A stretch of 64,000 nt of DNA from positions 4,864,001-4,928,000 of the forward strand of contig OZ242296.1 of NCBI GenBank assembly GCA_965207735.1, read 5' to 3'. Source of the DNA: Candidatus Versatilivorator sp. (lineage in GTDB: Bacteria > Acidobacteriota > Terriglobia > Versatilivoradales > Versatilivoraceae). Position numbers and translations under genes: made by a program. Below, one piece after another: positions 1 through 64,000 of the stretch (positions within the stretch are counted from its first letter, which is position 1; every line of letters starts with the position of its first letter). Below the pieces are notes generated by a model, which worked only from the letters and a program-made list of their open reading frames with translations, was not told the origin of the DNA and ran no database searches.

Positions 1-126
1 GTTCAATAATGCAGCCAATCGAATTAACGGGACAGGGCCTTTGCTCCCGTAGGGTCACCAGGGTCCGTTGTTGCACTCTCGAATGGTCTGCACAGCAGGG
101 CGGGGCCCCGCTATTAGCGAACTCTT

Positions 127-519
127 TTGGCCAACGCGAAAAAAGCTTCCTTCTTCAAGCGGGTGTACCGTGTGGTGGGCGCGATTCCACCCGGACGGGT
201 GCTGACCTACGGGCAGATCGCCACCCTTGTCGGCACTCCCTACCTCGCCCGTCAAGTGGGTTGGGCCATGCACGGTTGTCCCCTTGGGCTGCCCTGGCAC
301 CGGGTGGTGGGGGCGGGCGGGCGCCTCCTGACCCGTTCTCCCAACCCGCCGGGGGGTTCCCTCCAGCAGCGTCAGCTCCTGGAACAGGAGGGAGTCCTGT
401 TTGCCGGTGAGCGGGTAGACATGAGTCGACACCAGTTCGTTCCTCCTCGAGGTTTCCTCAAGAGCAGACCCCAAGCATCCCCGGCCGCTCCCCACACGCG
501 GACGCCGCCAACGCGTTGA
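127..519 (+). CDS. Alkyltransferase-like (ATL/YbaZ, MGMT family) DNA-binding protein
   Basis: IPPGRVLTYGQIA...ARQVGWAM...PWHRVV; Trp replaces the catalytic Cys of PCHRV, which is diagnostic of ATLs. Confidence 0.9.
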   Translation: MANAKKASFFKRVYRVVGAIPPGRVLTYGQIATLVGTPYLARQVGWAMHGCPLGLPWHRVVGAGGRLLTRSPNPPGGSLQQRQLLEQEGVLFAGERVDMSRHQFVPPRGFLKSRPQASPAAPHTRTPPTR

Positions 520-552
520 GGCCCTGCTCGTTGATATTCACTTGCGGGACGG

Positions 553-907
553 CGCGTCGGCCCCCCTCCGGATCGACTGCGGGCTGTGCCTTTTGGTAGT
601 CACTCACGGGACGCCGCGTCTGCCCCCCTCCGGCTCGACAGCGGGCTCCGCCCTCTCGCCGACTCCCCCTCAAGGGGGGAGTGATACTTGAGGCTTGCAG
701 AGGGCTTATTGCCTGATTGCTGGGCAGGATGTAAACCATGTTCCCGGTCTAACGCATAAACTCCGTTCCCTCTTCAGAACACGGGTATCACTCCCCCCTT
801 GAGGGGGAGTCGCAGAAGCCGAGCCGAATGGCGAAGGCTGATGCGGAGGGGGGCAGACGCGGCGTCTCCGAACGGCAGCGCCGAATGGCGAAGGCTGATG
901 CGGTGGG
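553..907. repeat. Palindromic REP/CIR-like element, family C copy 1
   Basis: Internal inverted arms ctccccctcaaggggggagtgata (663-686) / tatcactcccccct-tgagggggag (786-809); inverted near-identical copy at 29866-30208. Confidence 0.85.
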
Positions 908-1069
908 AGCGATTGCGGCCGACCCATCAGAAATCCAACCTCTACCCTTTGGGAAACTCCCGCATACCCGCAACCCCAGGCTGCTGCCGGCGGCCGTGGG
1001 TCCCATGGTAAGATGAGCCCGCGCGGGCTGCGCTCATCGCCGCCGGCGCGTTGCTGGATGGGGGAGGCT

Positions 1070-1867
1070 ATGGCAGGGTGGAGTTGGAGTCGGCGCCTCA
1101 CCGGGCCCGCGTTGCTCCTGGGTCTGCTCGGGTGCGGATGCCGGGCTCAGGCGCCCGGCGGCAACTCCCTGTTGCTATGCGCCGCGGCCAGCACCACCGG
1201 TGTGGTTGAGGAGATCCGAGATCGATACAGCCGTCAGACAGGCCGGGCGGTCGAGTTGAACTTCGCCAGCACGGCCACCCTGGCGACACAGATCCGCAGC
1301 GGTGCCGAAGCCGATCTGTTTCTGGCGGCGGACGAGAGTTGGGCCCGGGTCCTGGCCGGCATCCCGGGTCTGGTCGTGGACCAAGTCGATTTGCTGGGCA
1401 ATGGCCTGGTAGTGGTGCTCCCCAAGGGCAGCGGGCGTTCCCTCGGATCCCCTCGGGAGTTGCTCGAGGCCTCCCTTGCATCGGTTGCCATGGCCAATCC
1501 CGATTCCATGGTTCCGGCGGGTGTCTACGCCCGGGAAGCCTTGGTCCGGCTGGGCCTGTGGGAAGCATTGCGGTCCAGAATGGTTTTTGGGGAAAACGTG
1601 CGGGCTGCGCTGGCCTACGTGGAGACAGGTAGCGTGGGGGCGGGCATCGTCTACCGAACCGATGCATTGGCCAGTTCTCGGGTCGATTCGACCCTTGAGA
1701 TCGCTCCAGGGTTGCACCGGCAGATTCGGTATCCGTTGTTGCTGCTGAGCCATGGCGGGAATTCCACCGCGGCCCGTGATCTGTTCGACTACCTGCAGGG
1801 CGCCGAAGCAGCCACCGTGTTCCGGAAGCACGGCTTCGCACTCCTGTCGGACACCCGGCGTGAGTAG
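1070..1867 (+). CDS. modA: Molybdate ABC transporter substrate-binding protein
   Basis: AAAS, NFASTATLATQIRSGAEADLFLAA, VPAGVYA, IVYRTDA; ATG 1070 follows GGGGAGG; upstream of modBC. Confidence 0.93.
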   Translation: MAGWSWSRRLTGPALLLGLLGCGCRAQAPGGNSLLLCAAASTTGVVEEIRDRYSRQTGRAVELNFASTATLATQIRSGAEADLFLAADESWARVLAGIPGLVVDQVDLLGNGLVVVLPKGSGRSLGSPRELLEASLASVAMANPDSMVPAGVYAREALVRLGLWEALRSRMVFGENVRAALAYVETGSVGAGIVYRTDALASSRVDSTLEIAPGLHRQIRYPLLLLSHGGNSTAARDLFDYLQGAEAATVFRKHGFALLSDTRRE

Positions 1868-1929
1868 GTTGCTGAAATAGCCGGGCCGATTGGACGGAGC
1901 CTCCTTCGTCGTCGCCGAGAGCGGTCTCC

Positions 1930-2616
1930 ATGGAATTCAGCGCCGCCGAATGGTCTGCGATTCACAATAGCCTGAGGGTCGGCCTCTTCGTGGTGCTCGC
2001 GAGTCTGCCGCTGGGCCTATGCCTGGGCTATGTGTTGGCGAGATTTCGGTTTCCGGGGAAGTGGCTGGTGGAGGTGGGGGTCAACCTGGCCCTGGTGATT
2101 CCGCCGGTGGTGACCGGTTACCTGCTGCTGCAGGTCTTCAAGCCGGCGGCTCCGGTGGGCGGATTCCTGAGTCGGACGCTGGGCCTCGGGGTGGCTTTCG
2201 AGTTTCCGGGACTGGTGGTCGCGGCCGCCGTGATGAGTTTTCCCCTGATGGTGCGAGCCATCCGGCTCGGCTTTCAGTCGGTGGATCCGAACCTCGAGAC
2301 CGCCGCCAGGACCCTGGGCGCGGGGTGGTGGAGGACCTTTTTCACCGTCAGCTTGCCGCTTGCCCGCAACGGCGTCATTGCCGGATGCGTTCTGGCCTTT
2401 GCCAGGAGCCTGGGAGAGTTCGGGGCAACCGTCATGCTGGCCAGCCAGAGAGAGGGCAACCGGACCATCCCGCTACTGATTTACACCCTGAAGGACAGGC
2501 CCGACGGGCTGGCGTCCATCTGGCCGTTGGTAGCGGTTTCGCTGCTTCTGGCCGCCGGCGCGCTGGCAGCCAGCGAATATCTGGAGCGCAGGGGGTTGCG
2601 GCATGAGTCGGCTTGA
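1930..2616 (+). CDS. modB: Molybdate ABC transporter permease
   Basis: LVIPPVVTGY, EAA-like loop ETAARTLGAG, FARSLGEFGAT. Confidence 0.95.
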   Translation: MEFSAAEWSAIHNSLRVGLFVVLASLPLGLCLGYVLARFRFPGKWLVEVGVNLALVIPPVVTGYLLLQVFKPAAPVGGFLSRTLGLGVAFEFPGLVVAAAVMSFPLMVRAIRLGFQSVDPNLETAARTLGAGWWRTFFTVSLPLARNGVIAGCVLAFARSLGEFGATVMLASQREGNRTIPLLIYTLKDRPDGLASIWPLVAVSLLLAAGALAASEYLERRGLRHESA

Positions 2617-3673
2617 CTTCAACTGCCGGCACCGGTTCCGGAGTGGGTTCGAGATCGACCTTGCCTTCGAGGCTACCGGGCTGGTGACCGCATTGTTCGG
2701 TCCCTCGGGAAGCGGGAAGACCAGCGTGCTCGGCATGATCGCGGGCTGGTTGCCTCCGCGTTTCGGTCGCATTCGGCTGGGCTCGCGCCGGCTCGACGAC
2801 AGTCCGGCTGGAATCCACGTGCCCACCGAACACCGGCAGGTCGGCATGGTGTTCCAGGACCATTGGCTCTTCCCTCACATGAGCGTCGAGGCCAACCTCG
2901 GCTACGGGCAACGGCGCCGGGGGAGCGGTCCTCCCATTCGTTTCGACAGGGTGGTGGAGGTGCTGGAGCTCGAGCAGCTGTTGAGGCGCTATCCGGGGAG
3001 CTTGTCCGGGGGTGAGCGCCAGCGGGTGGCTTTGGGGCGAGCGCTGTTGAGCAACCCGGAACTGCTCCTGATGGATGAGCCGCTGGCTGCTCTGGACGAG
3101 GCTCTCAAGCTTCGCGTGCTGGCCTATCTGGAACGGGTGGTCACGGAATGGAATGTTCCGACCCTGTTTGTCAGTCACGGACAGGCCGAGGTGCGCCGAT
3201 TCGCCCAGCAGGTGGTGGTGATGGAGCGAGGGCGAGCGGTGGCGGAGGGCAGTCCGGAAGAGGCTCTGGGTCAGCCCACCCCCTTGGGATGGACCCGTTC
3301 GGCCGGCCCGGTCAATCTGCTCCGGATCGATGAAGCCAGGCAGCGAGGCGACCAGTGGGTCGGAAGGCTGGGGGGACAGGAGATGAAGCTCCCTTCATTG
3401 AACAGCGCCCCTTCCCGGCCACTCTTTGTCCAGTTCCGGCCCTCGGATGTGACCTTGAGCCTTGAGGATGTCCAGGGGCTCAGCACCCGGAACCATGTTC
3501 GGGGCGTGGTCAGCCGAATGCTGGAGTTGGCAGGCGGATTTTTCGTGGCAGTGGACGTGGGGCAGATCCTGTGGGCCGAAGTGACCCCGGCCGCGGTGCG
3601 TGACCTGGGACTCCAACCGGGATCGCAGGTGACCTGCCTGATCAAGACCCGCAGCCTGGAGTGGGTGGGTTAG
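2603..3673 (+). CDS. modC: Molybdate ABC transporter ATP-binding protein with TOBE domain
   Basis: GPSGSGKT, LSGGERQR, LLLMDEP, C-terminal STRNHVRG TOBE. Confidence 0.95.
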   Translation: MSRLDFNCRHRFRSGFEIDLAFEATGLVTALFGPSGSGKTSVLGMIAGWLPPRFGRIRLGSRRLDDSPAGIHVPTEHRQVGMVFQDHWLFPHMSVEANLGYGQRRRGSGPPIRFDRVVEVLELEQLLRRYPGSLSGGERQRVALGRALLSNPELLLMDEPLAALDEALKLRVLAYLERVVTEWNVPTLFVSHGQAEVRRFAQQVVVMERGRAVAEGSPEEALGQPTPLGWTRSAGPVNLLRIDEARQRGDQWVGRLGGQEMKLPSLNSAPSRPLFVQFRPSDVTLSLEDVQGLSTRNHVRGVVSRMLELAGGFFVAVDVGQILWAEVTPAAVRDLGLQPGSQVTCLIKTRSLEWVG

Positions 3674-3770
3674 AAATCCCCCCGGAAGAAGGGTGGCCCC
3701 TGTGCCTCCCGCCCACTGAAACGCCCCGCCGACCTCGCGTATCGCCGGACGGCTCCAAAGGAGTGACCTC

Positions 3771-4700
3771 ATCAGCAACCGTCCTTCGCTGCCAGTCTGG
3801 ATTCGACTGAGGGCAGAGTACCTGGCGGCCCGGCTTCTGCTTGGAATCTTCGGTGCTCTCCCCAGGCGGGCCTCCCTGTGTCTGGCCCGGGGAGTTGCCG
3901 CCCTGGCCTACCGGAGCCTGGGCCATCTCCGCCGCACCGCTACCCGAAACCTGAACCTGGCCTTTCCGCACTGGACCCCCGAGCGGACCCGGGCGGTGGT
4001 CCGGGGAGTCTTCCGGAACTTTGGAAGACTGCTGGCCGAGTTCGCACAGCTGCCCAAGCTCACCCGAGACAATATTTCCCAGGTGGTGGTCTATGACGGC
4101 TTCGATCACTATGCCGAGTCTCTTCGCCAGGGCAACGGCACCCTTTTCCTGACCGCACATTACGGAGCCTGGGAGCTGTGCCCCTTTGCCCATGCGCTCT
4201 ACGGACACCCGCTGAAATTCGTGGTCCGGCCGATCGACAATCCCTACCTGGACCGACTGGTCAACGCCTATCGCACCGCATCCGGCAATCATGTCATTCG
4301 GAAGAAGGACTCCTTGAGGGAGATGCTCAGGACCCTGAAACGGAATGAAGGGGTCGGCATCCTGATCGACCAGAACACCACCCGCGACGCGGGAGTCTTT
4401 GTGGATTTCTTCGGCCTGCCGGCCTGCACCACCACGGTCCTGGCCGCCTTGGCCTTGCGAACGGGAGCCACTGTCATTCCGGGCGTGCTCATTTGGGACA
4501 GCGCCCGGAAGATCCATCGACTCCACTTCGAGCCGCCGGTCGAGATCGCCAAGACGGGTGACACCCGTGCCGACATCGTGGAGAATACGGCCCGCTTCAA
4601 CAAGATCCTGGAACGCCTGGTCAAGCAACACCCGGATCAATGGCTCTGGGTTCACCGCCGCTGGAAGACCCGACCGCCGGGGGAGATGTCACCCTATTAG
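3771..4700 (+). CDS. lpxL: Lipid A late acyltransferase (LpxL/HtrB family); probable non-canonical start
   Basis: AHYGAWE, ILIDQ, VDFFG, PDQWLWVHRRWKT; frame stays open upstream of GTG 3996 with NLNLAFP and a TM helix; AAGGAG 7 nt before in-frame ATC 3771. Confidence 0.85.
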   Translation: MSNRPSLPVWIRLRAEYLAARLLLGIFGALPRRASLCLARGVAALAYRSLGHLRRTATRNLNLAFPHWTPERTRAVVRGVFRNFGRLLAEFAQLPKLTRDNISQVVVYDGFDHYAESLRQGNGTLFLTAHYGAWELCPFAHALYGHPLKFVVRPIDNPYLDRLVNAYRTASGNHVIRKKDSLREMLRTLKRNEGVGILIDQNTTRDAGVFVDFFGLPACTTTVLAALALRTGATVIPGVLIWDSARKIHRLHFEPPVEIAKTGDTRADIVENTARFNKILERLVKQHPDQWLWVHRRWKTRPPGEMSPY

Positions 4701-4719
4701 TCGGGGGAGGATATTTTCC

Positions 4720-5901
4720 ATGAAGTCCGTTTCACAACAGTCGGCGGCACCTGTTCTGGTGGTGGCGGGCGAGGCTTCGGGAGACATGTATGCCGCTGAA
4801 CTGGTCCAAGCTCTGAGAAACAGGCTGGGTGCCTCCGGACCGGCCTTCTTCGGGTGCGGCGGCCCGGCTCTGCGGCAGGCGGGGATGGAGATCCAGGTCG
4901 ACAACCGCCAACTGAGTGTGCTGGGGCCATTCGAGGCCGTTTCTCATCTGGGCCGGTTTGTTGCCGCCTTGCGACAACTGGAGGCGGCCGCCAGGCAAAA
5001 GAAGCCTCGCTGGGCCATTCTGGTGGACTTCCCGGACTTCAACCTCCCTTTGGCCAAAAGGCTCAAGCGGCAGGGTGTGGGCATCCTCTATTTCATCAGC
5101 CCCCAGATTTGGGCCTGGCGCAAGCGCCGGGTGCATGCCCTTCGACGATGGGTGGACCGAATGATCGTGATTCTGCCCTTTGAGGCGGAGTTTTACCGGC
5201 GATACGGCATGCAGGTCGAATACGTGGGTCACCCCCTGGTGGATCGGGTGAAGCCTTCCTGCTCGCGGGCTCAGTTCCTGCGCTCCCTGCGGCTGGCCGA
5301 GGACCGTCTGACCATCAGTCTGCTTCCCGGTAGCCGATCCAGGGAAATCCGGTACAATCTGCCGGCCATGGCCCGCACGGCCCGGCGGCTCCAGTGGGAA
5401 CAGTCGGTTCAGTTCCTGGTCCCCCTGGCCTCTCCCCTGCATGCCCGGCTGGTCCGCGGTCTGATCCGGGACGAGGCCCCGGGGCTCTCGGCGGTGCTGG
5501 TCGAAGACGACACCTACAACGCCGTGGGGCACTCCGATCTGGCAGTGGTTTCGAGTGGCACGGCCACCCTGGAGGCCGCCCTGTTGGGAACTCCCCTGAT
5601 AGCGGTCTTCCGGATCTCAATTCCGAGTTGGATTGTCGGCCAGTACCTGATCGATGTGCCCTACTATAGCCTGGTCAACCTGATTGCCGGCCGCGAGGTC
5701 ATCCCCGAGCTCTACCAGCAGGACTTTACCGAAGATCGGCTCCATGCCGAGATCCGGAGGCTGCTTACCGAATCCGGCCCTTCCGCACGTGTTAAAATGG
5801 GGTTGTCCGAGGTTCGGGAAAGGCTGGGTTCGGGAGGAGCTATCTCAAAGGCGGCCGAGAGCATTGCTTCCTGGATGGAAGCCAAACCGAAAGGGGGATG
5901 A
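4720..5901 (+). CDS. lpxB: Lipid-A-disaccharide synthase
   Basis: VAGEASGD, VDFPDFN, SPQIWAW, ILPFE, YVGHPL, LLPGSRSRE, SGTATLE. Confidence 0.96.
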   Translation: MKSVSQQSAAPVLVVAGEASGDMYAAELVQALRNRLGASGPAFFGCGGPALRQAGMEIQVDNRQLSVLGPFEAVSHLGRFVAALRQLEAAARQKKPRWAILVDFPDFNLPLAKRLKRQGVGILYFISPQIWAWRKRRVHALRRWVDRMIVILPFEAEFYRRYGMQVEYVGHPLVDRVKPSCSRAQFLRSLRLAEDRLTISLLPGSRSREIRYNLPAMARTARRLQWEQSVQFLVPLASPLHARLVRGLIRDEAPGLSAVLVEDDTYNAVGHSDLAVVSSGTATLEAALLGTPLIAVFRISIPSWIVGQYLIDVPYYSLVNLIAGREVIPELYQQDFTEDRLHAEIRRLLTESGPSARVKMGLSEVRERLGSGGAISKAAESIASWMEAKPKGG

Positions 5902-6023
5902 TGCGGTCGCACTCCGGGTCGACCTTGCAGCCGGCCAGGATTTTCAGGTCCATGGAGACAACAGGATCGGGCCGATTGTCGTCCTAACCGTTTGGGAAGT
6001 CCGGAACGACTGGAGATACGCTG

Positions 6024-8192
6024 ATGTCAGAACGGTTCAATAGATCTTGTCCTTGGGGTTTTGCTTTCCTGGTGACATTGCTGGCCGGCGCTCCTCCCTT
6101 GTCGGCTCAGCAGATCGACCAGGGCCCCTCGATCGACGTTGAGGAGTACGACGTTTCGGTCGAGCTCCGGCCTTCTCAGCAGGAACTGCAGGCCGCCGCC
6201 ACCCTCAAGTTCTCCGCCAGCCAGGAGCGGTTGAGCCGAGTTTTCCTCGATTTCAATGCCAATCTGACCGTGAAGAGGGTCTACTTTGCGGAGCGTCCTC
6301 CGGCTCCAGGCAGCCTGTCGCAGGGCTCGTCGCGGACGCGGGTCGCCTCCGGACCGGATCAGGAGAGGGAAGGGGTGCCCTACCTGTCGCGGCGAAAATC
6401 CAACCCCGGGACTCCTTCGAATCCTGCATCCTCCTCTCCGGGCCCGATTTCTCAAGATCCCAACCTGCTCGAGTTTTACCAGGACGTTGACCAGCACCTC
6501 CTGGAAGTCCAACTCCCTCAGTCGCTCGATTCGGGACAGACGGCCTCCCTGGTGATTGAATATGACGGCAGGCTTTTCTCTGCCGATCACTCTCCCCTTT
6601 ACGGCGTCACTACTGCTCGTGTGAGTGAAGATCTGTGTTACCTGGTGGACGTCAGTCGATGGTTTCCCATGCACGGATACCGGGAGGACCGGGCCCGGGC
6701 CACCTTTCGGGTGACGGTGCCTCAGGGCTACCTGGTTGCCATGGACGGGGAGGTCGTCTCCCGGGAACGGCAGGAGGAACAGGAGACCTTCACCATCGTG
6801 AACCGGCAGCCGGATTTTCCCGGTTCGCTGGCTGCGGCCCCCTTCAATGAAATTTCCGTCCGGACGGGTCAGGTGGAGCTGCGGTATTACGTCATGGACC
6901 GAAAGCGGGACTACCTGGAGGCCCATACCCGGGTGATCGGGGAGCTGTTGGATCTCTATTCCGACAAGTTCGCGCCCTACCCCTCCCGAACCTTCAGGGT
7001 GGCGGTGATCGACGACGACTCCCTGTTGGGCTTTTCCTCGCCCGGCATGCAGTTTCTGGCCGACCGAGCCTTCGGCCCCGAGCCGAACGTCAACCTGCTG
7101 GCCAAGGAGATCGCCTATCAGTGGTGGGGTACCCTGGTCACCCCGCGGACCGAGCGGGACCTTTGGCTGAAAGAGGGATTCTCTTCCTACTCGGCACTGC
7201 TCTATCAGGAGAGCGTCTCCAGCCAAGAGGAGTTTGCCGGGCAACTCAAGGAGGTCGCCGTGGCGGCCCTGCTCTATGAAGGTGAGTCCTCCATCCTCAA
7301 CGCACAGCTTCTGGACCTTTACTCGCCCGAGTACAACTCCGTGCTCAAGAACAAGGGGGCCTATGTCCTGCACATGCTTCGGGCGGTGATCGGCGACGAG
7401 AAATGGTTTGAGTTGATCAAGCAATTCGTCTACGACTTCGGCTACAAGACCGCCTCCATTGGAGACTTCAAGGCCCTGGCCGAAAAGATTTCGGAACAGG
7501 ATCTGGGGTACTTCTTTTCCCAGTGGATTGAACAGACCGGCGTGCCCGAGTTCCAGTACGAATTCACCACCTACAGGCTCAGGGACGGTTTCCGGGTAGA
7601 CGGTGTGGTCAAACAGGATCTGGACCTCTTCAAGATGCCCATGGAAATTCTGATCGAGACCGAGGGGGAGGCCGAGACCAAACAGATCGAGGTCATGGGC
7701 ATGGAGTCCTTTTTTTCGGTCCAGACTTTCGGGAAGCCCATCAAGGCGGTCATCGACCCCAACCATCGGGTCCTGCGGGTCTCCGGAGACATTGAGCTGG
7801 CCACCCTCATTGCCAAGGGAGACGAGCTCAGAAGGATGGGCGAGTACACGCAAGCCATTACCCAGTACCAACAAGCGATCGAGTTGAAAAAGCGAAGTTC
7901 GCTGGCCTTCTTCCGGATCGGCGAAGTGTTCCTGGAGCAACGCAGCACTCAATCCGCCGCCAACTCCTTCCGGGAGGCCCTCAACGGCGACCTCGACCCC
8001 CAGTGGATTGAAGTCTGGTGCTACATCAACCTGGGCAAGATCTTCGATATGGCGGGTCAACGGGACCGGGCCCTCAATGAGTATCAGAAGGCTCTGGATA
8101 CCAACGACAACACCCAGGGCGCCCAGCAAATCGCCCAGAAGCACATCGAGGCACCCTATAAGTACCAGGGGCCCCAAGTGCTGATCCGATAA
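6024..8192 (+). CDS. Secreted M1-aminopeptidase-fold protein with C-terminal TPRs, probably non-catalytic
   Basis: Signal peptide; M1 landmarks QWWG, WLKEGF, KGAYVLHMLR, DLGYFFSQW; zinc motif reads KEIAY instead of HEXXH. Confidence 0.85.
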   Translation: MSERFNRSCPWGFAFLVTLLAGAPPLSAQQIDQGPSIDVEEYDVSVELRPSQQELQAAATLKFSASQERLSRVFLDFNANLTVKRVYFAERPPAPGSLSQGSSRTRVASGPDQEREGVPYLSRRKSNPGTPSNPASSSPGPISQDPNLLEFYQDVDQHLLEVQLPQSLDSGQTASLVIEYDGRLFSADHSPLYGVTTARVSEDLCYLVDVSRWFPMHGYREDRARATFRVTVPQGYLVAMDGEVVSRERQEEQETFTIVNRQPDFPGSLAAAPFNEISVRTGQVELRYYVMDRKRDYLEAHTRVIGELLDLYSDKFAPYPSRTFRVAVIDDDSLLGFSSPGMQFLADRAFGPEPNVNLLAKEIAYQWWGTLVTPRTERDLWLKEGFSSYSALLYQESVSSQEEFAGQLKEVAVAALLYEGESSILNAQLLDLYSPEYNSVLKNKGAYVLHMLRAVIGDEKWFELIKQFVYDFGYKTASIGDFKALAEKISEQDLGYFFSQWIEQTGVPEFQYEFTTYRLRDGFRVDGVVKQDLDLFKMPMEILIETEGEAETKQIEVMGMESFFSVQTFGKPIKAVIDPNHRVLRVSGDIELATLIAKGDELRRMGEYTQAITQYQQAIELKKRSSLAFFRIGEVFLEQRSTQSAANSFREALNGDLDPQWIEVWCYINLGKIFDMAGQRDRALNEYQKALDTNDNTQGAQQIAQKHIEAPYKYQGPQVLIR

Positions 8193-8378
8193 CCTGCAGC
8201 AGCCTGCCTCAAAGAGGGCGTGACACCTCCCGCTCCATCGCCCTCTTACCCCCTCCCAAACCCCTATTTCTCACCGGGTCGCTGGATTCATTTCCGGAAA
8301 AAGACAGCCTGTTACGGTCCGGACGGTAGACCCCGTCCGTTGCCGGTGTTCTTGGCCAAAAGTGGTTGGGTACAAGCG

Positions 8379-8407
8379 TTCATCAAGGCCACTTTCTATG
8401 ATATACT
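8379..8407 (+). promoter_or_regulatory. Sigma70-type promoter of vapBC
   Basis: TTCATC-17 bp-TATACT with extended TGn; overlapping gatat...atatc inverted repeat (8400-8422) as candidate operator. Confidence 0.55.
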
Positions 8408-8434
8408 ATCTAATTTGATATCCTGAGGAATATT

Positions 8435-8665
8435 ATGAAGGTCTCCAAGTGGGGCAACAGTCTCGCCATTCGACTACCCAAGGCACTGGTTGAGGACCTC
8501 GATCTGAAGCCTGGAGACCTGTTGGAGGTCATATCCGCAGCGCCGAATCGCATCGCTGTCGCAAGAGATGAGCGACGGGCCCTGGCTGTCGAACGAATGC
8601 GGGCTCGGGCATTGTCCATACCCGACGACTACGTGTTCGACCGCGAGGAGGCCAACACCCGGTGA
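8435..8665 (+). CDS. vapB: AbrB/MazE-fold antitoxin (VapB)
   Basis: MKVSKWGNSLAIRLPK; GTGA overlap with the toxin gene. Confidence 0.92.
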   Translation: MKVSKWGNSLAIRLPKALVEDLDLKPGDLLEVISAAPNRIAVARDERRALAVERMRARALSIPDDYVFDREEANTR

Positions 8666-9060
8666 TCGCGTTCCTCAACACGAACATTCTGATTCACGCC
8701 CAAGGCACCGGGGCCAAGAGCGAGGTTGCGCGACAGACAATCCTGGCGGGTGGTGTGATCAGTGTGCAGGTCCTGAGCGAGTTTGCTTCCGTCCTTCGCC
8801 GCAATTTCGGCTTTGAGTGGGACGTTATCGACGAGGCCATCGCCGATCTGAGAACTGCGCTCGATCCAGTCCGTCCCATCGGTATCGAAACCCACACAGA
8901 GGCTGTTGCCTTGGCCCGATCCCACGGCTTCAGCTTTTATGACGCTCTGATCGTCGCCTCCGCGCTGGAAGCCGGATGCGACATATTGCTAACGGAGGAT
9001 CTGCAGGCAGGCCGGCGCATCGCGAGTCTGACAATCCTCAATCCGTTCGCTCGACCGTAG
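8662..9060 (+). CDS. vapC: PIN-domain toxin (VapC)
   Basis: FLNTNIL, SVQVLSEF, FYDALIVASA, LLTEDL. Confidence 0.9.
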   Translation: MIAFLNTNILIHAQGTGAKSEVARQTILAGGVISVQVLSEFASVLRRNFGFEWDVIDEAIADLRTALDPVRPIGIETHTEAVALARSHGFSFYDALIVASALEAGCDILLTEDLQAGRRIASLTILNPFARP

Positions 9061-9220
9061 TGACGGCTTCGCTCTTCGTTCGCGAGCACGCGCTGAGGGA
9101 AAAATTCCTGCGCCATGATCACGCCCCCTGGTGAGAATTGCGGGCTGGTGGCGAAGGCCGGGAGTGGTGCCCGGCGTGGCGCTGGTTGATGCGAACGCCT
9201 GAACAGAACTGGCTTGGTCA

Positions 9221-9433
9221 ATGAAGCACGCATGGACTTTGCAGCAGTCCCATCCGCCGGTCTACCGGTGCAGCCGTTGCAACCGGGACTTGCCCTCGAG
9301 AAGGCTTGAGCAGCTACCATGGGACGTCTGCCCGGGGAAGCGGCGGCCTGACCGGACCTGGCGGGCGAGAAATGTTCACGGCCTTACCTTCCCCAAGAAA
9401 CCGCCGAAGCAACTGTCGCTCCCGTTCGAGTGA
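9221..9433 (+). CDS. Small hypothetical Cys/His protein ending in QLSLPFE
   Basis: 70-aa ORF with H..CSRC..C and a C-terminal clamp-binding-like motif. Confidence 0.45.
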   Translation: MKHAWTLQQSHPPVYRCSRCNRDLPSRRLEQLPWDVCPGKRRPDRTWRARNVHGLTFPKKPPKQLSLPFE

Positions 9434-9434
9434 C

Positions 9435-9481
9435 GAAATAAGGCACATCGTTGAGTTGCCGGAAAAATTCTGCTCACACCG
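9435..9481. repeat. Left-end fragment of MITE family B
   Basis: gaaataaggcacatcgttgagttgccggaaaaattctgctcacaccg aligns with 23676-23722. Confidence 0.6.
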
Positions 9482-9568
9482 AAATATGAGAGAGATCGAA
9501 GAGAAATCGGACATAGATCCCCCACCAGGCAAAACACTCCAACACATTCGTCGCCAAGGCATTACAGT

Positions 9569-10599
9569 ACCGCTCCAACGTGGCCTTCCAGCACATGGGA
9601 GCTCCCGATGAGGGCCCCATCACCCTGAGAACCACCATCTATTCCGGGGAGGCCGATGACACCAGCTCCCTGGTGGTGGGAGAGGTGGAGCTCCAACCGG
9701 GAGGCTTCCACCAGTACTCGGGATTGCTGGGCAGGCTGGGCAGTCCGGCCCAGGGCTACGTGAAGGTGGAAAAGGTCTCTGGAGAGGCCCCGTTCTACGC
9801 CTACGGGGTCATCAACGACAATTTCAACTCGGACGGCTCCTTCGTCTTTCCTCTCACCGCCTCCTCCCTGGTGGGCACGACGGGTCAGACCCTGCCGGTC
9901 ATCATCGAGACCGGCAACTTCCAGAGCGAGCTGACGGTGACCAACTTCTCAGCCACGGACAAGACTGTGACCTTCAGCTTCGTGGCCGAAGGGGTCAACA
10001 GGGGCGACGACACGGCCACCTTCAGCCTGAGGTTAAAAGCCGGGGAACAGCACATCCTGCCCGGTATCGTGGAGGAACTGCGGCGGCGGGAGGTGGAGGG
10101 GATCGGCCCGGCCAATCGGGCCTATGTGGGAGCGCTGTTCGCCACGCCGGCCGAGGGGGACATGAGCGGCATCGTGATCGGAGCCCGCACGGGGGCTCCC
10201 GACAACAGAGGAGGACAGTACAGCCTCTTCTACAACGGGGTGCCCTATGGCACGGCTTCCGTAGAGAGCGCCTGGATCTACGGGCTGCAGCAGAACGCGG
10301 AGAACCGCAGCAACCTGGCCCTGGTGAATACGGGAGAGATCGACGACACCCCCAGCACCTTCGAGATCACGATTTACGACGGCAGCGGAGAGTCTCGACC
10401 AAGAACGAGGAGTGTGACGCTCGGTCCTCGCCGCTGGACTCAGGAAAACGGGATTCTGGGCAGGATCAGCCAAGGGTACGTTCAGGTGAGGAAGGTCTCG
10501 GGCAACAACCCATTCATCACCTACGGCGTGATCAACGACGGAGGCAGGCCCGGGGAACGCAGTGGAGACGGCGCTTACCTGCCCGCCTGGGAGGAGTAG
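9569..10599 (+). pseudogene. 5'-truncated remnant consisting only of the shared C-terminal surface-protein module
   Basis: Starts mid-domain at RSNVAFQHMG; homologous to 20090-21115 and 63260-64000; no signal peptide or passenger. Confidence 0.8.
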
Positions 10600-10981
10600 C
10601 CCAGGGGTCCTTGAAATCCCGATTCAACTAGAGGAAAAATTCCCGTTCTACCCTCAGCGTCAGACACGACCCGTGCCTCGCCACTTCCGGTAAGAATCTT
10701 CCGAAGACTCCTGGATGTGCGGGTCCCACTCGCTCAGACCCTTCTTTCCTGAAACACCACCGCGGTTCCCGTACACAGTGTCAAATTGGCATGAAATGTC
10801 TCGGAGTCTTTGGGCACGCCCCGAACTCAATCTGTGAGTTCCACGGTGGAAAGCGGCTGTCTGGCACGTCATCATGTAGTAGACTCACCGGACCTATCTG
10901 CAGTCCCCTACATCTTTCCGGAATCTGCTCGGAGCCCTTGGCGGTCGATCCAGGACGGCCTGAGCGGATGGCTATCTCCCG

Positions 10982-13900
10982 ATGTCGACGACTTGGCGAG
11001 ATCTGCAACTCCTGACTGCCCCCGACTACTGCCGGTTGCGAGGCCCCTTGACTTGTTCTCTCCCGACTGAGATCCCTCCGCGGGTAGGAAAGCCAGCGGC
11101 CGCTTGTTCCAGCCGATTCCGCTCTTTCCGCAGGGGCCTTCTTGCGCTCTGCGGGATCGCAGGACTGCATCTGATGCTGGCAGCGACGGCAGATGCCCAG
11201 GGGATTTGCGACCGTACGCCACAAGTGCGGGACAAGCTGGTGGAGAAAGCCGGAGTGTCGACCTGTGGGAACGTCACTGCAGCGAATCTGTCCAAAGTGC
11301 GCAGTCTGTCCCTTCAGGATTCCGGCATCCACACACTTCAAGCACACGACTTCAGCGGATTGGACAATCTGTCCAGGTTGTGGCTGCAAGACAACTCACT
11401 GAGCGGATTACCCGAGGGAATCTTCAGAGGACTGTGGAGCCTGGAAACTCTGGTGCTGAATAGTTGCTCCTTGAAGTCTCTGCCCGAGGGAGTCTTCCGA
11501 GGGCTGCGTAACCTGCGTCGCTTGGATCTGGCCAATAACTTTCTGACCCTCCTGTCCAAGGATGTCTTCGTAGGATTGAACTCGCTCGAGACGCTGTGGC
11601 TAACCAACAACCGCTTCGACTCCTTACCCCCGGGCATTCTCGACGATATCCTCGACACACTGGGTGCCTCCAAATTCTTGGTGGATTCCATTCTGAAGGC
11701 AAGTCTTCGATTTGCTTCACCCGCACAGACCGGGCTGGAAGGGACTACCGTGAGCGTCCCGGTCACCCTGAATCGCCGGCTGCCGGTGGCTGTGCACGTA
11801 CCCTTCAACCTGGGCGGAACAGCCACAGAGGACGACTATTCGAATTTCTCCCCCCATCCGAATACAGGGTTGCTGTTTTTGGCTGGAGAGACGTTCAAGG
11901 AGATCACGTTTACCTTGGAGGAGGACAGTGACAGCCGGGAGGAGACGATTTTGCTGACCTTGGGAGAACTCTCACGCATTGGGCTGCGCCGCTCCGACGG
12001 CACCGGCCCTGATGCTCCCTACCTGATGGCCGAACAGCTTCTCGACCGTCCTGATCAAGCCTCTGGTCACACGGTCACTGTTTCTTCTTCCGGCGAATCG
12101 GCAAATGTTTGCGACCGCACGCCCCAGGTGCGGGACAAGCTCATGGAGCTTGCCGGAAGGTCAAGATGCGAGGACGTGACTGCGGGGCACCTGGCCCTAG
12201 TGACAATGCTGGATCTGTCGCATTCCGATATCGTCTTGCTTCACGACGGTGACTTTGAAGGGTTGAGTCACCTCAGGACGCTGAATCTGAGTCACAACTA
12301 TCTCAAGACATTGCCCGAGGAAATCTTCCACGGGTTGAACTCCCTTGTGGAGTTGTTCATCCATCAAAACAAGCTGATCAGATTGCCCCGAGGTGTCTTC
12401 AACGGACTGAGGTCCCTGCGAGCGCTGTGGTTGCAGGACAACTCCATGAACAATTTTCTGAGGGAACTGCCCTGGGGAGTCTTCGATGACGTGCTGGATA
12501 CGTTGGAAGACCTGCGCGTCGATCCCTTCCTGATGTCCACCATCGCCTTCGAGTCTGTAGGACAGAGCATCGCCAAAGGTAACGACGTGGAAGTAAGAGT
12601 GCGTTTGACCCGCAGACTGCCGTTGGCAATTCGGGTGCCTTACAGTGCGGAATGGGCTGCGACCACGGCTGATGATGCTGGTCTGCCGCCCGTCCCCGAC
12701 GGAGAATTACTGTTCCCCGCCGACTGGACTGCCGAGGAGATCGTCTTTTCTCTCCCGGGAAACGCGAACATTCTGGGGAGAACGATCGAGGTGAGGCTGG
12801 GGGAACTCTCTCGGATCAGGCTGAGCCGTTCAGACGGCACCGGCCCCGACGCTCTCCACCTGAGTGCAGACTCCCTGCTGAGCCGCCCTGACGAGGGCGC
12901 TGTCCATACTGTCACCTTTGTCGACGCCGTTCCGGCAGACATCTGCGACCGCACCCCACAGGTCCGGGATGCGCTGGTGGCGGCTATCCCGGAGCTATCC
13001 GACTGCGCAGAGGTCACCACGGCGCATCTGACCGGCATCAGGAGACTGCGTCTTGGTGCGTCCGGAATCGCCACGCTTCGAGAGAACGACTTCAGCGGGC
13101 TGAGTTCGCTGCAGTATTTGTGGTTAAGTAACAACTCTCTTCACGGCTTCCCCGAGGGGGTCTTCAGCGGGCTGGGCTCCCTGAAAGAGCTGCGGTTGGA
13201 CGGCAACTCCCTAAACGCATTGACCGGAAGGGTTTTTCAGGGTCTGAATTCTCTGCAAGGGCTGGACTTGGAGCGCAACCAGCTGAACTCTCTACCCGAG
13301 GGGATCTTTGACGGGCTGGGGGGCCTCAGGTGGGTGGACTTAACTGGCAACTCCCTGAGCGCCTTGCCCGAGGGAGTCTTCAATGGATTGAATTCCTTGC
13401 GATCCATCCATCTAGTTAGCACTGATTTGAGTGTCTTGCCCGAGGGAGTCTTCAGTGGATTGGGCAATCTGGAAACTCTGTGGTTATTCGGCAACCCGCT
13501 GTCTTCATTACCCGAGGGAATCTTCCAGGGACTGAACTCATTGAGAAGTCTGATTCTAACCAACAACTCCCTGACTTCGTTGCCGGAGGGAGTCTTTCGT
13601 GGGCTGAACAGTCTGCAACAGTTGTGGCTGAGCGGAAACGGTGTGAATGCCTTGCCCGAAGGCATTTTCCACGGGCTAAGCAACTTGGAGGAGCTGTTGC
13701 TAAGCCGAAACTCCCTGAGCAGCTTGCCCGAAGGGGTCTTTCGGGACCTGAGTTCACTGGACCGCCTGTGGTTGTGGTACAACTCCCTGACCACCTTGCC
13801 CGAGGGAGTGTTCCGCGGTCTTAAAACTCTGAACCAAGTAACTTTAACGTCCAACTCGCTGAGCAGCCTGCCCGTGGGAATCTTTAGGGGGTTGACCGGT

Positions 13901-14871
13901 TTGTCGGACCTGAGGTTGGAATCCAACCCTCTGACTGAACTACCCCGGGGGATATTCGACGATGTGCTCGATACACTGGGGCACGAAGTGCTTACCACCC
14001 TGGGCCCCTATCGGGGGGAACTGGTGGTTGACCCGGAACTGAAGGCCCGAATTACCTTCTCTGCAACCTCACAGCGGGTCTCGGAAGGAGCCACCGTTCG
14101 AATCCCGGTAACCTTGAGCCGTGCCTTGCCGGTGGCGGTACGGGTGCCCTATAGGGTGGGCGTCAGTGGAGCCACAGGTGGATTGGAGGGTCTCTCGCCG
14201 TCGGTGGACAGAGGGCTGCTGTTTCCGGCCGGGGAGACCGAGCGGGAAATCACCTTTACTTTGCCAAGGGATTCGGTCGTCCAGGGGGAACGGACCGTTC
14301 TGCTGGCCTTGGGAGAGCTTGAGGAGATCGGTCTGCGCCGATCCGACGGAGCCGGTCCTGATGCCCGCTATCTAGAGACCGAAAGCCTGCTCCTCGGTTC
14401 CGACCAGGGGTCCATCCACACCCTCACCGTTTCCGACTTTGAGACCGACGACCAGGATCCCTTCTGTCTCTCCCTGTGGGACGGTACGCCCTGCTCGACG
14501 GTGACCACCCTCCCCTATGTCTTGATGGGCCGCCTGGGCGATAGCATTGCCCGAGCCGAGCTTGTCGTCACCCACAGAGGCCCCCAGGCGAATGACTGCG
14601 AAGCGGCGGTGCTTTTTCACCAGGGAACCACCCAAGCTCCGGCAGTGTCCTTCGACGGTCAGTTTCCGGACCAGAACCTGCTCCGCGCCACCATTCCCCG
14701 AGGAGGCGCGGAGATCCTGACCTTGACTGCTCCCGATGAGGAGGAAGCGACAGTCGGGGCCGTCTCCGTCTTCACCCGGTCTGCCTGTACGGCCGGCTCC
14801 CTCCACGTTCAGGGACGCGCCCTGCTTGAGGACCCAGTCGACGGGGAAGTCGACGAACTGTATTCCCTAAG
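10982..14871 (+). pseudogene. Large secreted LRR protein (three ICDRTPQVRD-capped LRR blocks plus Calx-beta-like domains), 5' part, interrupted by IS1634
   Basis: 24-aa LxxLPEGxFxGLxxLxxLxLxxN repeats; frame continues at 16807 after removing the IS and one TSD; true start may be downstream of 10982. Confidence 0.9.
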
Positions 14872-16800
14872 CCGAAGTTCCTGACCCACCGACAAGATAA
14901 CTCCTTTATCTTCAATCATCAATCAGGAATCTCAGGTTGTCTTGCCTGGGAACATCCTGATGAGCTCGAAGGCCCTTTGCTGTAGCGGGGTCGGCTCGGT
15001 CAATCGCTGGACTCGCGGACCATCGGGTTCGGAGGGCAATCGGCACTGGTGGCGGGCCCGCGTCGCCATCTGCGCCATCAACGTCTCCAGGCTCTGCAGC
15101 GGCAAGCCGTCCTCGGTGAGGCGTTTGCTCTTCTTCCGTTTGGCGGAGTCCGACGGCTGGGCCGCCAGCACCGGGTCTCGCCGTGCCCGTTCCGCTTCCA
15201 ACTCCTCGTCATCGAACAGCAACGGAGCCAGGGCCAGCCGCAGATGCCACTGAACGTAATAGGCCAGCAGGCACAGGAACAGATGAGCCCGCACCCGGCT
15301 CTCCACCCGATGACGGATGGGGCGGATGTGCAGGTCGACGGTCTTGAGGGAGCGGAAGGCCCGCTCCACCCGCGTCAGGTCCTTGTAGCGGCGCACCACC
15401 GCGGCTGTTGGCAGGCGATCGGCTGGCTCGCTGGTCCTCAGCATGTAGAACCCGTCCAGTTGCGCCTCCCGGATGATGGCGTCGGTGCGCCGTTCATAGT
15501 GGAAGGACCCGTCTGCGATCTGGGTCCGGAAGTGTTTGGCCACCTGGAAGCGGTTCTTGACCCGGCCGACTTTCTCGGCGATCTCGGTCGCCGACAAGGG
15601 CGTGCGGGTCCGTCTGGCCACCTGGCGGGCGATTCCGGCCAGCGCCTCCTCGGTGGCTGTCAGCAAAGCCTCCCGCTTCCGCCGCCGATGCTCGGCCAGC
15701 AGCGGGTTGTGGCAGACGATGAGCCTCTCGCCCGGATAGTCCGGGCTGCGGACTTCGGCCAGATGACGCTCGTCGAACAGGGAGAGCTGAACCGCCTCGC
15801 TCTCCACCAGACGGCGTATCTGGTGGTGGCGCAGGGCTGAGACCCACCCCACTCCCGGATGACGCTTCAGATGGCTGATCTGCGTCTCGGTCAGCAGCCC
15901 GCGGTCCCCCACCAGCACCACCCGCTCCAGACCAAACCGACCCCGCACCTTCTCCACCTGATCCCCCACCGTGGTCGGATCCCCCGTGTTGCCGGCATAG
16001 GCCTGCACCGACAGCGGCCGCCCCATCTGGTCGGCCAGCACCCCGTAGACCACCATGGGCCGGTCCCGCCTGCCGTCCCGGTTGTGGCCGAACTGCATCA
16101 GCGAGCAGGTCTGGCCTTCGTAGTAACTGCTGCTGACGTCATAGAGCACCGCATCCCCTTCCGCCAGGTGCCGCTTGGCCAGCTTGCGCTCAATCCGGTC
16201 CTGACGCTCCAGCAACCAGTCCATGGCCTCATAGAGATCGTCCTCGTCGGTGTCCTCAAGGGACAGTTCCTCACCCAACGTGGTGGTGTGCCAAAGACGG
16301 GTGGTGGCCAGCTTGGAGGCCGGATAGAGCAGACGCTGCAGGATCATGGCCAAGACCCGGTCCCGTTGGGGAGAGGGTCGGGAATCGATCAGCGCCGGCA
16401 GCTTCAGCTGCCGCACCACTTCCAGCAGCAACTCGACGTGGCCATGAGGCAGGGAGCGTTCGATGGCGAAGAGTTGGTCGGGATGGACCAGGGGTTCGTT
16501 CTTGAGCACGCGCCGGAGGCGCTCGATCTTGTCCTTGGGCCAATGGGAGAGATTGGCCAGGGTGCGTTTATGGACCTTTTTACCCTCACGGCGGCCTTCG
16601 CGCAGGAGGATGGCAGGGGGAGAGTTGCGGTTGGGGACGGTTTCGACGTACATGGGACTACGATATCACATACAACTATCATGTCAAGATAAATGCTAAT
16701 CATATACATGGGAACAACACTCCACACGCCTCAATCCTCTTCCCCAAGAAAACAAATGGCTTAAGGCGATTTTTTGGGTGTAAAATGGGAGGAACTTCGG
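14872..16800 (-). mobile_element. IS1634-family insertion sequence
   Basis: TIR ccgaagttcct / aggaacttcgg; 6-bp target duplication CCTAAG (14866-14871, 16801-16806). Confidence 0.93.
14932..16653 (-). CDS. IS1634-family DDE transposase
   Basis: LYDVSSSYYEG, FGHNRDG, VGDRGL, VERAFRSLK, RPIRHR. Confidence 0.95.
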   Translation of the reverse strand: MYVETVPNRNSPPAILLREGRREGKKVHKRTLANLSHWPKDKIERLRRVLKNEPLVHPDQLFAIERSLPHGHVELLLEVVRQLKLPALIDSRPSPQRDRVLAMILQRLLYPASKLATTRLWHTTTLGEELSLEDTDEDDLYEAMDWLLERQDRIERKLAKRHLAEGDAVLYDVSSSYYEGQTCSLMQFGHNRDGRRDRPMVVYGVLADQMGRPLSVQAYAGNTGDPTTVGDQVEKVRGRFGLERVVLVGDRGLLTETQISHLKRHPGVGWVSALRHHQIRRLVESEAVQLSLFDERHLAEVRSPDYPGERLIVCHNPLLAEHRRRKREALLTATEEALAGIARQVARRTRTPLSATEIAEKVGRVKNRFQVAKHFRTQIADGSFHYERRTDAIIREAQLDGFYMLRTSEPADRLPTAAVVRRYKDLTRVERAFRSLKTVDLHIRPIRHRVESRVRAHLFLCLLAYYVQWHLRLALAPLLFDDEELEAERARRDPVLAAQPSDSAKRKKSKRLTEDGLPLQSLETLMAQMATRARHQCRLPSEPDGPRVQRLTEPTPLQQRAFELIRMFPGKTT

Positions 16801-16806
16801 CCTAAG

Positions 16807-17203
16807 CAGCCAGTCCTCCGGGGATTTGTTGGCAGACGGCGACTGTCGCAGGTGGACAGGCCGGTACGGCGAGGGAGAAGATGTGGTTCTTGCCATGGCG
16901 CCGGCCCAGCCGGGCCAAACCGTTCCGCCCGGAGCTCAACTGCATTTTCGTGCGTTCGATCTGAAGGGGAACCTGTTTGGTCCTCTGGACAGCCTGGAGG
17001 TCTCCGGGAGACATCAAACGCTCTCTTTCGGAGAGTTCGACCGGCCAACCATCATCGAGATGTGCCTGGATGTTCCGGGCGCCGGCGCCTTTCAACTGGC
17101 CGTTTCCGTTCTTGAAACAAGGACTACGGGCACTCGGGTGCAGTTCTCCACCGGGAGCCTTACCGGAAACCCTGAATCGGAGGACACCGGATCAGGTCCA
17201 TGA
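16807..17203 (+). pseudogene. 3' remainder of the IS-split LRR gene
   Basis: Rejoined frame ELYSLS-SQSSGDLLADGDCRR is in frame with ORF 16826..17203. Confidence 0.88.
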
Positions 17204-20200
17204 ATGTTCGATTCAATGCCAATCATGCGCGGTAAAGCCCACCTGCGGATAGCAACCTGGGCTGTCGCGGTCTTGCTGGCCCTGGTCTGCTCCGGATCTT
17301 ATCGTTCCCAGAACGGCTCACCCAATCTCAGGCCCCATAAGCCCAGAGGCTGGTCGGATGTCATCGTGGTCTCCAACCGGCAAGGAGACAACCTCAACAG
17401 CCGAAGACTGGCGCCTTCCGACATCATTTTTGTGGATTTCGCCGTGATCAACAGCGGCAGTACCCCGGTGACCCGACCCTTCCGTATCGATCTTTTTGTG
17501 GACGGCCAATTGTGGAAGAGCTTCGATGCTCCCTCACCCCTGAACCCTCAAGTCTTTCGTTTTCGCGAGGACTACCCTATCGGAAGACTGGGCGTCGGCA
17601 CACACGCACTACGCATCGTTGCCGATGCCGGCAACCAGGTTGCAGAGAGCGATGAAGACGACAACGAATACACCCGAACCATCATCGTCGCCGGCGATTG
17701 CTTTCCACTGACCACGAGGGTTTCACCCCGGGGGGCCGGGACGCTGGCGCTAAGCCGGGAGCCCAATTGTGGCGAGGCCACGGTCAGCGTCAGCAGTCTG
17801 AGCCTCCTTGAGGAGGGTCAGGACAAGGGACTGGACATCGCCGGGGAGCCTCTTGTCACGGCCCAGCGGGCCAGGGCATTTGACGTCCTGAGAGCCAAAG
17901 TCCGGTCGGAAGACCGCGTCAGAGTAATCGTGGGGGTGAGGACCGCAGTCCGATCTGCCGTCTCGGCTGTGCGTAGCTTAAGGGATGCGACTTCCCGCTC
18001 ACCCCTGATTGCTCGAGCTCAACAGTCGTTGTTGAATCGAATGAACAATCTCGAAGTCTCTTCTGTTCGACGGTTCAAGTTCATTCCCTACGTGGCGATG
18101 GAAGTGGATGAGGCGGCACTGGGGTCACTGGCCGAGGACCCGGAGGTGGTCAGCATCGAGGAGGACCTGTCTGTCAAACCGTTGTTGGCCGACAGTACGC
18201 CACTGATAGGGGCTCCCCATGCCTGGGATCAGGGATACGCCGGTTCGGGCCAGACGATCGCCATCCTGGATACGGGGGTGGACAAGGATCACCCTTTTCT
18301 CCGAGACAAGGTGGTGTCGGAGGCCTGCTATTCGGGTTCCGGAGGGGGAACATCGCTTTGTCCCGAGGGCGTGAACGAATCGGTTCTCCCGGGATCGGGG
18401 GCACCCTGTCCGCCGTCCTTGAGCGACTGCTTTCACGGGACGGCAATGGCCGGGGTCGCCGCCGGCCGGGGGACGGAGTTCTCGGGTGTGGCCCGGGGTG
18501 CCCGGATTATTGCAATCCAGGTGTTCTCGCAGTGCGGCGAGGACTGCATCGATTCATCCAACAGCGATTGGCTTGCCGGTCTGGAGCGGGTGCTCGAGCT
18601 AAGCGCCGATTTCAATATCGCAGCCGTCAACATGAGCTTCGGCGGGGGCTTCTTCTCTGAGGACTGCGACTCCGATTTTCCGGCCGTCAAGGCTGCCATG
18701 GACAATCTGCGCGCGGTCGGGGTCGCACCTATCGCCGCCTCCGGAAACAGCGGTTTCGGCACGGACATCAACAGCCCCGCCTGCGTCTCGAGCGTCGTCA
18801 GCGTGGGATCGACCGATGGTATCGGCGATGAGACACCCCGGGAGGAAGTTTCCGACTTCTCGAACAGCTCGCTTTCTCTGGATCTGCTGGCTCCGGGTCG
18901 AGGGATCACCACGTCGATTCCCGGGGACGATTTCGCCAGTTTCAACGGCACTTCCCTTGCAGTTCCCCATGTTGCCGGCGCCTGGGCGTTGCTTAAATCC
19001 AAGGCTCCCAACGCCACGGTGCCGCAATTGCTTTCCATGCTGTCGCGGACCGGGATTCCCATCACAGACCCTCGAAACGGCCTCGTCAAGCCCCGCATTC
19101 AGGTCGATGCCGCCCTGGATGTCGTAATACCCGAGCTGTCCTATTCCACCGGCACTCGCCTGACGCTGACCCCTGAGCCCGAGCCCGGCTTTCGCTTCAG
19201 GCTCTGGCGCGGATGCGATTCTTCCTCGGGAAACCGATGCGTGGTCGAGATGGATTCCATCCAAAATATCTCAGCTATCTTCGAACCTCTGGGGCCCGCC
19301 CCGGACCTGCTGACGACCTCGCTGACGGCCTCCTCCACGGCCGCTGCCGGCGGCGATGTATCGATCACTGCCCATGTCCACAATCAGGGTTCGGTCGATG
19401 CCGGTCCTTTTCGGCTGGGCGTTTATCTGTCGGCCGACCCTGAAATCACTCACGAAGACATTTGGTTTGCCGCCTGCACCTACGACTCGGGGCTGGTTGC
19501 GGGAGGATCCGAGACCTGCAGCCGGGATTTCCCGATTCCGTTCCGGGTCAGCCCCGGGCGCTACTTTCTGGGGGTCATTGTGGATGATCTGGATCGGGTT
19601 GCCGAGAAGCGTGAGACCAACAACGCCCAAGTGGCCGATTCGGGACCGATCGATGTTCTGGCTCCCAGGATCAGTACGCGGTTATTCGTACCGGTGATCC
19701 TGAACGCGCCCGGGCGCAGGGGCTCTTTCTTTACCTCGGAGCTGACCCTGACCAACCGGGGGACTCAAGAGGCGCGGCTCGACTACACCTACACGGCTCA
19801 TGCCGGAGGAGGAAGCGGAACGGCTTCCGACCGGCTTGCTCCCGGAGAGCAGAAGATCCAGCCCGACGCCCTTGGCTATCTCAAGAATCTGGGCGTTCCC
19901 ATCCCGAGCTCGGGGAATCGGATTGGCACGCTGGCGGTTGAGGGCGTGACTACTTCCGGCGTGGGCATCCTGGTCCGGACCACGACGGAGGTGCCCGAGG
20001 GCCGAGCCGGACTGGCCTACGCGGGGGTTGCCAAGGATGACGGATTCGAGGATGCGGTCTATCTGTGCGGGCTGCGCCAGAACGAAAAGGATCGGTCCAA
20101 CGTGGCCGTTCAGCACATGGGGACAGCCGAAGACGGGCCCATCACCCTGCGGACGTGGGTGCACTCGGGGCTAAATGAGAGTGCGTTCTTGAAAGAGGTG

Positions 20201-21172
20201 ATGCTGGAGCCGGGAGGGTTCCAACAATTTTCAGGAGTCTTGAGCGAGCACAACTATCCCCATGGCTATGTCGAGGTGGCAAGGGCGCGGGGGACCGCCC
20301 CCTTCTATGCCTATGGGGTCATCAACGACCAGGCAAACTCGGACGGCTCGTTCGTCTTTCCGGTCAGGGAAAGCTCTTTGGAGGGGGCTGCACGGCAGAC
20401 TCTTCCGGTGATCGTGGAGATACGGGATTTCACCAGCGAGCTGATGGTGACAAACTTCTCGGAGGAGGAGAAGACCCTCGCTTTCAGCTTTGTGGCCGAC
20501 GGGATCCGAACCCCTGATCGCACGGCCCGCTTCAGCCTGACGATTGGAGCCGGCCGGCAGCGGATAATTCCCGACTTTATCCACACTGAAATGCGGCGGA
20601 AGGGTGTCGAGGGTGTGGGTTCAACTCGAGGCGGACTGGCCGGGGCTCTGTTTGCCACGGTGGAAAGCGGCGATATGGGCGGGATCGTGATCGGGGCCCG
20701 CACCAGCACCTCCGACGACCGTGGCGGCCAGTACGGCCTCTTCTACAACGCGGTGCCCGACGGAGCGGCATTCAACCAGAGTGCCTGGATCGACGGCCTG
20801 CAGCAGGATGCAGAGAACCGGAGCAATCTGGCCCTGGTCAATACCGGGGAGGTCGACGACAGCGACAGCGTCTTCGACCTCGACATCTACGATGGGGACA
20901 CGGGCTTGCTGGTCAGGACGATCACGACCCAACCACTTCCCACTCTGCGCTGGCGCCAGATCAACGCCATTTTGGCCGACCATGCCCCAGGAACCCAACA
21001 GGGCTATGTCCGGGTCCACCAGGTTTCCGGCAACAACCCCTTCCTGGCCTACGGGGTGGTCAACGACGGCGGGGCCCCAGGCGAGCGCAGCGGAGACGGG
21101 GCCTATGTGCCAGCCCACGGCAGGAGGCTGCCTGTACATGTAATCGGGCTTTCAGAGGGCAGGGACAAATGA
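17204..21172 (+). CDS. Secreted S8 subtilase with CARDB-like domains and the shared C-terminal module
   Basis: Triad AILDTG, HGTAMAG, GTSLAVPHVAG; ESDEDDNE and EKRETNN CARDB ends; LFVPVIL...SGDGAYVPA module. Confidence 0.92.
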   Translation: MFDSMPIMRGKAHLRIATWAVAVLLALVCSGSYRSQNGSPNLRPHKPRGWSDVIVVSNRQGDNLNSRRLAPSDIIFVDFAVINSGSTPVTRPFRIDLFVDGQLWKSFDAPSPLNPQVFRFREDYPIGRLGVGTHALRIVADAGNQVAESDEDDNEYTRTIIVAGDCFPLTTRVSPRGAGTLALSREPNCGEATVSVSSLSLLEEGQDKGLDIAGEPLVTAQRARAFDVLRAKVRSEDRVRVIVGVRTAVRSAVSAVRSLRDATSRSPLIARAQQSLLNRMNNLEVSSVRRFKFIPYVAMEVDEAALGSLAEDPEVVSIEEDLSVKPLLADSTPLIGAPHAWDQGYAGSGQTIAILDTGVDKDHPFLRDKVVSEACYSGSGGGTSLCPEGVNESVLPGSGAPCPPSLSDCFHGTAMAGVAAGRGTEFSGVARGARIIAIQVFSQCGEDCIDSSNSDWLAGLERVLELSADFNIAAVNMSFGGGFFSEDCDSDFPAVKAAMDNLRAVGVAPIAASGNSGFGTDINSPACVSSVVSVGSTDGIGDETPREEVSDFSNSSLSLDLLAPGRGITTSIPGDDFASFNGTSLAVPHVAGAWALLKSKAPNATVPQLLSMLSRTGIPITDPRNGLVKPRIQVDAALDVVIPELSYSTGTRLTLTPEPEPGFRFRLWRGCDSSSGNRCVVEMDSIQNISAIFEPLGPAPDLLTTSLTASSTAAAGGDVSITAHVHNQGSVDAGPFRLGVYLSADPEITHEDIWFAACTYDSGLVAGGSETCSRDFPIPFRVSPGRYFLGVIVDDLDRVAEKRETNNAQVADSGPIDVLAPRISTRLFVPVILNAPGRRGSFFTSELTLTNRGTQEARLDYTYTAHAGGGSGTASDRLAPGEQKIQPDALGYLKNLGVPIPSSGNRIGTLAVEGVTTSGVGILVRTTTEVPEGRAGLAYAGVAKDDGFEDAVYLCGLRQNEKDRSNVAVQHMGTAEDGPITLRTWVHSGLNESAFLKEVMLEPGGFQQFSGVLSEHNYPHGYVEVARARGTAPFYAYGVINDQANSDGSFVFPVRESSLEGAARQTLPVIVEIRDFTSELMVTNFSEEEKTLAFSFVADGIRTPDRTARFSLTIGAGRQRIIPDFIHTEMRRKGVEGVGSTRGGLAGALFATVESGDMGGIVIGARTSTSDDRGGQYGLFYNAVPDGAAFNQSAWIDGLQQDAENRSNLALVNTGEVDDSDSVFDLDIYDGDTGLLVRTITTQPLPTLRWRQINAILADHAPGTQQGYVRVHQVSGNNPFLAYGVVNDGGAPGERSGDGAYVPAHGRRLPVHVIGLSEGRDK

Positions 21173-21534
21173 TCCGGAACGCCCTCCCGATACGAAGAGC
21201 TGGCGTGCCTACGCCGCTCTGCAAGTAACCCTTGCAGGCGACGTTTCCGCAGGTGCCCCGCATCCATTGCGGCTTGCCCGCTCTCACCAATAGCGCGACA
21301 CTTCAGGTGGAGGGACCTCCTCTCTTGTGAGGGGCGCGCAAGCAAACCGGTGGCCGGGTGTGTTGTACTCATTGAGGCCTGTGGCCTGAGATTGCGGTGG
21401 GTAGGCGAGGTCAGCGACGTCCCCGGGTCCATTCCTGAAGGCAGTTTCCGACCGCACCAGTCCGGTGGGGCTCGGCGGAGCACTGTGCTATCATTCGACC
21501 TCTTGCTGCAACCCTCCATTTGACGGGAATCCCA

Positions 21535-22803
21535 ATGCCAGAGACCGCGGAGCCGGGGAGCCGGAACGTTTCAGGCGAAAACTCAAGCCGGCTGCGGGCC
21601 GCGCTGAGACTCAAGGATCAGGAAGTCTCCATCCTGCACCAGATCAGCCGTGCGATCAGTGGAATCCTGAATCTGGAAGACGTCCTGCACGAAATCATCG
21701 AACTGGTTTCCGATGTGACCAAGGGCGATTCCTGTCTCTTGTACCTTCTGGACCCGCCCCGGGAAGAACTGGTGCTGCGAGCTTCCAAGAACCCCCACCC
21801 CAGGATCATCGGCCGCATCAAGGTCAAGATTGGGGAGGGAATTACCGGATGGGTGGCCCAGGAACGCCAGCCGGTCGCCATTCAAAAGGACGCCAGCAAC
21901 GATCCGCGGTTCAAGCTGTTCCACAACCTTCCGGAAGACCGGTATCAGGCTTTTCTGTCGGTTCCGGTCATTACCAAGAACGAAGTGATCGGGGTCATCA
22001 ACGTACAGCATCGCCGGCCCCATCGCCACTCCGCCAGCGAGAAGAACCTGTTGATGACCATCGCCAACCAGGTCGGCGCCGCCATCGAAAACGCCCGCCT
22101 TTACGAAGAGGCCCAGCGGAAGGCCCTTCAGTTGGAGACCCTGTCGAACATCAGCAAGACCATCACCTCCCACCACTTTCTGGACGAAATGCTTCAGCTC
22201 ATCGTGGGAATGATGGCCGAGACCATGAACTCCCCCATCTGCTCCATCATGTTGTTGGACGACGAAGGCGAGGAGCTGGAAATCAAGGCCACTCACAGTC
22301 TCAGTCAGGCCTACGCCTCCAAGCCCAACATTTCGGTCCACCGCAGCCTGTTGGGGCGGGTGGTGAAGGGCCGAAAGCCCCTGGTCATCCGCGACGTCAC
22401 CCAGGAGCGGGGCTATGCTTATCGGGAATTGGCTCGCCGGGAAGGGCTCCGCTCCCTGGTCTCCGTGCCGCTGATGATCAAGGATTTCGTGATTGGCGTG
22501 TTCAATCTGTACAGTTCCCAGGAACGGAGTTTTTCCCGCGAGGAAATGCAGCTATTGACCTCGGTGGCCAACCAGGCGGCAGTGGCCATACAGAACGCCA
22601 AGCTCATGAGCGAAACCATCGCCATGAAGGAGGCCCTGGAGACCCGGAAGATCATTGAGCGAGCCAAGGGGATTCTTCTGCAGGAAGAACAGCTGGCCGA
22701 GGCTGAAGCCTACCGCCGCATTCAGCAAAAGAGCATGAAGCTGCGCAAGTCGATGCGGGAGATCTCGGAAGCCATCATCCTGGCCGCCGAAGTCAAGGGT
22801 TGA
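21535..22803 (+). CDS. GAF-GAF-ANTAR RNA-binding regulator
   Basis: Two GAF domains (FLSVPV..VIGVINV; LVSVPL..VIGVFNL) and ALETRKIIERAKGIL...AYRRIQQKSM. Confidence 0.92.
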   Translation: MPETAEPGSRNVSGENSSRLRAALRLKDQEVSILHQISRAISGILNLEDVLHEIIELVSDVTKGDSCLLYLLDPPREELVLRASKNPHPRIIGRIKVKIGEGITGWVAQERQPVAIQKDASNDPRFKLFHNLPEDRYQAFLSVPVITKNEVIGVINVQHRRPHRHSASEKNLLMTIANQVGAAIENARLYEEAQRKALQLETLSNISKTITSHHFLDEMLQLIVGMMAETMNSPICSIMLLDDEGEELEIKATHSLSQAYASKPNISVHRSLLGRVVKGRKPLVIRDVTQERGYAYRELARREGLRSLVSVPLMIKDFVIGVFNLYSSQERSFSREEMQLLTSVANQAAVAIQNAKLMSETIAMKEALETRKIIERAKGILLQEEQLAEAEAYRRIQQKSMKLRKSMREISEAIILAAEVKG

Positions 22804-22834
22804 GGGCAGAACAGGTTGAGGCCGATTTGAGTTT

Positions 22835-22956
22835 TTGGAATCGGTCGGATGGTCTCGGACGTGAATCCCCCGCGAAGCCTGCACTCCAACTCCGCAATTG
22901 CCGAGAGATTCAGAACGGCCGATTGAGGTTCTTCCAATTATTCAGCAACGTCCCCT
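22835..22956. repeat. MITE family B, partial (right arm)
   Basis: Direct repeat of 23727-23847. Confidence 0.8.
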
Positions 22957-23030
22957 GGTTTCTCTGCCTCTTGGGGAAACCTCGTTTTTGGGGCCAAGTC
23001 AAATAATTCGCGGTCACGACGCCGAAAAGT

Positions 23031-23363
23031 TCAGCCATCGCTACAGGCGGTGGCAATGGCAAGAGCCCGGCACACGTCGTTCATTTTCTCCGGCCCAACC
23101 GTACCGACAAATTTCTTCAAGCGAGTCTTTTCGACCGTCTGGACGTGGTCCAGGTTCACGGCCGAATCCATCTTCAACCCTTCTTCCACTCCCACGACAA
23201 CCTCACTTGGCGCTCCCCGAATCACGGACGTTACCGGCGCCACCATCACGGTGTGCAATAGTTCGATAACGTCTGGACGCGTTATCACCAGGACCGGCCG
23301 GCGCTTATCTGGACGCGAAAAGGAAAATAACCATATTTCACCACGTCTTATCCGTCCATCCAT
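23031..23363 (-). CDS. PemK/MazF-family toxin
   Basis: RRGEIW, KRRPVLVI, VAPVTS, SAVNLDHVQTV. Confidence 0.92.
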   Translation of the reverse strand: MDGRIRRGEIWLFSFSRPDKRRPVLVITRPDVIELLHTVMVAPVTSVIRGAPSEVVVGVEEGLKMDSAVNLDHVQTVEKTRLKKFVGTVGPEKMNDVCRALAIATACSDG

Positions 23364-23581
23364 GCAGCTTCATCCTCCCACCCCTTGAATTCATTCCCGA
23401 GGTCTGCATTGGAGCCATATGCCTTTTGGTACTGACGGGCAATCTCGACTCGACTTTGACGGGCCAGATACTCCGCTGCGGCACGGCGAAGAACTGCGGA
23501 TCGTCCAATCTGCTGTACTTCTTGAGCCTTGTCGAGTCTGGACAATAACTCTTCATCCATCGTAATCTGTATGGTCTTCAT
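23348..23581 (-). CDS. Ribbon-helix-helix (CopG) antitoxin
   Basis: MKTIQITMDEELLSRLD...RSAVLRRA; overlaps the toxin start. Confidence 0.88.
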   Translation of the reverse strand: MKTIQITMDEELLSRLDKAQEVQQIGRSAVLRRAAAEYLARQSRVEIARQYQKAYGSNADLGNEFKGWEDEAAWMDG

Positions 23582-23680
23582 AGCTATATTATATGTGGCA
23601 CCATGCTGTGTAGCAATGGAGTTCTTTCGCCGGAACCTCCGGCGGCTCGAGAGTGTCGCCGGCCACTGTCGGGTGGAAAC

Positions 23681-23847
23681 AGGGGACATTGTTGAATTAC
23701 CGGAAAACCTTGACTCACACCGGTTGTTGGAATCGGTCGGATGGTCTCGGACATGAATCCCCTGTCAGGCAGGCACTCCGACTCCGCCATCGCCAAGGGG
23801 TAGGAATGGCCAATTGAAGTTATTCCAAATATTCAACAACGGCCCCT
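23681..23847. mobile_element. MITE family B, complete 167-bp copy
   Basis: TIR aggggacattgttgaat / attcaacaacggcccct (15/17). Confidence 0.75.
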
Positions 23848-24074
23848 CGTTTCTGTCCCGAAAGGCGTTGAGCGGGAAAACTCACGGGGGATACAATGCA
23901 GGCAATCGGTTCGTCGTTGGCTGTCCGATGCCGAACGGGATCAAGCACCTTGTTTTTGGTGACCGGCAGAACAACAGAACACCTCATGGATTGTCCGATA
24001 CTGAAGGCCGTTGAGAAAAACCCCCGGCGGTCATCGCTCATCATTCCATTTAGACACCCGTCGGGACGGTCAGA

Positions 24075-25514
24075 ATGATAACTCATAGGAACTTTCCCAT
24101 CGGCAGCAGCGAGCGGCCCCTCCGGGTGGCCATCGTGGGCTCGGGTCCTTCCGGGTTTTACACTGCCGACACCCTATTCAAGCAGAAGGATCTCCACCTG
24201 AACGTGGACATGTTCGAGCGCATGGCCATGCCCTACGGGCTGGTGCGCTACGGCGTGGCTCCGGATCACCAGAAAACCAAGCAAGTCATTCGCACCTACG
24301 AAGTCACCGCGAGGGATCCCCGATTCCGATTCTTCGGCAACGTCCAGGTGGGCCGTGACCTGAAGGTGAACGAACTGCAGGAGCATTATGATCAGATTGT
24401 CTATGCCGTCGGATGTGGGTCGGATCGGCGCCTGGATATTCCGGGAGAGGATCTGCCGGGTAGCCACACGGCGACTGCGTTTGTGGCGTGGTACAACGGG
24501 CATCCGGATCATCGATACGACCGGTTCGATCTGTCCGCACGGCGGGTGGCGGTGGTGGGTGTGGGCAACGTGGCCATGGACGTCACGCGAATCCTGGTGC
24601 GGAATGCGGAAGATCTGGCCTCGACGGATGTCGCCGGGCACGCTTTGCAAGCCCTTCGCAGCAGCTCGGTTGAAGAGGTCCTGGTGCTGGGCCGCCGGGG
24701 ACCGGTCCAGGCCAAGTTCACTCCCAAGGAAATCCGGGAAATCGGCAGCCTTCCCAATGTGGATCTGGCGGTCAGACCCCAGGACCTGGAATTGGACCCG
24801 TCGACTCGCTCCCAAATGGAGAAGGACCGGTTTGCCCGCCGTAATTTCGAGTACCTGAAAGAGCGGGCTCACCAGGAGTTCCGCCCCGGATGCCGCCGCG
24901 TCCGCTTGCGCTTTTTCAGTTCGCCGGTGGAAATCGTGGCGAAACAGGGGCAGGTCGGATCCGTCCGGCTGGAACGGAATCGCCTGGTCTGGGATGAACA
25001 AGGACATTCCCGTTGCCTGGGCACCGGAGAGTTCGAGAGCCTCGAGGTTAGCCTGGTCTTTCGGTCGGTGGGATATCGGGGAGTCCCGATTGCGGGCATT
25101 CCCTTCGATGAACTCAAGGGCCTGATTCCCAACGCGGCCGGGCGGGTTCTACGCTCCCCCGGCGACGAAACCGGCGCCGGCGAGTACGTGGTGGGCTGGA
25201 TCAAGCGAGGCCCTTCCGGTCTTATTGGCGCCAACAGGCCGGACTCGGCGGAGACGGTCCGTGGGATGATGGAGGATCTCGAGGGCCGGGAGGCCAGGCG
25301 CTTTCCAGAGGGGAACCGTCAGGTCCTGGAACGTCGGCTCCTGGAGCGAGGAATCCGGCCCATTCGCTTTCGGGACTGGCAACTCATCGACACGGAGGAG
25401 CAGGAGCGAGGCCGAAGGCGGGGCAAGGTGAGGGAAAAGATCTCAGATCCGGCAGAAGTGGTCTCGTTGTTGAAAAAGAGTCAGCGCGCTGAAGGGGAAA
25501 ATCCGGCGCCATAG
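24075..25514 (+). CDS. Ferredoxin-NADP+ reductase (FprA/adrenodoxin reductase type)
   Basis: VGSGPSGFY, PYGLVRYGVAPDH, GVGNVAMDV, GWIKRGPSG. Confidence 0.93.
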   Translation: MITHRNFPIGSSERPLRVAIVGSGPSGFYTADTLFKQKDLHLNVDMFERMAMPYGLVRYGVAPDHQKTKQVIRTYEVTARDPRFRFFGNVQVGRDLKVNELQEHYDQIVYAVGCGSDRRLDIPGEDLPGSHTATAFVAWYNGHPDHRYDRFDLSARRVAVVGVGNVAMDVTRILVRNAEDLASTDVAGHALQALRSSSVEEVLVLGRRGPVQAKFTPKEIREIGSLPNVDLAVRPQDLELDPSTRSQMEKDRFARRNFEYLKERAHQEFRPGCRRVRLRFFSSPVEIVAKQGQVGSVRLERNRLVWDEQGHSRCLGTGEFESLEVSLVFRSVGYRGVPIAGIPFDELKGLIPNAAGRVLRSPGDETGAGEYVVGWIKRGPSGLIGANRPDSAETVRGMMEDLEGREARRFPEGNRQVLERRLLERGIRPIRFRDWQLIDTEEQERGRRRGKVREKISDPAEVVSLLKKSQRAEGENPAP

Positions 25515-25610
25515 TCGAGCCCCCGGTGGGAAATGCAGGCTGGCGAAAGCTCACGACCGCCACTACCTCCAATAGCCTTCCGTCAGGTGAAAACCATCAC
25601 AGAACACCCC

Positions 25611-26396
25611 ATGACGAAGTGGCGGTTCCCTGCCACTTTTTTGATAGTCGCGGCAGCAGGGGTATTCTCCGGAATCGCGGCCCAAGCGGGCGACTTTTAC
25701 TTGCGAGCCGGGGTCGGCCTCGAGGGGTCGAAGGAAACCCGGTTCAAGGACCAATCCTGCTCGAGCACCTCTCCGGCGGCCTTATACGGTTGTGGAACAG
25801 GAAACGACGGTGCGCCCACGAGTACGCTGGGCGATTTCGGCAGAATGGCCGGCTTCGAAGTCGGGATTGGCCGCGCCGTGGCGCCTGCCTTGCGGATGGA
25901 AGCTGTCCTGCAACACCGCCCGAGCTTTTCCTTCAAAGGCCGAGCCAATTTTGTCCAGACTTCGGCAAGGCAGTCGGTCTCTGCAGATTTGTCCTCCCTG
26001 TCCGGCATGATTGCCGCCTATGTGGATCTCCCACGGTTGGGCCTGAGAAAGTTCGGCCCGTTCAGTCCGTTTGTCGGGGGTGGAGCCGGCGTTTCTCGTA
26101 TCCAAATCGGCGAAACCCGCATGGAGTTTCCAAGAACGGCAACTATTGTTCCGGGTGGGCGGAGGATTGGTTTGGCCCGGATGCTGACGGCGGGCGTCGG
26201 GATAGCACTGACCGAGGCAGTGTTGGTCGATCTCGCCTATCGTTACACGAATTCCGGAGCCGCCGAGACGGGCAGAGCCACGGGACGGATTGTTTGGCAT
26301 GATGGAAGCCGCCAACCTCTGGAACTCAGTCTCGCCGAGACCCGGGCAAAGCTGTCGGGACAAGGGTTCCGGGTTTCCCTGCGCTACCTGTTCTGA
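25611..26396 (+). CDS. Outer-membrane beta-barrel (opacity/OmpA-like) protein
   Basis: Signal peptide, SPFVGGGAG, VDLAYRY, C-terminal LRYLF. Confidence 0.8.
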   Translation: MTKWRFPATFLIVAAAGVFSGIAAQAGDFYLRAGVGLEGSKETRFKDQSCSSTSPAALYGCGTGNDGAPTSTLGDFGRMAGFEVGIGRAVAPALRMEAVLQHRPSFSFKGRANFVQTSARQSVSADLSSLSGMIAAYVDLPRLGLRKFGPFSPFVGGGAGVSRIQIGETRMEFPRTATIVPGGRRIGLARMLTAGVGIALTEAVLVDLAYRYTNSGAAETGRATGRIVWHDGSRQPLELSLAETRAKLSGQGFRVSLRYLF

Positions 26397-26449
26397 ACGG
26401 TATTTCTCATTTGGGGGCTGCACTCTTGAGTAGAAGTGCAGGCTGGCGG

Positions 26450-27318
26450 GTAGAGTCGAGGACTGGCGCGTTGACTATAGGGTCCGGTGGCTATTCCGTC
26501 GCTTTCGCTTCGGGCCTCAGTCCGGCTCCCTTATCACGTTTCCAGTCCCCGCTCTCCGAACCGGACGTGCGGTTTTCCCGCATCTCGGCTCTCCAGTGGG
26601 ATCATGCGTCTCGCACACAGGTCCCCGCTCGCATCCGTGGACGACTCCTATGGGATTGGCACCCGTCCCCCACTCCATCCACTTCCGCTCCCGGGTTGCC
26701 GCCAGGCCTGTTGATGCCCTGACGACGCCGTCCTCCTCCGACGACCCTTTCACTTTTGCATGTGATGCTTCCGGAGTCTCCGGCCCTTTTTTGGTCGGGG
26801 TTTCAGGCTTTCGCCACTCCCGGGACCCTTCCCCCTTCGGTCACCGCTCCTCACCTGAGGCCCCTTCCCTCCACCGGTATTACCCGGCTTCTCCGGTACT
26901 ACAGGCCTCTCCGCCACCCTGTCGGCCTAGACTGACTCTCGCGAGCTTCCGGTTCGGTGCGTGCCTCACCACCCACAGGGCTTCCCATGTTGCTGCCTTC
27001 TTCCCCTTCCATGCGTGCCAGCGCCACTACCCCGGCGGGTCCAAAGGGGTGCCCGCGTCGCTCGCTTCCCCCTCCGTCTTCGGCCTTCCCCATTTCTCAG
27101 GTGGGTCGGCCCCCGCATTGCCCGTTTCGAGGCCTGCTCGACGTTCACTCGCGTTCCGGCCCGCATGCTCGCTGAACCGCCTTAAGCGGCCCTTTGACAC
27201 CAGAGGGCTTCAGACCATATCGTTACCTCCATGATCCGCCCTGGCTGCTACCAACCGGAGCGACAGTTGTTGGACGGGTTTCGCACCCGTTGGAAGAAGG
27301 CGCCTTTCCATGGCGCAC
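26450..27318 (-). ncRNA. ORF-less group II (IIB-like) intron, 869 nt
   Basis: 5' GTGCG at 27318; DIII gtagtacc..gggtaatacc..ggagggaagggg; DV gagccgagatgcgggaaaaccgcacgtccggttc; DVI ends ...ctcgactctAC at 26450; EBS1 (27093-27099) and EBS2 (27120-27125) are complementary to the 5' exon. Confidence 0.92.
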
Positions 27319-27331
27319 TGAGAAATACGGG

Positions 27332-27661
27332 CTATGGGGCAAACATTTCGGCCAGGACGTTCAGGACTGTTTGTGCAGCCTTGTCGTTGATCTTGCCCAG
27401 CCGTCCAAGCAGGCGTGTCTTGTCGACCGTGCGTATCTGATCCAGAACGATTTGCCCGCTTTTTTGCTGAAAGTGGACGGGAACGCGGGTGGGATAACGA
27501 GCACCTTTTGTTGTGAGAGGGGCAAGGATGACCGTGCCAATGTGTTGGTTCATTTCATTGGGAGAGATCACCACACATGGGCGGGTTTTCCGAATTTCGT
27601 GCCCCTTGGTAGGATCGAGTCTTACCAGGTAGACCTCGAAGCGGGCAACTACCATTCCCAC
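27332..27661 (-). CDS. PemK/MazF-family toxin
   Basis: RFEVYLVRLDPTKGHEIRKTRPCVVISP, LDQIRTVDK. Confidence 0.93.
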   Translation of the reverse strand: MGMVVARFEVYLVRLDPTKGHEIRKTRPCVVISPNEMNQHIGTVILAPLTTKGARYPTRVPVHFQQKSGQIVLDQIRTVDKTRLLGRLGKINDKAAQTVLNVLAEMFAP

Positions 27662-27903
27662 TCCGTGGTGTCCCATTGGGTAGCTGATGGAAACTCTTCA
27701 TCAAGAAGCGCGTCGTCCCTGTGTTCACGCATTTGCCGGAAGGCGTCATCCCATCCGCCCCGGGTCTGAGTAGCCGGACGAATGACCAGGTGGTCGTGGC
27801 GGGGTTCCAGTTCGACTTCGTCGTTGAAACGGTACTGTTCCAGGAGCACTTTCGGTATGCGTATACCACGCGAGTTGCCAATCCTTATCAGAGCAGCTTT
27901 CAC
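27649..27903 (-). CDS. AbrB/MazE antitoxin
   Basis: GTG start, IRIGNSRGIRIPK...WDTTEWEW; overlaps the toxin. Confidence 0.92.
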   Translation of the reverse strand: MKAALIRIGNSRGIRIPKVLLEQYRFNDEVELEPRHDHLVIRPATQTRGGWDDAFRQMREHRDDALLDEEFPSATQWDTTEWEW

Positions 27904-27998
27904 CGGAAGCCTCCCCTTCGCTAAAGTAATTACAATGTACATACATGAAAAGAAAGAGCCTGTCAAATCATGATGAGGCCTAATGATAAAGCCTCTGG

Positions 27999-29015
27999 CT
28001 AACCCTCCCCTCCCATCATGGCATTCTCTCGGGCCAACCCTGAGCGGTAGTCCCCCGAATAGACCATGACAAAGCCCTTGGGGCAGACGAGCTCCTCCTC
28101 CGGTTCCAGGATCCGATCGACATCGTAGTGGAACGAGACCTCGACCCGCCGGTCGCGGGCGGTCCCCACGGGTATGGTGAGTGCCCCCGACTCGGGAGGC
28201 CGGCTGGCCACGGTCATTCCCATGTCTCGGTTCCAGAAGGCCACCCGGGCGAATCCGGGAGTGGCGGTGGTCACGGTCCGGGAGAAGTCGATGTCGAGCA
28301 GGGGCCCGCCGGCCTCTCCATGGACAGGCTGATCCAGTTGAAAGCACTGGAAGGCGTGGCGAGGGGCCCGGGGATCGGTCAGGGAAGCATCCATGCGGTA
28401 GAACTGGTTGGTGATCCGGGTGATGCGGAGGGGGCGTTCCAGGTCCAGGTTGCGATAGACGGCCCAGATGATGGCCGTGTCCGGATAGGCCTCGTAATAC
28501 TCGACGACCATGGTCTTCTCGATCAGGACGCCGTCTTCGGTTTCGCCGTGGCCGGTGATCTTGAGGCGCTTCCCGGGGCCGAAGCGGCCTCTCACCTCGG
28601 AAAGGCCGATGTTCCGGTAGTCGACGTAGAAATCCAGGATCTCTTTTCCCTCAACCGAAATGAAGTGGCTGGGTCTGGCCAGGGTGGGATCGGGCGGGTT
28701 GTGGCTGAGAGCCAGGAGACGGCCGTCCTGCCGGAAGAAGAACCCGCAATAGAGCTCCCGATCGAAGCGGATCTGAATGGAGGAGTTGCGGAACCACACT
28801 TCCCCCTCGGCCACGGCAGTATAGTGGATTCCCCGGGAAAGCTCCGTCTGCCGCTGTCCGCCGCCGCACCCCAGGCAGAGGATCCAGAGGAGGAATCCGC
28901 TCAGCACCGCTCGGACGTGGGGTCGGGTTCCGATTCCGGTTCCCCGGCGCCATCCTGGAGCCGCCGGCTTGGAGGACTCCCAACGGTTTCGACGTCCGGG
29001 ATGGCAAGGCATCAT
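27999..29015 (-). CDS. Hypothetical exported protein/lipoprotein (start uncertain)
   Basis: Hydrophobic stretch ending LCLGC, followed by a beta-rich region. Confidence 0.6.
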   Translation of the reverse strand: MMPCHPGRRNRWESSKPAAPGWRRGTGIGTRPHVRAVLSGFLLWILCLGCGGGQRQTELSRGIHYTAVAEGEVWFRNSSIQIRFDRELYCGFFFRQDGRLLALSHNPPDPTLARPSHFISVEGKEILDFYVDYRNIGLSEVRGRFGPGKRLKITGHGETEDGVLIEKTMVVEYYEAYPDTAIIWAVYRNLDLERPLRITRITNQFYRMDASLTDPRAPRHAFQCFQLDQPVHGEAGGPLLDIDFSRTVTTATPGFARVAFWNRDMGMTVASRPPESGALTIPVGTARDRRVEVSFHYDVDRILEPEEELVCPKGFVMVYSGDYRSGLARENAMMGGEG

Positions 29016-29080
29016 GACTCTTCTTTGTCTGATTTCTGCCGTATACTCAGGTGCCTGTCGAGAAATGCGGGCGATACGCT

Positions 29081-29716
29081 TCACCCGGATCGAACCGCGG
29101 CCGCGGGGGCGGCCTCTATCCGCATCAGGTAGTCCAGGCAAAGCTGGGACCAGGTCTCCAGTTGCGGGCGGCGCCGCAGCAGTTGCTTGAGGGTGAGGAA
29201 GCGAAGGTCGGTGATACAGCCCTCTCTCTTGGTGACTTCCCGGTCATCCAGCCGGCAGAGGTGCACGATTCCCAGATGGACCCGCCCCACCGGCGTGGAA
29301 TCGTCGTTGAGAAGGCCCACCGGCTGGGTTGGGAAAATGCCGTCCAGGGAGAGTTCTTCCGAGAGTTCGCGCTGCAGGGCCGCCTCATAGAACTCCCGTC
29401 CACGATGGAACAGGCTTTCGTCCTCAGGATTGATGTGGCCGCCAATTCCGATCGAACCCATGTGGACCAGCCGCTTTTCCCCCGAGGCTTTTCCCCGGAC
29501 GTAGTGCAGCCAGCGGTCGCCCTTCCGGATCAGCACATAGGGAATCAGTTGCTTGAATTCAGGGTCCTGCTCGGCCTTGGACCTGGGCCGGAAACGGCTA
29601 TTGCGGGGATCCAGCAGCGCCTCCAGTCGGGCTTCCACCTCGGGTTGAAAACCTTGCCCGATCTCCAATGTCTGCAGCAATCGGCTCGGGACTCCCAGGA
29701 CCATCTCGTCCTTCAT
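29081..29716 (-). CDS. Predicted NUDIX-family phosphoesterase
   Basis: KQLIPYV, SIGIGGHINPED, RELSEE, VGRVHLG. Confidence 0.85.
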   Translation of the reverse strand: MKDEMVLGVPSRLLQTLEIGQGFQPEVEARLEALLDPRNSRFRPRSKAEQDPEFKQLIPYVLIRKGDRWLHYVRGKASGEKRLVHMGSIGIGGHINPEDESLFHRGREFYEAALQRELSEELSLDGIFPTQPVGLLNDDSTPVGRVHLGIVHLCRLDDREVTKREGCITDLRFLTLKQLLRRRPQLETWSQLCLDYLMRIEAAPAAAVRSG

Positions 29717-29865
29717 GACGCTCCCCGCTCAGAAACGCAGGCTTGAGGTTAGGTAGGATCCCCGGGAAATGCAACCTTGAATTTGCCTGCCGGCGCTCCC
29801 AATAAGCGGGCATCGCTTGACATCGTTACACCAAGGCCTAGAAATCATGTTCCCTGGCGCCACCC

Positions 29866-30208
29866 CCCACCGCATCAGCCTTCGCCATTCGGCGCTGCCG
29901 TTCGGAGGCGCCGCGTTGGCCCCCCTCCGCATCAGCCTTCGCCATTCGGCTCGGCTTCTGCGACTCCCCCTCAAGGGGGGAGTGATATCCGTGTTATGAA
30001 GAGGGAACGGAGTTTATGCGTTAGACCGGAAACATGGTTTACATCCTGCCCAGGAATGGGGCAAGAAGCCATGTGCAAGCCTCAAGTATCACTCCCCCCT
30101 TGAGGGGGAGTCGGCGAGAGGGCGGAGCCCGCTGTCGAGCCGGAGGGGGGCAAGCTCGGCGTCGCGAGAGGGCTCCGCCCGCAGTCGATCCGGAGGGGGG
30201 CAAACGCG
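29866..30208. repeat. Palindromic REP/CIR-like element, family C copy 2
   Basis: Reverse complement of 553-907. Confidence 0.85.
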
Positions 30209-30254
30209 GCGCTCCGTGAGTGACTGTCGGTGGTATGGGCCGGGGCCGCGGCTG

Positions 30255-30263
30255 TGCTATATT
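30255..30263 (+). promoter_or_regulatory. Extended -10 promoter of selC
   Basis: TGcTATATT ending 7 nt before the tRNA 5' end. Confidence 0.5.
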
Positions 30264-30270
30264 GCCAAAT

Positions 30271-30367
30271 GGAGGCGAAAAGGGTCTGGTGACTCTCCTG
30301 GTCTTCAAAACCTGTGCGTCGCGACGATGTCGGGACGGGTGGGTTCGATTCCCACACGCCTCCGCCA
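30271..30367 (+). tRNA. selC: tRNA-Sec (UCA)
   Basis: GGAGGCG/CGCCTCC acceptor, 6-bp D stem with TGGT loop, anticodon loop CTTCAAA, long variable arm, GTGGG-TTCGATT-CCCAC, G discriminator plus CCA. Confidence 0.95.
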
Positions 30368-30390
30368 GCCCCCTCCGAAGCTCCCGCCAT

Positions 30391-30490
30391 GCTCGCTAGA
30401 CCGTAGTGACCGCTACGCTTTTCGCTCTCGAGCACGCGCTGAGGGAAAAATTCCTGCGCCATGATCACACCCCCTGGTAAGAAATGCGGG
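30391..30490. repeat. MITE family A right arm
   Basis: Matches 9045-9144 and 49556-49656; ends cctggtaagaaatgcggg. Confidence 0.85.
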
Positions 30491-30508
30491 CAAGAGCTTG
30501 AAGCGCTC

Positions 30509-32149
30509 ATGGAAGCCGAGCGGTCTCGCCCCTGGGCGCGGACTCCGGCGCGGGAACTGGCCGGCCGGCTGTTCGCAGTGGCTGAGGCCTTTTACACCCG
30601 GGGGGACGCCCTGGCCGCGGAGACCGCGGATCGGATGGAGGTGTCTCCGGCGTCAGTCTGGTTCGAGTCCATTTTCCCCGCGGTGTGGGGCCTGCTTTCC
30701 ACCGCGTCGTTTCTGAAGTCCCTCGAGGGCTCGCTGGGCGAAATTGTCGTCTCGGAGCCGACACCCACCGAGGACTTTGCCGGGTCGCCGGCGGTGCGGC
30801 TGCTTCCCGCCAACGCGTTCCAACGCCTGCTCTTGCCCGGTTTTTCGGGGCATGTCCTGCTGCGTCCGTCCCGGAGCCTGCCGCCAAGGAAGTCTTCCTC
30901 CGAGCAACTGGCCCTTTGCCTGCTGCCTTTCAATCTGGCCGGCATCGGAGCCCTGGACATCCTTCATCTGCTTTGCCACGGCCCCAGCAGGGTTCTGGCC
31001 AAGGTCTCCGAGAAGGCTCCTTTTCTCAAAGCTCACCTTGAAAAAATTTTTGCACCTCTGGTGTCGTGTGGCGCCCTGTCGTTTGTCCAGGGCGGCCCCG
31101 ACACCGGGGCGGGCCTGGCGGCCCGTCCCGAGTTCGACCGGATTCACCTGACCGGCAGTGCGCGCACGGCCGCCGCGGTGGAGGCCATCGCCGGAGAGGA
31201 CAAGGTTACCTGCGAACTGGGAGGGGTGACCCCGGCCATCGTCCTTCCCGAGGTGGGACGGGACAGGCGTCTCTTGCGGCAGGTGGCGCGGCAGGTGGTT
31301 TTCGGAGCCCTGGCCAACAACGGGCAGCACTGCGTCAGCTATCAGGTGGTCCTGGTCCCGGATTCCCTGCGGGCCGCGCTGGGCCAGGCGCTGGCCAGGG
31401 AAATGGCGCTGGTGTCTCGGACCGGGGGTCCGGCCGGGCACCATCGGCTGTTGATCGATGAGGCGGCGTCCTCCCGGACGGCGGCCATGGTCGAGGACGC
31501 CCGCCGTCTGGGAGCCACGCTGAATTCGTTCGGGGAGAATGCCGGGGGACGCCGCTTCCCTGTGACGCTCCTGAGCGGAATCACCGAAGAGATGAGGCTC
31601 TATCGCGAGGAGTCCTTCGGTCCGGTGTTGGGCCTGGCGAGCCTGCCCGACAGGGGGTTCAGCCAGACGGCTCTCTCCCGGGTCAATCAGTCGGGTCTGA
31701 CAGGCGACTTGGGCGCCTCGGTGTTTACACCGTTTTCGGATTCGGAATCCGTCAAGCAATTGGCTCGCCGCCTCAAGCACGGGGTGGTGGCCATCAACAG
31801 CTATCCCGGCGTGGCCTACGCCACCACTCTGCCCTGGGGCCCCGGTCCCGGGCAGGCGAGCGGCCGGGGCTGGGTGCACAATTTCCGGTTCCTTGACGAG
31901 TCCCGAATGGAGAAGGTGGTGCTGGCGGCGCCGCTGGGAAGGAAGGGCCTGGGGCCGGTAGCCTGGGAGGACCCCTGGCTACCCAACGTGGCGGGTCGCA
32001 GCCCCCTGCGGCTGGCCAGGGCCTTGGTGCGATCGGCCCTGGCCTACTTTCGGAAGCAGCCATTCCGACTGCTGGCCTCGCAGTGGGACCTGGTTCCGTC
32101 GCTGATCGGCCGCGAGCTCGTCGCCCGCCGTCAGGACCGCTCTCTATGA
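30509..32149 (+). CDS. Aldehyde dehydrogenase family protein
   Basis: PFN, HLTGS, CELGG, NGQHCVS, EESFGPV; ATG 30461 lies inside the MITE, so 30509 is preferred. Confidence 0.85.
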   Translation: MEAERSRPWARTPARELAGRLFAVAEAFYTRGDALAAETADRMEVSPASVWFESIFPAVWGLLSTASFLKSLEGSLGEIVVSEPTPTEDFAGSPAVRLLPANAFQRLLLPGFSGHVLLRPSRSLPPRKSSSEQLALCLLPFNLAGIGALDILHLLCHGPSRVLAKVSEKAPFLKAHLEKIFAPLVSCGALSFVQGGPDTGAGLAARPEFDRIHLTGSARTAAAVEAIAGEDKVTCELGGVTPAIVLPEVGRDRRLLRQVARQVVFGALANNGQHCVSYQVVLVPDSLRAALGQALAREMALVSRTGGPAGHHRLLIDEAASSRTAAMVEDARRLGATLNSFGENAGGRRFPVTLLSGITEEMRLYREESFGPVLGLASLPDRGFSQTALSRVNQSGLTGDLGASVFTPFSDSESVKQLARRLKHGVVAINSYPGVAYATTLPWGPGPGQASGRGWVHNFRFLDESRMEKVVLAAPLGRKGLGPVAWEDPWLPNVAGRSPLRLARALVRSALAYFRKQPFRLLASQWDLVPSLIGRELVARRQDRSL

Positions 32150-32914
32150 GAAATGCGGGCTCGGGGCGGCGTGGCCTGAAGGATGCTTCCGCAGATTCTC
32201 CTCCACCGGTTCCGCAATGATACGGTGCACCCGGTCCATCAGGGCGGGAATGTCCCGCGGACGCAGCCCTTTGGTCTGGATGGTGTCATGCAGGTGCACG
32301 GTAATTTGCGAAGGGTAGAGCATGACGCTTCCCTTGCGGCAGAACTGGAACGATCCGCAAACGCTCATGGGAACAATGGGGGCGCCCAGCCGCTGGGCGA
32401 TGACAAAGGCCCCCTTCTGGAAGGGTCCGACCCGGCCGGTCAGGGTCCGCGACCCCTCGGCAAATATCACCACGCTGATTCCATCCTGGAGGTGGGAGCG
32501 GACCCGGTTCAGCAGGGCCTTGAAGTGGGACGGCCCCCCGCCCCTGCTGACCGGAATGTTGCCGAAACGGCTCATCATCCATCCGTAGACCGGGATCTTG
32601 AAGTGGGATTCCAGTTCCAGTCCTCGAACGAACTGAGGGATCCCGCAGTACACCACAAAGGCGTCGAAGATGTTCACATGGTTGCAGATGAAGATGCTGG
32701 TTCGATCGGGGTCGAAACCCGGCGCCCATCGCTTGCGGAAACGGAGGCCTGCCAGTCGAACGATGTTGCGGCACAAGATCCTCTGGGGCCGGTCGTTCCA
32801 GCGCGGGTCCACGAAGATGCCTAGCACCACCAGAAAGGTGCAGACGGTGAAGAAGTGAAGGCTGCTGGCCGCCCAGATCAGGCCACAGCGCAGGATCAGA
32901 TAGAGTCGGCGCAT
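32144..32914 (-). CDS. 1-acylglycerol-3-phosphate acyltransferase (PlsC family)
   Basis: NHVNIFD (HX4D), FAEGSRT, FQKGAF. Confidence 0.92.
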   Translation of the reverse strand: MRRLYLILRCGLIWAASSLHFFTVCTFLVVLGIFVDPRWNDRPQRILCRNIVRLAGLRFRKRWAPGFDPDRTSIFICNHVNIFDAFVVYCGIPQFVRGLELESHFKIPVYGWMMSRFGNIPVSRGGGPSHFKALLNRVRSHLQDGISVVIFAEGSRTLTGRVGPFQKGAFVIAQRLGAPIVPMSVCGSFQFCRKGSVMLYPSQITVHLHDTIQTKGLRPRDIPALMDRVHRIIAEPVEENLRKHPSGHAAPSPHFS

Positions 32915-33005
32915 GGAAGGTTTCGATTCGGTGGGCTCAACGGAGCCTGCTCGCCCGACGGGGATTGGTACACCAGGTGACCGGTGCTCGTGGAGCTTCT
33001 CCGAC

Positions 33006-33905
33006 TCACGCCGCCACCTGGAGAGCTCCAGGCAGGACCTGGATGAGCTGCGGTTGGCAAACGAGCACTTCGCCGTCGATCATGACCGGCGTGGGACCGT
33101 CAAGGTCGAAATCGACCCGTGAGGCCGCGGCTCGCCAGATCAGCGGGTGCGACATATGGGTTCCGGAGAAAATCCGGGGAAAGGTCTTCACGAACTCCCA
33201 GCGTCCAATGGCGCCGACCCGCGTGATCTCGATCAGCCCATCCGCGATATCGGCTTGCGGGGCGATCATGAGCTTCCCGCCGGTGAAGCGGCTGTTGGAG
33301 AAGGTCAGGTAGGTGCAGGGTTGGCGGTGGGTTTCGCTGTCCTGCTCCAACCGGAAGGGGAAGGTGGGGTAGCGCAGCCCCATCCAACACCTCAGAATCG
33401 CCATCAGGTAGCCCAACTCTCCCCAACCCTTGAAGCGCCGGTTGGTGAGCTCTCCGGCGTCCGCCGTAAAGCCGATGCTGAGCAGATTGATGTAGTGCAC
33501 CGCGCCCTCGGCATGGGTCAGGCGCATGACGTCGCAGGGGCGGGACCGTTGGGCCACCAGTGCTTCCACGGCATGATCCAGTCCCCGATGGCTGAAGTCC
33601 CTCAAAAAGGAATTCCCGGTGCCCAGGGGTAGAAATCCCAGGGTAACCGGTTCGGATTCGTCCTTACGCGGAAAGAGACCGTTGACTACCTCGAAGCTGG
33701 TTCCGTCTCCCCCCACGGCCAGAAAGCGGCGGAAACCGTTCCGGTAGGCCTCGCGGCAGAGACTGGTGGCATGCTCGGCTCTCCGGGTTTCCACCGACTC
33801 CACGGGCACCCCTTGCGAGCGCAGCCGCTCCAGGGCTGCCGGAGCCTGCCGCCCGCAGCGCCCTCCGCCGGCGGCGGGATTGACGATGGCGAAGTAAGGC
33901 TTCAT
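33006..33905 (-). CDS. Diacylglycerol/sphingosine kinase-family lipid kinase (YegS/DgkB-like)
   Basis: IVNPAAG, GGDGT, PLGTGN, IDGE. Confidence 0.92.
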   Translation of the reverse strand: MKPYFAIVNPAAGGGRCGRQAPAALERLRSQGVPVESVETRRAEHATSLCREAYRNGFRRFLAVGGDGTSFEVVNGLFPRKDESEPVTLGFLPLGTGNSFLRDFSHRGLDHAVEALVAQRSRPCDVMRLTHAEGAVHYINLLSIGFTADAGELTNRRFKGWGELGYLMAILRCWMGLRYPTFPFRLEQDSETHRQPCTYLTFSNSRFTGGKLMIAPQADIADGLIEITRVGAIGRWEFVKTFPRIFSGTHMSHPLIWRAAASRVDFDLDGPTPVMIDGEVLVCQPQLIQVLPGALQVAA

Positions 33906-33912
33906 GTTTGTT

Positions 33913-35637
33913 TCAGACAAGCGAATGGACGTCTTCCGGGTCCATGCGAGCCGCAATGGCGTCGGCCAGCAACTGGCGCTTGACCTTGAGCGAGGCCGTC
34001 CGAGGAAAGTCGTCCGGCCACATCAGGTAGCCCGAGAGCCGCTTGAAGTCGGGGAGCCTTCGGTTCCGGCGGCGCAGCTCCTCCAGCACTTCGGGGTCCA
34101 GGGAATCGCCCGCCTCCAGGTGGAGCGCCAAGATCAACTGCTCCCCGGTGAGGGAACGCCGCTTCCAGACATAATTCGCGGCAAAGATGCAAAGTTCCTT
34201 GACTTCGAGGCCGCTGAAGGCGTTCTCGATGTCCTCGGGATAGATGTTCTTGCCTCCCTCGGTGACCACCATGTTCTTGAGACGGCCCACCAAGTGGAGG
34301 TGCCCGCTGGCGTCCATGCGGCCCAGGTCCCCGGTCAGAAGCCAGCCGTCCTTGAAGGTTTCGGCTGTCAGTTCCGGCTCATCCAGGTAGCCTTGCATCA
34401 GCGTCTCGCTCCTGACTGCGATCTCGCCCACGCCTTCGGTGTCCGGATCCAGCACCCGGATCTCCACTCCCGGCAGGGGCTTGCCCACCGTGTCGGCGCG
34501 AAAGGGGTCGAGATCGTTTACGGTGACCGCCGTTCCGGCCTCGGTGAGACCGTAGCCGTTGGCAACCGGCAGACCCAGGTCATAGAAGAACTGCAGGGTT
34601 TCGGGGTCGGCAAAGGCCCCGCCGGTGATGAAGGCCACCAACTCCCCGCCCAGGGCCTGGTGGATCTGGGGCAACAGCCGCCGGCTCAGGGCCGGTCGCG
34701 GCTTGCCGGCCGTCAGCAGGCGGTTGATCCCGATCAGGCGGTTCAGAACCCAATGACGAAAGGGTGGAAGCTCGGCGAACTTGGCCTTCATGCCGGTTTC
34801 CATGGCCTTGAGCACCATGGGAACCACGGCGACGTAGTTGATGCGGTAGCGGGGGAAGGCCGCCTTCAGAAATTCGGGCCGGAGCGTCCTCAGATGGATG
34901 ACGGTAGCGCCGCAGATAAAGGGTCCGATGAAGCCCACCATGAAGTCGATGGCATGGTTGGTGGGCAGGATGCTGAGATAGCGCAGCCCCGGCCAGAAGG
35001 GATACCAGGCCAAGAGCGACTGGCACTGCTTCAGGTAGTTGTCATGGGTCAGCATGCACCCCTTGGGCCGGCCGCCGGTCCCGGAGGAGTATACGATGCA
35101 GGCCAGGTCCGAGCGGTCGCGGGGGACAAACTCCGGGGTGGGGTCCTGCCGGCAGTTCTCCCAGCGCTCCGCCCCGGAAAGATCCGCTTCCGCGGGGGCT
35201 TCGGTGACCAGGATGGTTTCGGGCCTGAAGTCTTCCGGCTTGATTTCCTTGGCCAGGGCCCGCCAGAGCGGGTACTCGATGATCAGCACCTTGGCCTTGG
35301 CGTGAGCCAACAGGGCAAGATGGTCCGAAGGCCCCAGCTTGTAGTCCAGGGGCACCAGCACGCCGCCGCTGTAGAAGACCGCGTAGGCGCCGATAAGCCA
35401 CTTGGACTGATTGGACATCAAGATGCTGGCCCGGTCGCCGGATACGAACCCGGCGGCCTGCAGGGTGGCGGCAATGGGCCGGGCAGCCTCGGCGAAGTCT
35501 CCGTGGGACAGGCGGCAGTTCTCCCGGTCGCGGTCGGCTTCGATCAGCGCCAGGTGATCCGCCCACTTGGAGGTGGAGGCACGCAGGGCTTCGCCCAGAG
35601 AACGGTAGGGGGTCAGGTCGGGGCCGGCAATCTTCAT
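33913..35637 (-). CDS. Long-chain acyl-CoA/ACP synthetase (AMP-binding)
   Basis: [32 protein letters not shown]. Confidence 0.92.
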
Positions 35638-35879
35638 CAGAGTCTGGAATCCACGCGCTCGGCCAGGGTTCGAAAGTCGGTCACTCCCTGGAGTTCGTAG
35701 TCGGGAAGCTCGATGCTAAAGTGATTTTCCAGTTGGGTCAACAGATCCAGTGCCTGCAGACTGTTGATTCCCAACTTTTCGAAGAAGTCGTCGTCTCCGC
35801 TCAGTTGGCCGAGGGGAATTTGAAACCGCTCGGAGGCCAACTGAAGGATCCGGCTCAGGGTTTCTTCTTGCGCGGGCAT
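35637..35879 (-). CDS. Acyl carrier protein
   Basis: 80 aa, acidic, LGINSL phosphopantetheine site. Confidence 0.88.
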
Positions 35880-35974
35880 GAATGGGTCTCCTTGGTTCTG
35901 TTGCCGCCTGGGCGGCGAAAGGGTTCACCCGATTCGGACGGCAGAACCGCGGTCGCTTGCGGTCCCTCCTCAAT

Positions 35975-36787
35975 TCAGGGCAGATAGGGCTGAACCTGGC
36001 TGCTCTCCACAAATTTGCGTAACGCCGCTTCCACTTCGGGCCGATCGAAGAGCGCGCAGAAGATTTCGATTTCCCGTTCGAGCTCCCGATGAGGGATCGG
36101 CTTGATGAAGCGCTTGGCCTCCTGGGCCGCACGCGAGTCGAACTTGGTTGCCTGGCTGGCGATCCCTCGGGCCGCCCTCAGGGCATGGCCCGGCGCTACC
36201 AGTTGGCTGACCAGCCCGGCCGCGGCCGCCTTGCCGGCGTTGATGCTCCTTCCGGTCAACAGCAGATCGCGGACCAGGGCGTTGCCCAGGTCCCGCTTGA
36301 GTCGAGGGATTCCGCCGAATCCGGGGATCAGCCCCAGCCTCAATTCTGGAAAGCAGAACCGGGCGGTGCGGTCGGCCACAATCATATCGCAGGTCAGGGC
36401 CAGTTCGAACCCTCCCCCGAAGACGACTCCGTGAACTGCCGCCACCGTGGTCACGGGGATCTGGTCGATCCGATTGAACACCCCATGGATGCGTTCCAGG
36501 AAATCGCGAACACCGGTGTTTCTTTCCGCCTGGCCGCGTGACTGCAGCCCGGAAAAGAGCTCCCTGAGGTCGGCTCCGGCGCTGAACCCGGCCTCGATCG
36601 AGCTGTAGACCACCAGGGCTTTGGCACGGGCCGCCTGTTCCTCCAGCGCCTGGACGAAGCCCTCCAACTCCTTCAGCGCGAGCGACCCGATTTCGTTGCA
36701 GGGCTGCCGGTGCAGCCGCAACTCGAAGATCTCATCGGCCAGGCTGTAGGAGAGCGTCTTGCCTTGAAATGGACTCATGATGGTCAA
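35975..36787 (-). CDS. Enoyl-CoA hydratase/isomerase
   Basis: FSAGADL, GGGFELAL, FPELRLGLIPGFGG (both catalytic Glu present). Confidence 0.93.
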   Translation of the reverse strand: MTIMSPFQGKTLSYSLADEIFELRLHRQPCNEIGSLALKELEGFVQALEEQAARAKALVVYSSIEAGFSAGADLRELFSGLQSRGQAERNTGVRDFLERIHGVFNRIDQIPVTTVAAVHGVVFGGGFELALTCDMIVADRTARFCFPELRLGLIPGFGGIPRLKRDLGNALVRDLLLTGRSINAGKAAAAGLVSQLVAPGHALRAARGIASQATKFDSRAAQEAKRFIKPIPHRELEREIEIFCALFDRPEVEAALRKFVESSQVQPYLP

Positions 36788-38463
36788 TCAGACTGGTAGA
36801 GAGCCTCGATCTCTTCCCGAAAATGGGCCTCGATGGCCGCTCTGCGCTGCTTTCCGTTGGCGGCAAGCAGGCCGTTTTCGATGCTGAATAGCTCGGCGGC
36901 AATGTGGAACCGGCGAATCCGGCGGTAGTGCGGCAGTTGCCGGTTGACCTCTTCGATGGCTCGTGCCGACTCTTCCCGGCTCGCCGGTCCCGTCAGCAGG
37001 GCAGCCAGGTACTTGCGCCCGTTCCCGACCACCATCACCTGGGTCGAGGCCGGCAAGGCTTCCAGCAGGCATTGCTCGATGGGCTCCGGGCTGATGTTGT
37101 GCCCCCCGGTGGTGATGATGATGTTCTTCATTCTTCCCACGATTTTCCAGTTTCCGGTGGCGTCCACCTCACCCTGGTCGCCGGTGCGGAACCACCCCTC
37201 CTCGAAGACGTCCCGATTGGACTGGGGGCGGTTCCAGTATCCGGGGAAGATATTGGGTCCCTTCACCAGAATTTCTCCCTCCTGGCTCAGCCGCATTTCG
37301 ATGCCCCGGATGGCCGGACCCACCCGGCCCGCCGTCACCCGGCGCACGTCGTCCATGGTGCAGATGGCGGTGGTTTCCGTCAATCCGTACACCTGCAGGA
37401 CCGGAATGCCGATCATCTGAAAGAACTGCTGGGTTTCCTCCGCCAAGGGAGCGGAGCCGCAGATCAGGGCTCGCAGCCCGGACCCGATGCGGTCTCGGAT
37501 CTTGGGGAAAACCAAGTGTCCCGCCAGGGGCAGCCAGACCCCGTCAAGCAGCCGGGTTCGATTCTCCTGTGCCCGCAACCAAGCCGATTGACCTCGGCTG
37601 AAGAGCAGCAGGCCCACACCGCCGCCCTCCCGTATCTTTTCCTCGACACCGGTTCGGATCCGTTCCAGCAGGGCGGGGACGTTCAGCATGTATTGGGGGC
37701 GCGCCAGCTTCCACTCATCGGCCAGACGGTTGAGGTCCGTCGACAACATCAGGTTGTTGTTGCGGTAGAGGCAGGTGAGCAGCAGGATCCAGGAGCCGGC
37801 GAAGCAGAGGGGCAGATAGTGGAAGACTCGGTCATCTGCATCCCCGGGGACGCCCTCCATCAGCTCTTCCAGGCGGGCCGTGGTCCGTTCCAGCATGAAG
37901 TCGATGTTTTCGCCGTTGAGCATGACACCCTTGGGCTCGCCCGAGGTGCCCGAGGTGTAGATGATGGTTACCACCTGGAGTTGGCCGGGGGGCTCCCCGC
38001 CCCCGATTTCGTTGCCGCCGCCGGCAACGGGAGCGCCCTCTTCCCCTGGCGGCGCTTCCCCCAGTACCTGCGAGAAGTCGAGGACGGGAGGCAGGTCGCT
38101 CCAGCAGGAGCGGATGGTTTCGATTTCGGAGGCCCGGGAACAGCAGAGCAGGGAAACCCCGCAATCCTTCATCATGACAACCAGCTCGTCCGGGGCCTGC
38201 CTGGAATAGAGGGGAACGGCGATGGCCCCCTCGGCCATGATGGCCAGGTTCATGGCGACCCAGTGGCTGCTGTTGGGGCCCAGCAGTCCACAGCGGTCCC
38301 CGGGGCGGAGTCCGGCGTCCCTCAGGCCACGGCGGGCCTGGCCGATCCAATCCAGAAGACCGGCTCCGCTAACCGAGTGGAGACCGTCCTCCCGAACCTC
38401 TTGCAGGACCGTTTTTTGTGGGCTTTGCGCCAGATTGGAAAAAATTTTCCGTAGAAAGTTCAT
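36784..38463 (-). CDS. Second AMP-binding acyl ligase
   Basis: YTSGTSGEPKG, YGLTET, FRTGD, NGKQRR. Confidence 0.92.
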   Translation of the reverse strand: MNFLRKIFSNLAQSPQKTVLQEVREDGLHSVSGAGLLDWIGQARRGLRDAGLRPGDRCGLLGPNSSHWVAMNLAIMAEGAIAVPLYSRQAPDELVVMMKDCGVSLLCCSRASEIETIRSCWSDLPPVLDFSQVLGEAPPGEEGAPVAGGGNEIGGGEPPGQLQVVTIIYTSGTSGEPKGVMLNGENIDFMLERTTARLEELMEGVPGDADDRVFHYLPLCFAGSWILLLTCLYRNNNLMLSTDLNRLADEWKLARPQYMLNVPALLERIRTGVEEKIREGGGVGLLLFSRGQSAWLRAQENRTRLLDGVWLPLAGHLVFPKIRDRIGSGLRALICGSAPLAEETQQFFQMIGIPVLQVYGLTETTAICTMDDVRRVTAGRVGPAIRGIEMRLSQEGEILVKGPNIFPGYWNRPQSNRDVFEEGWFRTGDQGEVDATGNWKIVGRMKNIIITTGGHNISPEPIEQCLLEALPASTQVMVVGNGRKYLAALLTGPASREESARAIEEVNRQLPHYRRIRRFHIAAELFSIENGLLAANGKQRRAAIEAHFREEIEALYQSD

Positions 38464-38476
38464 GGGACCGCAAGGT

Positions 38477-38664
38477 GAATGATGAATGATGAGTGATGAA
38501 TGATGAATAGTGATGAGTGAATAGTGATTGAATCGACACGTCGAGCATCTTGTTGATCTTGTCGCAGCCGTTTAAAGAGTGCAACCAGGTCATAGGGCGC
38601 TTGCCTGCTCCCGAAACCCTCCGCTGACCACTCTCCAGTCATCATTCATCACTCATCATTCATA
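38477..38664. repeat. Inverted heptamer-repeat element (TGA(A/G)TGA)n ... (TCA(T/C)TCA)n
   Basis: tgaatgatgaatgatgagtgatgaatgatgaatagtgatgagtg at 38477-38520; complementary tcatcattcatcactcatcattcat at 38639-38663. Confidence 0.8.
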
Positions 38665-40065
38665 AGTCTCGATCAGGCTGACCAGGTTGGCGCTCAACGG
38701 GGGAAGATAATCTTCCCAGGAGAGATGGCCGTTCCGAGTGGGGAATTCGGGATAGCGCTCCAGCAGGTGCTGCTGAAAATAGACCCCCATGCGCGCCATC
38801 ACCTTCAGGTTTCGCACCACCGTTGCCCCCAGGCTTGCCCGCATCTCCTCAGCCTGACTCAGCAATTTCGGGAGGAGGACCTCCAGCTTGGACTCCAGAT
38901 CGGGGTCATCGACCTCCAGCAGGAATTCCGAGTGCCCCCGTTCCCGCATCAGGTTGCGCAGGCGCTCATCCATGGTGATGCCCGCCGAGGCCACGCCGGC
39001 CGGCATGCTGGTGACCACTCCATGGAATCGGGAGGAAAGGAGCAGATGGCACTGCCTCAGGATGCTCACCAACTGGTACATGTCGAACTGGTCGGCGACA
39101 AAGCAGGGGGCGCCTCCCAGGTCATGGCTGATTCTCTCGCAACTGATTCGATCCAGCGCCTCCATGCCGATCAATACCGGAAACACCCGGTGATTCTTTT
39201 GGAAGGCCTGAATGCCGCGGCTCCAGGCATCGAGATAGCGCTGAAAGGCCTCCCGGACCTCGGGGTTGTCGTGATGGAAATAAATGGAACGGTAGTGGCT
39301 GGCCTTGTACAACCCCAGCAGGGTACGGGCGGTGAACTTGGCCAGCGAAGGCCGCACCGGCCACCAGAAGGGGTTGATAGGGCAGAGCCCCAGGATCGGG
39401 GTGTGTCCATCCCAACCGGCGGCCTTCAGCTGCTTTTGCCCGTATTCCGGCCCGTGGGGTTCAAAGGTCCAGGCCGTATCGGTCCCCAACTCGGTTGGAA
39501 CCCCCAAGCCGCCCAGGATGCCCTGGGATTCCTCGTTGCGGGTGATGACCAGTGAATCGGAACAGAAACGCCGGCACATGGATTTCAGGAAGCGGTCCAT
39601 GTCGCCGGCTTCCGCCCCATATCCCACCGAAAGCCTGTTATGGGCGGCAGCGATTCCCAGGCAGCCAATCATCATGGCGCTGAGGGCGTTGGCGAACTTG
39701 CTTTTGAACATCGAGCCCTCGCAAGCCAGAATCCCATGGTAGCGGCCGACCTCGCGAAAGAGGAAGGGCGGAAAGACATCCGGCAGCTTGACCTGGCGCA
39801 CCGAATCGAAATAGCCGCGAGACCACTCCAGGTTGTGCGAGAGGACACTCATTTCCAGGTTGGAGTCGCCCAGCACGTGGCGAACCTGACGAATCATCTC
39901 CTGGACTCGGACATCGGCCCCGGTATTGCGGTTTCCGTTGTACCCGGCAAAGAGCAGGCGCAGGGGGGTTCCCGGCTGCCAGGACTCTCCCGATCCCAGC
40001 ATCCATCTCAGCTTGGAAAGCTCGATCAGGCTACTGACCCACAGCTCCAGTCCCAGATCCATCAT
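38656..40065 (-). CDS. Polysaccharide pyruvyl transferase-family protein
   Basis: GYNGNRNTGAD, ITRNEES, GTDTAW, LLSSRFHG; ATGA-coupled to the upstream SDR gene. Confidence 0.8.
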   Translation of the reverse strand: MMDLGLELWVSSLIELSKLRWMLGSGESWQPGTPLRLLFAGYNGNRNTGADVRVQEMIRQVRHVLGDSNLEMSVLSHNLEWSRGYFDSVRQVKLPDVFPPFLFREVGRYHGILACEGSMFKSKFANALSAMMIGCLGIAAAHNRLSVGYGAEAGDMDRFLKSMCRRFCSDSLVITRNEESQGILGGLGVPTELGTDTAWTFEPHGPEYGQKQLKAAGWDGHTPILGLCPINPFWWPVRPSLAKFTARTLLGLYKASHYRSIYFHHDNPEVREAFQRYLDAWSRGIQAFQKNHRVFPVLIGMEALDRISCERISHDLGGAPCFVADQFDMYQLVSILRQCHLLLSSRFHGVVTSMPAGVASAGITMDERLRNLMRERGHSEFLLEVDDPDLESKLEVLLPKLLSQAEEMRASLGATVVRNLKVMARMGVYFQQHLLERYPEFPTRNGHLSWEDYLPPLSANLVSLIETYE

Positions 40066-41192
40066 AGGGCAGCCCCCGTCTCGGGCCATTCCCGGTAGGG
40101 ATAGGTGAAGTGGTTCCTGGTGGCGAACTGATAGAGAGGATAGCAGTAGTCGGTGAAACGTGCGGGGGTCATCCCGGTTTCCTGCACCACCCGGCTGTTG
40201 TCAAAGACCGTGTTCCAATGCAGATAGGGAAGAAAGACCTGCATGAGACTGGCCAGATAGCCAACCGCGGTGCCCCGCCGCCGGGCCAGCCAGCTCACCA
40301 AGGAGTTGACGGGGCGGATCAGAGAGGGGACATAGGTCGGCCGTCGGCGGTTGCGCACGGCGCTCAAGGCGTTGGTAATGTCCTGGCAGGTGGGGGAAGC
40401 TCTTCCGGAAGAAAGATGGTAGGTGTCGAAGCCGGGACTCTCTTTCTGGTGCAGGGTCGCCACCGCCTCGGCCACAAAGTCCACGTTGACGATGTCCAGG
40501 CGGTCGCCCGGTCGCAGCGGAAGCAGTGGCAGCCCCGCCAGGAAGGCGAAGGCCTGGACCATGTCGAACTGGGTGGTTTCCGCCCGCCGACTGTCTCCCA
40601 TCACGATGCTGGGGCGAAAGATGGTCAGGGGAGTATCCGGCAGAAGCTCTCGGATCAGGTGTTCAGAGAACTTCTTGGTGCGGGCGTAAGGATCGTAGTC
40701 TGAGCGGTTCCAGTCGATGGCTTCCTCTTCTCCAATGACTTCGTCTTGACGGGTTCCCGCCACCGCCACCGTGCTGATGTGGCTGAAACGTTTCAGGCCG
40801 TGATGGGCAGAGATGGCCTGGGCCAGCTTGACGACCTCCAGGGTGCCTCTGAGATTGATGTTCAGGCAGGCTCGTTCCGATTTGCGGTTGAGAGAGGCTG
40901 CCACATGCAGGATCGAATCCGCGTTCTTGACCAGGTGGCGATACTGGTCCGGACTGAAGCCGAATCCTTCTTCGGTGAGGTCCCCGGTCAGCACCTCGAT
41001 GCCGGTATTCAGGTGGTGGTGGAAGCGGTCGAAGTCCAGGTGCAGCTGAAAGGCCCGCCAAAGGCGTTGGGCCGCGGCTTCACGGTTGGGAGCCCGCACC
41101 AGAAGAATGAGGCGCTGGTGGTGTTTTTCCAGCAACTCGGTGGCGATGTGAGCGCCGAGGTAGCCTGTGGATCCGGTGAGAAAGATGGCCAT
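40062..41192 (-). CDS. Extended SDR / thioester reductase (NAD_binding_4, male-sterility type)
   Basis: TGSTGYLG, HISTV, YARTK, FRPSIVMGD. Confidence 0.9.
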   Translation of the reverse strand: MAIFLTGSTGYLGAHIATELLEKHHQRLILLVRAPNREAAAQRLWRAFQLHLDFDRFHHHLNTGIEVLTGDLTEEGFGFSPDQYRHLVKNADSILHVAASLNRKSERACLNINLRGTLEVVKLAQAISAHHGLKRFSHISTVAVAGTRQDEVIGEEEAIDWNRSDYDPYARTKKFSEHLIRELLPDTPLTIFRPSIVMGDSRRAETTQFDMVQAFAFLAGLPLLPLRPGDRLDIVNVDFVAEAVATLHQKESPGFDTYHLSSGRASPTCQDITNALSAVRNRRRPTYVPSLIRPVNSLVSWLARRRGTAVGYLASLMQVFLPYLHWNTVFDNSRVVQETGMTPARFTDYCYPLYQFATRNHFTYPYREWPETGAAL

Positions 41193-41197
41193 GTCGG

Positions 41198-43774
41198 TCA
41201 GCCTTGGCTCGACCGGGCATGGTAGACCCTGCCGCCCATCGGGTCTCCGGAGGCACTGGCGGTTGCCGCTGAGGTGGAGGCGGGCTCCAGCTTGAAGTTG
41301 CGGGGGAGCAGGCCGGTGTCGGGGCGGCGCCCTTCGATGATGGGATAGGTCCAGCGGCGCAATGCCGGAACGTGAAGGTTCACCCAGTAGTCGTACCAGT
41401 CGATGGATTCCGGATGGTATCCGAAATCCGCGACTTCATCGCTGGGCAAGGCTGCCCCCAGTTCTCGGATGTGGTCTGCGGCAAAGAAGTACTCGTTGTC
41501 CAGAATGAATGGCTGGTAGAGCTCGATGACCTTGTGAACCCGATCCAGGGCCCGTTGCTTTCGGGTGAGGCTGTCGTTATTGACGGGGAGCACCCCGGTC
41601 AAGCGCTGCAGACCCTGAAGCAACACCTTCAAGAGGGGAAGGGAAACGTTCCGGTAGCGGGCCTGGGAAACCGGGATGGTGTCGCAGCGGGCCCGGAGCC
41701 AATGTTCCAGGCCTTCCAGAGAGCGGTAGTACTTGCGATGAGCCAGGCCGGTCAATTCGATGGTCCGGCGCATGTCGGCGGGATTGGTGGCCGAGGTTGC
41801 CAGGTGGTAGACCCGGTCGTGACGCCGGCGCACCAGGGCTGCCGCCACCAGGGTGAGTCCGCGGCACACCAGGTCTACCGGGATGACATCCAGGCGCTTG
41901 CGCTTGTTGGAGGGGAGTTGCCGGAAGTAGGTGCTCAACAGGTAAGACAACGGGGCCGTCGTGTTGACGCCCTCGTTCCAGCCCCGAAACGGTTGACTGA
42001 TGGAGGACTCCACGATCGAGGGTCTGACCACGGCAATGGGGAGATCCTGGGTGGCCAGCAACGATTCTCCCAGGCTCTTGGTGAAGGTGTAGATGTTGGG
42101 CCAACCCCAGTGCTGAGCTCGCTCGATCCCGAATTCGATTCCGCGATCGCGAATCCAGCGGGTGCGTTCCTTGCGAATCAGGCGTGAGGGATCGCTCACA
42201 TTCGGCTTGCGGGCAGAGACCCGGGCTCGCACTTCCTCTGTTACCGCCTCGCTGTCTCCTTGGCTGGTGATGCGCTCGATGGATTGATGGACCAACCGGC
42301 ATTCCCGGTAGACGTCGAAATCGGCTCGGCCGGCCGGAGTGTAGTTGGGAAGCAGTTCCTCGGAAACCCGCCCGTCGATGCGACCGTTGACGAAACAGGT
42401 GGAGACATGCAGCAAGGCGGCCCGGCGGCAGCGCTTCAGAAAGTCGATCAGACCCATGACGCTGTCCACGTTGGTGGTCATGGCCAGGCGGATGTCCGGA
42501 TTGAAATCGGTGAGGCCGGCTGAATTGACCACCAGGTCCAGATCCTGCGTCAGGCGCTCCAGGGTGCCTTCGTTCAGTCCCAGGCCGGGATCGCCGATGT
42601 CTCCCTCCACCACTTCCACTCGGTCCATGAGCATCCGGGGCAGTCGGTCGCCGAAACGTTCATGAAGGGGAGCAAAAGCGGGGGATTCGGCGACGATCTT
42701 CTCGAAGCGCTGCAGGGCGCTGCGCGATCCCTGCCGTCGGATCAGCAGATAGATCCTTCCAATCTCCGGAAGATCTTCCAGCAGCATGGACAACCAGACC
42801 TTGCCGATGAATCCCGTCCCGCCGATCAGCAGAATGTGCTTGCCGGCCAGGGCCTGGCGTACCGAGAGATTCTCGTGTCTGGCCCGGCGCCGGTGGAAGT
42901 CCACCACCGGAGGAGCGAGGCTATTGGTTTGCCGGGCGGTGGTTTGGATGTGCGGTTCCAGGGCGCTGAAGGGAAGCCCGGGCAGACCGTCGATGAGAAA
43001 ACTTTGGAAACCGAACCGCGCCCGGCTCGGCTCGGGTTGCAGGGTGTCGGGGATGATGGGCGAATGCAGGCGCCCGGTGGCCAGTCCGTCCCGAAACTCC
43101 AGCCGGTTGGAGACCAGGCTCTGGACGCCCAGATGCTGGGCCAGGGGACGGAGCAGGTGGTCCAGTTCCCGGCTGACCAGCACCACCCGATTGCCGGCGG
43201 CGCTTAACTGCTTTATAGCCTTAACCCCTTGGGGCTCAAGCTGGTTTCGCAGCTTGTATTGGAAATATTCTTCACCCAGCAGGTCCAGCCGGTCGCGGCT
43301 GGTGCCCCGCAGGGGCAAGTGGATCAGTCGGGTAGCCAGCCGGGGGTTCCAGATACCCACGATCAGATGGATGGAACGCATCAGACCGACGCCCAGCAGG
43401 CGGTGGATTCGGCCCGAAAATGTCTGGGCATTGCTGGCGTAGTGGGCAGCCAGTCTCGAGGAGTTGACCCGGAACAGCCCACCGTCGGCACTCACATAGG
43501 CAAGCTTTCCAGTCTTATCATTGGTGTTCTGCAACGGATTGCTGTTGTCCCGCCGGACGCCGTGATTCAAGGTTCGCGATCTGTCCCGGGCGGGAGAACC
43601 GTCCTCCTGTGGGCTGGCCGATTCCCGGACCCGGAATGTTGGCCCGGTCGCTACCGGCAATCGGAGAGAATACGTGAGCCCCCGGGGTTTTTCAAGCCAA
43701 AAGGGTCGCCGGGTGCACGCCAGTTGCTTCAATGCCCATCTCCCTATTGAGTCGGGACCGAGGCTTGGGTACAA
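41198..43774 (-). CDS. Degenerate HAD-like domain fused to fatty acyl-CoA reductase (start uncertain)
   Basis: N-terminal HAD-IB-like region (SNRLEFRDGLATGRL); FAR motifs GGTGFIGKV, WGWPNIYTFTKSLGE, VRPSIVES, LDVIPVD. Confidence 0.88.
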   Translation of the reverse strand: MYPSLGPDSIGRWALKQLACTRRPFWLEKPRGLTYSLRLPVATGPTFRVRESASPQEDGSPARDRSRTLNHGVRRDNSNPLQNTNDKTGKLAYVSADGGLFRVNSSRLAAHYASNAQTFSGRIHRLLGVGLMRSIHLIVGIWNPRLATRLIHLPLRGTSRDRLDLLGEEYFQYKLRNQLEPQGVKAIKQLSAAGNRVVLVSRELDHLLRPLAQHLGVQSLVSNRLEFRDGLATGRLHSPIIPDTLQPEPSRARFGFQSFLIDGLPGLPFSALEPHIQTTARQTNSLAPPVVDFHRRRARHENLSVRQALAGKHILLIGGTGFIGKVWLSMLLEDLPEIGRIYLLIRRQGSRSALQRFEKIVAESPAFAPLHERFGDRLPRMLMDRVEVVEGDIGDPGLGLNEGTLERLTQDLDLVVNSAGLTDFNPDIRLAMTTNVDSVMGLIDFLKRCRRAALLHVSTCFVNGRIDGRVSEELLPNYTPAGRADFDVYRECRLVHQSIERITSQGDSEAVTEEVRARVSARKPNVSDPSRLIRKERTRWIRDRGIEFGIERAQHWGWPNIYTFTKSLGESLLATQDLPIAVVRPSIVESSISQPFRGWNEGVNTTAPLSYLLSTYFRQLPSNKRKRLDVIPVDLVCRGLTLVAAALVRRRHDRVYHLATSATNPADMRRTIELTGLAHRKYYRSLEGLEHWLRARCDTIPVSQARYRNVSLPLLKVLLQGLQRLTGVLPVNNDSLTRKQRALDRVHKVIELYQPFILDNEYFFAADHIRELGAALPSDEVADFGYHPESIDWYDYWVNLHVPALRRWTYPIIEGRRPDTGLLPRNFKLEPASTSAATASASGDPMGGRVYHARSSQG

Positions 43775-43986
43775 TGGAACGCGGTTGTCGACGTAGCAGT
43801 CCTTCCTTCACTTCCATTCCTTTCAGGAATTGGCAGGGTAGCTCCGATTCTCCGAAGACGGTTGTCTGAGCGGAGCGACTCGAAATGCGAACGCCGTACC
43901 GCCAAGCCGGGGGTGGGGGTGCCCAGGGAACTTCAGCCGAGTGGACTGGAACCAGGGTAGACATCAAACAGAGTCGAGGAGGAATC

Positions 43987-45039
43987 ATGCGGTCCATGCA
44001 TTCATTGAGCCCTGTTGCTTTCTCGGTGGCGATCGGATTTTTTCTGGGTGTGTTCCTGACGGGATGCGCCCCGAGTGAACCGCCGGCTCCGGAGTACCAA
44101 CCGGAGATCCTGCCGTTGCCCGAGCAGCTGGCGACCTACGAGGAGATGTCGATTCCGGAGGACAATCCCATGACGCCGGAGAAGGTCGCCCTGGGACGCC
44201 AACTGTTTTTCGACAAGCGGCTCAGCGGGGATGGGTCCCGTTCCTGCTACTCCTGCCACCTGTGCGAGAACGGGCTGACGGACGGGTTGCCCACGGCCAT
44301 CGGGGCTCGGGAAAAGAAGCTGACCCGCAGCAGCCCCACGCTCTGGAATATCGGTTACCACTCGGAGTTCTATTGGGACGGCCGCAGCGGCTCTCTGGAA
44401 AAGCAGGCCTTGGCAGCCTGGAAGGGGGGCAACATGGGAGCCGACCTGGAGGCCGCGACCGCCAGGATCAATGCCCTCTCAGGCTATCGGTCCCAGTTTC
44501 AGACGTTGTTTGGCGGCGAGGCGACTCCCGAACGGATCGTCCAGGCCATTTCCGCCTTCGAACGGACCATCATCAGCGGAGACACGCCTTTCGACCGGTG
44601 GCGGGCCGGGGACGAAGCGGCGGTGGGTGAAGAGGTCAAGAGGGGCTACGAGGTCTTCAAGAAGTTGGAGTGCGACAACTGTCATGACGGGGTGCTGCTC
44701 ACCGACATGCAGTACCACAACGTCGGCATCGGAATGGACGCCGAAAAACCGGACGTCGGCAGATTCAAGGTGACCGAGAAGGAAGAGGATACCGGGGCCT
44801 TCAAGACGCCCACTCTGCGAGATATCGCCAAGTCGGGTCCCTACTTTCACAATGGCAGTGTGGCCACCCTGGAGGAGGCCGTGGACCTGATGATTGAAGG
44901 AGGCAAGCCCAACAAGTATCTGGACCGCACCAATCTCAAGAAGCGGAAGGCGACCGAGGCCGAGAAGAAGGACTTGATTGCCTTTTTGGGATCACTGACC
45001 AACGACTGTCAACTGACCGCACCCAAGCTGCCGGAGTAA
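43987..45039 (+). CDS. Di-haem cytochrome c peroxidase/MauG-family lipoprotein
   Basis: Lipobox LTGC, CYSCH and CDNCH, YWDGR, FKTPTLR, PYFHNG. Confidence 0.92.
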   Translation: MRSMHSLSPVAFSVAIGFFLGVFLTGCAPSEPPAPEYQPEILPLPEQLATYEEMSIPEDNPMTPEKVALGRQLFFDKRLSGDGSRSCYSCHLCENGLTDGLPTAIGAREKKLTRSSPTLWNIGYHSEFYWDGRSGSLEKQALAAWKGGNMGADLEAATARINALSGYRSQFQTLFGGEATPERIVQAISAFERTIISGDTPFDRWRAGDEAAVGEEVKRGYEVFKKLECDNCHDGVLLTDMQYHNVGIGMDAEKPDVGRFKVTEKEEDTGAFKTPTLRDIAKSGPYFHNGSVATLEEAVDLMIEGGKPNKYLDRTNLKKRKATEAEKKDLIAFLGSLTNDCQLTAPKLPE

Positions 45040-45150
45040 ACGACGACCGGATCGAAGGTCGTCACACCCACCCACGGATGCGGGCTTCAACCATCGGGGT
45101 CCGCCTGCTTTCTTGCCGGTGAGAGCCACAACTTTCCGGCAGGAACCTCA

Positions 45151-45804
45151 ATGGATTCCTATCTAATCCACATTGGGAAACGCCGGGTCCTGTATGCCGA
45201 GGACGCGCCTGCTCCAAAGGGGGAATCAGGCCACTCTCAGCATCCTGCCGACCGCATCATCCGGAACCTGGCTGCACGGGACGTCTGGTGGGCGGCGGGG
45301 ATGAGCCGTCTGATCCGCGCCGTACGGGATGGGTACTACGAACTCCAGAACCGGCTCGATCCCATGGAACGGGTGTTCAAGCGCATGCGCCATGCCGGCC
45401 CCATGCGGGTGCACTTTTCCTCCTCCCTTTCGGAATCGGAGGCCCGGGCCAGGCTGAAGTCGCTGCTGGTTGGCCAAAGAAATCGTCATGGAGCCTGGAT
45501 GATCTTCGACGGCCTGCTGGCCTTGGGCATGTTGCCGCTGACTCCCTTTCTGGTTCCCATCCCCGGGCCGAACCTGTTTTTTTACTACCCAGCCCTGAGG
45601 ACCTTCAGCCACTGGCTGGCATGGCAAGGGAGCTTGGCCGCGCTCAGGCAGAGGCCGCCGCAGCTGGTGGCTCAGGAAGAGATCGCCAACCTGGAGAACG
45701 CGATCGGCCGCAAGGGAATTCCCGACAGCCGAGCCGAAATTCAGGATTTTTCGTCCAGGCTGAAGCTGGATGGGCTTCCCGAGTTCATTACCCGAAATGG
45801 GTGA
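45151..45804 (+). CDS. Hypothetical membrane protein (Mit_KHE1-like motif)
   Basis: Hydrophobic hairpin with PIPGPNLFFYY. Confidence 0.65.
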   Translation: MDSYLIHIGKRRVLYAEDAPAPKGESGHSQHPADRIIRNLAARDVWWAAGMSRLIRAVRDGYYELQNRLDPMERVFKRMRHAGPMRVHFSSSLSESEARARLKSLLVGQRNRHGAWMIFDGLLALGMLPLTPFLVPIPGPNLFFYYPALRTFSHWLAWQGSLAALRQRPPQLVAQEEIANLENAIGRKGIPDSRAEIQDFSSRLKLDGLPEFITRNG

Positions 45805-45918
45805 CATTTCTGGATTGTGGATTTGGGGCAGAATCCGTCGTCACAAGCTCCAAATCAACAATCAGAAATCACCAATCGACAATTCATTTTACCGAAATTG
45901 AACCGACAGGAGACGGCC

Positions 45919-46404
45919 ATGCCTCTTTTTCGGACCATTCTGCCGAGCGTTTTTGCCGGGTTTGTGCTGCTGCTTCAGCCGGCGCTCGGTCAGCGAAACC
46001 TGATCGACCTGCGAGTGAACGGAGGGTACACCTACCTGTTGGAGGAATCGCTGCCCGATGCCTGGCTGGGAGGTGGGGCCGTGACTGCCGCTGTCTGGCC
46101 GGGCACTCGACTCGGGGTGGAGGTGCTGCGGGCCGAAGTGTTTGGACAGGAGCAGGAGACCGCCGAGGGCGGGCTGCTGATCAGTCCCATCATTGAGCGC
46201 ACGTTCCTGGAACTGCCGCGCTTCAAGCCTTACCTGGTGGGCGGAGTCTCATTTCTCCGCAGGAAACAGGAGAACAGCGTCAGCCTCGGCGGGGGACTGG
46301 GTGTGCGGTTGTTCCTGACCCGGCACCTGTTCCTGGCCCCGGAAGTGCGTCTGGGGAATTTTCCCAGGCTGCGGGCGACGGTGTCGGTCGGCATCGCCTT
46401 CTGA
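45919..46404 (+). CDS. Small outer-membrane beta-barrel protein
   Basis: Signal peptide, KPYLVGG, GGGLGVR, terminal Phe. Confidence 0.75.
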   Translation: MPLFRTILPSVFAGFVLLLQPALGQRNLIDLRVNGGYTYLLEESLPDAWLGGGAVTAAVWPGTRLGVEVLRAEVFGQEQETAEGGLLISPIIERTFLELPRFKPYLVGGVSFLRRKQENSVSLGGGLGVRLFLTRHLFLAPEVRLGNFPRLRATVSVGIAF

Positions 46405-46414
46405 ACGGTGCCGG

Positions 46415-47731
46415 TCAGTCGTAGTACTCCAGGCCGAGGTGGGTGATCATCTCCTCACCCTTCAGGTACCGCAGGGTGTTCTTGAGCTTCATGAGCTGGA
46501 TGAAGAGGTCGTGTTCGGGATAGAGTTCCGGCGCGCATTGAGGACTCTTGAAGTAGAAGGACAGCCACTCCTGAATCCCATGCATTCCGGCGCGCTTGGA
46601 CAAGTCCAGGAACAGGGCCAGGTCCAGGCAGAGGGGAGCCGCCAGGATGCTGTCGCGGCAGAGAAAGTTCAGCTTGATCTGCATGGGATATCCCAGCCAC
46701 CCGAAGATATCCACGTTGTCCCATCCCTCCTTGTTGTCTCCACGCGGCGGGTAGTAGTTGATGCGCACCTGGTGGTGATAGTCCCCGTAGAGTTCGGGGT
46801 AGAGGCCGGGCTGCAGGATTTGATCCAGCACCGAGAGCTTGGTCTCCTCCTTGCTCTTGAATGACTGCGGTTCGTCCAGCACCTCGCCGTCCCGATTGCC
46901 CAGGATGTTGGTGGAGTACCAGCCGGCCAGGCCGATGAGCCGGGACTTCAGTCCGGGAGCGATGATGGTCTTCATGAGCGTCTGCCCCGTCTTGAAGTCC
47001 TTGCCGCAAACGGGAACCTTGTTCTTCCTGGCCAGTTCCAGCATGGCCGGAATGTCGCCCGACAGATTGGGAGCCCCGTTGGCATAAGGGATTCCCATCG
47101 AGAGGGCGGCATAGGTGTAGATCATGCTGGAGGAGATCTTGGGATCGTTCTCCTCCAGCCCCTTTTCGAACTTGGCCAGACTGGAGTGAACCTCGCTGGG
47201 CTTCAGGAAGACTTCGGTGCTGCCGCACCAGATCATCACCAGGCGGCTCAGGTCGTGCGCCTTCTGGAACTGCTCGATGTCCTTCATGACCTGCAGAGCC
47301 AATTGGCGTTTGTTGGAGGCTCTCTTGACGTGGCGTCCCGAGAGGCGCTTGACGTATTTACGGCTGAAGACGGCCTTCCAGGGGCGGATCTTCTCCAGGT
47401 GCGGCCGCAGCTCTTCCAGTTGTTGGGGATCGAGCACTCCGGAGCGAACGGCCGTCTCGTAGCAGGACTCGCCGTGAATGTCCCAACCGCCGAAGACCAG
47501 GTCATCCAGCGAAGCCAGGGGGACGAAGTCCTTGATCAAGGGCACCCTTTTATCGGTGCGCTTGCCCAGGCGGACCGTTCCCATTTGGGTCAGGGACCCG
47601 ATTGGCGGAGCGTTTCGCCTGCGAATGGCTTCGACTCCGGCAATGAAGGTGGAGGCCACGGCGCCCATCCCCGGCAGAAGAACTCCCAGCTTACCCTGGG
47701 GTCCGGCAACTTCGGTCCCTTTCTCGATCAC
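46415..47731 (-). CDS. ino1: myo-Inositol-1-phosphate synthase
   Basis: GKDFKTGQT, NILGNRDG, GDNKEGWD, CRDSILAAP. Confidence 0.95.
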   Translation of the reverse strand: MIEKGTEVAGPQGKLGVLLPGMGAVASTFIAGVEAIRRRNAPPIGSLTQMGTVRLGKRTDKRVPLIKDFVPLASLDDLVFGGWDIHGESCYETAVRSGVLDPQQLEELRPHLEKIRPWKAVFSRKYVKRLSGRHVKRASNKRQLALQVMKDIEQFQKAHDLSRLVMIWCGSTEVFLKPSEVHSSLAKFEKGLEENDPKISSSMIYTYAALSMGIPYANGAPNLSGDIPAMLELARKNKVPVCGKDFKTGQTLMKTIIAPGLKSRLIGLAGWYSTNILGNRDGEVLDEPQSFKSKEETKLSVLDQILQPGLYPELYGDYHHQVRINYYPPRGDNKEGWDNVDIFGWLGYPMQIKLNFLCRDSILAAPLCLDLALFLDLSKRAGMHGIQEWLSFYFKSPQCAPELYPEHDLFIQLMKLKNTLRYLKGEEMITHLGLEYYD

Positions 47732-47855
47732 GGCGCACTCTCCGAAACTTAGGCTGGCTCAAACGAACCGAAATCATGCACCGAAGTCGGCATGCATGGC
47801 AACTTGAAAATTCCCGGCGGTCGGGAAGAGGTAACGACTCCCCGGGTTGCAAGGG

Positions 47856-48524
47856 CTATCCGGCGGCCTGGCCGTGGACGATGATACTCAGCGGCAATTG
47901 CCCGCCGGATTCCTGAACCAGGGGCAGCGACAGGATCCAATGGTCGGAGTCATCTTTCTCCAGGAGAGGGCGCTCCACCGAGTCGGGAGGGAATGCCAGG
48001 TTGATGACAGTGGGATGGTGGGTTCCGGAGGCTTTCTTGCTGAGTTCCACCAGTTCCTCGGAGGTGAGGTGCGCATCCGGCGCCTGGTTGTCCTCGCTCA
48101 GGGGAACCAGCAGAACGAAGTCCACGATGGGCGCGGCCCCGACGTGGTTTCCATCCTGGGGAATCACTCCGTAGCGCATGGTGTAGGTTCCCTTCCCGAC
48201 GGGAAGACCCCGAAAATCGGTTCCACCCTCGGGAAATCTCATCAACCCCAGCAGGACTCCCGAATGGAAAGCCGGGTATACGGTTTCCGGGGAGGCCGGC
48301 TGTCCCGAATCGGAGATCTCTCGACGGATCCAGACTTCGCACCACGGGTTTCCCTGACCATTCAGCACACGAACTCCCTCCGGCTTCAGGATGGATTTGA
48401 GGGGTTCGGCCACGGCCCTGGGCAGATGCTCGGCCACCTCCAGGGAGAAGTCTTCTGCCTGGGCTGTTTGCGCTCCCGGGAGAGTGAGCAGCAGGAGGCC
48501 TAGGCTGGCGAAACGCAGGACCAT
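47856..48524 (-). CDS. Hypothetical exported protein
   Basis: Signal peptide; DFRG...GTYTMRY...PQDGNHVG...DF..L. Confidence 0.75.
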   Translation of the reverse strand: MVLRFASLGLLLLTLPGAQTAQAEDFSLEVAEHLPRAVAEPLKSILKPEGVRVLNGQGNPWCEVWIRREISDSGQPASPETVYPAFHSGVLLGLMRFPEGGTDFRGLPVGKGTYTMRYGVIPQDGNHVGAAPIVDFVLLVPLSEDNQAPDAHLTSEELVELSKKASGTHHPTVINLAFPPDSVERPLLEKDDSDHWILSLPLVQESGGQLPLSIIVHGQAAG

Positions 48525-48597
48525 GTCGGTGTAAAGAGTGGAAGGCCGGAAGCTGAGCTCCGGCCGTCGCATTCGGTTGGTGGCCGCCTGGTTGCGG

Positions 48598-49275
48598 TCA
48601 GCGTTGCTGGGCGGAGTCGTAGGAGAAGTGTCCCACGAAGGCGTTGGTCTTTCCGTTGATTCTCCAGTTCACTCCCAGTCCGCTTCCTCTGAACTCGTCG
48701 TTGATGGTGTAGGCCGGCATGGCATGGGAGAGCTGGGTCAGGGGAGGGTAGTAGACGTGCTCGTTGCCGCAGAGGTGGTCCTTGGCTCCAATGGGCCGGG
48801 CCTTGATCCTGGCCAGATTTCCGGCCCGCAACTCGGCGGAACCGTGAGACTCACCCTCACCGAGCGCCAGGTGGATGGGTGCGGTTTCGATGTTCACCAC
48901 GTTGCGCAGGAGTTCGGGGGCCATGGTTTGAGCAAAGGCCTCCAGGGCCGTGCGCTGCCGGGGGGTGGCCCGGGAATCCACGATGAGCACCGATTTTGCG
49001 GGATAGGGATTCCCATAGGGATCGCCCAGGGTGGCCTTGGCCTTGGTAACGCCCACCACGCCCAGACCGTCCAGCTTGACTCCCTTCCAGCTTCCCTTTC
49101 GGATCCGCCAGGCCAGAATGGCCTGATCGCCGGTCAGGCCGGTCTCGGCATTGGCCACACAGGGGCCGGTATAGACATTGGCGCTGCGGGTTTCCACATA
49201 GTCGCCCGAGATGACGGCCGCCCAGCCCGGGCAGGCCAGACCCAGGATCAAGACCAATAGGATGGTGGATTTCAT
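48598..49275 (-). CDS. DUF1326-like exported protein
   Basis: Signal peptide; GDYVETRSANVYTGPCVANAE, HLCGNE. Confidence 0.75.
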   Translation of the reverse strand: MKSTILLVLILGLACPGWAAVISGDYVETRSANVYTGPCVANAETGLTGDQAILAWRIRKGSWKGVKLDGLGVVGVTKAKATLGDPYGNPYPAKSVLIVDSRATPRQRTALEAFAQTMAPELLRNVVNIETAPIHLALGEGESHGSAELRAGNLARIKARPIGAKDHLCGNEHVYYPPLTQLSHAMPAYTINDEFRGSGLGVNWRINGKTNAFVGHFSYDSAQQR

Positions 49276-49413
49276 TCCTTGTCCCTCCCGTGGATGCTTC
49301 CTGATTACTTCTTCGCCGGCATTATAGTACGCCGGAGAGGTGCAACTCAACCGCACCGGCCGAGTCTCCCCCTCAGCTGCCAATCACGCCCCCTGGTGAG
49401 AAATGCGGGCCAG

Positions 49414-49656
49414 CCCGCATTTCTCACCAGGCCGCTGGTGCCATGACGAAAAGTAGTTTATCTTCAGTACCTTGATTGGTTCCATGGGAAGGGCTTGCGG
49501 GTAACAGACTGCGCTGGGCATGCCCTGGCTTGTCTTTTTCCCTTCAGCGCGCACATGCTCCCTCGCGCGTAGTGACCGCTACGCTCTTCGGTCGCGAGCA
49601 CGCGCTGAAGGGAAAAATCCTGCGCCATGATCATGCCCCCTGGTGAGAAATGCGGG
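49414..49656. mobile_element. MITE family A, complete 243-bp copy, preceded by a solo right end (49383-49409)
   Basis: Perfect 18-bp TIR cccgcatttctcaccagg / cctggtgagaaatgcggg; flanks CCAG and CTAG. Confidence 0.88.
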
Positions 49657-49872
49657 CTAGAAGCCTCCTCGGAAGCAGGTTCGCCCCAGCTTGCAGCTCT
49701 CAGGCTCCACCAGCTGCTCGTCGGGTCCCAGGATTCTCTGGGTCAGCGCGCACCAGTAGTTTTCGTCGCCTGCCGGAGGCACCGTCGGATCGGGGAGCGA
49801 CTCATAGAACAGGCTCTTCCAGCGCAGGCAGTTGCAGACTTCGTGTTCGTAACCTTCAAAGCGTCCGGCCAT
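49657..49872 (-). CDS. Small Cys-rich protein, last gene of the pao-like operon
   Basis: 71 aa; CNCLRWK, YWCALTQ...GPD...C....TCF; starts 2 nt after the FAD-subunit stop. Confidence 0.75.
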   Translation of the reverse strand: MAGRFEGYEHEVCNCLRWKSLFYESLPDPTVPPAGDENYWCALTQRILGPDEQLVEPESCKLGRTCFRGGF

Positions 49873-49874
49873 GG

Positions 49875-50864
49875 CTATGCCCCTCCCATGACAGCGTTGA
49901 GAATCGCCCGTTTCACCGCCACCCGGGCCAGTTGAACCTTGTACCCATTCCTGCTCAGAGGTGTGGCTCCGGCAACGGCGGCAGCGCCAGCCTCGGCTGC
50001 CGTGCCTTCATCGATCGACTTGCCTACCAGGCCCTTGGCCGCCTGGTCGGCGTTCCAGGGAACCGGGGCGACGTGACCCAGGACGATGCGGGCCTGCTCC
50101 ACTGTCCCCTCGCTTAGCTTCAAGGCGACCGAGGCCGTGGCCAGCGGCCAGTCCAGTGCTTCCTTTTCCCGAACCTCGTAGGTGGCGTTGAGCGTTTGCC
50201 CGGCCGGGGGAATGTGGATTTCTCCCAGGATCTCGCCGGGCTTCAGGATCGTCTCGCGATCGGATTCCTGCTGCGGGATGCGGAAGAACTCGGCCACCGG
50301 CAGTTCGCGCGAACCGTCCTTGCTGACAATCCGCAGGGATGCGCCCAGGGCGATCAGCGGAGGCCCCAGGCTGGAAGCACTGACGAAGGCCGCCTCTCCC
50401 GAGTTGCCCAGGATGGCGTGGTATTGATTCTCGCCCTGTCGGACCAGGTCCTGTCCGGAGGCATCCTTGGGGAAGTAACCGAAGCCGTTGCGGAAATACC
50501 AGCAGCGCGGCCTCTGGCAAAGGTCGCCGCCAATGGTGCCGAAACTCTGGATCTGCTGGCTTCTGACACCGCCGGCAGCCTGTACCAGCGAAGGATAGTC
50601 CCTTTGGGCCGCCGGATGGTCGATCAGCTCCGACAGGCTGGCCAGGGCTCCCAGGCGCAGGCCGGAGGAGGAGATGTAGTCGATCCCCTGGAATTCCCGA
50701 ATGCCCTGAATGTTCACCACCCGCTTGGGAGTGGCGCCGAACGTCTTCATGAGGCTGAGGAGGTCGGTGCCGCCAGCCAAGACCTCCGCCTCTTCCCACT
50801 GGGCTCCCAGCAACCGGATGGCCTGCTCCTTGGTGGTGGGACTGGCATACTCGAAAGCCTTCAT
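49875..50864 (-). CDS. Xanthine dehydrogenase-family FAD subunit (PaoB/YagS-like)
   Basis: LAGGTDLL, TIGGDLCQRPRCWYFR, GHVAPVPW, NGYKV. Confidence 0.93.
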   Translation of the reverse strand: MKAFEYASPTTKEQAIRLLGAQWEEAEVLAGGTDLLSLMKTFGATPKRVVNIQGIREFQGIDYISSSGLRLGALASLSELIDHPAAQRDYPSLVQAAGGVRSQQIQSFGTIGGDLCQRPRCWYFRNGFGYFPKDASGQDLVRQGENQYHAILGNSGEAAFVSASSLGPPLIALGASLRIVSKDGSRELPVAEFFRIPQQESDRETILKPGEILGEIHIPPAGQTLNATYEVREKEALDWPLATASVALKLSEGTVEQARIVLGHVAPVPWNADQAAKGLVGKSIDEGTAAEAGAAAVAGATPLSRNGYKVQLARVAVKRAILNAVMGGA

Positions 50865-53020
50865 GCGTAGAGCCCTCCTTTCTCTTCCAGTGCCGCCAGG
50901 ACGCGCCTGGGAATGAAGGGCGCCCGCGGGACCCGCACGCCGATGGCATTGGCCACGGCGTTGCCGATGGCGCCGACCGGCGCGATCACCGGGGGTTCCC
51001 CGAGACCGATCACCCCGCGGGCATCCTGCTCTGCATCCTTCCACATTTCCACGACCAGTTGACCGATGTCTCCCAGGCCCGCCAGCTTGTAGAACTCCAT
51101 CTCACCGTTCAGGAGCGCCCCGGATCGCTCGTCCATGATGCGCTCCTCGGTCAATGCCGAGGAGATCCCCATGATCAACGACCCGTAGACCTGGCTCTCG
51201 GCCAGCTTCTCATTGACGATCAGTCCGCAGTCCTGAATGGCCACGAACTTCTTCATCTTGACCACTCCGGTCTCGGTATCCACCAGGACTTCGGCCATTT
51301 GCACTCCGGCCACCCCGGAATCGATCAGCTTGCCGTCCGAGGCTCGACGGCTGGCGCTGATGTTTCTGCCGGTCACTTCCAGAGGAGTCACCCCCAGACG
51401 GGAGGCAGCCTGTTTCCAGGAAAAACTTCTGAAGGGTTTGCCCTTGACCCGGATGCGGCCGCTTGCGGCCTCCAGCTCGGACGGCTCCACCCCCAGCCTG
51501 GGCGCCACTTTTTCGAAGAGTTCTTCCAGGGCCAGTTGGCAGGCCCGCCGGGTGGCCGCGCAAACGCCGCCGACGGTCGTGCTGCCGCCGGAGGGGCCTG
51601 AACGGGGGTAGTCGGGGGAGCGGCCGGTGTTGACCTTGATGGAATTGACCGGCAATCCAAAGGTCTCGGCGGCCACCATGGCAATGACGGTGGTGGTGCC
51701 GGTTCCGATATCCTGGGTGCCCAGGCTAATGGAAACCGAACCGTCCGGATCGATCACCAAACGGGCCGTGCTGTTGTGGCCCCGTCCTCCCCAGGTGTGA
51801 AAGGCCAGCCCCATCCCCTGCTTGACCGGACCTGCCGTTTCCTGCCCCCTGGCGCGCCACTTCTTCCGCCACCCCATCAGCTCTTGCGCCCGGATCAGCT
51901 GCTTGCGATAGAGGTCGGGCCGCTCGGTGAGGTTGAGGTTCTTGAGGTAGAAATCGAGGGGGTCCATCTCCAACTTGGCCGCCAGGTCGTCAAGGGCGGC
52001 GAAGGTCAACCAGCAGGTCTGAGGATGGTTGGGCGCCCTCCAGGCCCGCGCCGCGCCGGTGTTGGTCGCAATCCCGGTGTGCTTCTTGCGGACATTGGGC
52101 GGGTTTATCACGTAGGGAAGGACCTGCATGGAGATCCCCCCTCCACTCAAGCCGCTGGTGCCCCAGGACTCCGCTTCCCAGGCAGTTAGCGAACCGTCTT
52201 TCTTGGCTCCCACCTTGATCCTGGCGAAACCGGAGGGGCGGACCCCGGCCACGAACAGCTCGGCGTCCCGTTCCAGAAAGTTGCGCACCGGCCTGCCGGT
52301 TTCCCGAGACAGCCTGGCGGTTTCCAGGCCCCAGCTATCGGCCCCGAACTTGCTCCCGTAGCCACCGCCGACGTGATCCTGAACAATGGAGACGTTGGCG
52401 GCCGGGATCTCCAGCGGTTGGGCGAACTGGTTGGCCATCCCGGAAATGTTCTGAGTCGATTGATAAGCCGTGAGCGAGTCCCCGCTCCAATCGATGACCT
52501 GGCCGTGCGGCTCCAGGCAGCAATGGGTGATGACCGGGATCCCATACTCGCCTTCGACCACCGCGTCGGCATCCTGAAAGGCCTGATCGGGGTCGCCCTT
52601 GACCTGTTCCGAAGCCGGTTTGCTGTGGTCGCCGACCTTGGCGGGGTCGTCTTCGTTGACCAGGTGGGGCAGCACTTCGTACTCCACCACGATCCGTCGA
52701 ACCGCGTCCTCAGCGGTGGCTTCATCCACGGCAGCCACCACCGCGATGTCATCCAGGGACCACTGGACCTCCTTGCCCGCACCCTGGATCACCCGCACGG
52801 CCTTGACGCCGGGCAGGCTCTCGGCGGCGCTGGTGTCAATACTGGTAACCCTGGCATGGGCGTGGGGGCAGCGCAGGAACTTGGCGTGCAGGGTTCCAGC
52901 CAGATTGACGTCGGAGGTGTACTTGGCCTTTCCCGTGACTTTGTCGGGGCCGTCGAGCCGACTGACTCGTTTTCCCAGGATTTGGCGTTCGTTCCTGTCA
53001 GGCCATCGATACTCAGGCAT
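50861..53020 (-). CDS. Xanthine dehydrogenase-family molybdopterin subunit (PaoC/YagR-like)
   Basis: KVTGKAKY, HCCLEPH, GGGYGSK, WRAP, GGSTT, IGLGEP. Confidence 0.94.
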   Translation of the reverse strand: MPEYRWPDRNERQILGKRVSRLDGPDKVTGKAKYTSDVNLAGTLHAKFLRCPHAHARVTSIDTSAAESLPGVKAVRVIQGAGKEVQWSLDDIAVVAAVDEATAEDAVRRIVVEYEVLPHLVNEDDPAKVGDHSKPASEQVKGDPDQAFQDADAVVEGEYGIPVITHCCLEPHGQVIDWSGDSLTAYQSTQNISGMANQFAQPLEIPAANVSIVQDHVGGGYGSKFGADSWGLETARLSRETGRPVRNFLERDAELFVAGVRPSGFARIKVGAKKDGSLTAWEAESWGTSGLSGGGISMQVLPYVINPPNVRKKHTGIATNTGAARAWRAPNHPQTCWLTFAALDDLAAKLEMDPLDFYLKNLNLTERPDLYRKQLIRAQELMGWRKKWRARGQETAGPVKQGMGLAFHTWGGRGHNSTARLVIDPDGSVSISLGTQDIGTGTTTVIAMVAAETFGLPVNSIKVNTGRSPDYPRSGPSGGSTTVGGVCAATRRACQLALEELFEKVAPRLGVEPSELEAASGRIRVKGKPFRSFSWKQAASRLGVTPLEVTGRNISASRRASDGKLIDSGVAGVQMAEVLVDTETGVVKMKKFVAIQDCGLIVNEKLAESQVYGSLIMGISSALTEERIMDERSGALLNGEMEFYKLAGLGDIGQLVVEMWKDAEQDARGVIGLGEPPVIAPVGAIGNAVANAIGVRVPRAPFIPRRVLAALEEKGGLYA

Positions 53021-53672
53021 GGTTCCTCCCTTCGCCGACCAGGCTGCCGGTTTGACTCTCTGACGACTGCAGCACGGCCTGGGCCACGCCCACGTAGGTT
53101 CCGCAGCGACAGAGGTTGCCTCCCAGACCGGTCCGGACCTGGTCCAAGGTGGGGTTGGGGTTCTTGTCGAGAAAGGCCTTGCAGGCCATCACGAACCCGG
53201 GCGTACAATAGCCGCACTGTTGGGCGTCGTTGTCGACGAAGGCCTGTTGAATCGGATGCAATCGGTCGCCCTGGGCCAGCCCCTCCACCGTCCGGATGTC
53301 CTTCGCCTGGGCCTGGATGGCCAGAACGGAGCAGGCATAGGCGGGTTTACCGTCGATGGTGACCGTGCAGGCCCCGCAGGTGCCGCGGTCGCAGACTTTC
53401 TTGGCCCCGGTGAGATCCAGTTCGAAGCGAAGCGCATCCAGCAGGGTGATGCGGGGTTCCAGCGCCAGCGTTCTCTCGGCTCCGTTCACCTTGAGGGTGA
53501 TGTCGACCTTGCCCGGACCGACCACCGGAGTCCCCGTGGATTCCGGAGCGGCGCGCAACGCCTCGGTTCCGGCTACCAGGCTGGAGGAAATCACGGCTCC
53601 GGCGCCGCTGAGGAAGCCTCTGCGCGATACCTCGAGCGCGCCCTTGGCTTCGGGCTCTTTGGGTTTTGGCAT
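53013..53672 (-). CDS. 2Fe-2S subunit with Tat signal (PaoA/YagT-like)
   Basis: SRRGFL; CDRGTCGAC, QCGYCTPG, NLCRC. Confidence 0.94.
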   Translation of the reverse strand: MPKPKEPEAKGALEVSRRGFLSGAGAVISSSLVAGTEALRAAPESTGTPVVGPGKVDITLKVNGAERTLALEPRITLLDALRFELDLTGAKKVCDRGTCGACTVTIDGKPAYACSVLAIQAQAKDIRTVEGLAQGDRLHPIQQAFVDNDAQQCGYCTPGFVMACKAFLDKNPNPTLDQVRTGLGGNLCRCGTYVGVAQAVLQSSESQTGSLVGEGRNHA

Positions 53673-53930
53673 GCGTTACCTCCTGAGGGGGAAGACCATC
53701 GCTTTCGCAAAGCAGGCCGTAGCTGCCGACAGGCGTCTCACGGGCCGATATCCGGCCCTGGCGGACCGCCGGCCTTTGGTGATTTAGCGTTGATTCCGTA
53801 TGAAGCTAGAGAGCCTTGCATCATAGAGGCAGGCTTTCTCGGTTGTCAACTTCTATCCGACCGGGTCAGTCGGGACCGGTCCGGCCCCTGGCGGAGCCGG
53901 AAGGCTTGAAGGGTTGTCGGCGGAAGCTTT

Positions 53931-53985
53931 AGCCTGAAACCCCGGCAAAAAGGACCGGAGACCCCGGAAGCATCCCATGCAAAAG
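53931..53985 (+). other. 55-bp fragment homologous to group II intron domain IV
   Basis: agcctgaaaccccggcaaaaaggaccggagaccccggaagcatcccatgcaaaag aligns with the reverse complement of 26753-26809. Confidence 0.75.
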
Positions 53986-54829
53986 ACAACTGACCGGAAT
54001 CCCACCATCGATCGTGTCCAGGTGCAGCTTATAGCCGATCCAACTCTCCTGATGCCCCTTGGCGTTGAGCTTGACGCCGACGTCGCAGACCTTGGGCAGG
54101 TCCTTCAGCATCTCCTCCAGCGTCATCGCCGTCTGCCGTTCGAGTCGGCGCGGCTCCTTTGCCTGTCGCTCGCCCTTCGGCGGCCGGCCCCGCCAGCGCT
54201 TCAGCCGGGCCGTCCGGCCGGGCTTGGGCACCGGCGACTCCCGTCCCACGATGGCGGTCGAGTCCCTCGAAACGTGGCCCGCCAGCGTCCATTCCAGCAG
54301 CGCCTCGTGCCAACGCCCCGCCAAGTCGCTCTCAGCAAACTCCGCAAACGCACGCGAGAAGGTCGCCTCGCTCGGCACCGCCCCCGCCACCTCCCAGCCG
54401 CACAGCCGGCGCAGGGTGCCATCGGTCCGCAGACGCTCCACCAGCCCCCGGGTGGTTGCCACGTTCAGCACCGCCTTCGCCAGGAAGGCCCGGGCCAGCG
54501 CTGCCCGATCCTTCAGCGGCCGGCCCCGCCACCCCTTGCTGTAGGGCAGCGACTCTTCCACCCCCACCAGTTCCAGCACCCGGACAAGCCTCTGGTAGCG
54601 CTCGCCCAGGGGGCCCACAACCTCCTCCAGCCAGGGGAACAGCTCCCGTTGAAACCGGAACCAATGTCGTGATAGGGTTTGTCTGAGGGGCACGTTCAAT
54701 CTCCATTCATCATGTGGTTTAGACACCTTCATGATACAACAGAGAGTGGTCTTGCCCCTCTACTTACCTATCCTCCCCTACCCCTCACGTTATCAAAATC
54801 CCCCTTCTTGCCCGTTTTTGCAAAAGGCT
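53986..54829 (-). pseudogene. Truncated IS5/IS1182-type element (transposase N-terminal half and one end)
   Basis: RAFLAKA, VPSEATFSRAF, SRDSTAI, WIGYKLHLD, then truncation; terminal agccttttgcaaaa at 54829. Confidence 0.85.
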
Positions 54830-55007
54830 TGAAGATACAGGTGATCCATACGATTGGGACGATTTTCTTTCGGTTTCAACTAAAGATCCAGCAATAACCC
54901 ACGTGGGCGACGTGTGCAGCTTTGTTGCAATCCGAAGATTGATACACGGACTCCATCCGTCAGACTTTCCGAACGGCTTCGCTTGGCGCGCTGGATGGTG
55001 TGACACC

Positions 55008-58000
55008 ATGCGCCGCAAGCATCACCGGTGCCATTCGGGGTGCTTCACCCGTCTTGCAAGCCTTGCTCGATCCCTGACTGCCCACTCGGCGGCGGGACTG
55101 CTGCTGACGCTCGCTACGCTGCCAGTGATCACGTCGGCGCAGGGCAACCCGCAATCGGTCACCTACCGGGTGACCTTTGAAGCCAAATTCACCGCAAGTG
55201 CCCTTGCCAGCGGGGTATCGGTCCCGTCTGGTGCGCATTTCACGACCTTGATCGGCGCCGTGCACAACGGAAGCGCCACTTTCTGGAGCGATGGAGGTAC
55301 GGCCAGCGCAGGGATCGAGAGCATGGCGGAAGTTGGGGGAACGAGCGCCCTCAAGTCCGAGATCAACGCCGCCGGCTCGAATGCTCTCGCCGTCATCGAG
55401 CAGTCCATCGCATCGGGCGGGACAGCCACGGCTACGGTAGACATCACGCTCACCACAGACCATCCTCTGGTCACCCTGACCTCGATGGTCGCCCCCAGCC
55501 CGGACTGGTTCGTCGGTGTCTCGGGGCTGTCCCTGCGCAATACGGCCGATGACGGCTGGCAGCCGACCCTCACGGTGAACCTGTTTCCCTGGGACGCCGG
55601 GACCGAGGAGGGAACCGAGTTCTCTTTGTCGAACTCCGCGACCTCGCCGCAGGGAACCATCACCAGCATCAAGGGAATGGGCAAGTTTTCAGACGAACCG
55701 ATCGCAACGCTTACTTTCGATCTCCTGTCGGCGCCGGAGATCACGACGACCTCACCGATTCTCGTATCGGAAAACGAGACGGCGGTAGCCACGCTCACTG
55801 CAGACGACAGCGACACGACCGCAGGGGAGCTGATCTGGTCGAAGACGGGCGGAGCCGACTCGGACAAGTTTTCACTCACTGAGGCCGGCGTCCTCACCTT
55901 CAGTTCGGCCAAGGACTACGAGGCCCCGGACGACGCCGACACGGACCGCACCTACGAAGTGACCGTGCAGGTGAGCGACGGGACCGATTCGGACATGGCG
56001 GAGTTGCTCGTGACGCTCCAGAACGTCACCGAGCTCACGGCGATCACCGGGCCGGAGAGCGTCACCTTCCCGGAGAACAGTTGGTCGCGGGCGGCGACCT
56101 TCACGGCGTCCTCGGAGGAGGACCGGGCCGGCATCGAGTGGATCCTCGGCGGGACCGACAGTGACCACTTCAGCATCGACAACCCGGCCGGCGCGCTGCG
56201 GTTCGCCCTCGACGAGGTCTCCCCGCGGATCTTCTCCGAGCCGCCCGACTTTGAGGCGCCGGTCGACGGCGACGCGGCCAACACCTACGAGCTGACGCTG
56301 TTCGGGAGAGCCGGCACGTCCGTTACGGACACGCGGACCTTGACGGTGACCGTTACCGACGAGGACGAGGAAGGGGAGTTGTCGCTGTCTTCGACCCTTC
56401 CCGCGCTGGGGGCCGAGCTGACCGCCGACCTCAGCGACCCGGACGGCGTGACCGACTCGACGGCGGTCTGGCAGTGGGAGCGGTCGACGGGCCGCAACTC
56501 CTGGGCCGTGATCGACGGCGCCGATGCGGCGAGCTACACGCCGGTGGCGGCGGACGCGAACACGTTTCTGCGGGTGACGGCGACCTACGATGACGAGCAC
56601 GGGACCGGCAAGACGGTCAGCGAGGTGGCGCCCAACGTGGTCACGGGGCCCCTGTTGACGGGTCTGACGGCGGAGACCGGCAACTCCCAGGCCGACACCG
56701 CGCGGGGCCTGTATCCGGCCTTCGACGCGCAGACGCTTCACTACGGCATCGGGTGCAACGGCACCGACACGATGGTCCTGACCGTGTCGGCGCCGGCGAA
56801 CGCGCGCGTGGCGGTGGACGGCGTGCAGGCCGGAAGCGCGCCCATGTCAGTGGACGTGTCCGAGGATAGCGACGTGGCGATCCGCGTGACCGAGGCGAGC
56901 GGCGCCGCCACGGCCTACGTCGTGCACTGCCTGGCGAACGTGTTCTTCGAAATCGAGATGCACACGTTCCCGGGCACTGACGCGTTCGAGGATCTGATCC
57001 TGCTCAACCGCGGGGGCTACTTCAGACTGATGGACCGTAACGGGGTGCCGCGATTCCGCCGCGCCTACTCGACTCTGGGACCGTTCGCCATCAGGTTCTA
57101 CCGGATCGGTGCCGACGGTGCGTACCGCTACGGGTTCTACCTGGATTCCGCCTACACCATCCTCGACGAGAACTTCGAGGTCGTTGCCGGCGGCGTGAGT
57201 GTCGTGGCGCCGTTGACCGTGTTGGGCTACCACGACTTCCAGATTCTGGAGGACGGCAACTACCTGCTCATGACATTCGAACCGGCGACGCGCGACTTCA
57301 GAGACATCGATCTGCCGCCTCCCGCCGATTCGACTGTTGATCTCTCCGCCGTCAGCGTCCGGGACTCGGCGTTCCAGATCGTCACGCCGGGGGGGGAAGC
57401 CGCATTCACCTGGAACTCCTGGGGCAACATAGCCATCGAGGATTGCGTGTCACACTACTTCCCCGTGACTCTCTCCACCGATCCCGATGCGAGGAGTCCC
57501 CGAACAAGCTACTCGCATATCAACGGGATGCACGTGGTTGACGGCGTCCTCGCCGCCTCGCTGCGGGGTTGCTCGAAGGTGTTGGCCATAGACGTGGAAC
57601 CCGGCGCTACGCGAGGAGACGTGCTGTGGCGGATGGGCCGCACCAACCTGAGCGACGCGGAATGGGCGGCGCGCGACATCGGCCCGCGGCCGCTGGACTT
57701 CGTCAACGATCCCGAAGGCGAGTTCTGCGGCCAGCACACGGCGCGCTTCCTGCCCAGCGGCAACGTCTTCCTCTTCGACAACGGCGTAGAGTGCGTGATC
57801 GACCCGTGGACGTTCGAGGAGTTGGGCCGCGAAGGGAACGACTTCAGCCGCGCGGTGGAGTACGCGCTCGACCTCGACAACCACGAGGCGGTCTTCGTGC
57901 GCGATCACTCCCTGCGGGGCGAGCGGGCCCACGTTGGCTACGCCACCGGCAACGTCAATGCGCTCGACAACGGCGACTGGCTGGTGAGCTGGGGCCGGGT

Positions 58001-61000
58001 TCTCGACGAGAATGACCGCTTTCCGGACAACGAGATGGCCACGCTGGTCGATCCCGCCACCGGTCAGGAGAAGCTGGGCATCCGCTTCAGGGAGTTGCCC
58101 GCCCTTGCGAGTGCGCGCCGCATCAGCCCGAGCGTGGCCCCGGCCGAAGCCCTGGCACCGCAACCCGTCCCCCTTGCGGCGGAGTTCCCGGTCAGCGACC
58201 ACACCTCGCTTCTCCATACGGGCGCTGGGGACGCGCCGCAGGTGGTCGTCGCCTTCAACCGGCCCGTGGTGGACTTCGACGAGACCTCCCCGTCGCTGAG
58301 CGTCACAGGCGCCACGATTGCAAGCGTCAGCCCACACCGAGTGGCCGGTGAGGCGGCCAACGCCTATGTTGTCACCCTGACGCCCGCCGGCGCCGGCGAC
58401 ATCACCTTCGGCCTGGTGGCCGATCAGACCTGCGCCGGTGACGGCATCTGCACGGCCGACGGCGCCGAGGTCTCGGAAGTGCCCGCATCACAGGTCATCC
58501 GTGCGGATACGACTCCCCCGGAGGTGAGCAGGAACGAGGTCAGCTCGAACCCGGGGACGGACCGGACGTATGCGGCGGGAGACCGGATTCGGGTGACGGT
58601 GACCTTCAGCGAGACGGTGGAGGTGACGGGGATGCCGCAGTTGAGGCTGGAGGTGGGAGGAGGGACGCGAACGGCGACCTATGAAGGCGGCTCGGGAACG
58701 GCGGCTCTGGTGTTCGGCCACACAGTCGCTGGGGGGGAAAGCGGCACGGACGGAGTGGGGGTTGAGGCCGACAGCCTGTCGCTGAACGGAGGGATGATCC
58801 GGGACGTTGCGGGCAATGACGCGGTGCTGGACCATGAGGCGGTGGCTGCCAACGCGAGTCACAAGGTGGACGGGGTCAAGCCGCGCCTGGCCTCGACCGG
58901 CGGAGCGGTGGTCGATGGGACGATGCTGACGCTGACCTACGACGAGCCGCTCGACCGGAGCTCAACGCCCGATGCGGGAGACTTCACGGTGTCGGGAGGC
59001 GATCAGACCCGGACGGTCACCCGGGTTTCAGTGAGCGGAAGCGCGGTGGCGCTGACCCTGAGTGTGGGAGCCGAGCACGAGGAGGTGGGGATCCAGGTGA
59101 GCTACACGCCTGGGACAAACAAGATCCGGGACGTGCCCGGCAACGAAGCGGAGGCGCTCAGCCGCCAAGCGGTGACGAACGAAACGCCCGACACGACCGC
59201 TCCAGAGGTAAGCAGTCTGTCCATCAGTTCGAACCCGGAAGCTGACGAGACTTATGCAGCAGGGGACGAGATCGAGGTGACGGTGACCTTCAACGAGACG
59301 GTGAAGGTGACGGGGACGCCGCAGTTGACGCTGAGAGTCGGGAACCGGAACCGGCCGGCCGGCTACGACAGAGGTACGGATACGGAGGCGCTGGTGTTTG
59401 CCTATGAGGTAGCCGATGGCGACGAAGACACTGACGGGGTCAGTGTGCAGGCAAACCGACTGAGGCTCAACGGAGGGACCATCAAGGACGAGGCGGAGAA
59501 TGCGGCGGAGCTGGCTCACGAGGCGGCAGCGGCCGACACGGGGCACCAGGTGGACGGGGTGCGGCCGGCGTTTGTGAGCGCGGCGGTGGACGGGGCCTCG
59601 CTGACGCTGACTTACCGGGAGGCGCTGGATGGGGGGTCGAGGCCCGCGTCGGGGGACTTCGCGGTGACGGTGGATGGGTCTGCGAGAACGGTTTCCGGAG
59701 TGTCGATCGGCGGGAGCGTGGTGACGCTGACCCTCGACACGGCGGTCGAGCACGGGGATACGGGGATTTGGGTGAGCTACACAGCGGGGACCAACCCGAT
59801 TCAGGACGAGGTGGGCAATGACGCAGCGGGGTTGAGCAACCGGTCGGTGACCAACACGACGGGAGCGCCGAACACGGATCCGGAGATCACGAGTTCGAGT
59901 GCGATTAGTGTTCCGGAGAACCAGGTGCTGGTGAGGCGGTTGGCAGGAAGGGACACCGACCTGGGGGACGAGGTGACGGAATGGGCGATCACGGGCGGGG
60001 CCGACCAGGGGCAGTTCGAGATCACCTCGGATATGGGAGAGCTGAGCTTCCGGGATCCTCCGGATTTCGAAGCTCCCGGAGACAACGAGTACGAGGTAAC
60101 GGTGGAAGCGACCAGCGGAGCGGGCGGAAGGGAGCTGACGGTGGAGAAGACCTTCACGATCACGGTGACGGATGAGCGGGAACCTCCTGGCGTTCCGGAC
60201 GCACCCACGTTTTCGGGGGAGACGGCAAACAGCCTGACGGTGAGCTGGAGCGAGCCGGACAACACCGGCCCTCCCATCACCGACTATGACGTGCAGTACC
60301 GGGAAAAGGACAGGGGGGGCTTCCGAGACGGAGGCCACGAGGGGCCGGGTCTCAGCTTGACGCTTTCCGACCTCGAGCCGGGGACGGACTACGAGGTGCA
60401 GATCAAGGCCAGAAACGACGAGGGGGCGAGCGACTGGTCGGCCTCGGGCGAGGGGATGACCGTGACGCCGCTGACGGTCGTGATGACGAGCGGGACCGAG
60501 CCTCCGGTGTCGGGTTCGTTTATGGTGAGAATCAGCTTCTCTGAGCCGGTGTCGGGGTTCAGCGGGAGCGACATCGAATCCGACCAGGATCCTGAGTGCA
60601 CGGACGATCTGAACAATGCGGTGTTCTGCGATCCGGGGATCGGGGCTCTGCAGACGGCCGACGACCGGGTCTACACCACCACGGTGACGCCGGAGACCAG
60701 CGGTGTGGCCCACAGCTACGCGTTGACGCTGACACTTCCGGCAGACGCAGTGAGGTCGTCGGTAGACAGCAAGCCCAACGAGGAACCCGAGGAGCCGCTG
60801 GCGGTGCGGGTGTCGCCGCCGGGGGCGCCCGAGGCGATTTCAACTTTGAGTCCGGAAGCCAATGGGGCAAACGGATCGGTGAGGTTGAGCTGGAACCGGC
60901 CGTCGGATAACGGAGGCTCTCCGATCATCCGCTACGAGTACCGGCACGCGGCTACCGGGGAGGCGTGGAGCGAGTGGGGAAGCGTGGGAGCGGGGTCGAG

Positions 61001-64000
61001 CGGGGTGACGGTGGGAGGCCTGATCAACGGCCGGGAGTATGTCTTCGAGGTGCGGGCGGTCAATGCTTTGGGGAAAGGGGGAGTGGAGACGGCGATGGTG
61101 ACACCTGAGCAAGGGGTAACGCGGCCCGGCACCGGCACCGGCGGCGGCGGCGGAGGAGGCGGCCTGCTGTTTGCGCCGGAGGCGCCGGCAGCCCTGACGG
61201 CGACACCCGGGGACGGGGCGGTGCGGTTGGCGTGGAGCCCGCCGGAAAGCGACGGGGGCGCCGAGATCCTGCGCTATGAGTACCGCCTCAAAGAAGGCCT
61301 GGGCGAGTTCGGCGAGTGGACACCCATCCCGGACAGCGCCCCCGGGGAGGTCAACGCCTCCGGCTACACCCTCATGGGGCTTCTCAACGGGACGGTCTAT
61401 GCCTTGGAGCTGCGTGGGGTCAACCAGATCGGCAACGGGCGGGAGACGGAGGCGGTGGAGGCGGTGATGCCTCTGGACCCGGCCTATCGGTCGAACTTCC
61501 GGGCGGAGGACCTGGAGGGTGGAGAGGCCGGATTGGAGTGGACGCCGTTTGGAGGAAGCCGGCGGAGTCTGAAGGTGAGGTTTGGAGGGGGGCTGCGGTT
61601 CGAGGAGAGGGAGCTGGATGCAGCGGGGGAAGTGACGGCGACCCGCATGGGGAGCTACCGGTACCGCTACACCAGCCGGACGACGGGAGAGCTGAGCCTG
61701 GACTACGACGGGGGGGAGACGTGCCAGCTGGGGATGAGCTTCAGCGGAGTGGGAGCAGGCAGCTACAGCTACCGCTGCGGGGGCGCGTTGCAGGGACAGG
61801 GGAGCTTCCGGCTGAGCGAGCTGAACCGGCTGCCGGAGATCACGAGCACAGGTCCGTTGGAGGTGGCGGAGAACCAGAAAAAGGTAGTGCGGCTGGAGGC
61901 GGTGGACTCCGACGAGGGGGACGAGGTTGCCGGCTACGAAGTCACGGGAGGAGCGGACGGGGCGCTGTTTAGGGTAGTTGAGCAGACGGGAGAGCTGAGC
62001 TTCACGGAGGCGCCGGACTATGAGAGGCCTGCCGATGCGGTGAGCGCGGAGCCCGAAAGCCCTGCAGCAGACAACGAATACGTGGTGGTGGTGGAGGCGA
62101 GGAGCGGGGAGGGAGAGAGGGAACGGAGGAGGCAGAGGGCCATACGGGTGCGGGTGAGTGACGAGGAGGAGCCACCGGGGGCGCCGCCGGCTCCGGAGGT
62201 GAGAGCGGAGGGCACGGACAGCCTGAAGGTGAGCTGGTCCGAGCCTGAGAACTGTGGGCCTGAGATCACCGGCTATGAGGTGCGCTACCGGGAGGAGGGA
62301 GAGGAAGGCTACCGGGATGGGGGACACGAGGGGACGGGACTGACGTTGACGCTGACGGGCCTGGAGGAGGAGAGGCTCTACCGGGTGGAGGTGAGGGCCA
62401 TGAACGAAGAGGGGAGGGGTGAGTGGTCGCAGCCGGGGGAAGGCAGGACGGGGATGGAGGAGCCCGACGCAGAGGATCCGGCGGACTTCAGCGAGGAGGA
62501 CCTGGAGGGGAGGCGGGCGACCTTGAGGATCACGGGCGAAGAGGGGACCGCCAGACGCATTGAACTGCGGTTTGCAGAAGGCAACCGATTCGAGCAGATC
62601 GAGAGGGTGGAAGCGCAGGCGGCGATTCGGTCGGAGAGCGCCGAATCCCGATCGGAGAGCACCACCTCGCGATCGGGCAGCTACGCCTATGAGAGGACAG
62701 GTCCGGGCAGGGGGACGGTGAGGCTCGACTACGATGACGGGGCCTCCTGCGAGCTTCGTTTGAGCTTCACCGAGTCGGGAGTGGGCGGGTACCTCTACGA
62801 CTGCGGGGAAGGGGAGGTGGCCGAGGGGAGCTTCCGGCTGACGACGGGGTCGCTGTTCGTTCCGGTGATCCTGTCCTCGGCGGGGCGGAACAACTCGTTT
62901 TTCACCTCGGAGCTGACGCTGACCAACCGGGGGATGGAAGAGGCCACGCTCCACTACATCTACACGGCGGATGCAGGCGGGGGAAGCGGCACGGCCACCG
63001 ACCGGCTCGACGCAGGTCGGCAGAAGATCGAGACCGACGCCCTGGACTATCTGAGGGGTCTGGGGGTACCGATTCCCGCAACCGGGAACCGGATCGGGAC
63101 ATTGAGGGTGGAGGTCAAGCTGGGCTCCGAGGTGGAGGCGGTGGTGCGGACCACCACGCTGGTGCCAGAGGGGAGGGCGGGGCTGGCCTACCCGGGGGTG
63201 GCCGAGGGAGAGGGCTTTGAGGAGCCGGTCTACCTGTGCGGGCTCAGGCAGAACAGCCAGGACCGCTCCAACGTGGCCTTCCAGAACATGGGGACTTCAG
63301 AAGAGGGTGCCATCACTCTGAGGACCACGGTCTACTCGGGAGAAGCGGCGGATACGACGGCCCGGGAGCTGGACGATGTAACGCTGGAGCCGGGAGGGTT
63401 TCACCAGTACTCGGGGCTGCTGGGCAGTGTGGAGAACGGCTACGTGAAGGTGGAACGTGTGGAGGGAGAGGCGCCCTTCTACGCCTATGGGGTGATCAAT
63501 GACCAGGAGAACTCGGACGGGTCGTTCGTCTTTCCGGTGACGGCAGGTTCGCTGGAGGGGAAGGTGGCGCAGACCTTGCCGGTGATCGTGGAGACGAGCG
63601 AGTTCACCAGCGAGTTGACGGTGACGAACTTCTCCGAGGAGCCCAGGAGGCTGGATTTCGAGTTTGTGGGCGAGCAAGTCAAAGCCGACGACAGGACGGC
63701 TGCTTTCAGCATGGTGCTGGAAGGGGGCGAGCAGGCGATCGTGCCCGAGGTGGTGGAGGAGTTGCGGCGCCAGGGAGTGGCGGGGTTGGGGGCGACGCGG
63801 GGGTTCTACGCGGGGCCGTTGTTCGTCACGGCCGAAGAGGGAGACCTGAGCGGGGTGGTGATCGGAGCCAGGACGGGTTCGAAGGGAGGGGGGGGATCCT
63901 ACAGCGTCTTCTACAACGCGGTGCCGCAGGGTGAGGGTTTCACCGAGGAGGCCTGGGTGGAGGGATTGCAGCAGAACCAGGAGAACCGCAGCAACCTGGC
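55008..64000 (+). CDS. Giant secreted multidomain adhesin (Spondin_N, cadherin-like, arylsulfotransferase-like, Ig/SwmB-like, FN3, shared C-terminal module); 3' end outside the window
   Basis: Hand translation: signal peptide, HFTTLIGAVH, SMVAPSPDWFVGV, WDAGTEEG; DYEAPDD cadherin; HDFQILEDGNY, HING, GQHTAR..LFDNG; FN3 repeats; LFVPVIL at 62853 in the same frame. Absence from the ORF track is consistent with no stop before 64000. Confidence 0.9.
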   Translation, partial: MRRKHHRCHSGCFTRLASLARSLTAHSAAGLLLTLATLPVITSAQGNPQSVTYRVTFEAKFTASALASGVSVPSGAHFTTLIGAVHNGSATFWSDGGTASAGIESMAEVGGTSALKSEINAAGSNALAVIEQSIASGGTATATVDITLTTDHPLVTLTSMVAPSPDWFVGVSGLSLRNTADDGWQPTLTVNLFPWDAGTEEGTEFSLSNSATSPQGTITSIKGMGKFSDEPIATLTFDLLSAPEITTTSPILVSENETAVATLTADDSDTTAGELIWSKTGGADSDKFSLTEAGVLTFSSAKDYEAPDDADTDRTYEVTVQVSDGTDSDMAELLVTLQNVTELTAITGPESVTFPENSWSRAATFTASSEEDRAGIEWILGGTDSDHFSIDNPAGALRFALDEVSPRIFSEPPDFEAPVDGDAANTYELTLFGRAGTSVTDTRTLTVTVTDEDEEGELSLSSTLPALGAELTADLSDPDGVTDSTAVWQWERSTGRNSWAVIDGADAASYTPVAADANTFLRVTATYDDEHGTGKTVSEVAPNVVTGPLLTGLTAETGNSQADTARGLYPAFDAQTLHYGIGCNGTDTMVLTVSAPANARVAVDGVQAGSAPMSVDVSEDSDVAIRVTEASGAATAYVVHCLANVFFEIEMHTFPGTDAFEDLILLNRGGYFRLMDRNGVPRFRRAYSTLGPFAIRFYRIGADGAYRYGFYLDSAYTILDENFEVVAGGVSVVAPLTVLGYHDFQILEDGNYLLMTFEPATRDFRDIDLPPPADSTVDLSAVSVRDSAFQIVTPGGEAAFTWNSWGNIAIEDCVSHYFPVTLSTDPDARSPRTSYSHINGMHVVDGVLAASLRGCSKVLAIDVEPGATRGDVLWRMGRTNLSDAEWAARDIGPRPLDFVNDPEGEFCGQHTARFLPSGNVFLFDNGVECVIDPWTFEELGREGNDFSRAVEYALDLDNHEAVFVRDHSLRGERAHVGYATGNVNALDNGDWLVSWGRVLDENDRFPDNEMATLVDPATGQEKLGIRFRELPALASARRISPSVAPAEALAPQPVPLAAEFPVSDHTSLLHTGAGDAPQVVVAFNRPVVDFDETSPSLSVTGATIASVSPHRVAGEAANAYVVTLTPAGAGDITFGLVADQTCAGDGICTADGAEVSEVPASQVIRADTTPPEVSRNEVSSNPGTDRTYAAGDRIRVTVTFSETVEVTGMPQLRLEVGGGTRTATYEGGSGTAALVFGHTVAGGESGTDGVGVEADSLSLNGGMIRDVAGNDAVLDHEAVAANASHKVDGVKPRLASTGGAVVDGTMLTLTYDEPLDRSSTPDAGDFTVSGGDQTRTVTRVSVSGSAVALTLSVGAEHEEVGIQVSYTPGTNKIRDVPGNEAEALSRQAVTNETPDTTAPEVSSLSISSNPEADETYAAGDEIEVTVTFNETVKVTGTPQLTLRVGNRNRPAGYDRGTDTEALVFAYEVADGDEDTDGVSVQANRLRLNGGTIKDEAENAAELAHEAAAADTGHQVDGVRPAFVSAAVDGASLTLTYREALDGGSRPASGDFAVTVDGSARTVSGVSIGGSVVTLTLDTAVEHGDTGIWVSYTAGTNPIQDEVGNDAAGLSNRSVTNTTGAPNTDPEITSSSAISVPENQVLVRRLAGRDTDLGDEVTEWAITGGADQGQFEITSDMGELSFRDPPDFEAPGDNEYEVTVEATSGAGGRELTVEKTFTITVTDEREPPGVPDAPTFSGETANSLTVSWSEPDNTGPPITDYDVQYREKDRGGFRDGGHEGPGLSLTLSDLEPGTDYEVQIKARNDEGASDWSASGEGMTVTPLTVVMTSGTEPPVSGSFMVRISFSEPVSGFSGSDIESDQDPECTDDLNNAVFCDPGIGALQTADDRVYTTTVTPETSGVAHSYALTLTLPADAVRSSVDSKPNEEPEEPLAVRVSPPGAPEAISTLSPEANGANGSVRLSWNRPSDNGGSPIIRYEYRHAATGEAWSEWGSVGAGSSGVTVGGLINGREYVFEVRAVNALGKGGVETAMVTPEQGVTRPGTGTGGGGGGGGLLFAPEAPAALTATPGDGAVRLAWSPPESDGGAEILRYEYRLKEGLGEFGEWTPIPDSAPGEVNASGYTLMGLLNGTVYALELRGVNQIGNGRETEAVEAVMPLDPAYRSNFRAEDLEGGEAGLEWTPFGGSRRSLKVRFGGGLRFEERELDAAGEVTATRMGSYRYRYTSRTTGELSLDYDGGETCQLGMSFSGVGAGSYSYRCGGALQGQGSFRLSELNRLPEITSTGPLEVAENQKKVVRLEAVDSDEGDEVAGYEVTGGADGALFRVVEQTGELSFTEAPDYERPADAVSAEPESPAADNEYVVVVEARSGEGERERRRQRAIRVRVSDEEEPPGAPPAPEVRAEGTDSLKVSWSEPENCGPEITGYEVRYREEGEEGYRDGGHEGTGLTLTLTGLEEERLYRVEVRAMNEEGRGEWSQPGEGRTGMEEPDAEDPADFSEEDLEGRRATLRITGEEGTARRIELRFAEGNRFEQIERVEAQAAIRSESAESRSESTTSRSGSYAYERTGPGRGTVRLDYDDGASCELRLSFTESGVGGYLYDCGEGEVAEGSFRLTTGSLFVPVILSSAGRNNSFFTSELTLTNRGMEEATLHYIYTADAGGGSGTATDRLDAGRQKIETDALDYLRGLGVPIPATGNRIGTLRVEVKLGSEVEAVVRTTTLVPEGRAGLAYPGVAEGEGFEEPVYLCGLRQNSQDRSNVAFQNMGTSEEGAITLRTTVYSGEAADTTARELDDVTLEPGGFHQYSGLLGSVENGYVKVERVEGEAPFYAYGVINDQENSDGSFVFPVTAGSLEGKVAQTLPVIVETSEFTSELTVTNFSEEPRRLDFEFVGEQVKADDRTAAFSMVLEGGEQAIVPEVVEELRRQGVAGLGATRGFYAGPLFVTAEEGDLSGVVIGARTGSKGGGGSYSVFYNAVPQGEGFTEEAWVEGLQQNQENRSNL

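What the first reader, a model, noticed from the sequence alone, without database searches (positions are those of the whole stretch)
19682..21115. Shared ~480-aa C-terminal module on unrelated secreted proteins: possible undescribed sorting or anchoring system
Seen: the module LFVPVIL..GR..SFFTSELTLTNRG...RSNVAxQxMG...YGVIND..NSDGSF / TLPVI.E...FTSEL.VTNFS...RSNLALVNTG...YGV.NDGG.PGERSGDGAY.PA ends the subtilase. It also forms the last visible part of the giant adhesin (62853-64000+) and survives as an orphan at 9569-10599. It is internally duplicated and similar at DNA level between copies, while the passengers differ completely. It has no terminal Phe (autotransporter), LPXTG, PEP-CTERM or recognisable T9SS CTD. 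Inference: a lineage-specific surface-display or S-layer-docking domain that also offers homology for passenger swapping.
Basis: partly seen in the sequence, partly recalled or inferred. Interest (0 to 1): 0.72.

Follow-up and report, generated by a model that had tools for sequence, protein, structure and literature searches.

The report
Shared four-sandwich anchor on secreted proteins
Thirty-six predicted secreted proteins of this uncultured bacterium end in the same 480-residue block, predicted to fold as four small sandwiches like a family thought to bind sugars, which likely ties them to the cell's own sugar coat rather than serving as an export label.

Summary
A 478-residue module (19682-21115) ends the subtilase and the giant adhesin, and survives as a truncated remnant at 9568-10599. 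The genome has 40 matching frames (36 full), behind LRR, NHL, fn3/cadherin, protease and sulfatase passengers. All 31 genomes searched in the family (relatives named Ca. Versatilivoraceae) carry it. No Pfam, NCBIfam or PDB sequence match was found. AlphaFold gives four eight-stranded sandwiches (A-B-A'-B'); both types match TM1070/ASRT (Z 11.9 and 11.0), and a distant relative passes Pfam's ASRT cut-off. It is an uncatalogued branch of the ASRAH superfamily, for which sugar binding is predicted, not shown. It is not a C-terminal sorting signal: it follows the signal peptide in 9 of 84 copies in close relatives, and PorV, sortase and exosortase were not found. One copy sits in a family-wide operon behind a TonB-dependent transporter, but other module-rich genomes lack that transporter. 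The module is exchanged between paralogs as a DNA unit. Best reading: a non-covalent surface anchor, with export probably by type II secretion (inferred, about 0.5). This scan noted the same or related modules before in other genomes.

The parts
17204..21172 (+). Secreted subtilase gene, 1322 aa: signal-peptide-like start, CARDB, Peptidase_S8 (347-616), CARDB (700-808), module, 18-aa tail
19682..21115 (+). The 478-aa module, four ASRAH-like beta-sandwiches A-B-A'-B'
19682..20026 (+). Domain 1 (type A); matches TM1070 1NC7 at Z 11.9, rmsd 3.6, 108 aligned
20027..20365 (+). Domain 2 (type B); matches TM1070 at Z 11.0, rmsd 2.7, 103 aligned; holds R138 and D221, invariant in 33 divergent half-modules
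20381..20752 (+). Domain 3 (type A')
20753..21115 (+). Domain 4 (type B')
9568..10599 (+). Orphan remnant: module positions ~138-480, no passenger or signal peptide; 92% DNA identity to its closest paralog; begins where synteny with a relative breaks (left edge of a ~12-kb insertion)
54903..64000 (+). Giant surface protein (spondin, SWM, cadherin, fn3 domains); the frame continues to window-equivalent 64292
62853..64000 (+). Module copy at the C-terminus of the giant protein (cut by the window end)

Best explanation
The module is a block of four ASRAH-type beta-sandwich domains (predicted fold) carried by 36 predicted secreted proteins of this genome, and it likely binds a sugar polymer of the cell's own surface, so that it would hold proteases, LRR/NHL repeat proteins and giant adhesins on the cell, as SLH or CWB2 repeats do in Gram-positive bacteria. 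Shown: the module, its copy number, its placement at either end of proteins, the passenger families and the exchange of module DNA between paralogs. Predicted: the fold, and that the four domains pack as a pseudo-tetramer like the TM1070 tetramer (pTM 0.88). [quoted passage not shown] New passengers would gain display by fusion to the module; gene conversion would keep copies alike.
For: Fold: both domain types have TM1070 and ASRT as top two matches among 48,161 chains, TM1070 about 4-5 Z above the first unrelated row; Foldseek E 4.8e-5 for domain 2. Relative P0415 carries two half-modules (E ~1e-40), one holding a PF07100 match over the cut-off (26.3 vs 25 bits). PMC2739507 (parts 1-2 of 3 read) predicts sugar binding and reports secreted members as dyads or tetrads, in Chloroflexi amidases and actinobacterial lipoproteins. 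Either-end placement: of the best 150 cluster representatives 123 C-terminal, 22 N-terminal (17 intact by my reading), 4 internal, 1 nearly alone; 75 C and 9 N among 84 distinct full copies in loci L032-L105. SLH repeats are likewise N- or C-terminal (PMC8559796, passages). Passengers are extracellular types with unrelated substrates (30 of 34 scanned have Pfam families, none cytoplasmic), which fits a shared tether better than a substrate-specific module. No other anchor was seen: no lipobox by pattern in 36 of 36 and no long hydrophobic stretch past residue 120 in 34 of 36. Purifying selection: dN/dS median 0.31 over 629 pairs. A type II secretion cluster is present.
Against: No ligand has been shown for any ASRAH domain beyond ethanediol in a TM1070 crystal (PMC2739507), and a shared fold shows no function. 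Sequence similarity of the window's module to ASRT is weak (hhalign probability 3-9%; score 21.5 against a shuffled maximum of 19.4 for type B), so the Arg-for-His mapping rests on a low-confidence alignment. No glycan-synthesis gene recurs next to module genes in 40 loci of distant relatives. The invariant R138/D221 pair could be structural. Signal peptides were judged only by a hydrophobicity rule (23 of 36 pass; several of the rest are broken genes). The strong C-terminal bias (36 of 36 here) is also what an export signal would give.
Confidence: 0.5

Rival explanations
1. The module is a carbohydrate-binding targeting domain for external polymers (host matrix, biofilm or soil polysaccharide), so released proteins stick to the surroundings, not to the producing cell.
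For: Same fold evidence. More matches per genome in the window's genus (11-51, median 21, n=14) than in other genera of the family (2-19, median 9, n=17) (matches are not copy numbers). A relative's contigs lie in a run labelled sponge metagenome.
Against: Present in 31 of 31 family genomes and in distant families with other passengers, so it is older than the genus's lifestyle. It is kept on 3,000-4,800-aa stalked adhesins, which usually need a cell-side anchor (general knowledge).
Confidence: 0.2
2. [quoted passage not shown]
For: 36 of 36 full copies here are C-terminal. One copy lies directly behind an Oar-like transporter (PF25183) in an ECF sigma/anti-sigma operon: 19 of 21 loci examined, one miss at a contig end and one a 46% paralog; also L119 and L128. 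The ortholog was found in 30 of 31 family genomes. Myxococcus Oar is needed to secrete the subtilase PopC (PMC6434023, passages).
Against: No ortholog with this query in G016, G119, G175, G257 (full tetrads, 97-99% complete) or G239. Module genes are no closer to such transporters than chance in G000 (1 of 40 within 1 kb, 1.2 expected). The operon is one inherited event. None of 18 more distant transporter loci has a module gene. N-terminal and internal placement. The superfamily occurs in actinobacterial lipoproteins (PMC2739507).
Confidence: 0.15
3. The module docks on a protein (an S-layer lattice or an outer-membrane receptor), or builds a lattice itself.
For: High conservation over 480 residues (mean column identity 65%); a compact four-domain model (pTM 0.88); the TM1070 fold oligomerises (PMC2739507); the conserved transporter operon offers a candidate receptor.
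Against: No stand-alone module protein, which an abundant lattice subunit might be, was found in G000; no partner gene tracks with the module outside the family.
Confidence: 0.12

Closest known systems
ASRAH superfamily (TM1070, PDB 1NC7; ASRT, PDB 2II7; Pfam PF07100; De Souza, Iyer, Aravind 2009, PMC2739507)
   Same: Eight-stranded sandwich, Asn at the end of strand 2, occurrence as dyads or tetrads in secreted proteins, transitive Pfam match.
   Different: None of the paper's three families: not solo and cytoplasmic, not amidase-fused, not a lipoprotein. The SHE..C..N signature is replaced. The species list in the one supplement held names no Acidobacteria by the three terms searched. Up to dozens of copies per genome on unrelated passengers.
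SLH and CWB2 cell-wall anchoring repeats (PMC8559796, passages)
   Same: Tandem repeats at either end of many secreted proteins; proposed working principle (non-covalent glycan tether).
   Different: Those are mostly alpha-helical triads of Gram-positive bacteria with proven ligands; this is an all-beta tetrad in a diderm with no proven ligand.
Type IX secretion C-terminal domain
   Same: Shared beta-rich tail on many unrelated signal-peptide proteins.
   Different: 480 residues against about 80 (recalled); not restricted to the C-terminus; PorV not found in the 100%-complete genome.
TIGR03437 Soli_cterm (Solibacter C-terminal domain)
   Same: Lineage-specific C-terminal domain on many large acidobacterial proteins (description recalled).
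   Different: No match to the module; the genome's only hit lies in another frame.
DUF5719 (PF18986)
   Same: Nearest named clusters in the ESM Atlas (0.94).
   Different: No significant HMM match (best E 0.12 among 33 half-modules).

Membership tests
ASRAH superfamily | Eight-stranded beta-sandwich with TM1070 topology | tested here: met
   Eight strands in each of four domains; Z 11.9/rmsd 3.6/108 aligned and Z 11.0/rmsd 2.7/103 aligned to 1NC7. Predicted models; D3 and D4 by homology.
ASRAH superfamily | Nearly invariant Asn at the end of strand 2 | tested here: met
   N25 and N258 invariant in 36 of 36, N387 in at least 90%; domain 2 consensus Asn, but His145 in this copy.
ASRAH superfamily | Conserved Trp at the start of strand 1 | tested here: inconclusive
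   Invariant W369 (D4) and F2 (D1), Tyr in D2, Leu in D3; in a low-probability alignment the ASRT Trp falls two places off.
ASRAH superfamily | Secreted members occur as dyads or tetrads | tested here: met
   A-B-A'-B' here; 31 single and 27 double half-modules among 58 distant relatives; A and B homologous (94.7%).
ASRAH superfamily | Sugar or small-molecule binding (predicted in the paper) | not testable with these tools
   Needs binding assays.
ASRT-like solo family (PF07100) | Stand-alone cytoplasmic domain with SHEshChhN signature; Pfam cut-off | tested here: not met
   No PF07100 match in the window or G000; R138/A142 and T18/T22 stand in the His/Cys places. A distant relative does pass the cut-off.
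ASRAH amidase-fused family (Chloroflexi) | Fusion to N-acetylmuramoyl-L-alanine amidase | tested here: not met
   No amidase among 34 passengers scanned and the two window proteins.
ASRAH actinobacterial lipoprotein family / DUF5719 | Lipobox and PF18986 match | tested here: not met
   No lipobox by pattern in 36; best PF18986 E 0.12.
Type IX secretion CTD | Strictly C-terminal; PorV machinery | tested here: not met
   N-terminal and internal copies; PorV not found, control rang in Bacteroides.
Sortase / exosortase substrates | C-terminal motif, hydrophobic segment, charged tail; cognate enzyme | tested here: not met
   No such tail; PF04203 and PF09721 not found in G000, controls rang.
Autotransporter | C-terminal beta-barrel (PF03797) ending in an aromatic residue | tested here: not met
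   Model is four sandwiches; typical end is PARE; the two weak PF03797 hits lie in other frames.
SLH / CWB2 anchors | Alpha-helical triad repeats | tested here: not met
   All-beta model, no Pfam match. This lowers membership only, not the 'works like' claim.
SLH / CWB2 anchors | Binding to the cell's own envelope polysaccharide | not testable with these tools
   Needs binding assays.

The most novel reading that the evidence does not exclude
This is a widespread glycan-anchoring domain of diderm bacteria, the Gram-negative counterpart of SLH/CWB2 that a 2021 review says is not known. It is a pseudo-tetramer of ASRAH sandwiches that Acidobacteriota use as a universal surface tether, and Ca. 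Versatilivorator has expanded and shuffled it to display dozens of host-interaction (LRR, NHL, cadherin, spondin) proteins and proteases, with one ancestral copy wired to an ECF-controlled TonB-dependent transporter.
Probability: 0.35. Interest if true: 0.75.

Novelty: new variant of a known kind. Interest (0 to 1): 0.5.

Why it matters
How Gram-negative bacteria keep large secreted proteins on their surface without lipid, barrel or sortase anchors is poorly understood; the S-layer review read here says they hold no widespread anchoring domains (PMC8559796, passage). A 480-residue domain present in 31 of 31 genomes of one family, with relatives in 30 of 301 phylum genomes sampled, would fill that gap and give the first testable ligand for the ASRAH superfamily. 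It is also a marker for surface proteins in uncultured symbionts: the profile lists 36 candidates in this genome. The function remains inferred, and the scan has already noted the family elsewhere, so the gain here is detail, not discovery.

Tried and rejected
Pfam, NCBIfam and PDB sequence searches of the module: no match. Foldseek with the whole four-domain model gave only low-TM multi-domain hits (TM 0.09-0.17); single-domain searches solved this. ESM Atlas: nearest clusters unnamed, recognition score 1871, below the tool's mark. Search for more divergent paralogs in G000 with domain profiles from the genome's own copies: none; the broader half-module profile was scored on only 9 candidates there. 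Neighbourhood search in 40 loci of distant relatives: only generic families recurred. The TonB-dependent transporter as obligatory translocon was rejected; such transporters number 50 or more in some family genomes. Homodimer prediction of the module: no verdict, score 0.00, no evidence either way. Sequencing runs: no RNA holder listed. A PHI-like recombination test was only marginal (p about 0.04). Literature searches: 'ASRAH / sensory rhodopsin transducer / TM1070', 'Versatilivorator' (0 papers), 'DUF5719 / PF18986 / ASRT domain / PF07100 / DUF1362', and four searches of context terms found no description of this module; the library omits most subscription journals, and bioRxiv supplements were not looked at. 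Hits in MAG contigs titled Acidimicrobiia (3 loci, one contig) and Latescibacterota (1 locus) were not taken as range outside the phylum, because misbinning was not excluded.
Full report
1. Observation. The subtilase gene at 17204-21172 (1322 aa) has a hydrophobic leader, CARDB and Peptidase_S8 domains and then, from residue 827, a stretch with no Pfam or NCBIfam match. This stretch runs from 19682 to 21115 (478 aa) and is followed by 18 residues. The same module starts at 62853 in the giant protein and ends at its stop just past the window. A third copy at 9568-10599 lacks the first ~137 residues. The three copies are 68-71% identical in DNA.

2. Genome-wide picture. Among 45,771 stop-to-stop frames of G000, 40 match the module: 36 full and 4 fragments, all at the end of their frame. 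Of 34 passengers scanned, 30 have Pfam families at E 1e-8 or better: LRR (8), NHL/teneurin (9), reprolysin (4), trypsin (2), collagenase M9, subtilase, sulfatase, glucose/sorbosone dehydrogenase, spondin, fn3, cadherin, SBBP. None is a cytoplasmic type. A crude hydrophobicity rule finds a signal-like segment in 23 of 36; several others are downstream parts of broken genes or have leaders just outside the rule. That such repeat proteins are typical of sponge symbionts is recalled, not tested.

3. Range. Named relatives are titled Ca. Versatilivorator, Ca. Versatilivoraceae, Terriglobia or Acidobacteriota (lineage). The profile matches 31 of 31 family genomes and 0 of 12 genomes of other families of the class. 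In 301 genomes drawn from the phylum, the narrow profile matches 9 and a profile of 33 divergent half-modules matches 30 (this tally includes G000 and G052, which is flagged unpublished). Relatives there carry one or two half-modules, mostly C-terminal (55 of 58), and some are named Thermoanaerobaculum or Thermoanaerobaculia. The window's module alone finds 1,485 clusters at 50% identity with E up to 0.001.

4. Position. In G000 it is always C-terminal, but of the best 150 representatives 22 carry it near the N-terminus and 4 internally; 17 of the 22 look intact, with leader, module and further domains. In loci of close relatives, 9 of 84 distinct full copies follow the signal peptide and precede LRR-type sequence. 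A classical C-terminal sorting signal does not behave so.

5. Structure. AlphaFold2 (36 sequences) gives mean pLDDT 89 and pTM 0.88, with four domains of eight strands each. Profile comparison pairs D1 with D3 and D2 with D4 and, with deeper alignments, type A with type B (94.7%). Domain 1 matches TM1070 (Z 11.9) and ASRT (Z 8.4) ahead of all else. A separate model of domain 2 (pLDDT 95) gives Z 11.0 and 8.0 and Foldseek E 4.8e-5. Direct sequence similarity to ASRT is weak, but P0415, a clear relative, passes the PF07100 cut-off within its half-module. The ASRAH paper (PMC2739507; I read parts 1 and 2 of 3 and searched its one supplement) predicts sugar binding from a cleft lined by His25 and Cys29 and notes dyads and tetrads in secreted members. 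In the weak alignment, the invariant R138 takes the His place. The lead to this superfamily came from an earlier scan note before my fold searches.

6. Is there a machine? G000 encodes three secretins, one in a cluster with pseudopilin-like genes and a GspG match, that is a type II secretion system. PorV, exosortase and sortase were not found. One lead was followed in depth. The most divergent copy (G000 2713006-2709260, DUF7948/SBBP passenger) lies 111 bases behind an Oar-like TonB-dependent transporter, itself behind ECF sigma and anti-sigma genes. This order holds in 19 of 21 loci examined, and the transporter was found in 30 of 31 family genomes. Oar of Myxococcus is required to secrete a subtilase (PMC6434023, passages). 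Against a general role: no ortholog with this query in four genomes with full tetrads, no enrichment of transporters near the other module genes, and no module behind 18 more distant transporters. I read it as one ancestral operon, not as the system's translocon.

7. DNA exchange. Module copies average 69% DNA identity (52-99%). A spondin giant and a sulfatase share a 1,180-base identical tract, and nearest neighbours change along the module. Six genes with collagenase, trypsin and two kinds of LRR passengers share 82-91% identity that starts within 12 bases of the module's first codon and ends near its stop (14 of 15 pairs listed), with dN/dS 0.22. The giants share their stalks as well. This shows the module moves or is homogenised as a unit; gene conversion suffices, so true passenger swapping is likely but not proven.

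8. Local context. Window 9568 to about 21380 is an insertion: relatives join the flanks directly, and the orphan starts at that junction. The LRR gene and the subtilase gene are neighbours elsewhere in G005 and G006.

9. Verdict. The feature is real, common and uncurated, and it is a branch of a described but functionally untested superfamily. The most likely job is non-covalent tethering to the cell's own glycan (0.5), ahead of binding external glycans (0.2), export recognition (0.15) and protein docking (0.12). Nine earlier scan notes from other genomes reach a similar reading for this or related modules; they are not independent evidence. New here are the family-wide census, the either-end count in one genus, the transporter operon and its limits, and the cassette-like DNA exchange.

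Noticed in passing
window 10982-14884 and 16807-17115 (+): The LRR gene ends in a second, different ~270-aa C-terminal module (4 copies in G000; only weakly like the main module, hhalign 5-9%). It is split by an insertion sequence; the gene is intact in G005 and G006.
   Followed up: partly
window 14872-16800: Insertion sequence with a DDE transposase (14932-16653, -), 10-base inverted ends and a 6-base target duplication CCTAAG; at least 15 further near-identical copies in G000. The family label IS1634 is recalled.
   Followed up: partly
L149:5258-14655 (-) (G000 2709258-2718655): Single-copy operon ECF sigma, RskA-like anti-sigma, Oar-like TonB-dependent transporter, DUF7948/SBBP protein with the module; conserved across nearly all family genomes examined.
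   Followed up: yes
L026:2389-2697 (+) (G000 4098888-4099196): A collapsed module: its first residues are joined directly to its last 30, an apparent internal deletion between short similar sequences.
   Followed up: no
L026:6658-8151 (+): This copy has a 14-residue tandem duplication in domain 2.
   Followed up: no
window ~8435-9060 (+): Small antitoxin-like gene and PIN-domain gene just left of the insertion; variable among relatives. The antitoxin call is by eye.
   Followed up: no
P0264: A ~170-residue insert with a proprotein convertase P-domain sits between domains 1 and 2 of the module, so the tetrad tolerates insertions.
   Followed up: no
window 21520-22803 (+): GAF-GAF-ANTAR regulator directly right of the insertion.
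   Followed up: no
L002, L010, L011, L014, L025, L026: Several module genes are broken by stops, frameshifts or insertions upstream of the module, pointing to fast turnover; assembly errors were not excluded.
   Followed up: partly
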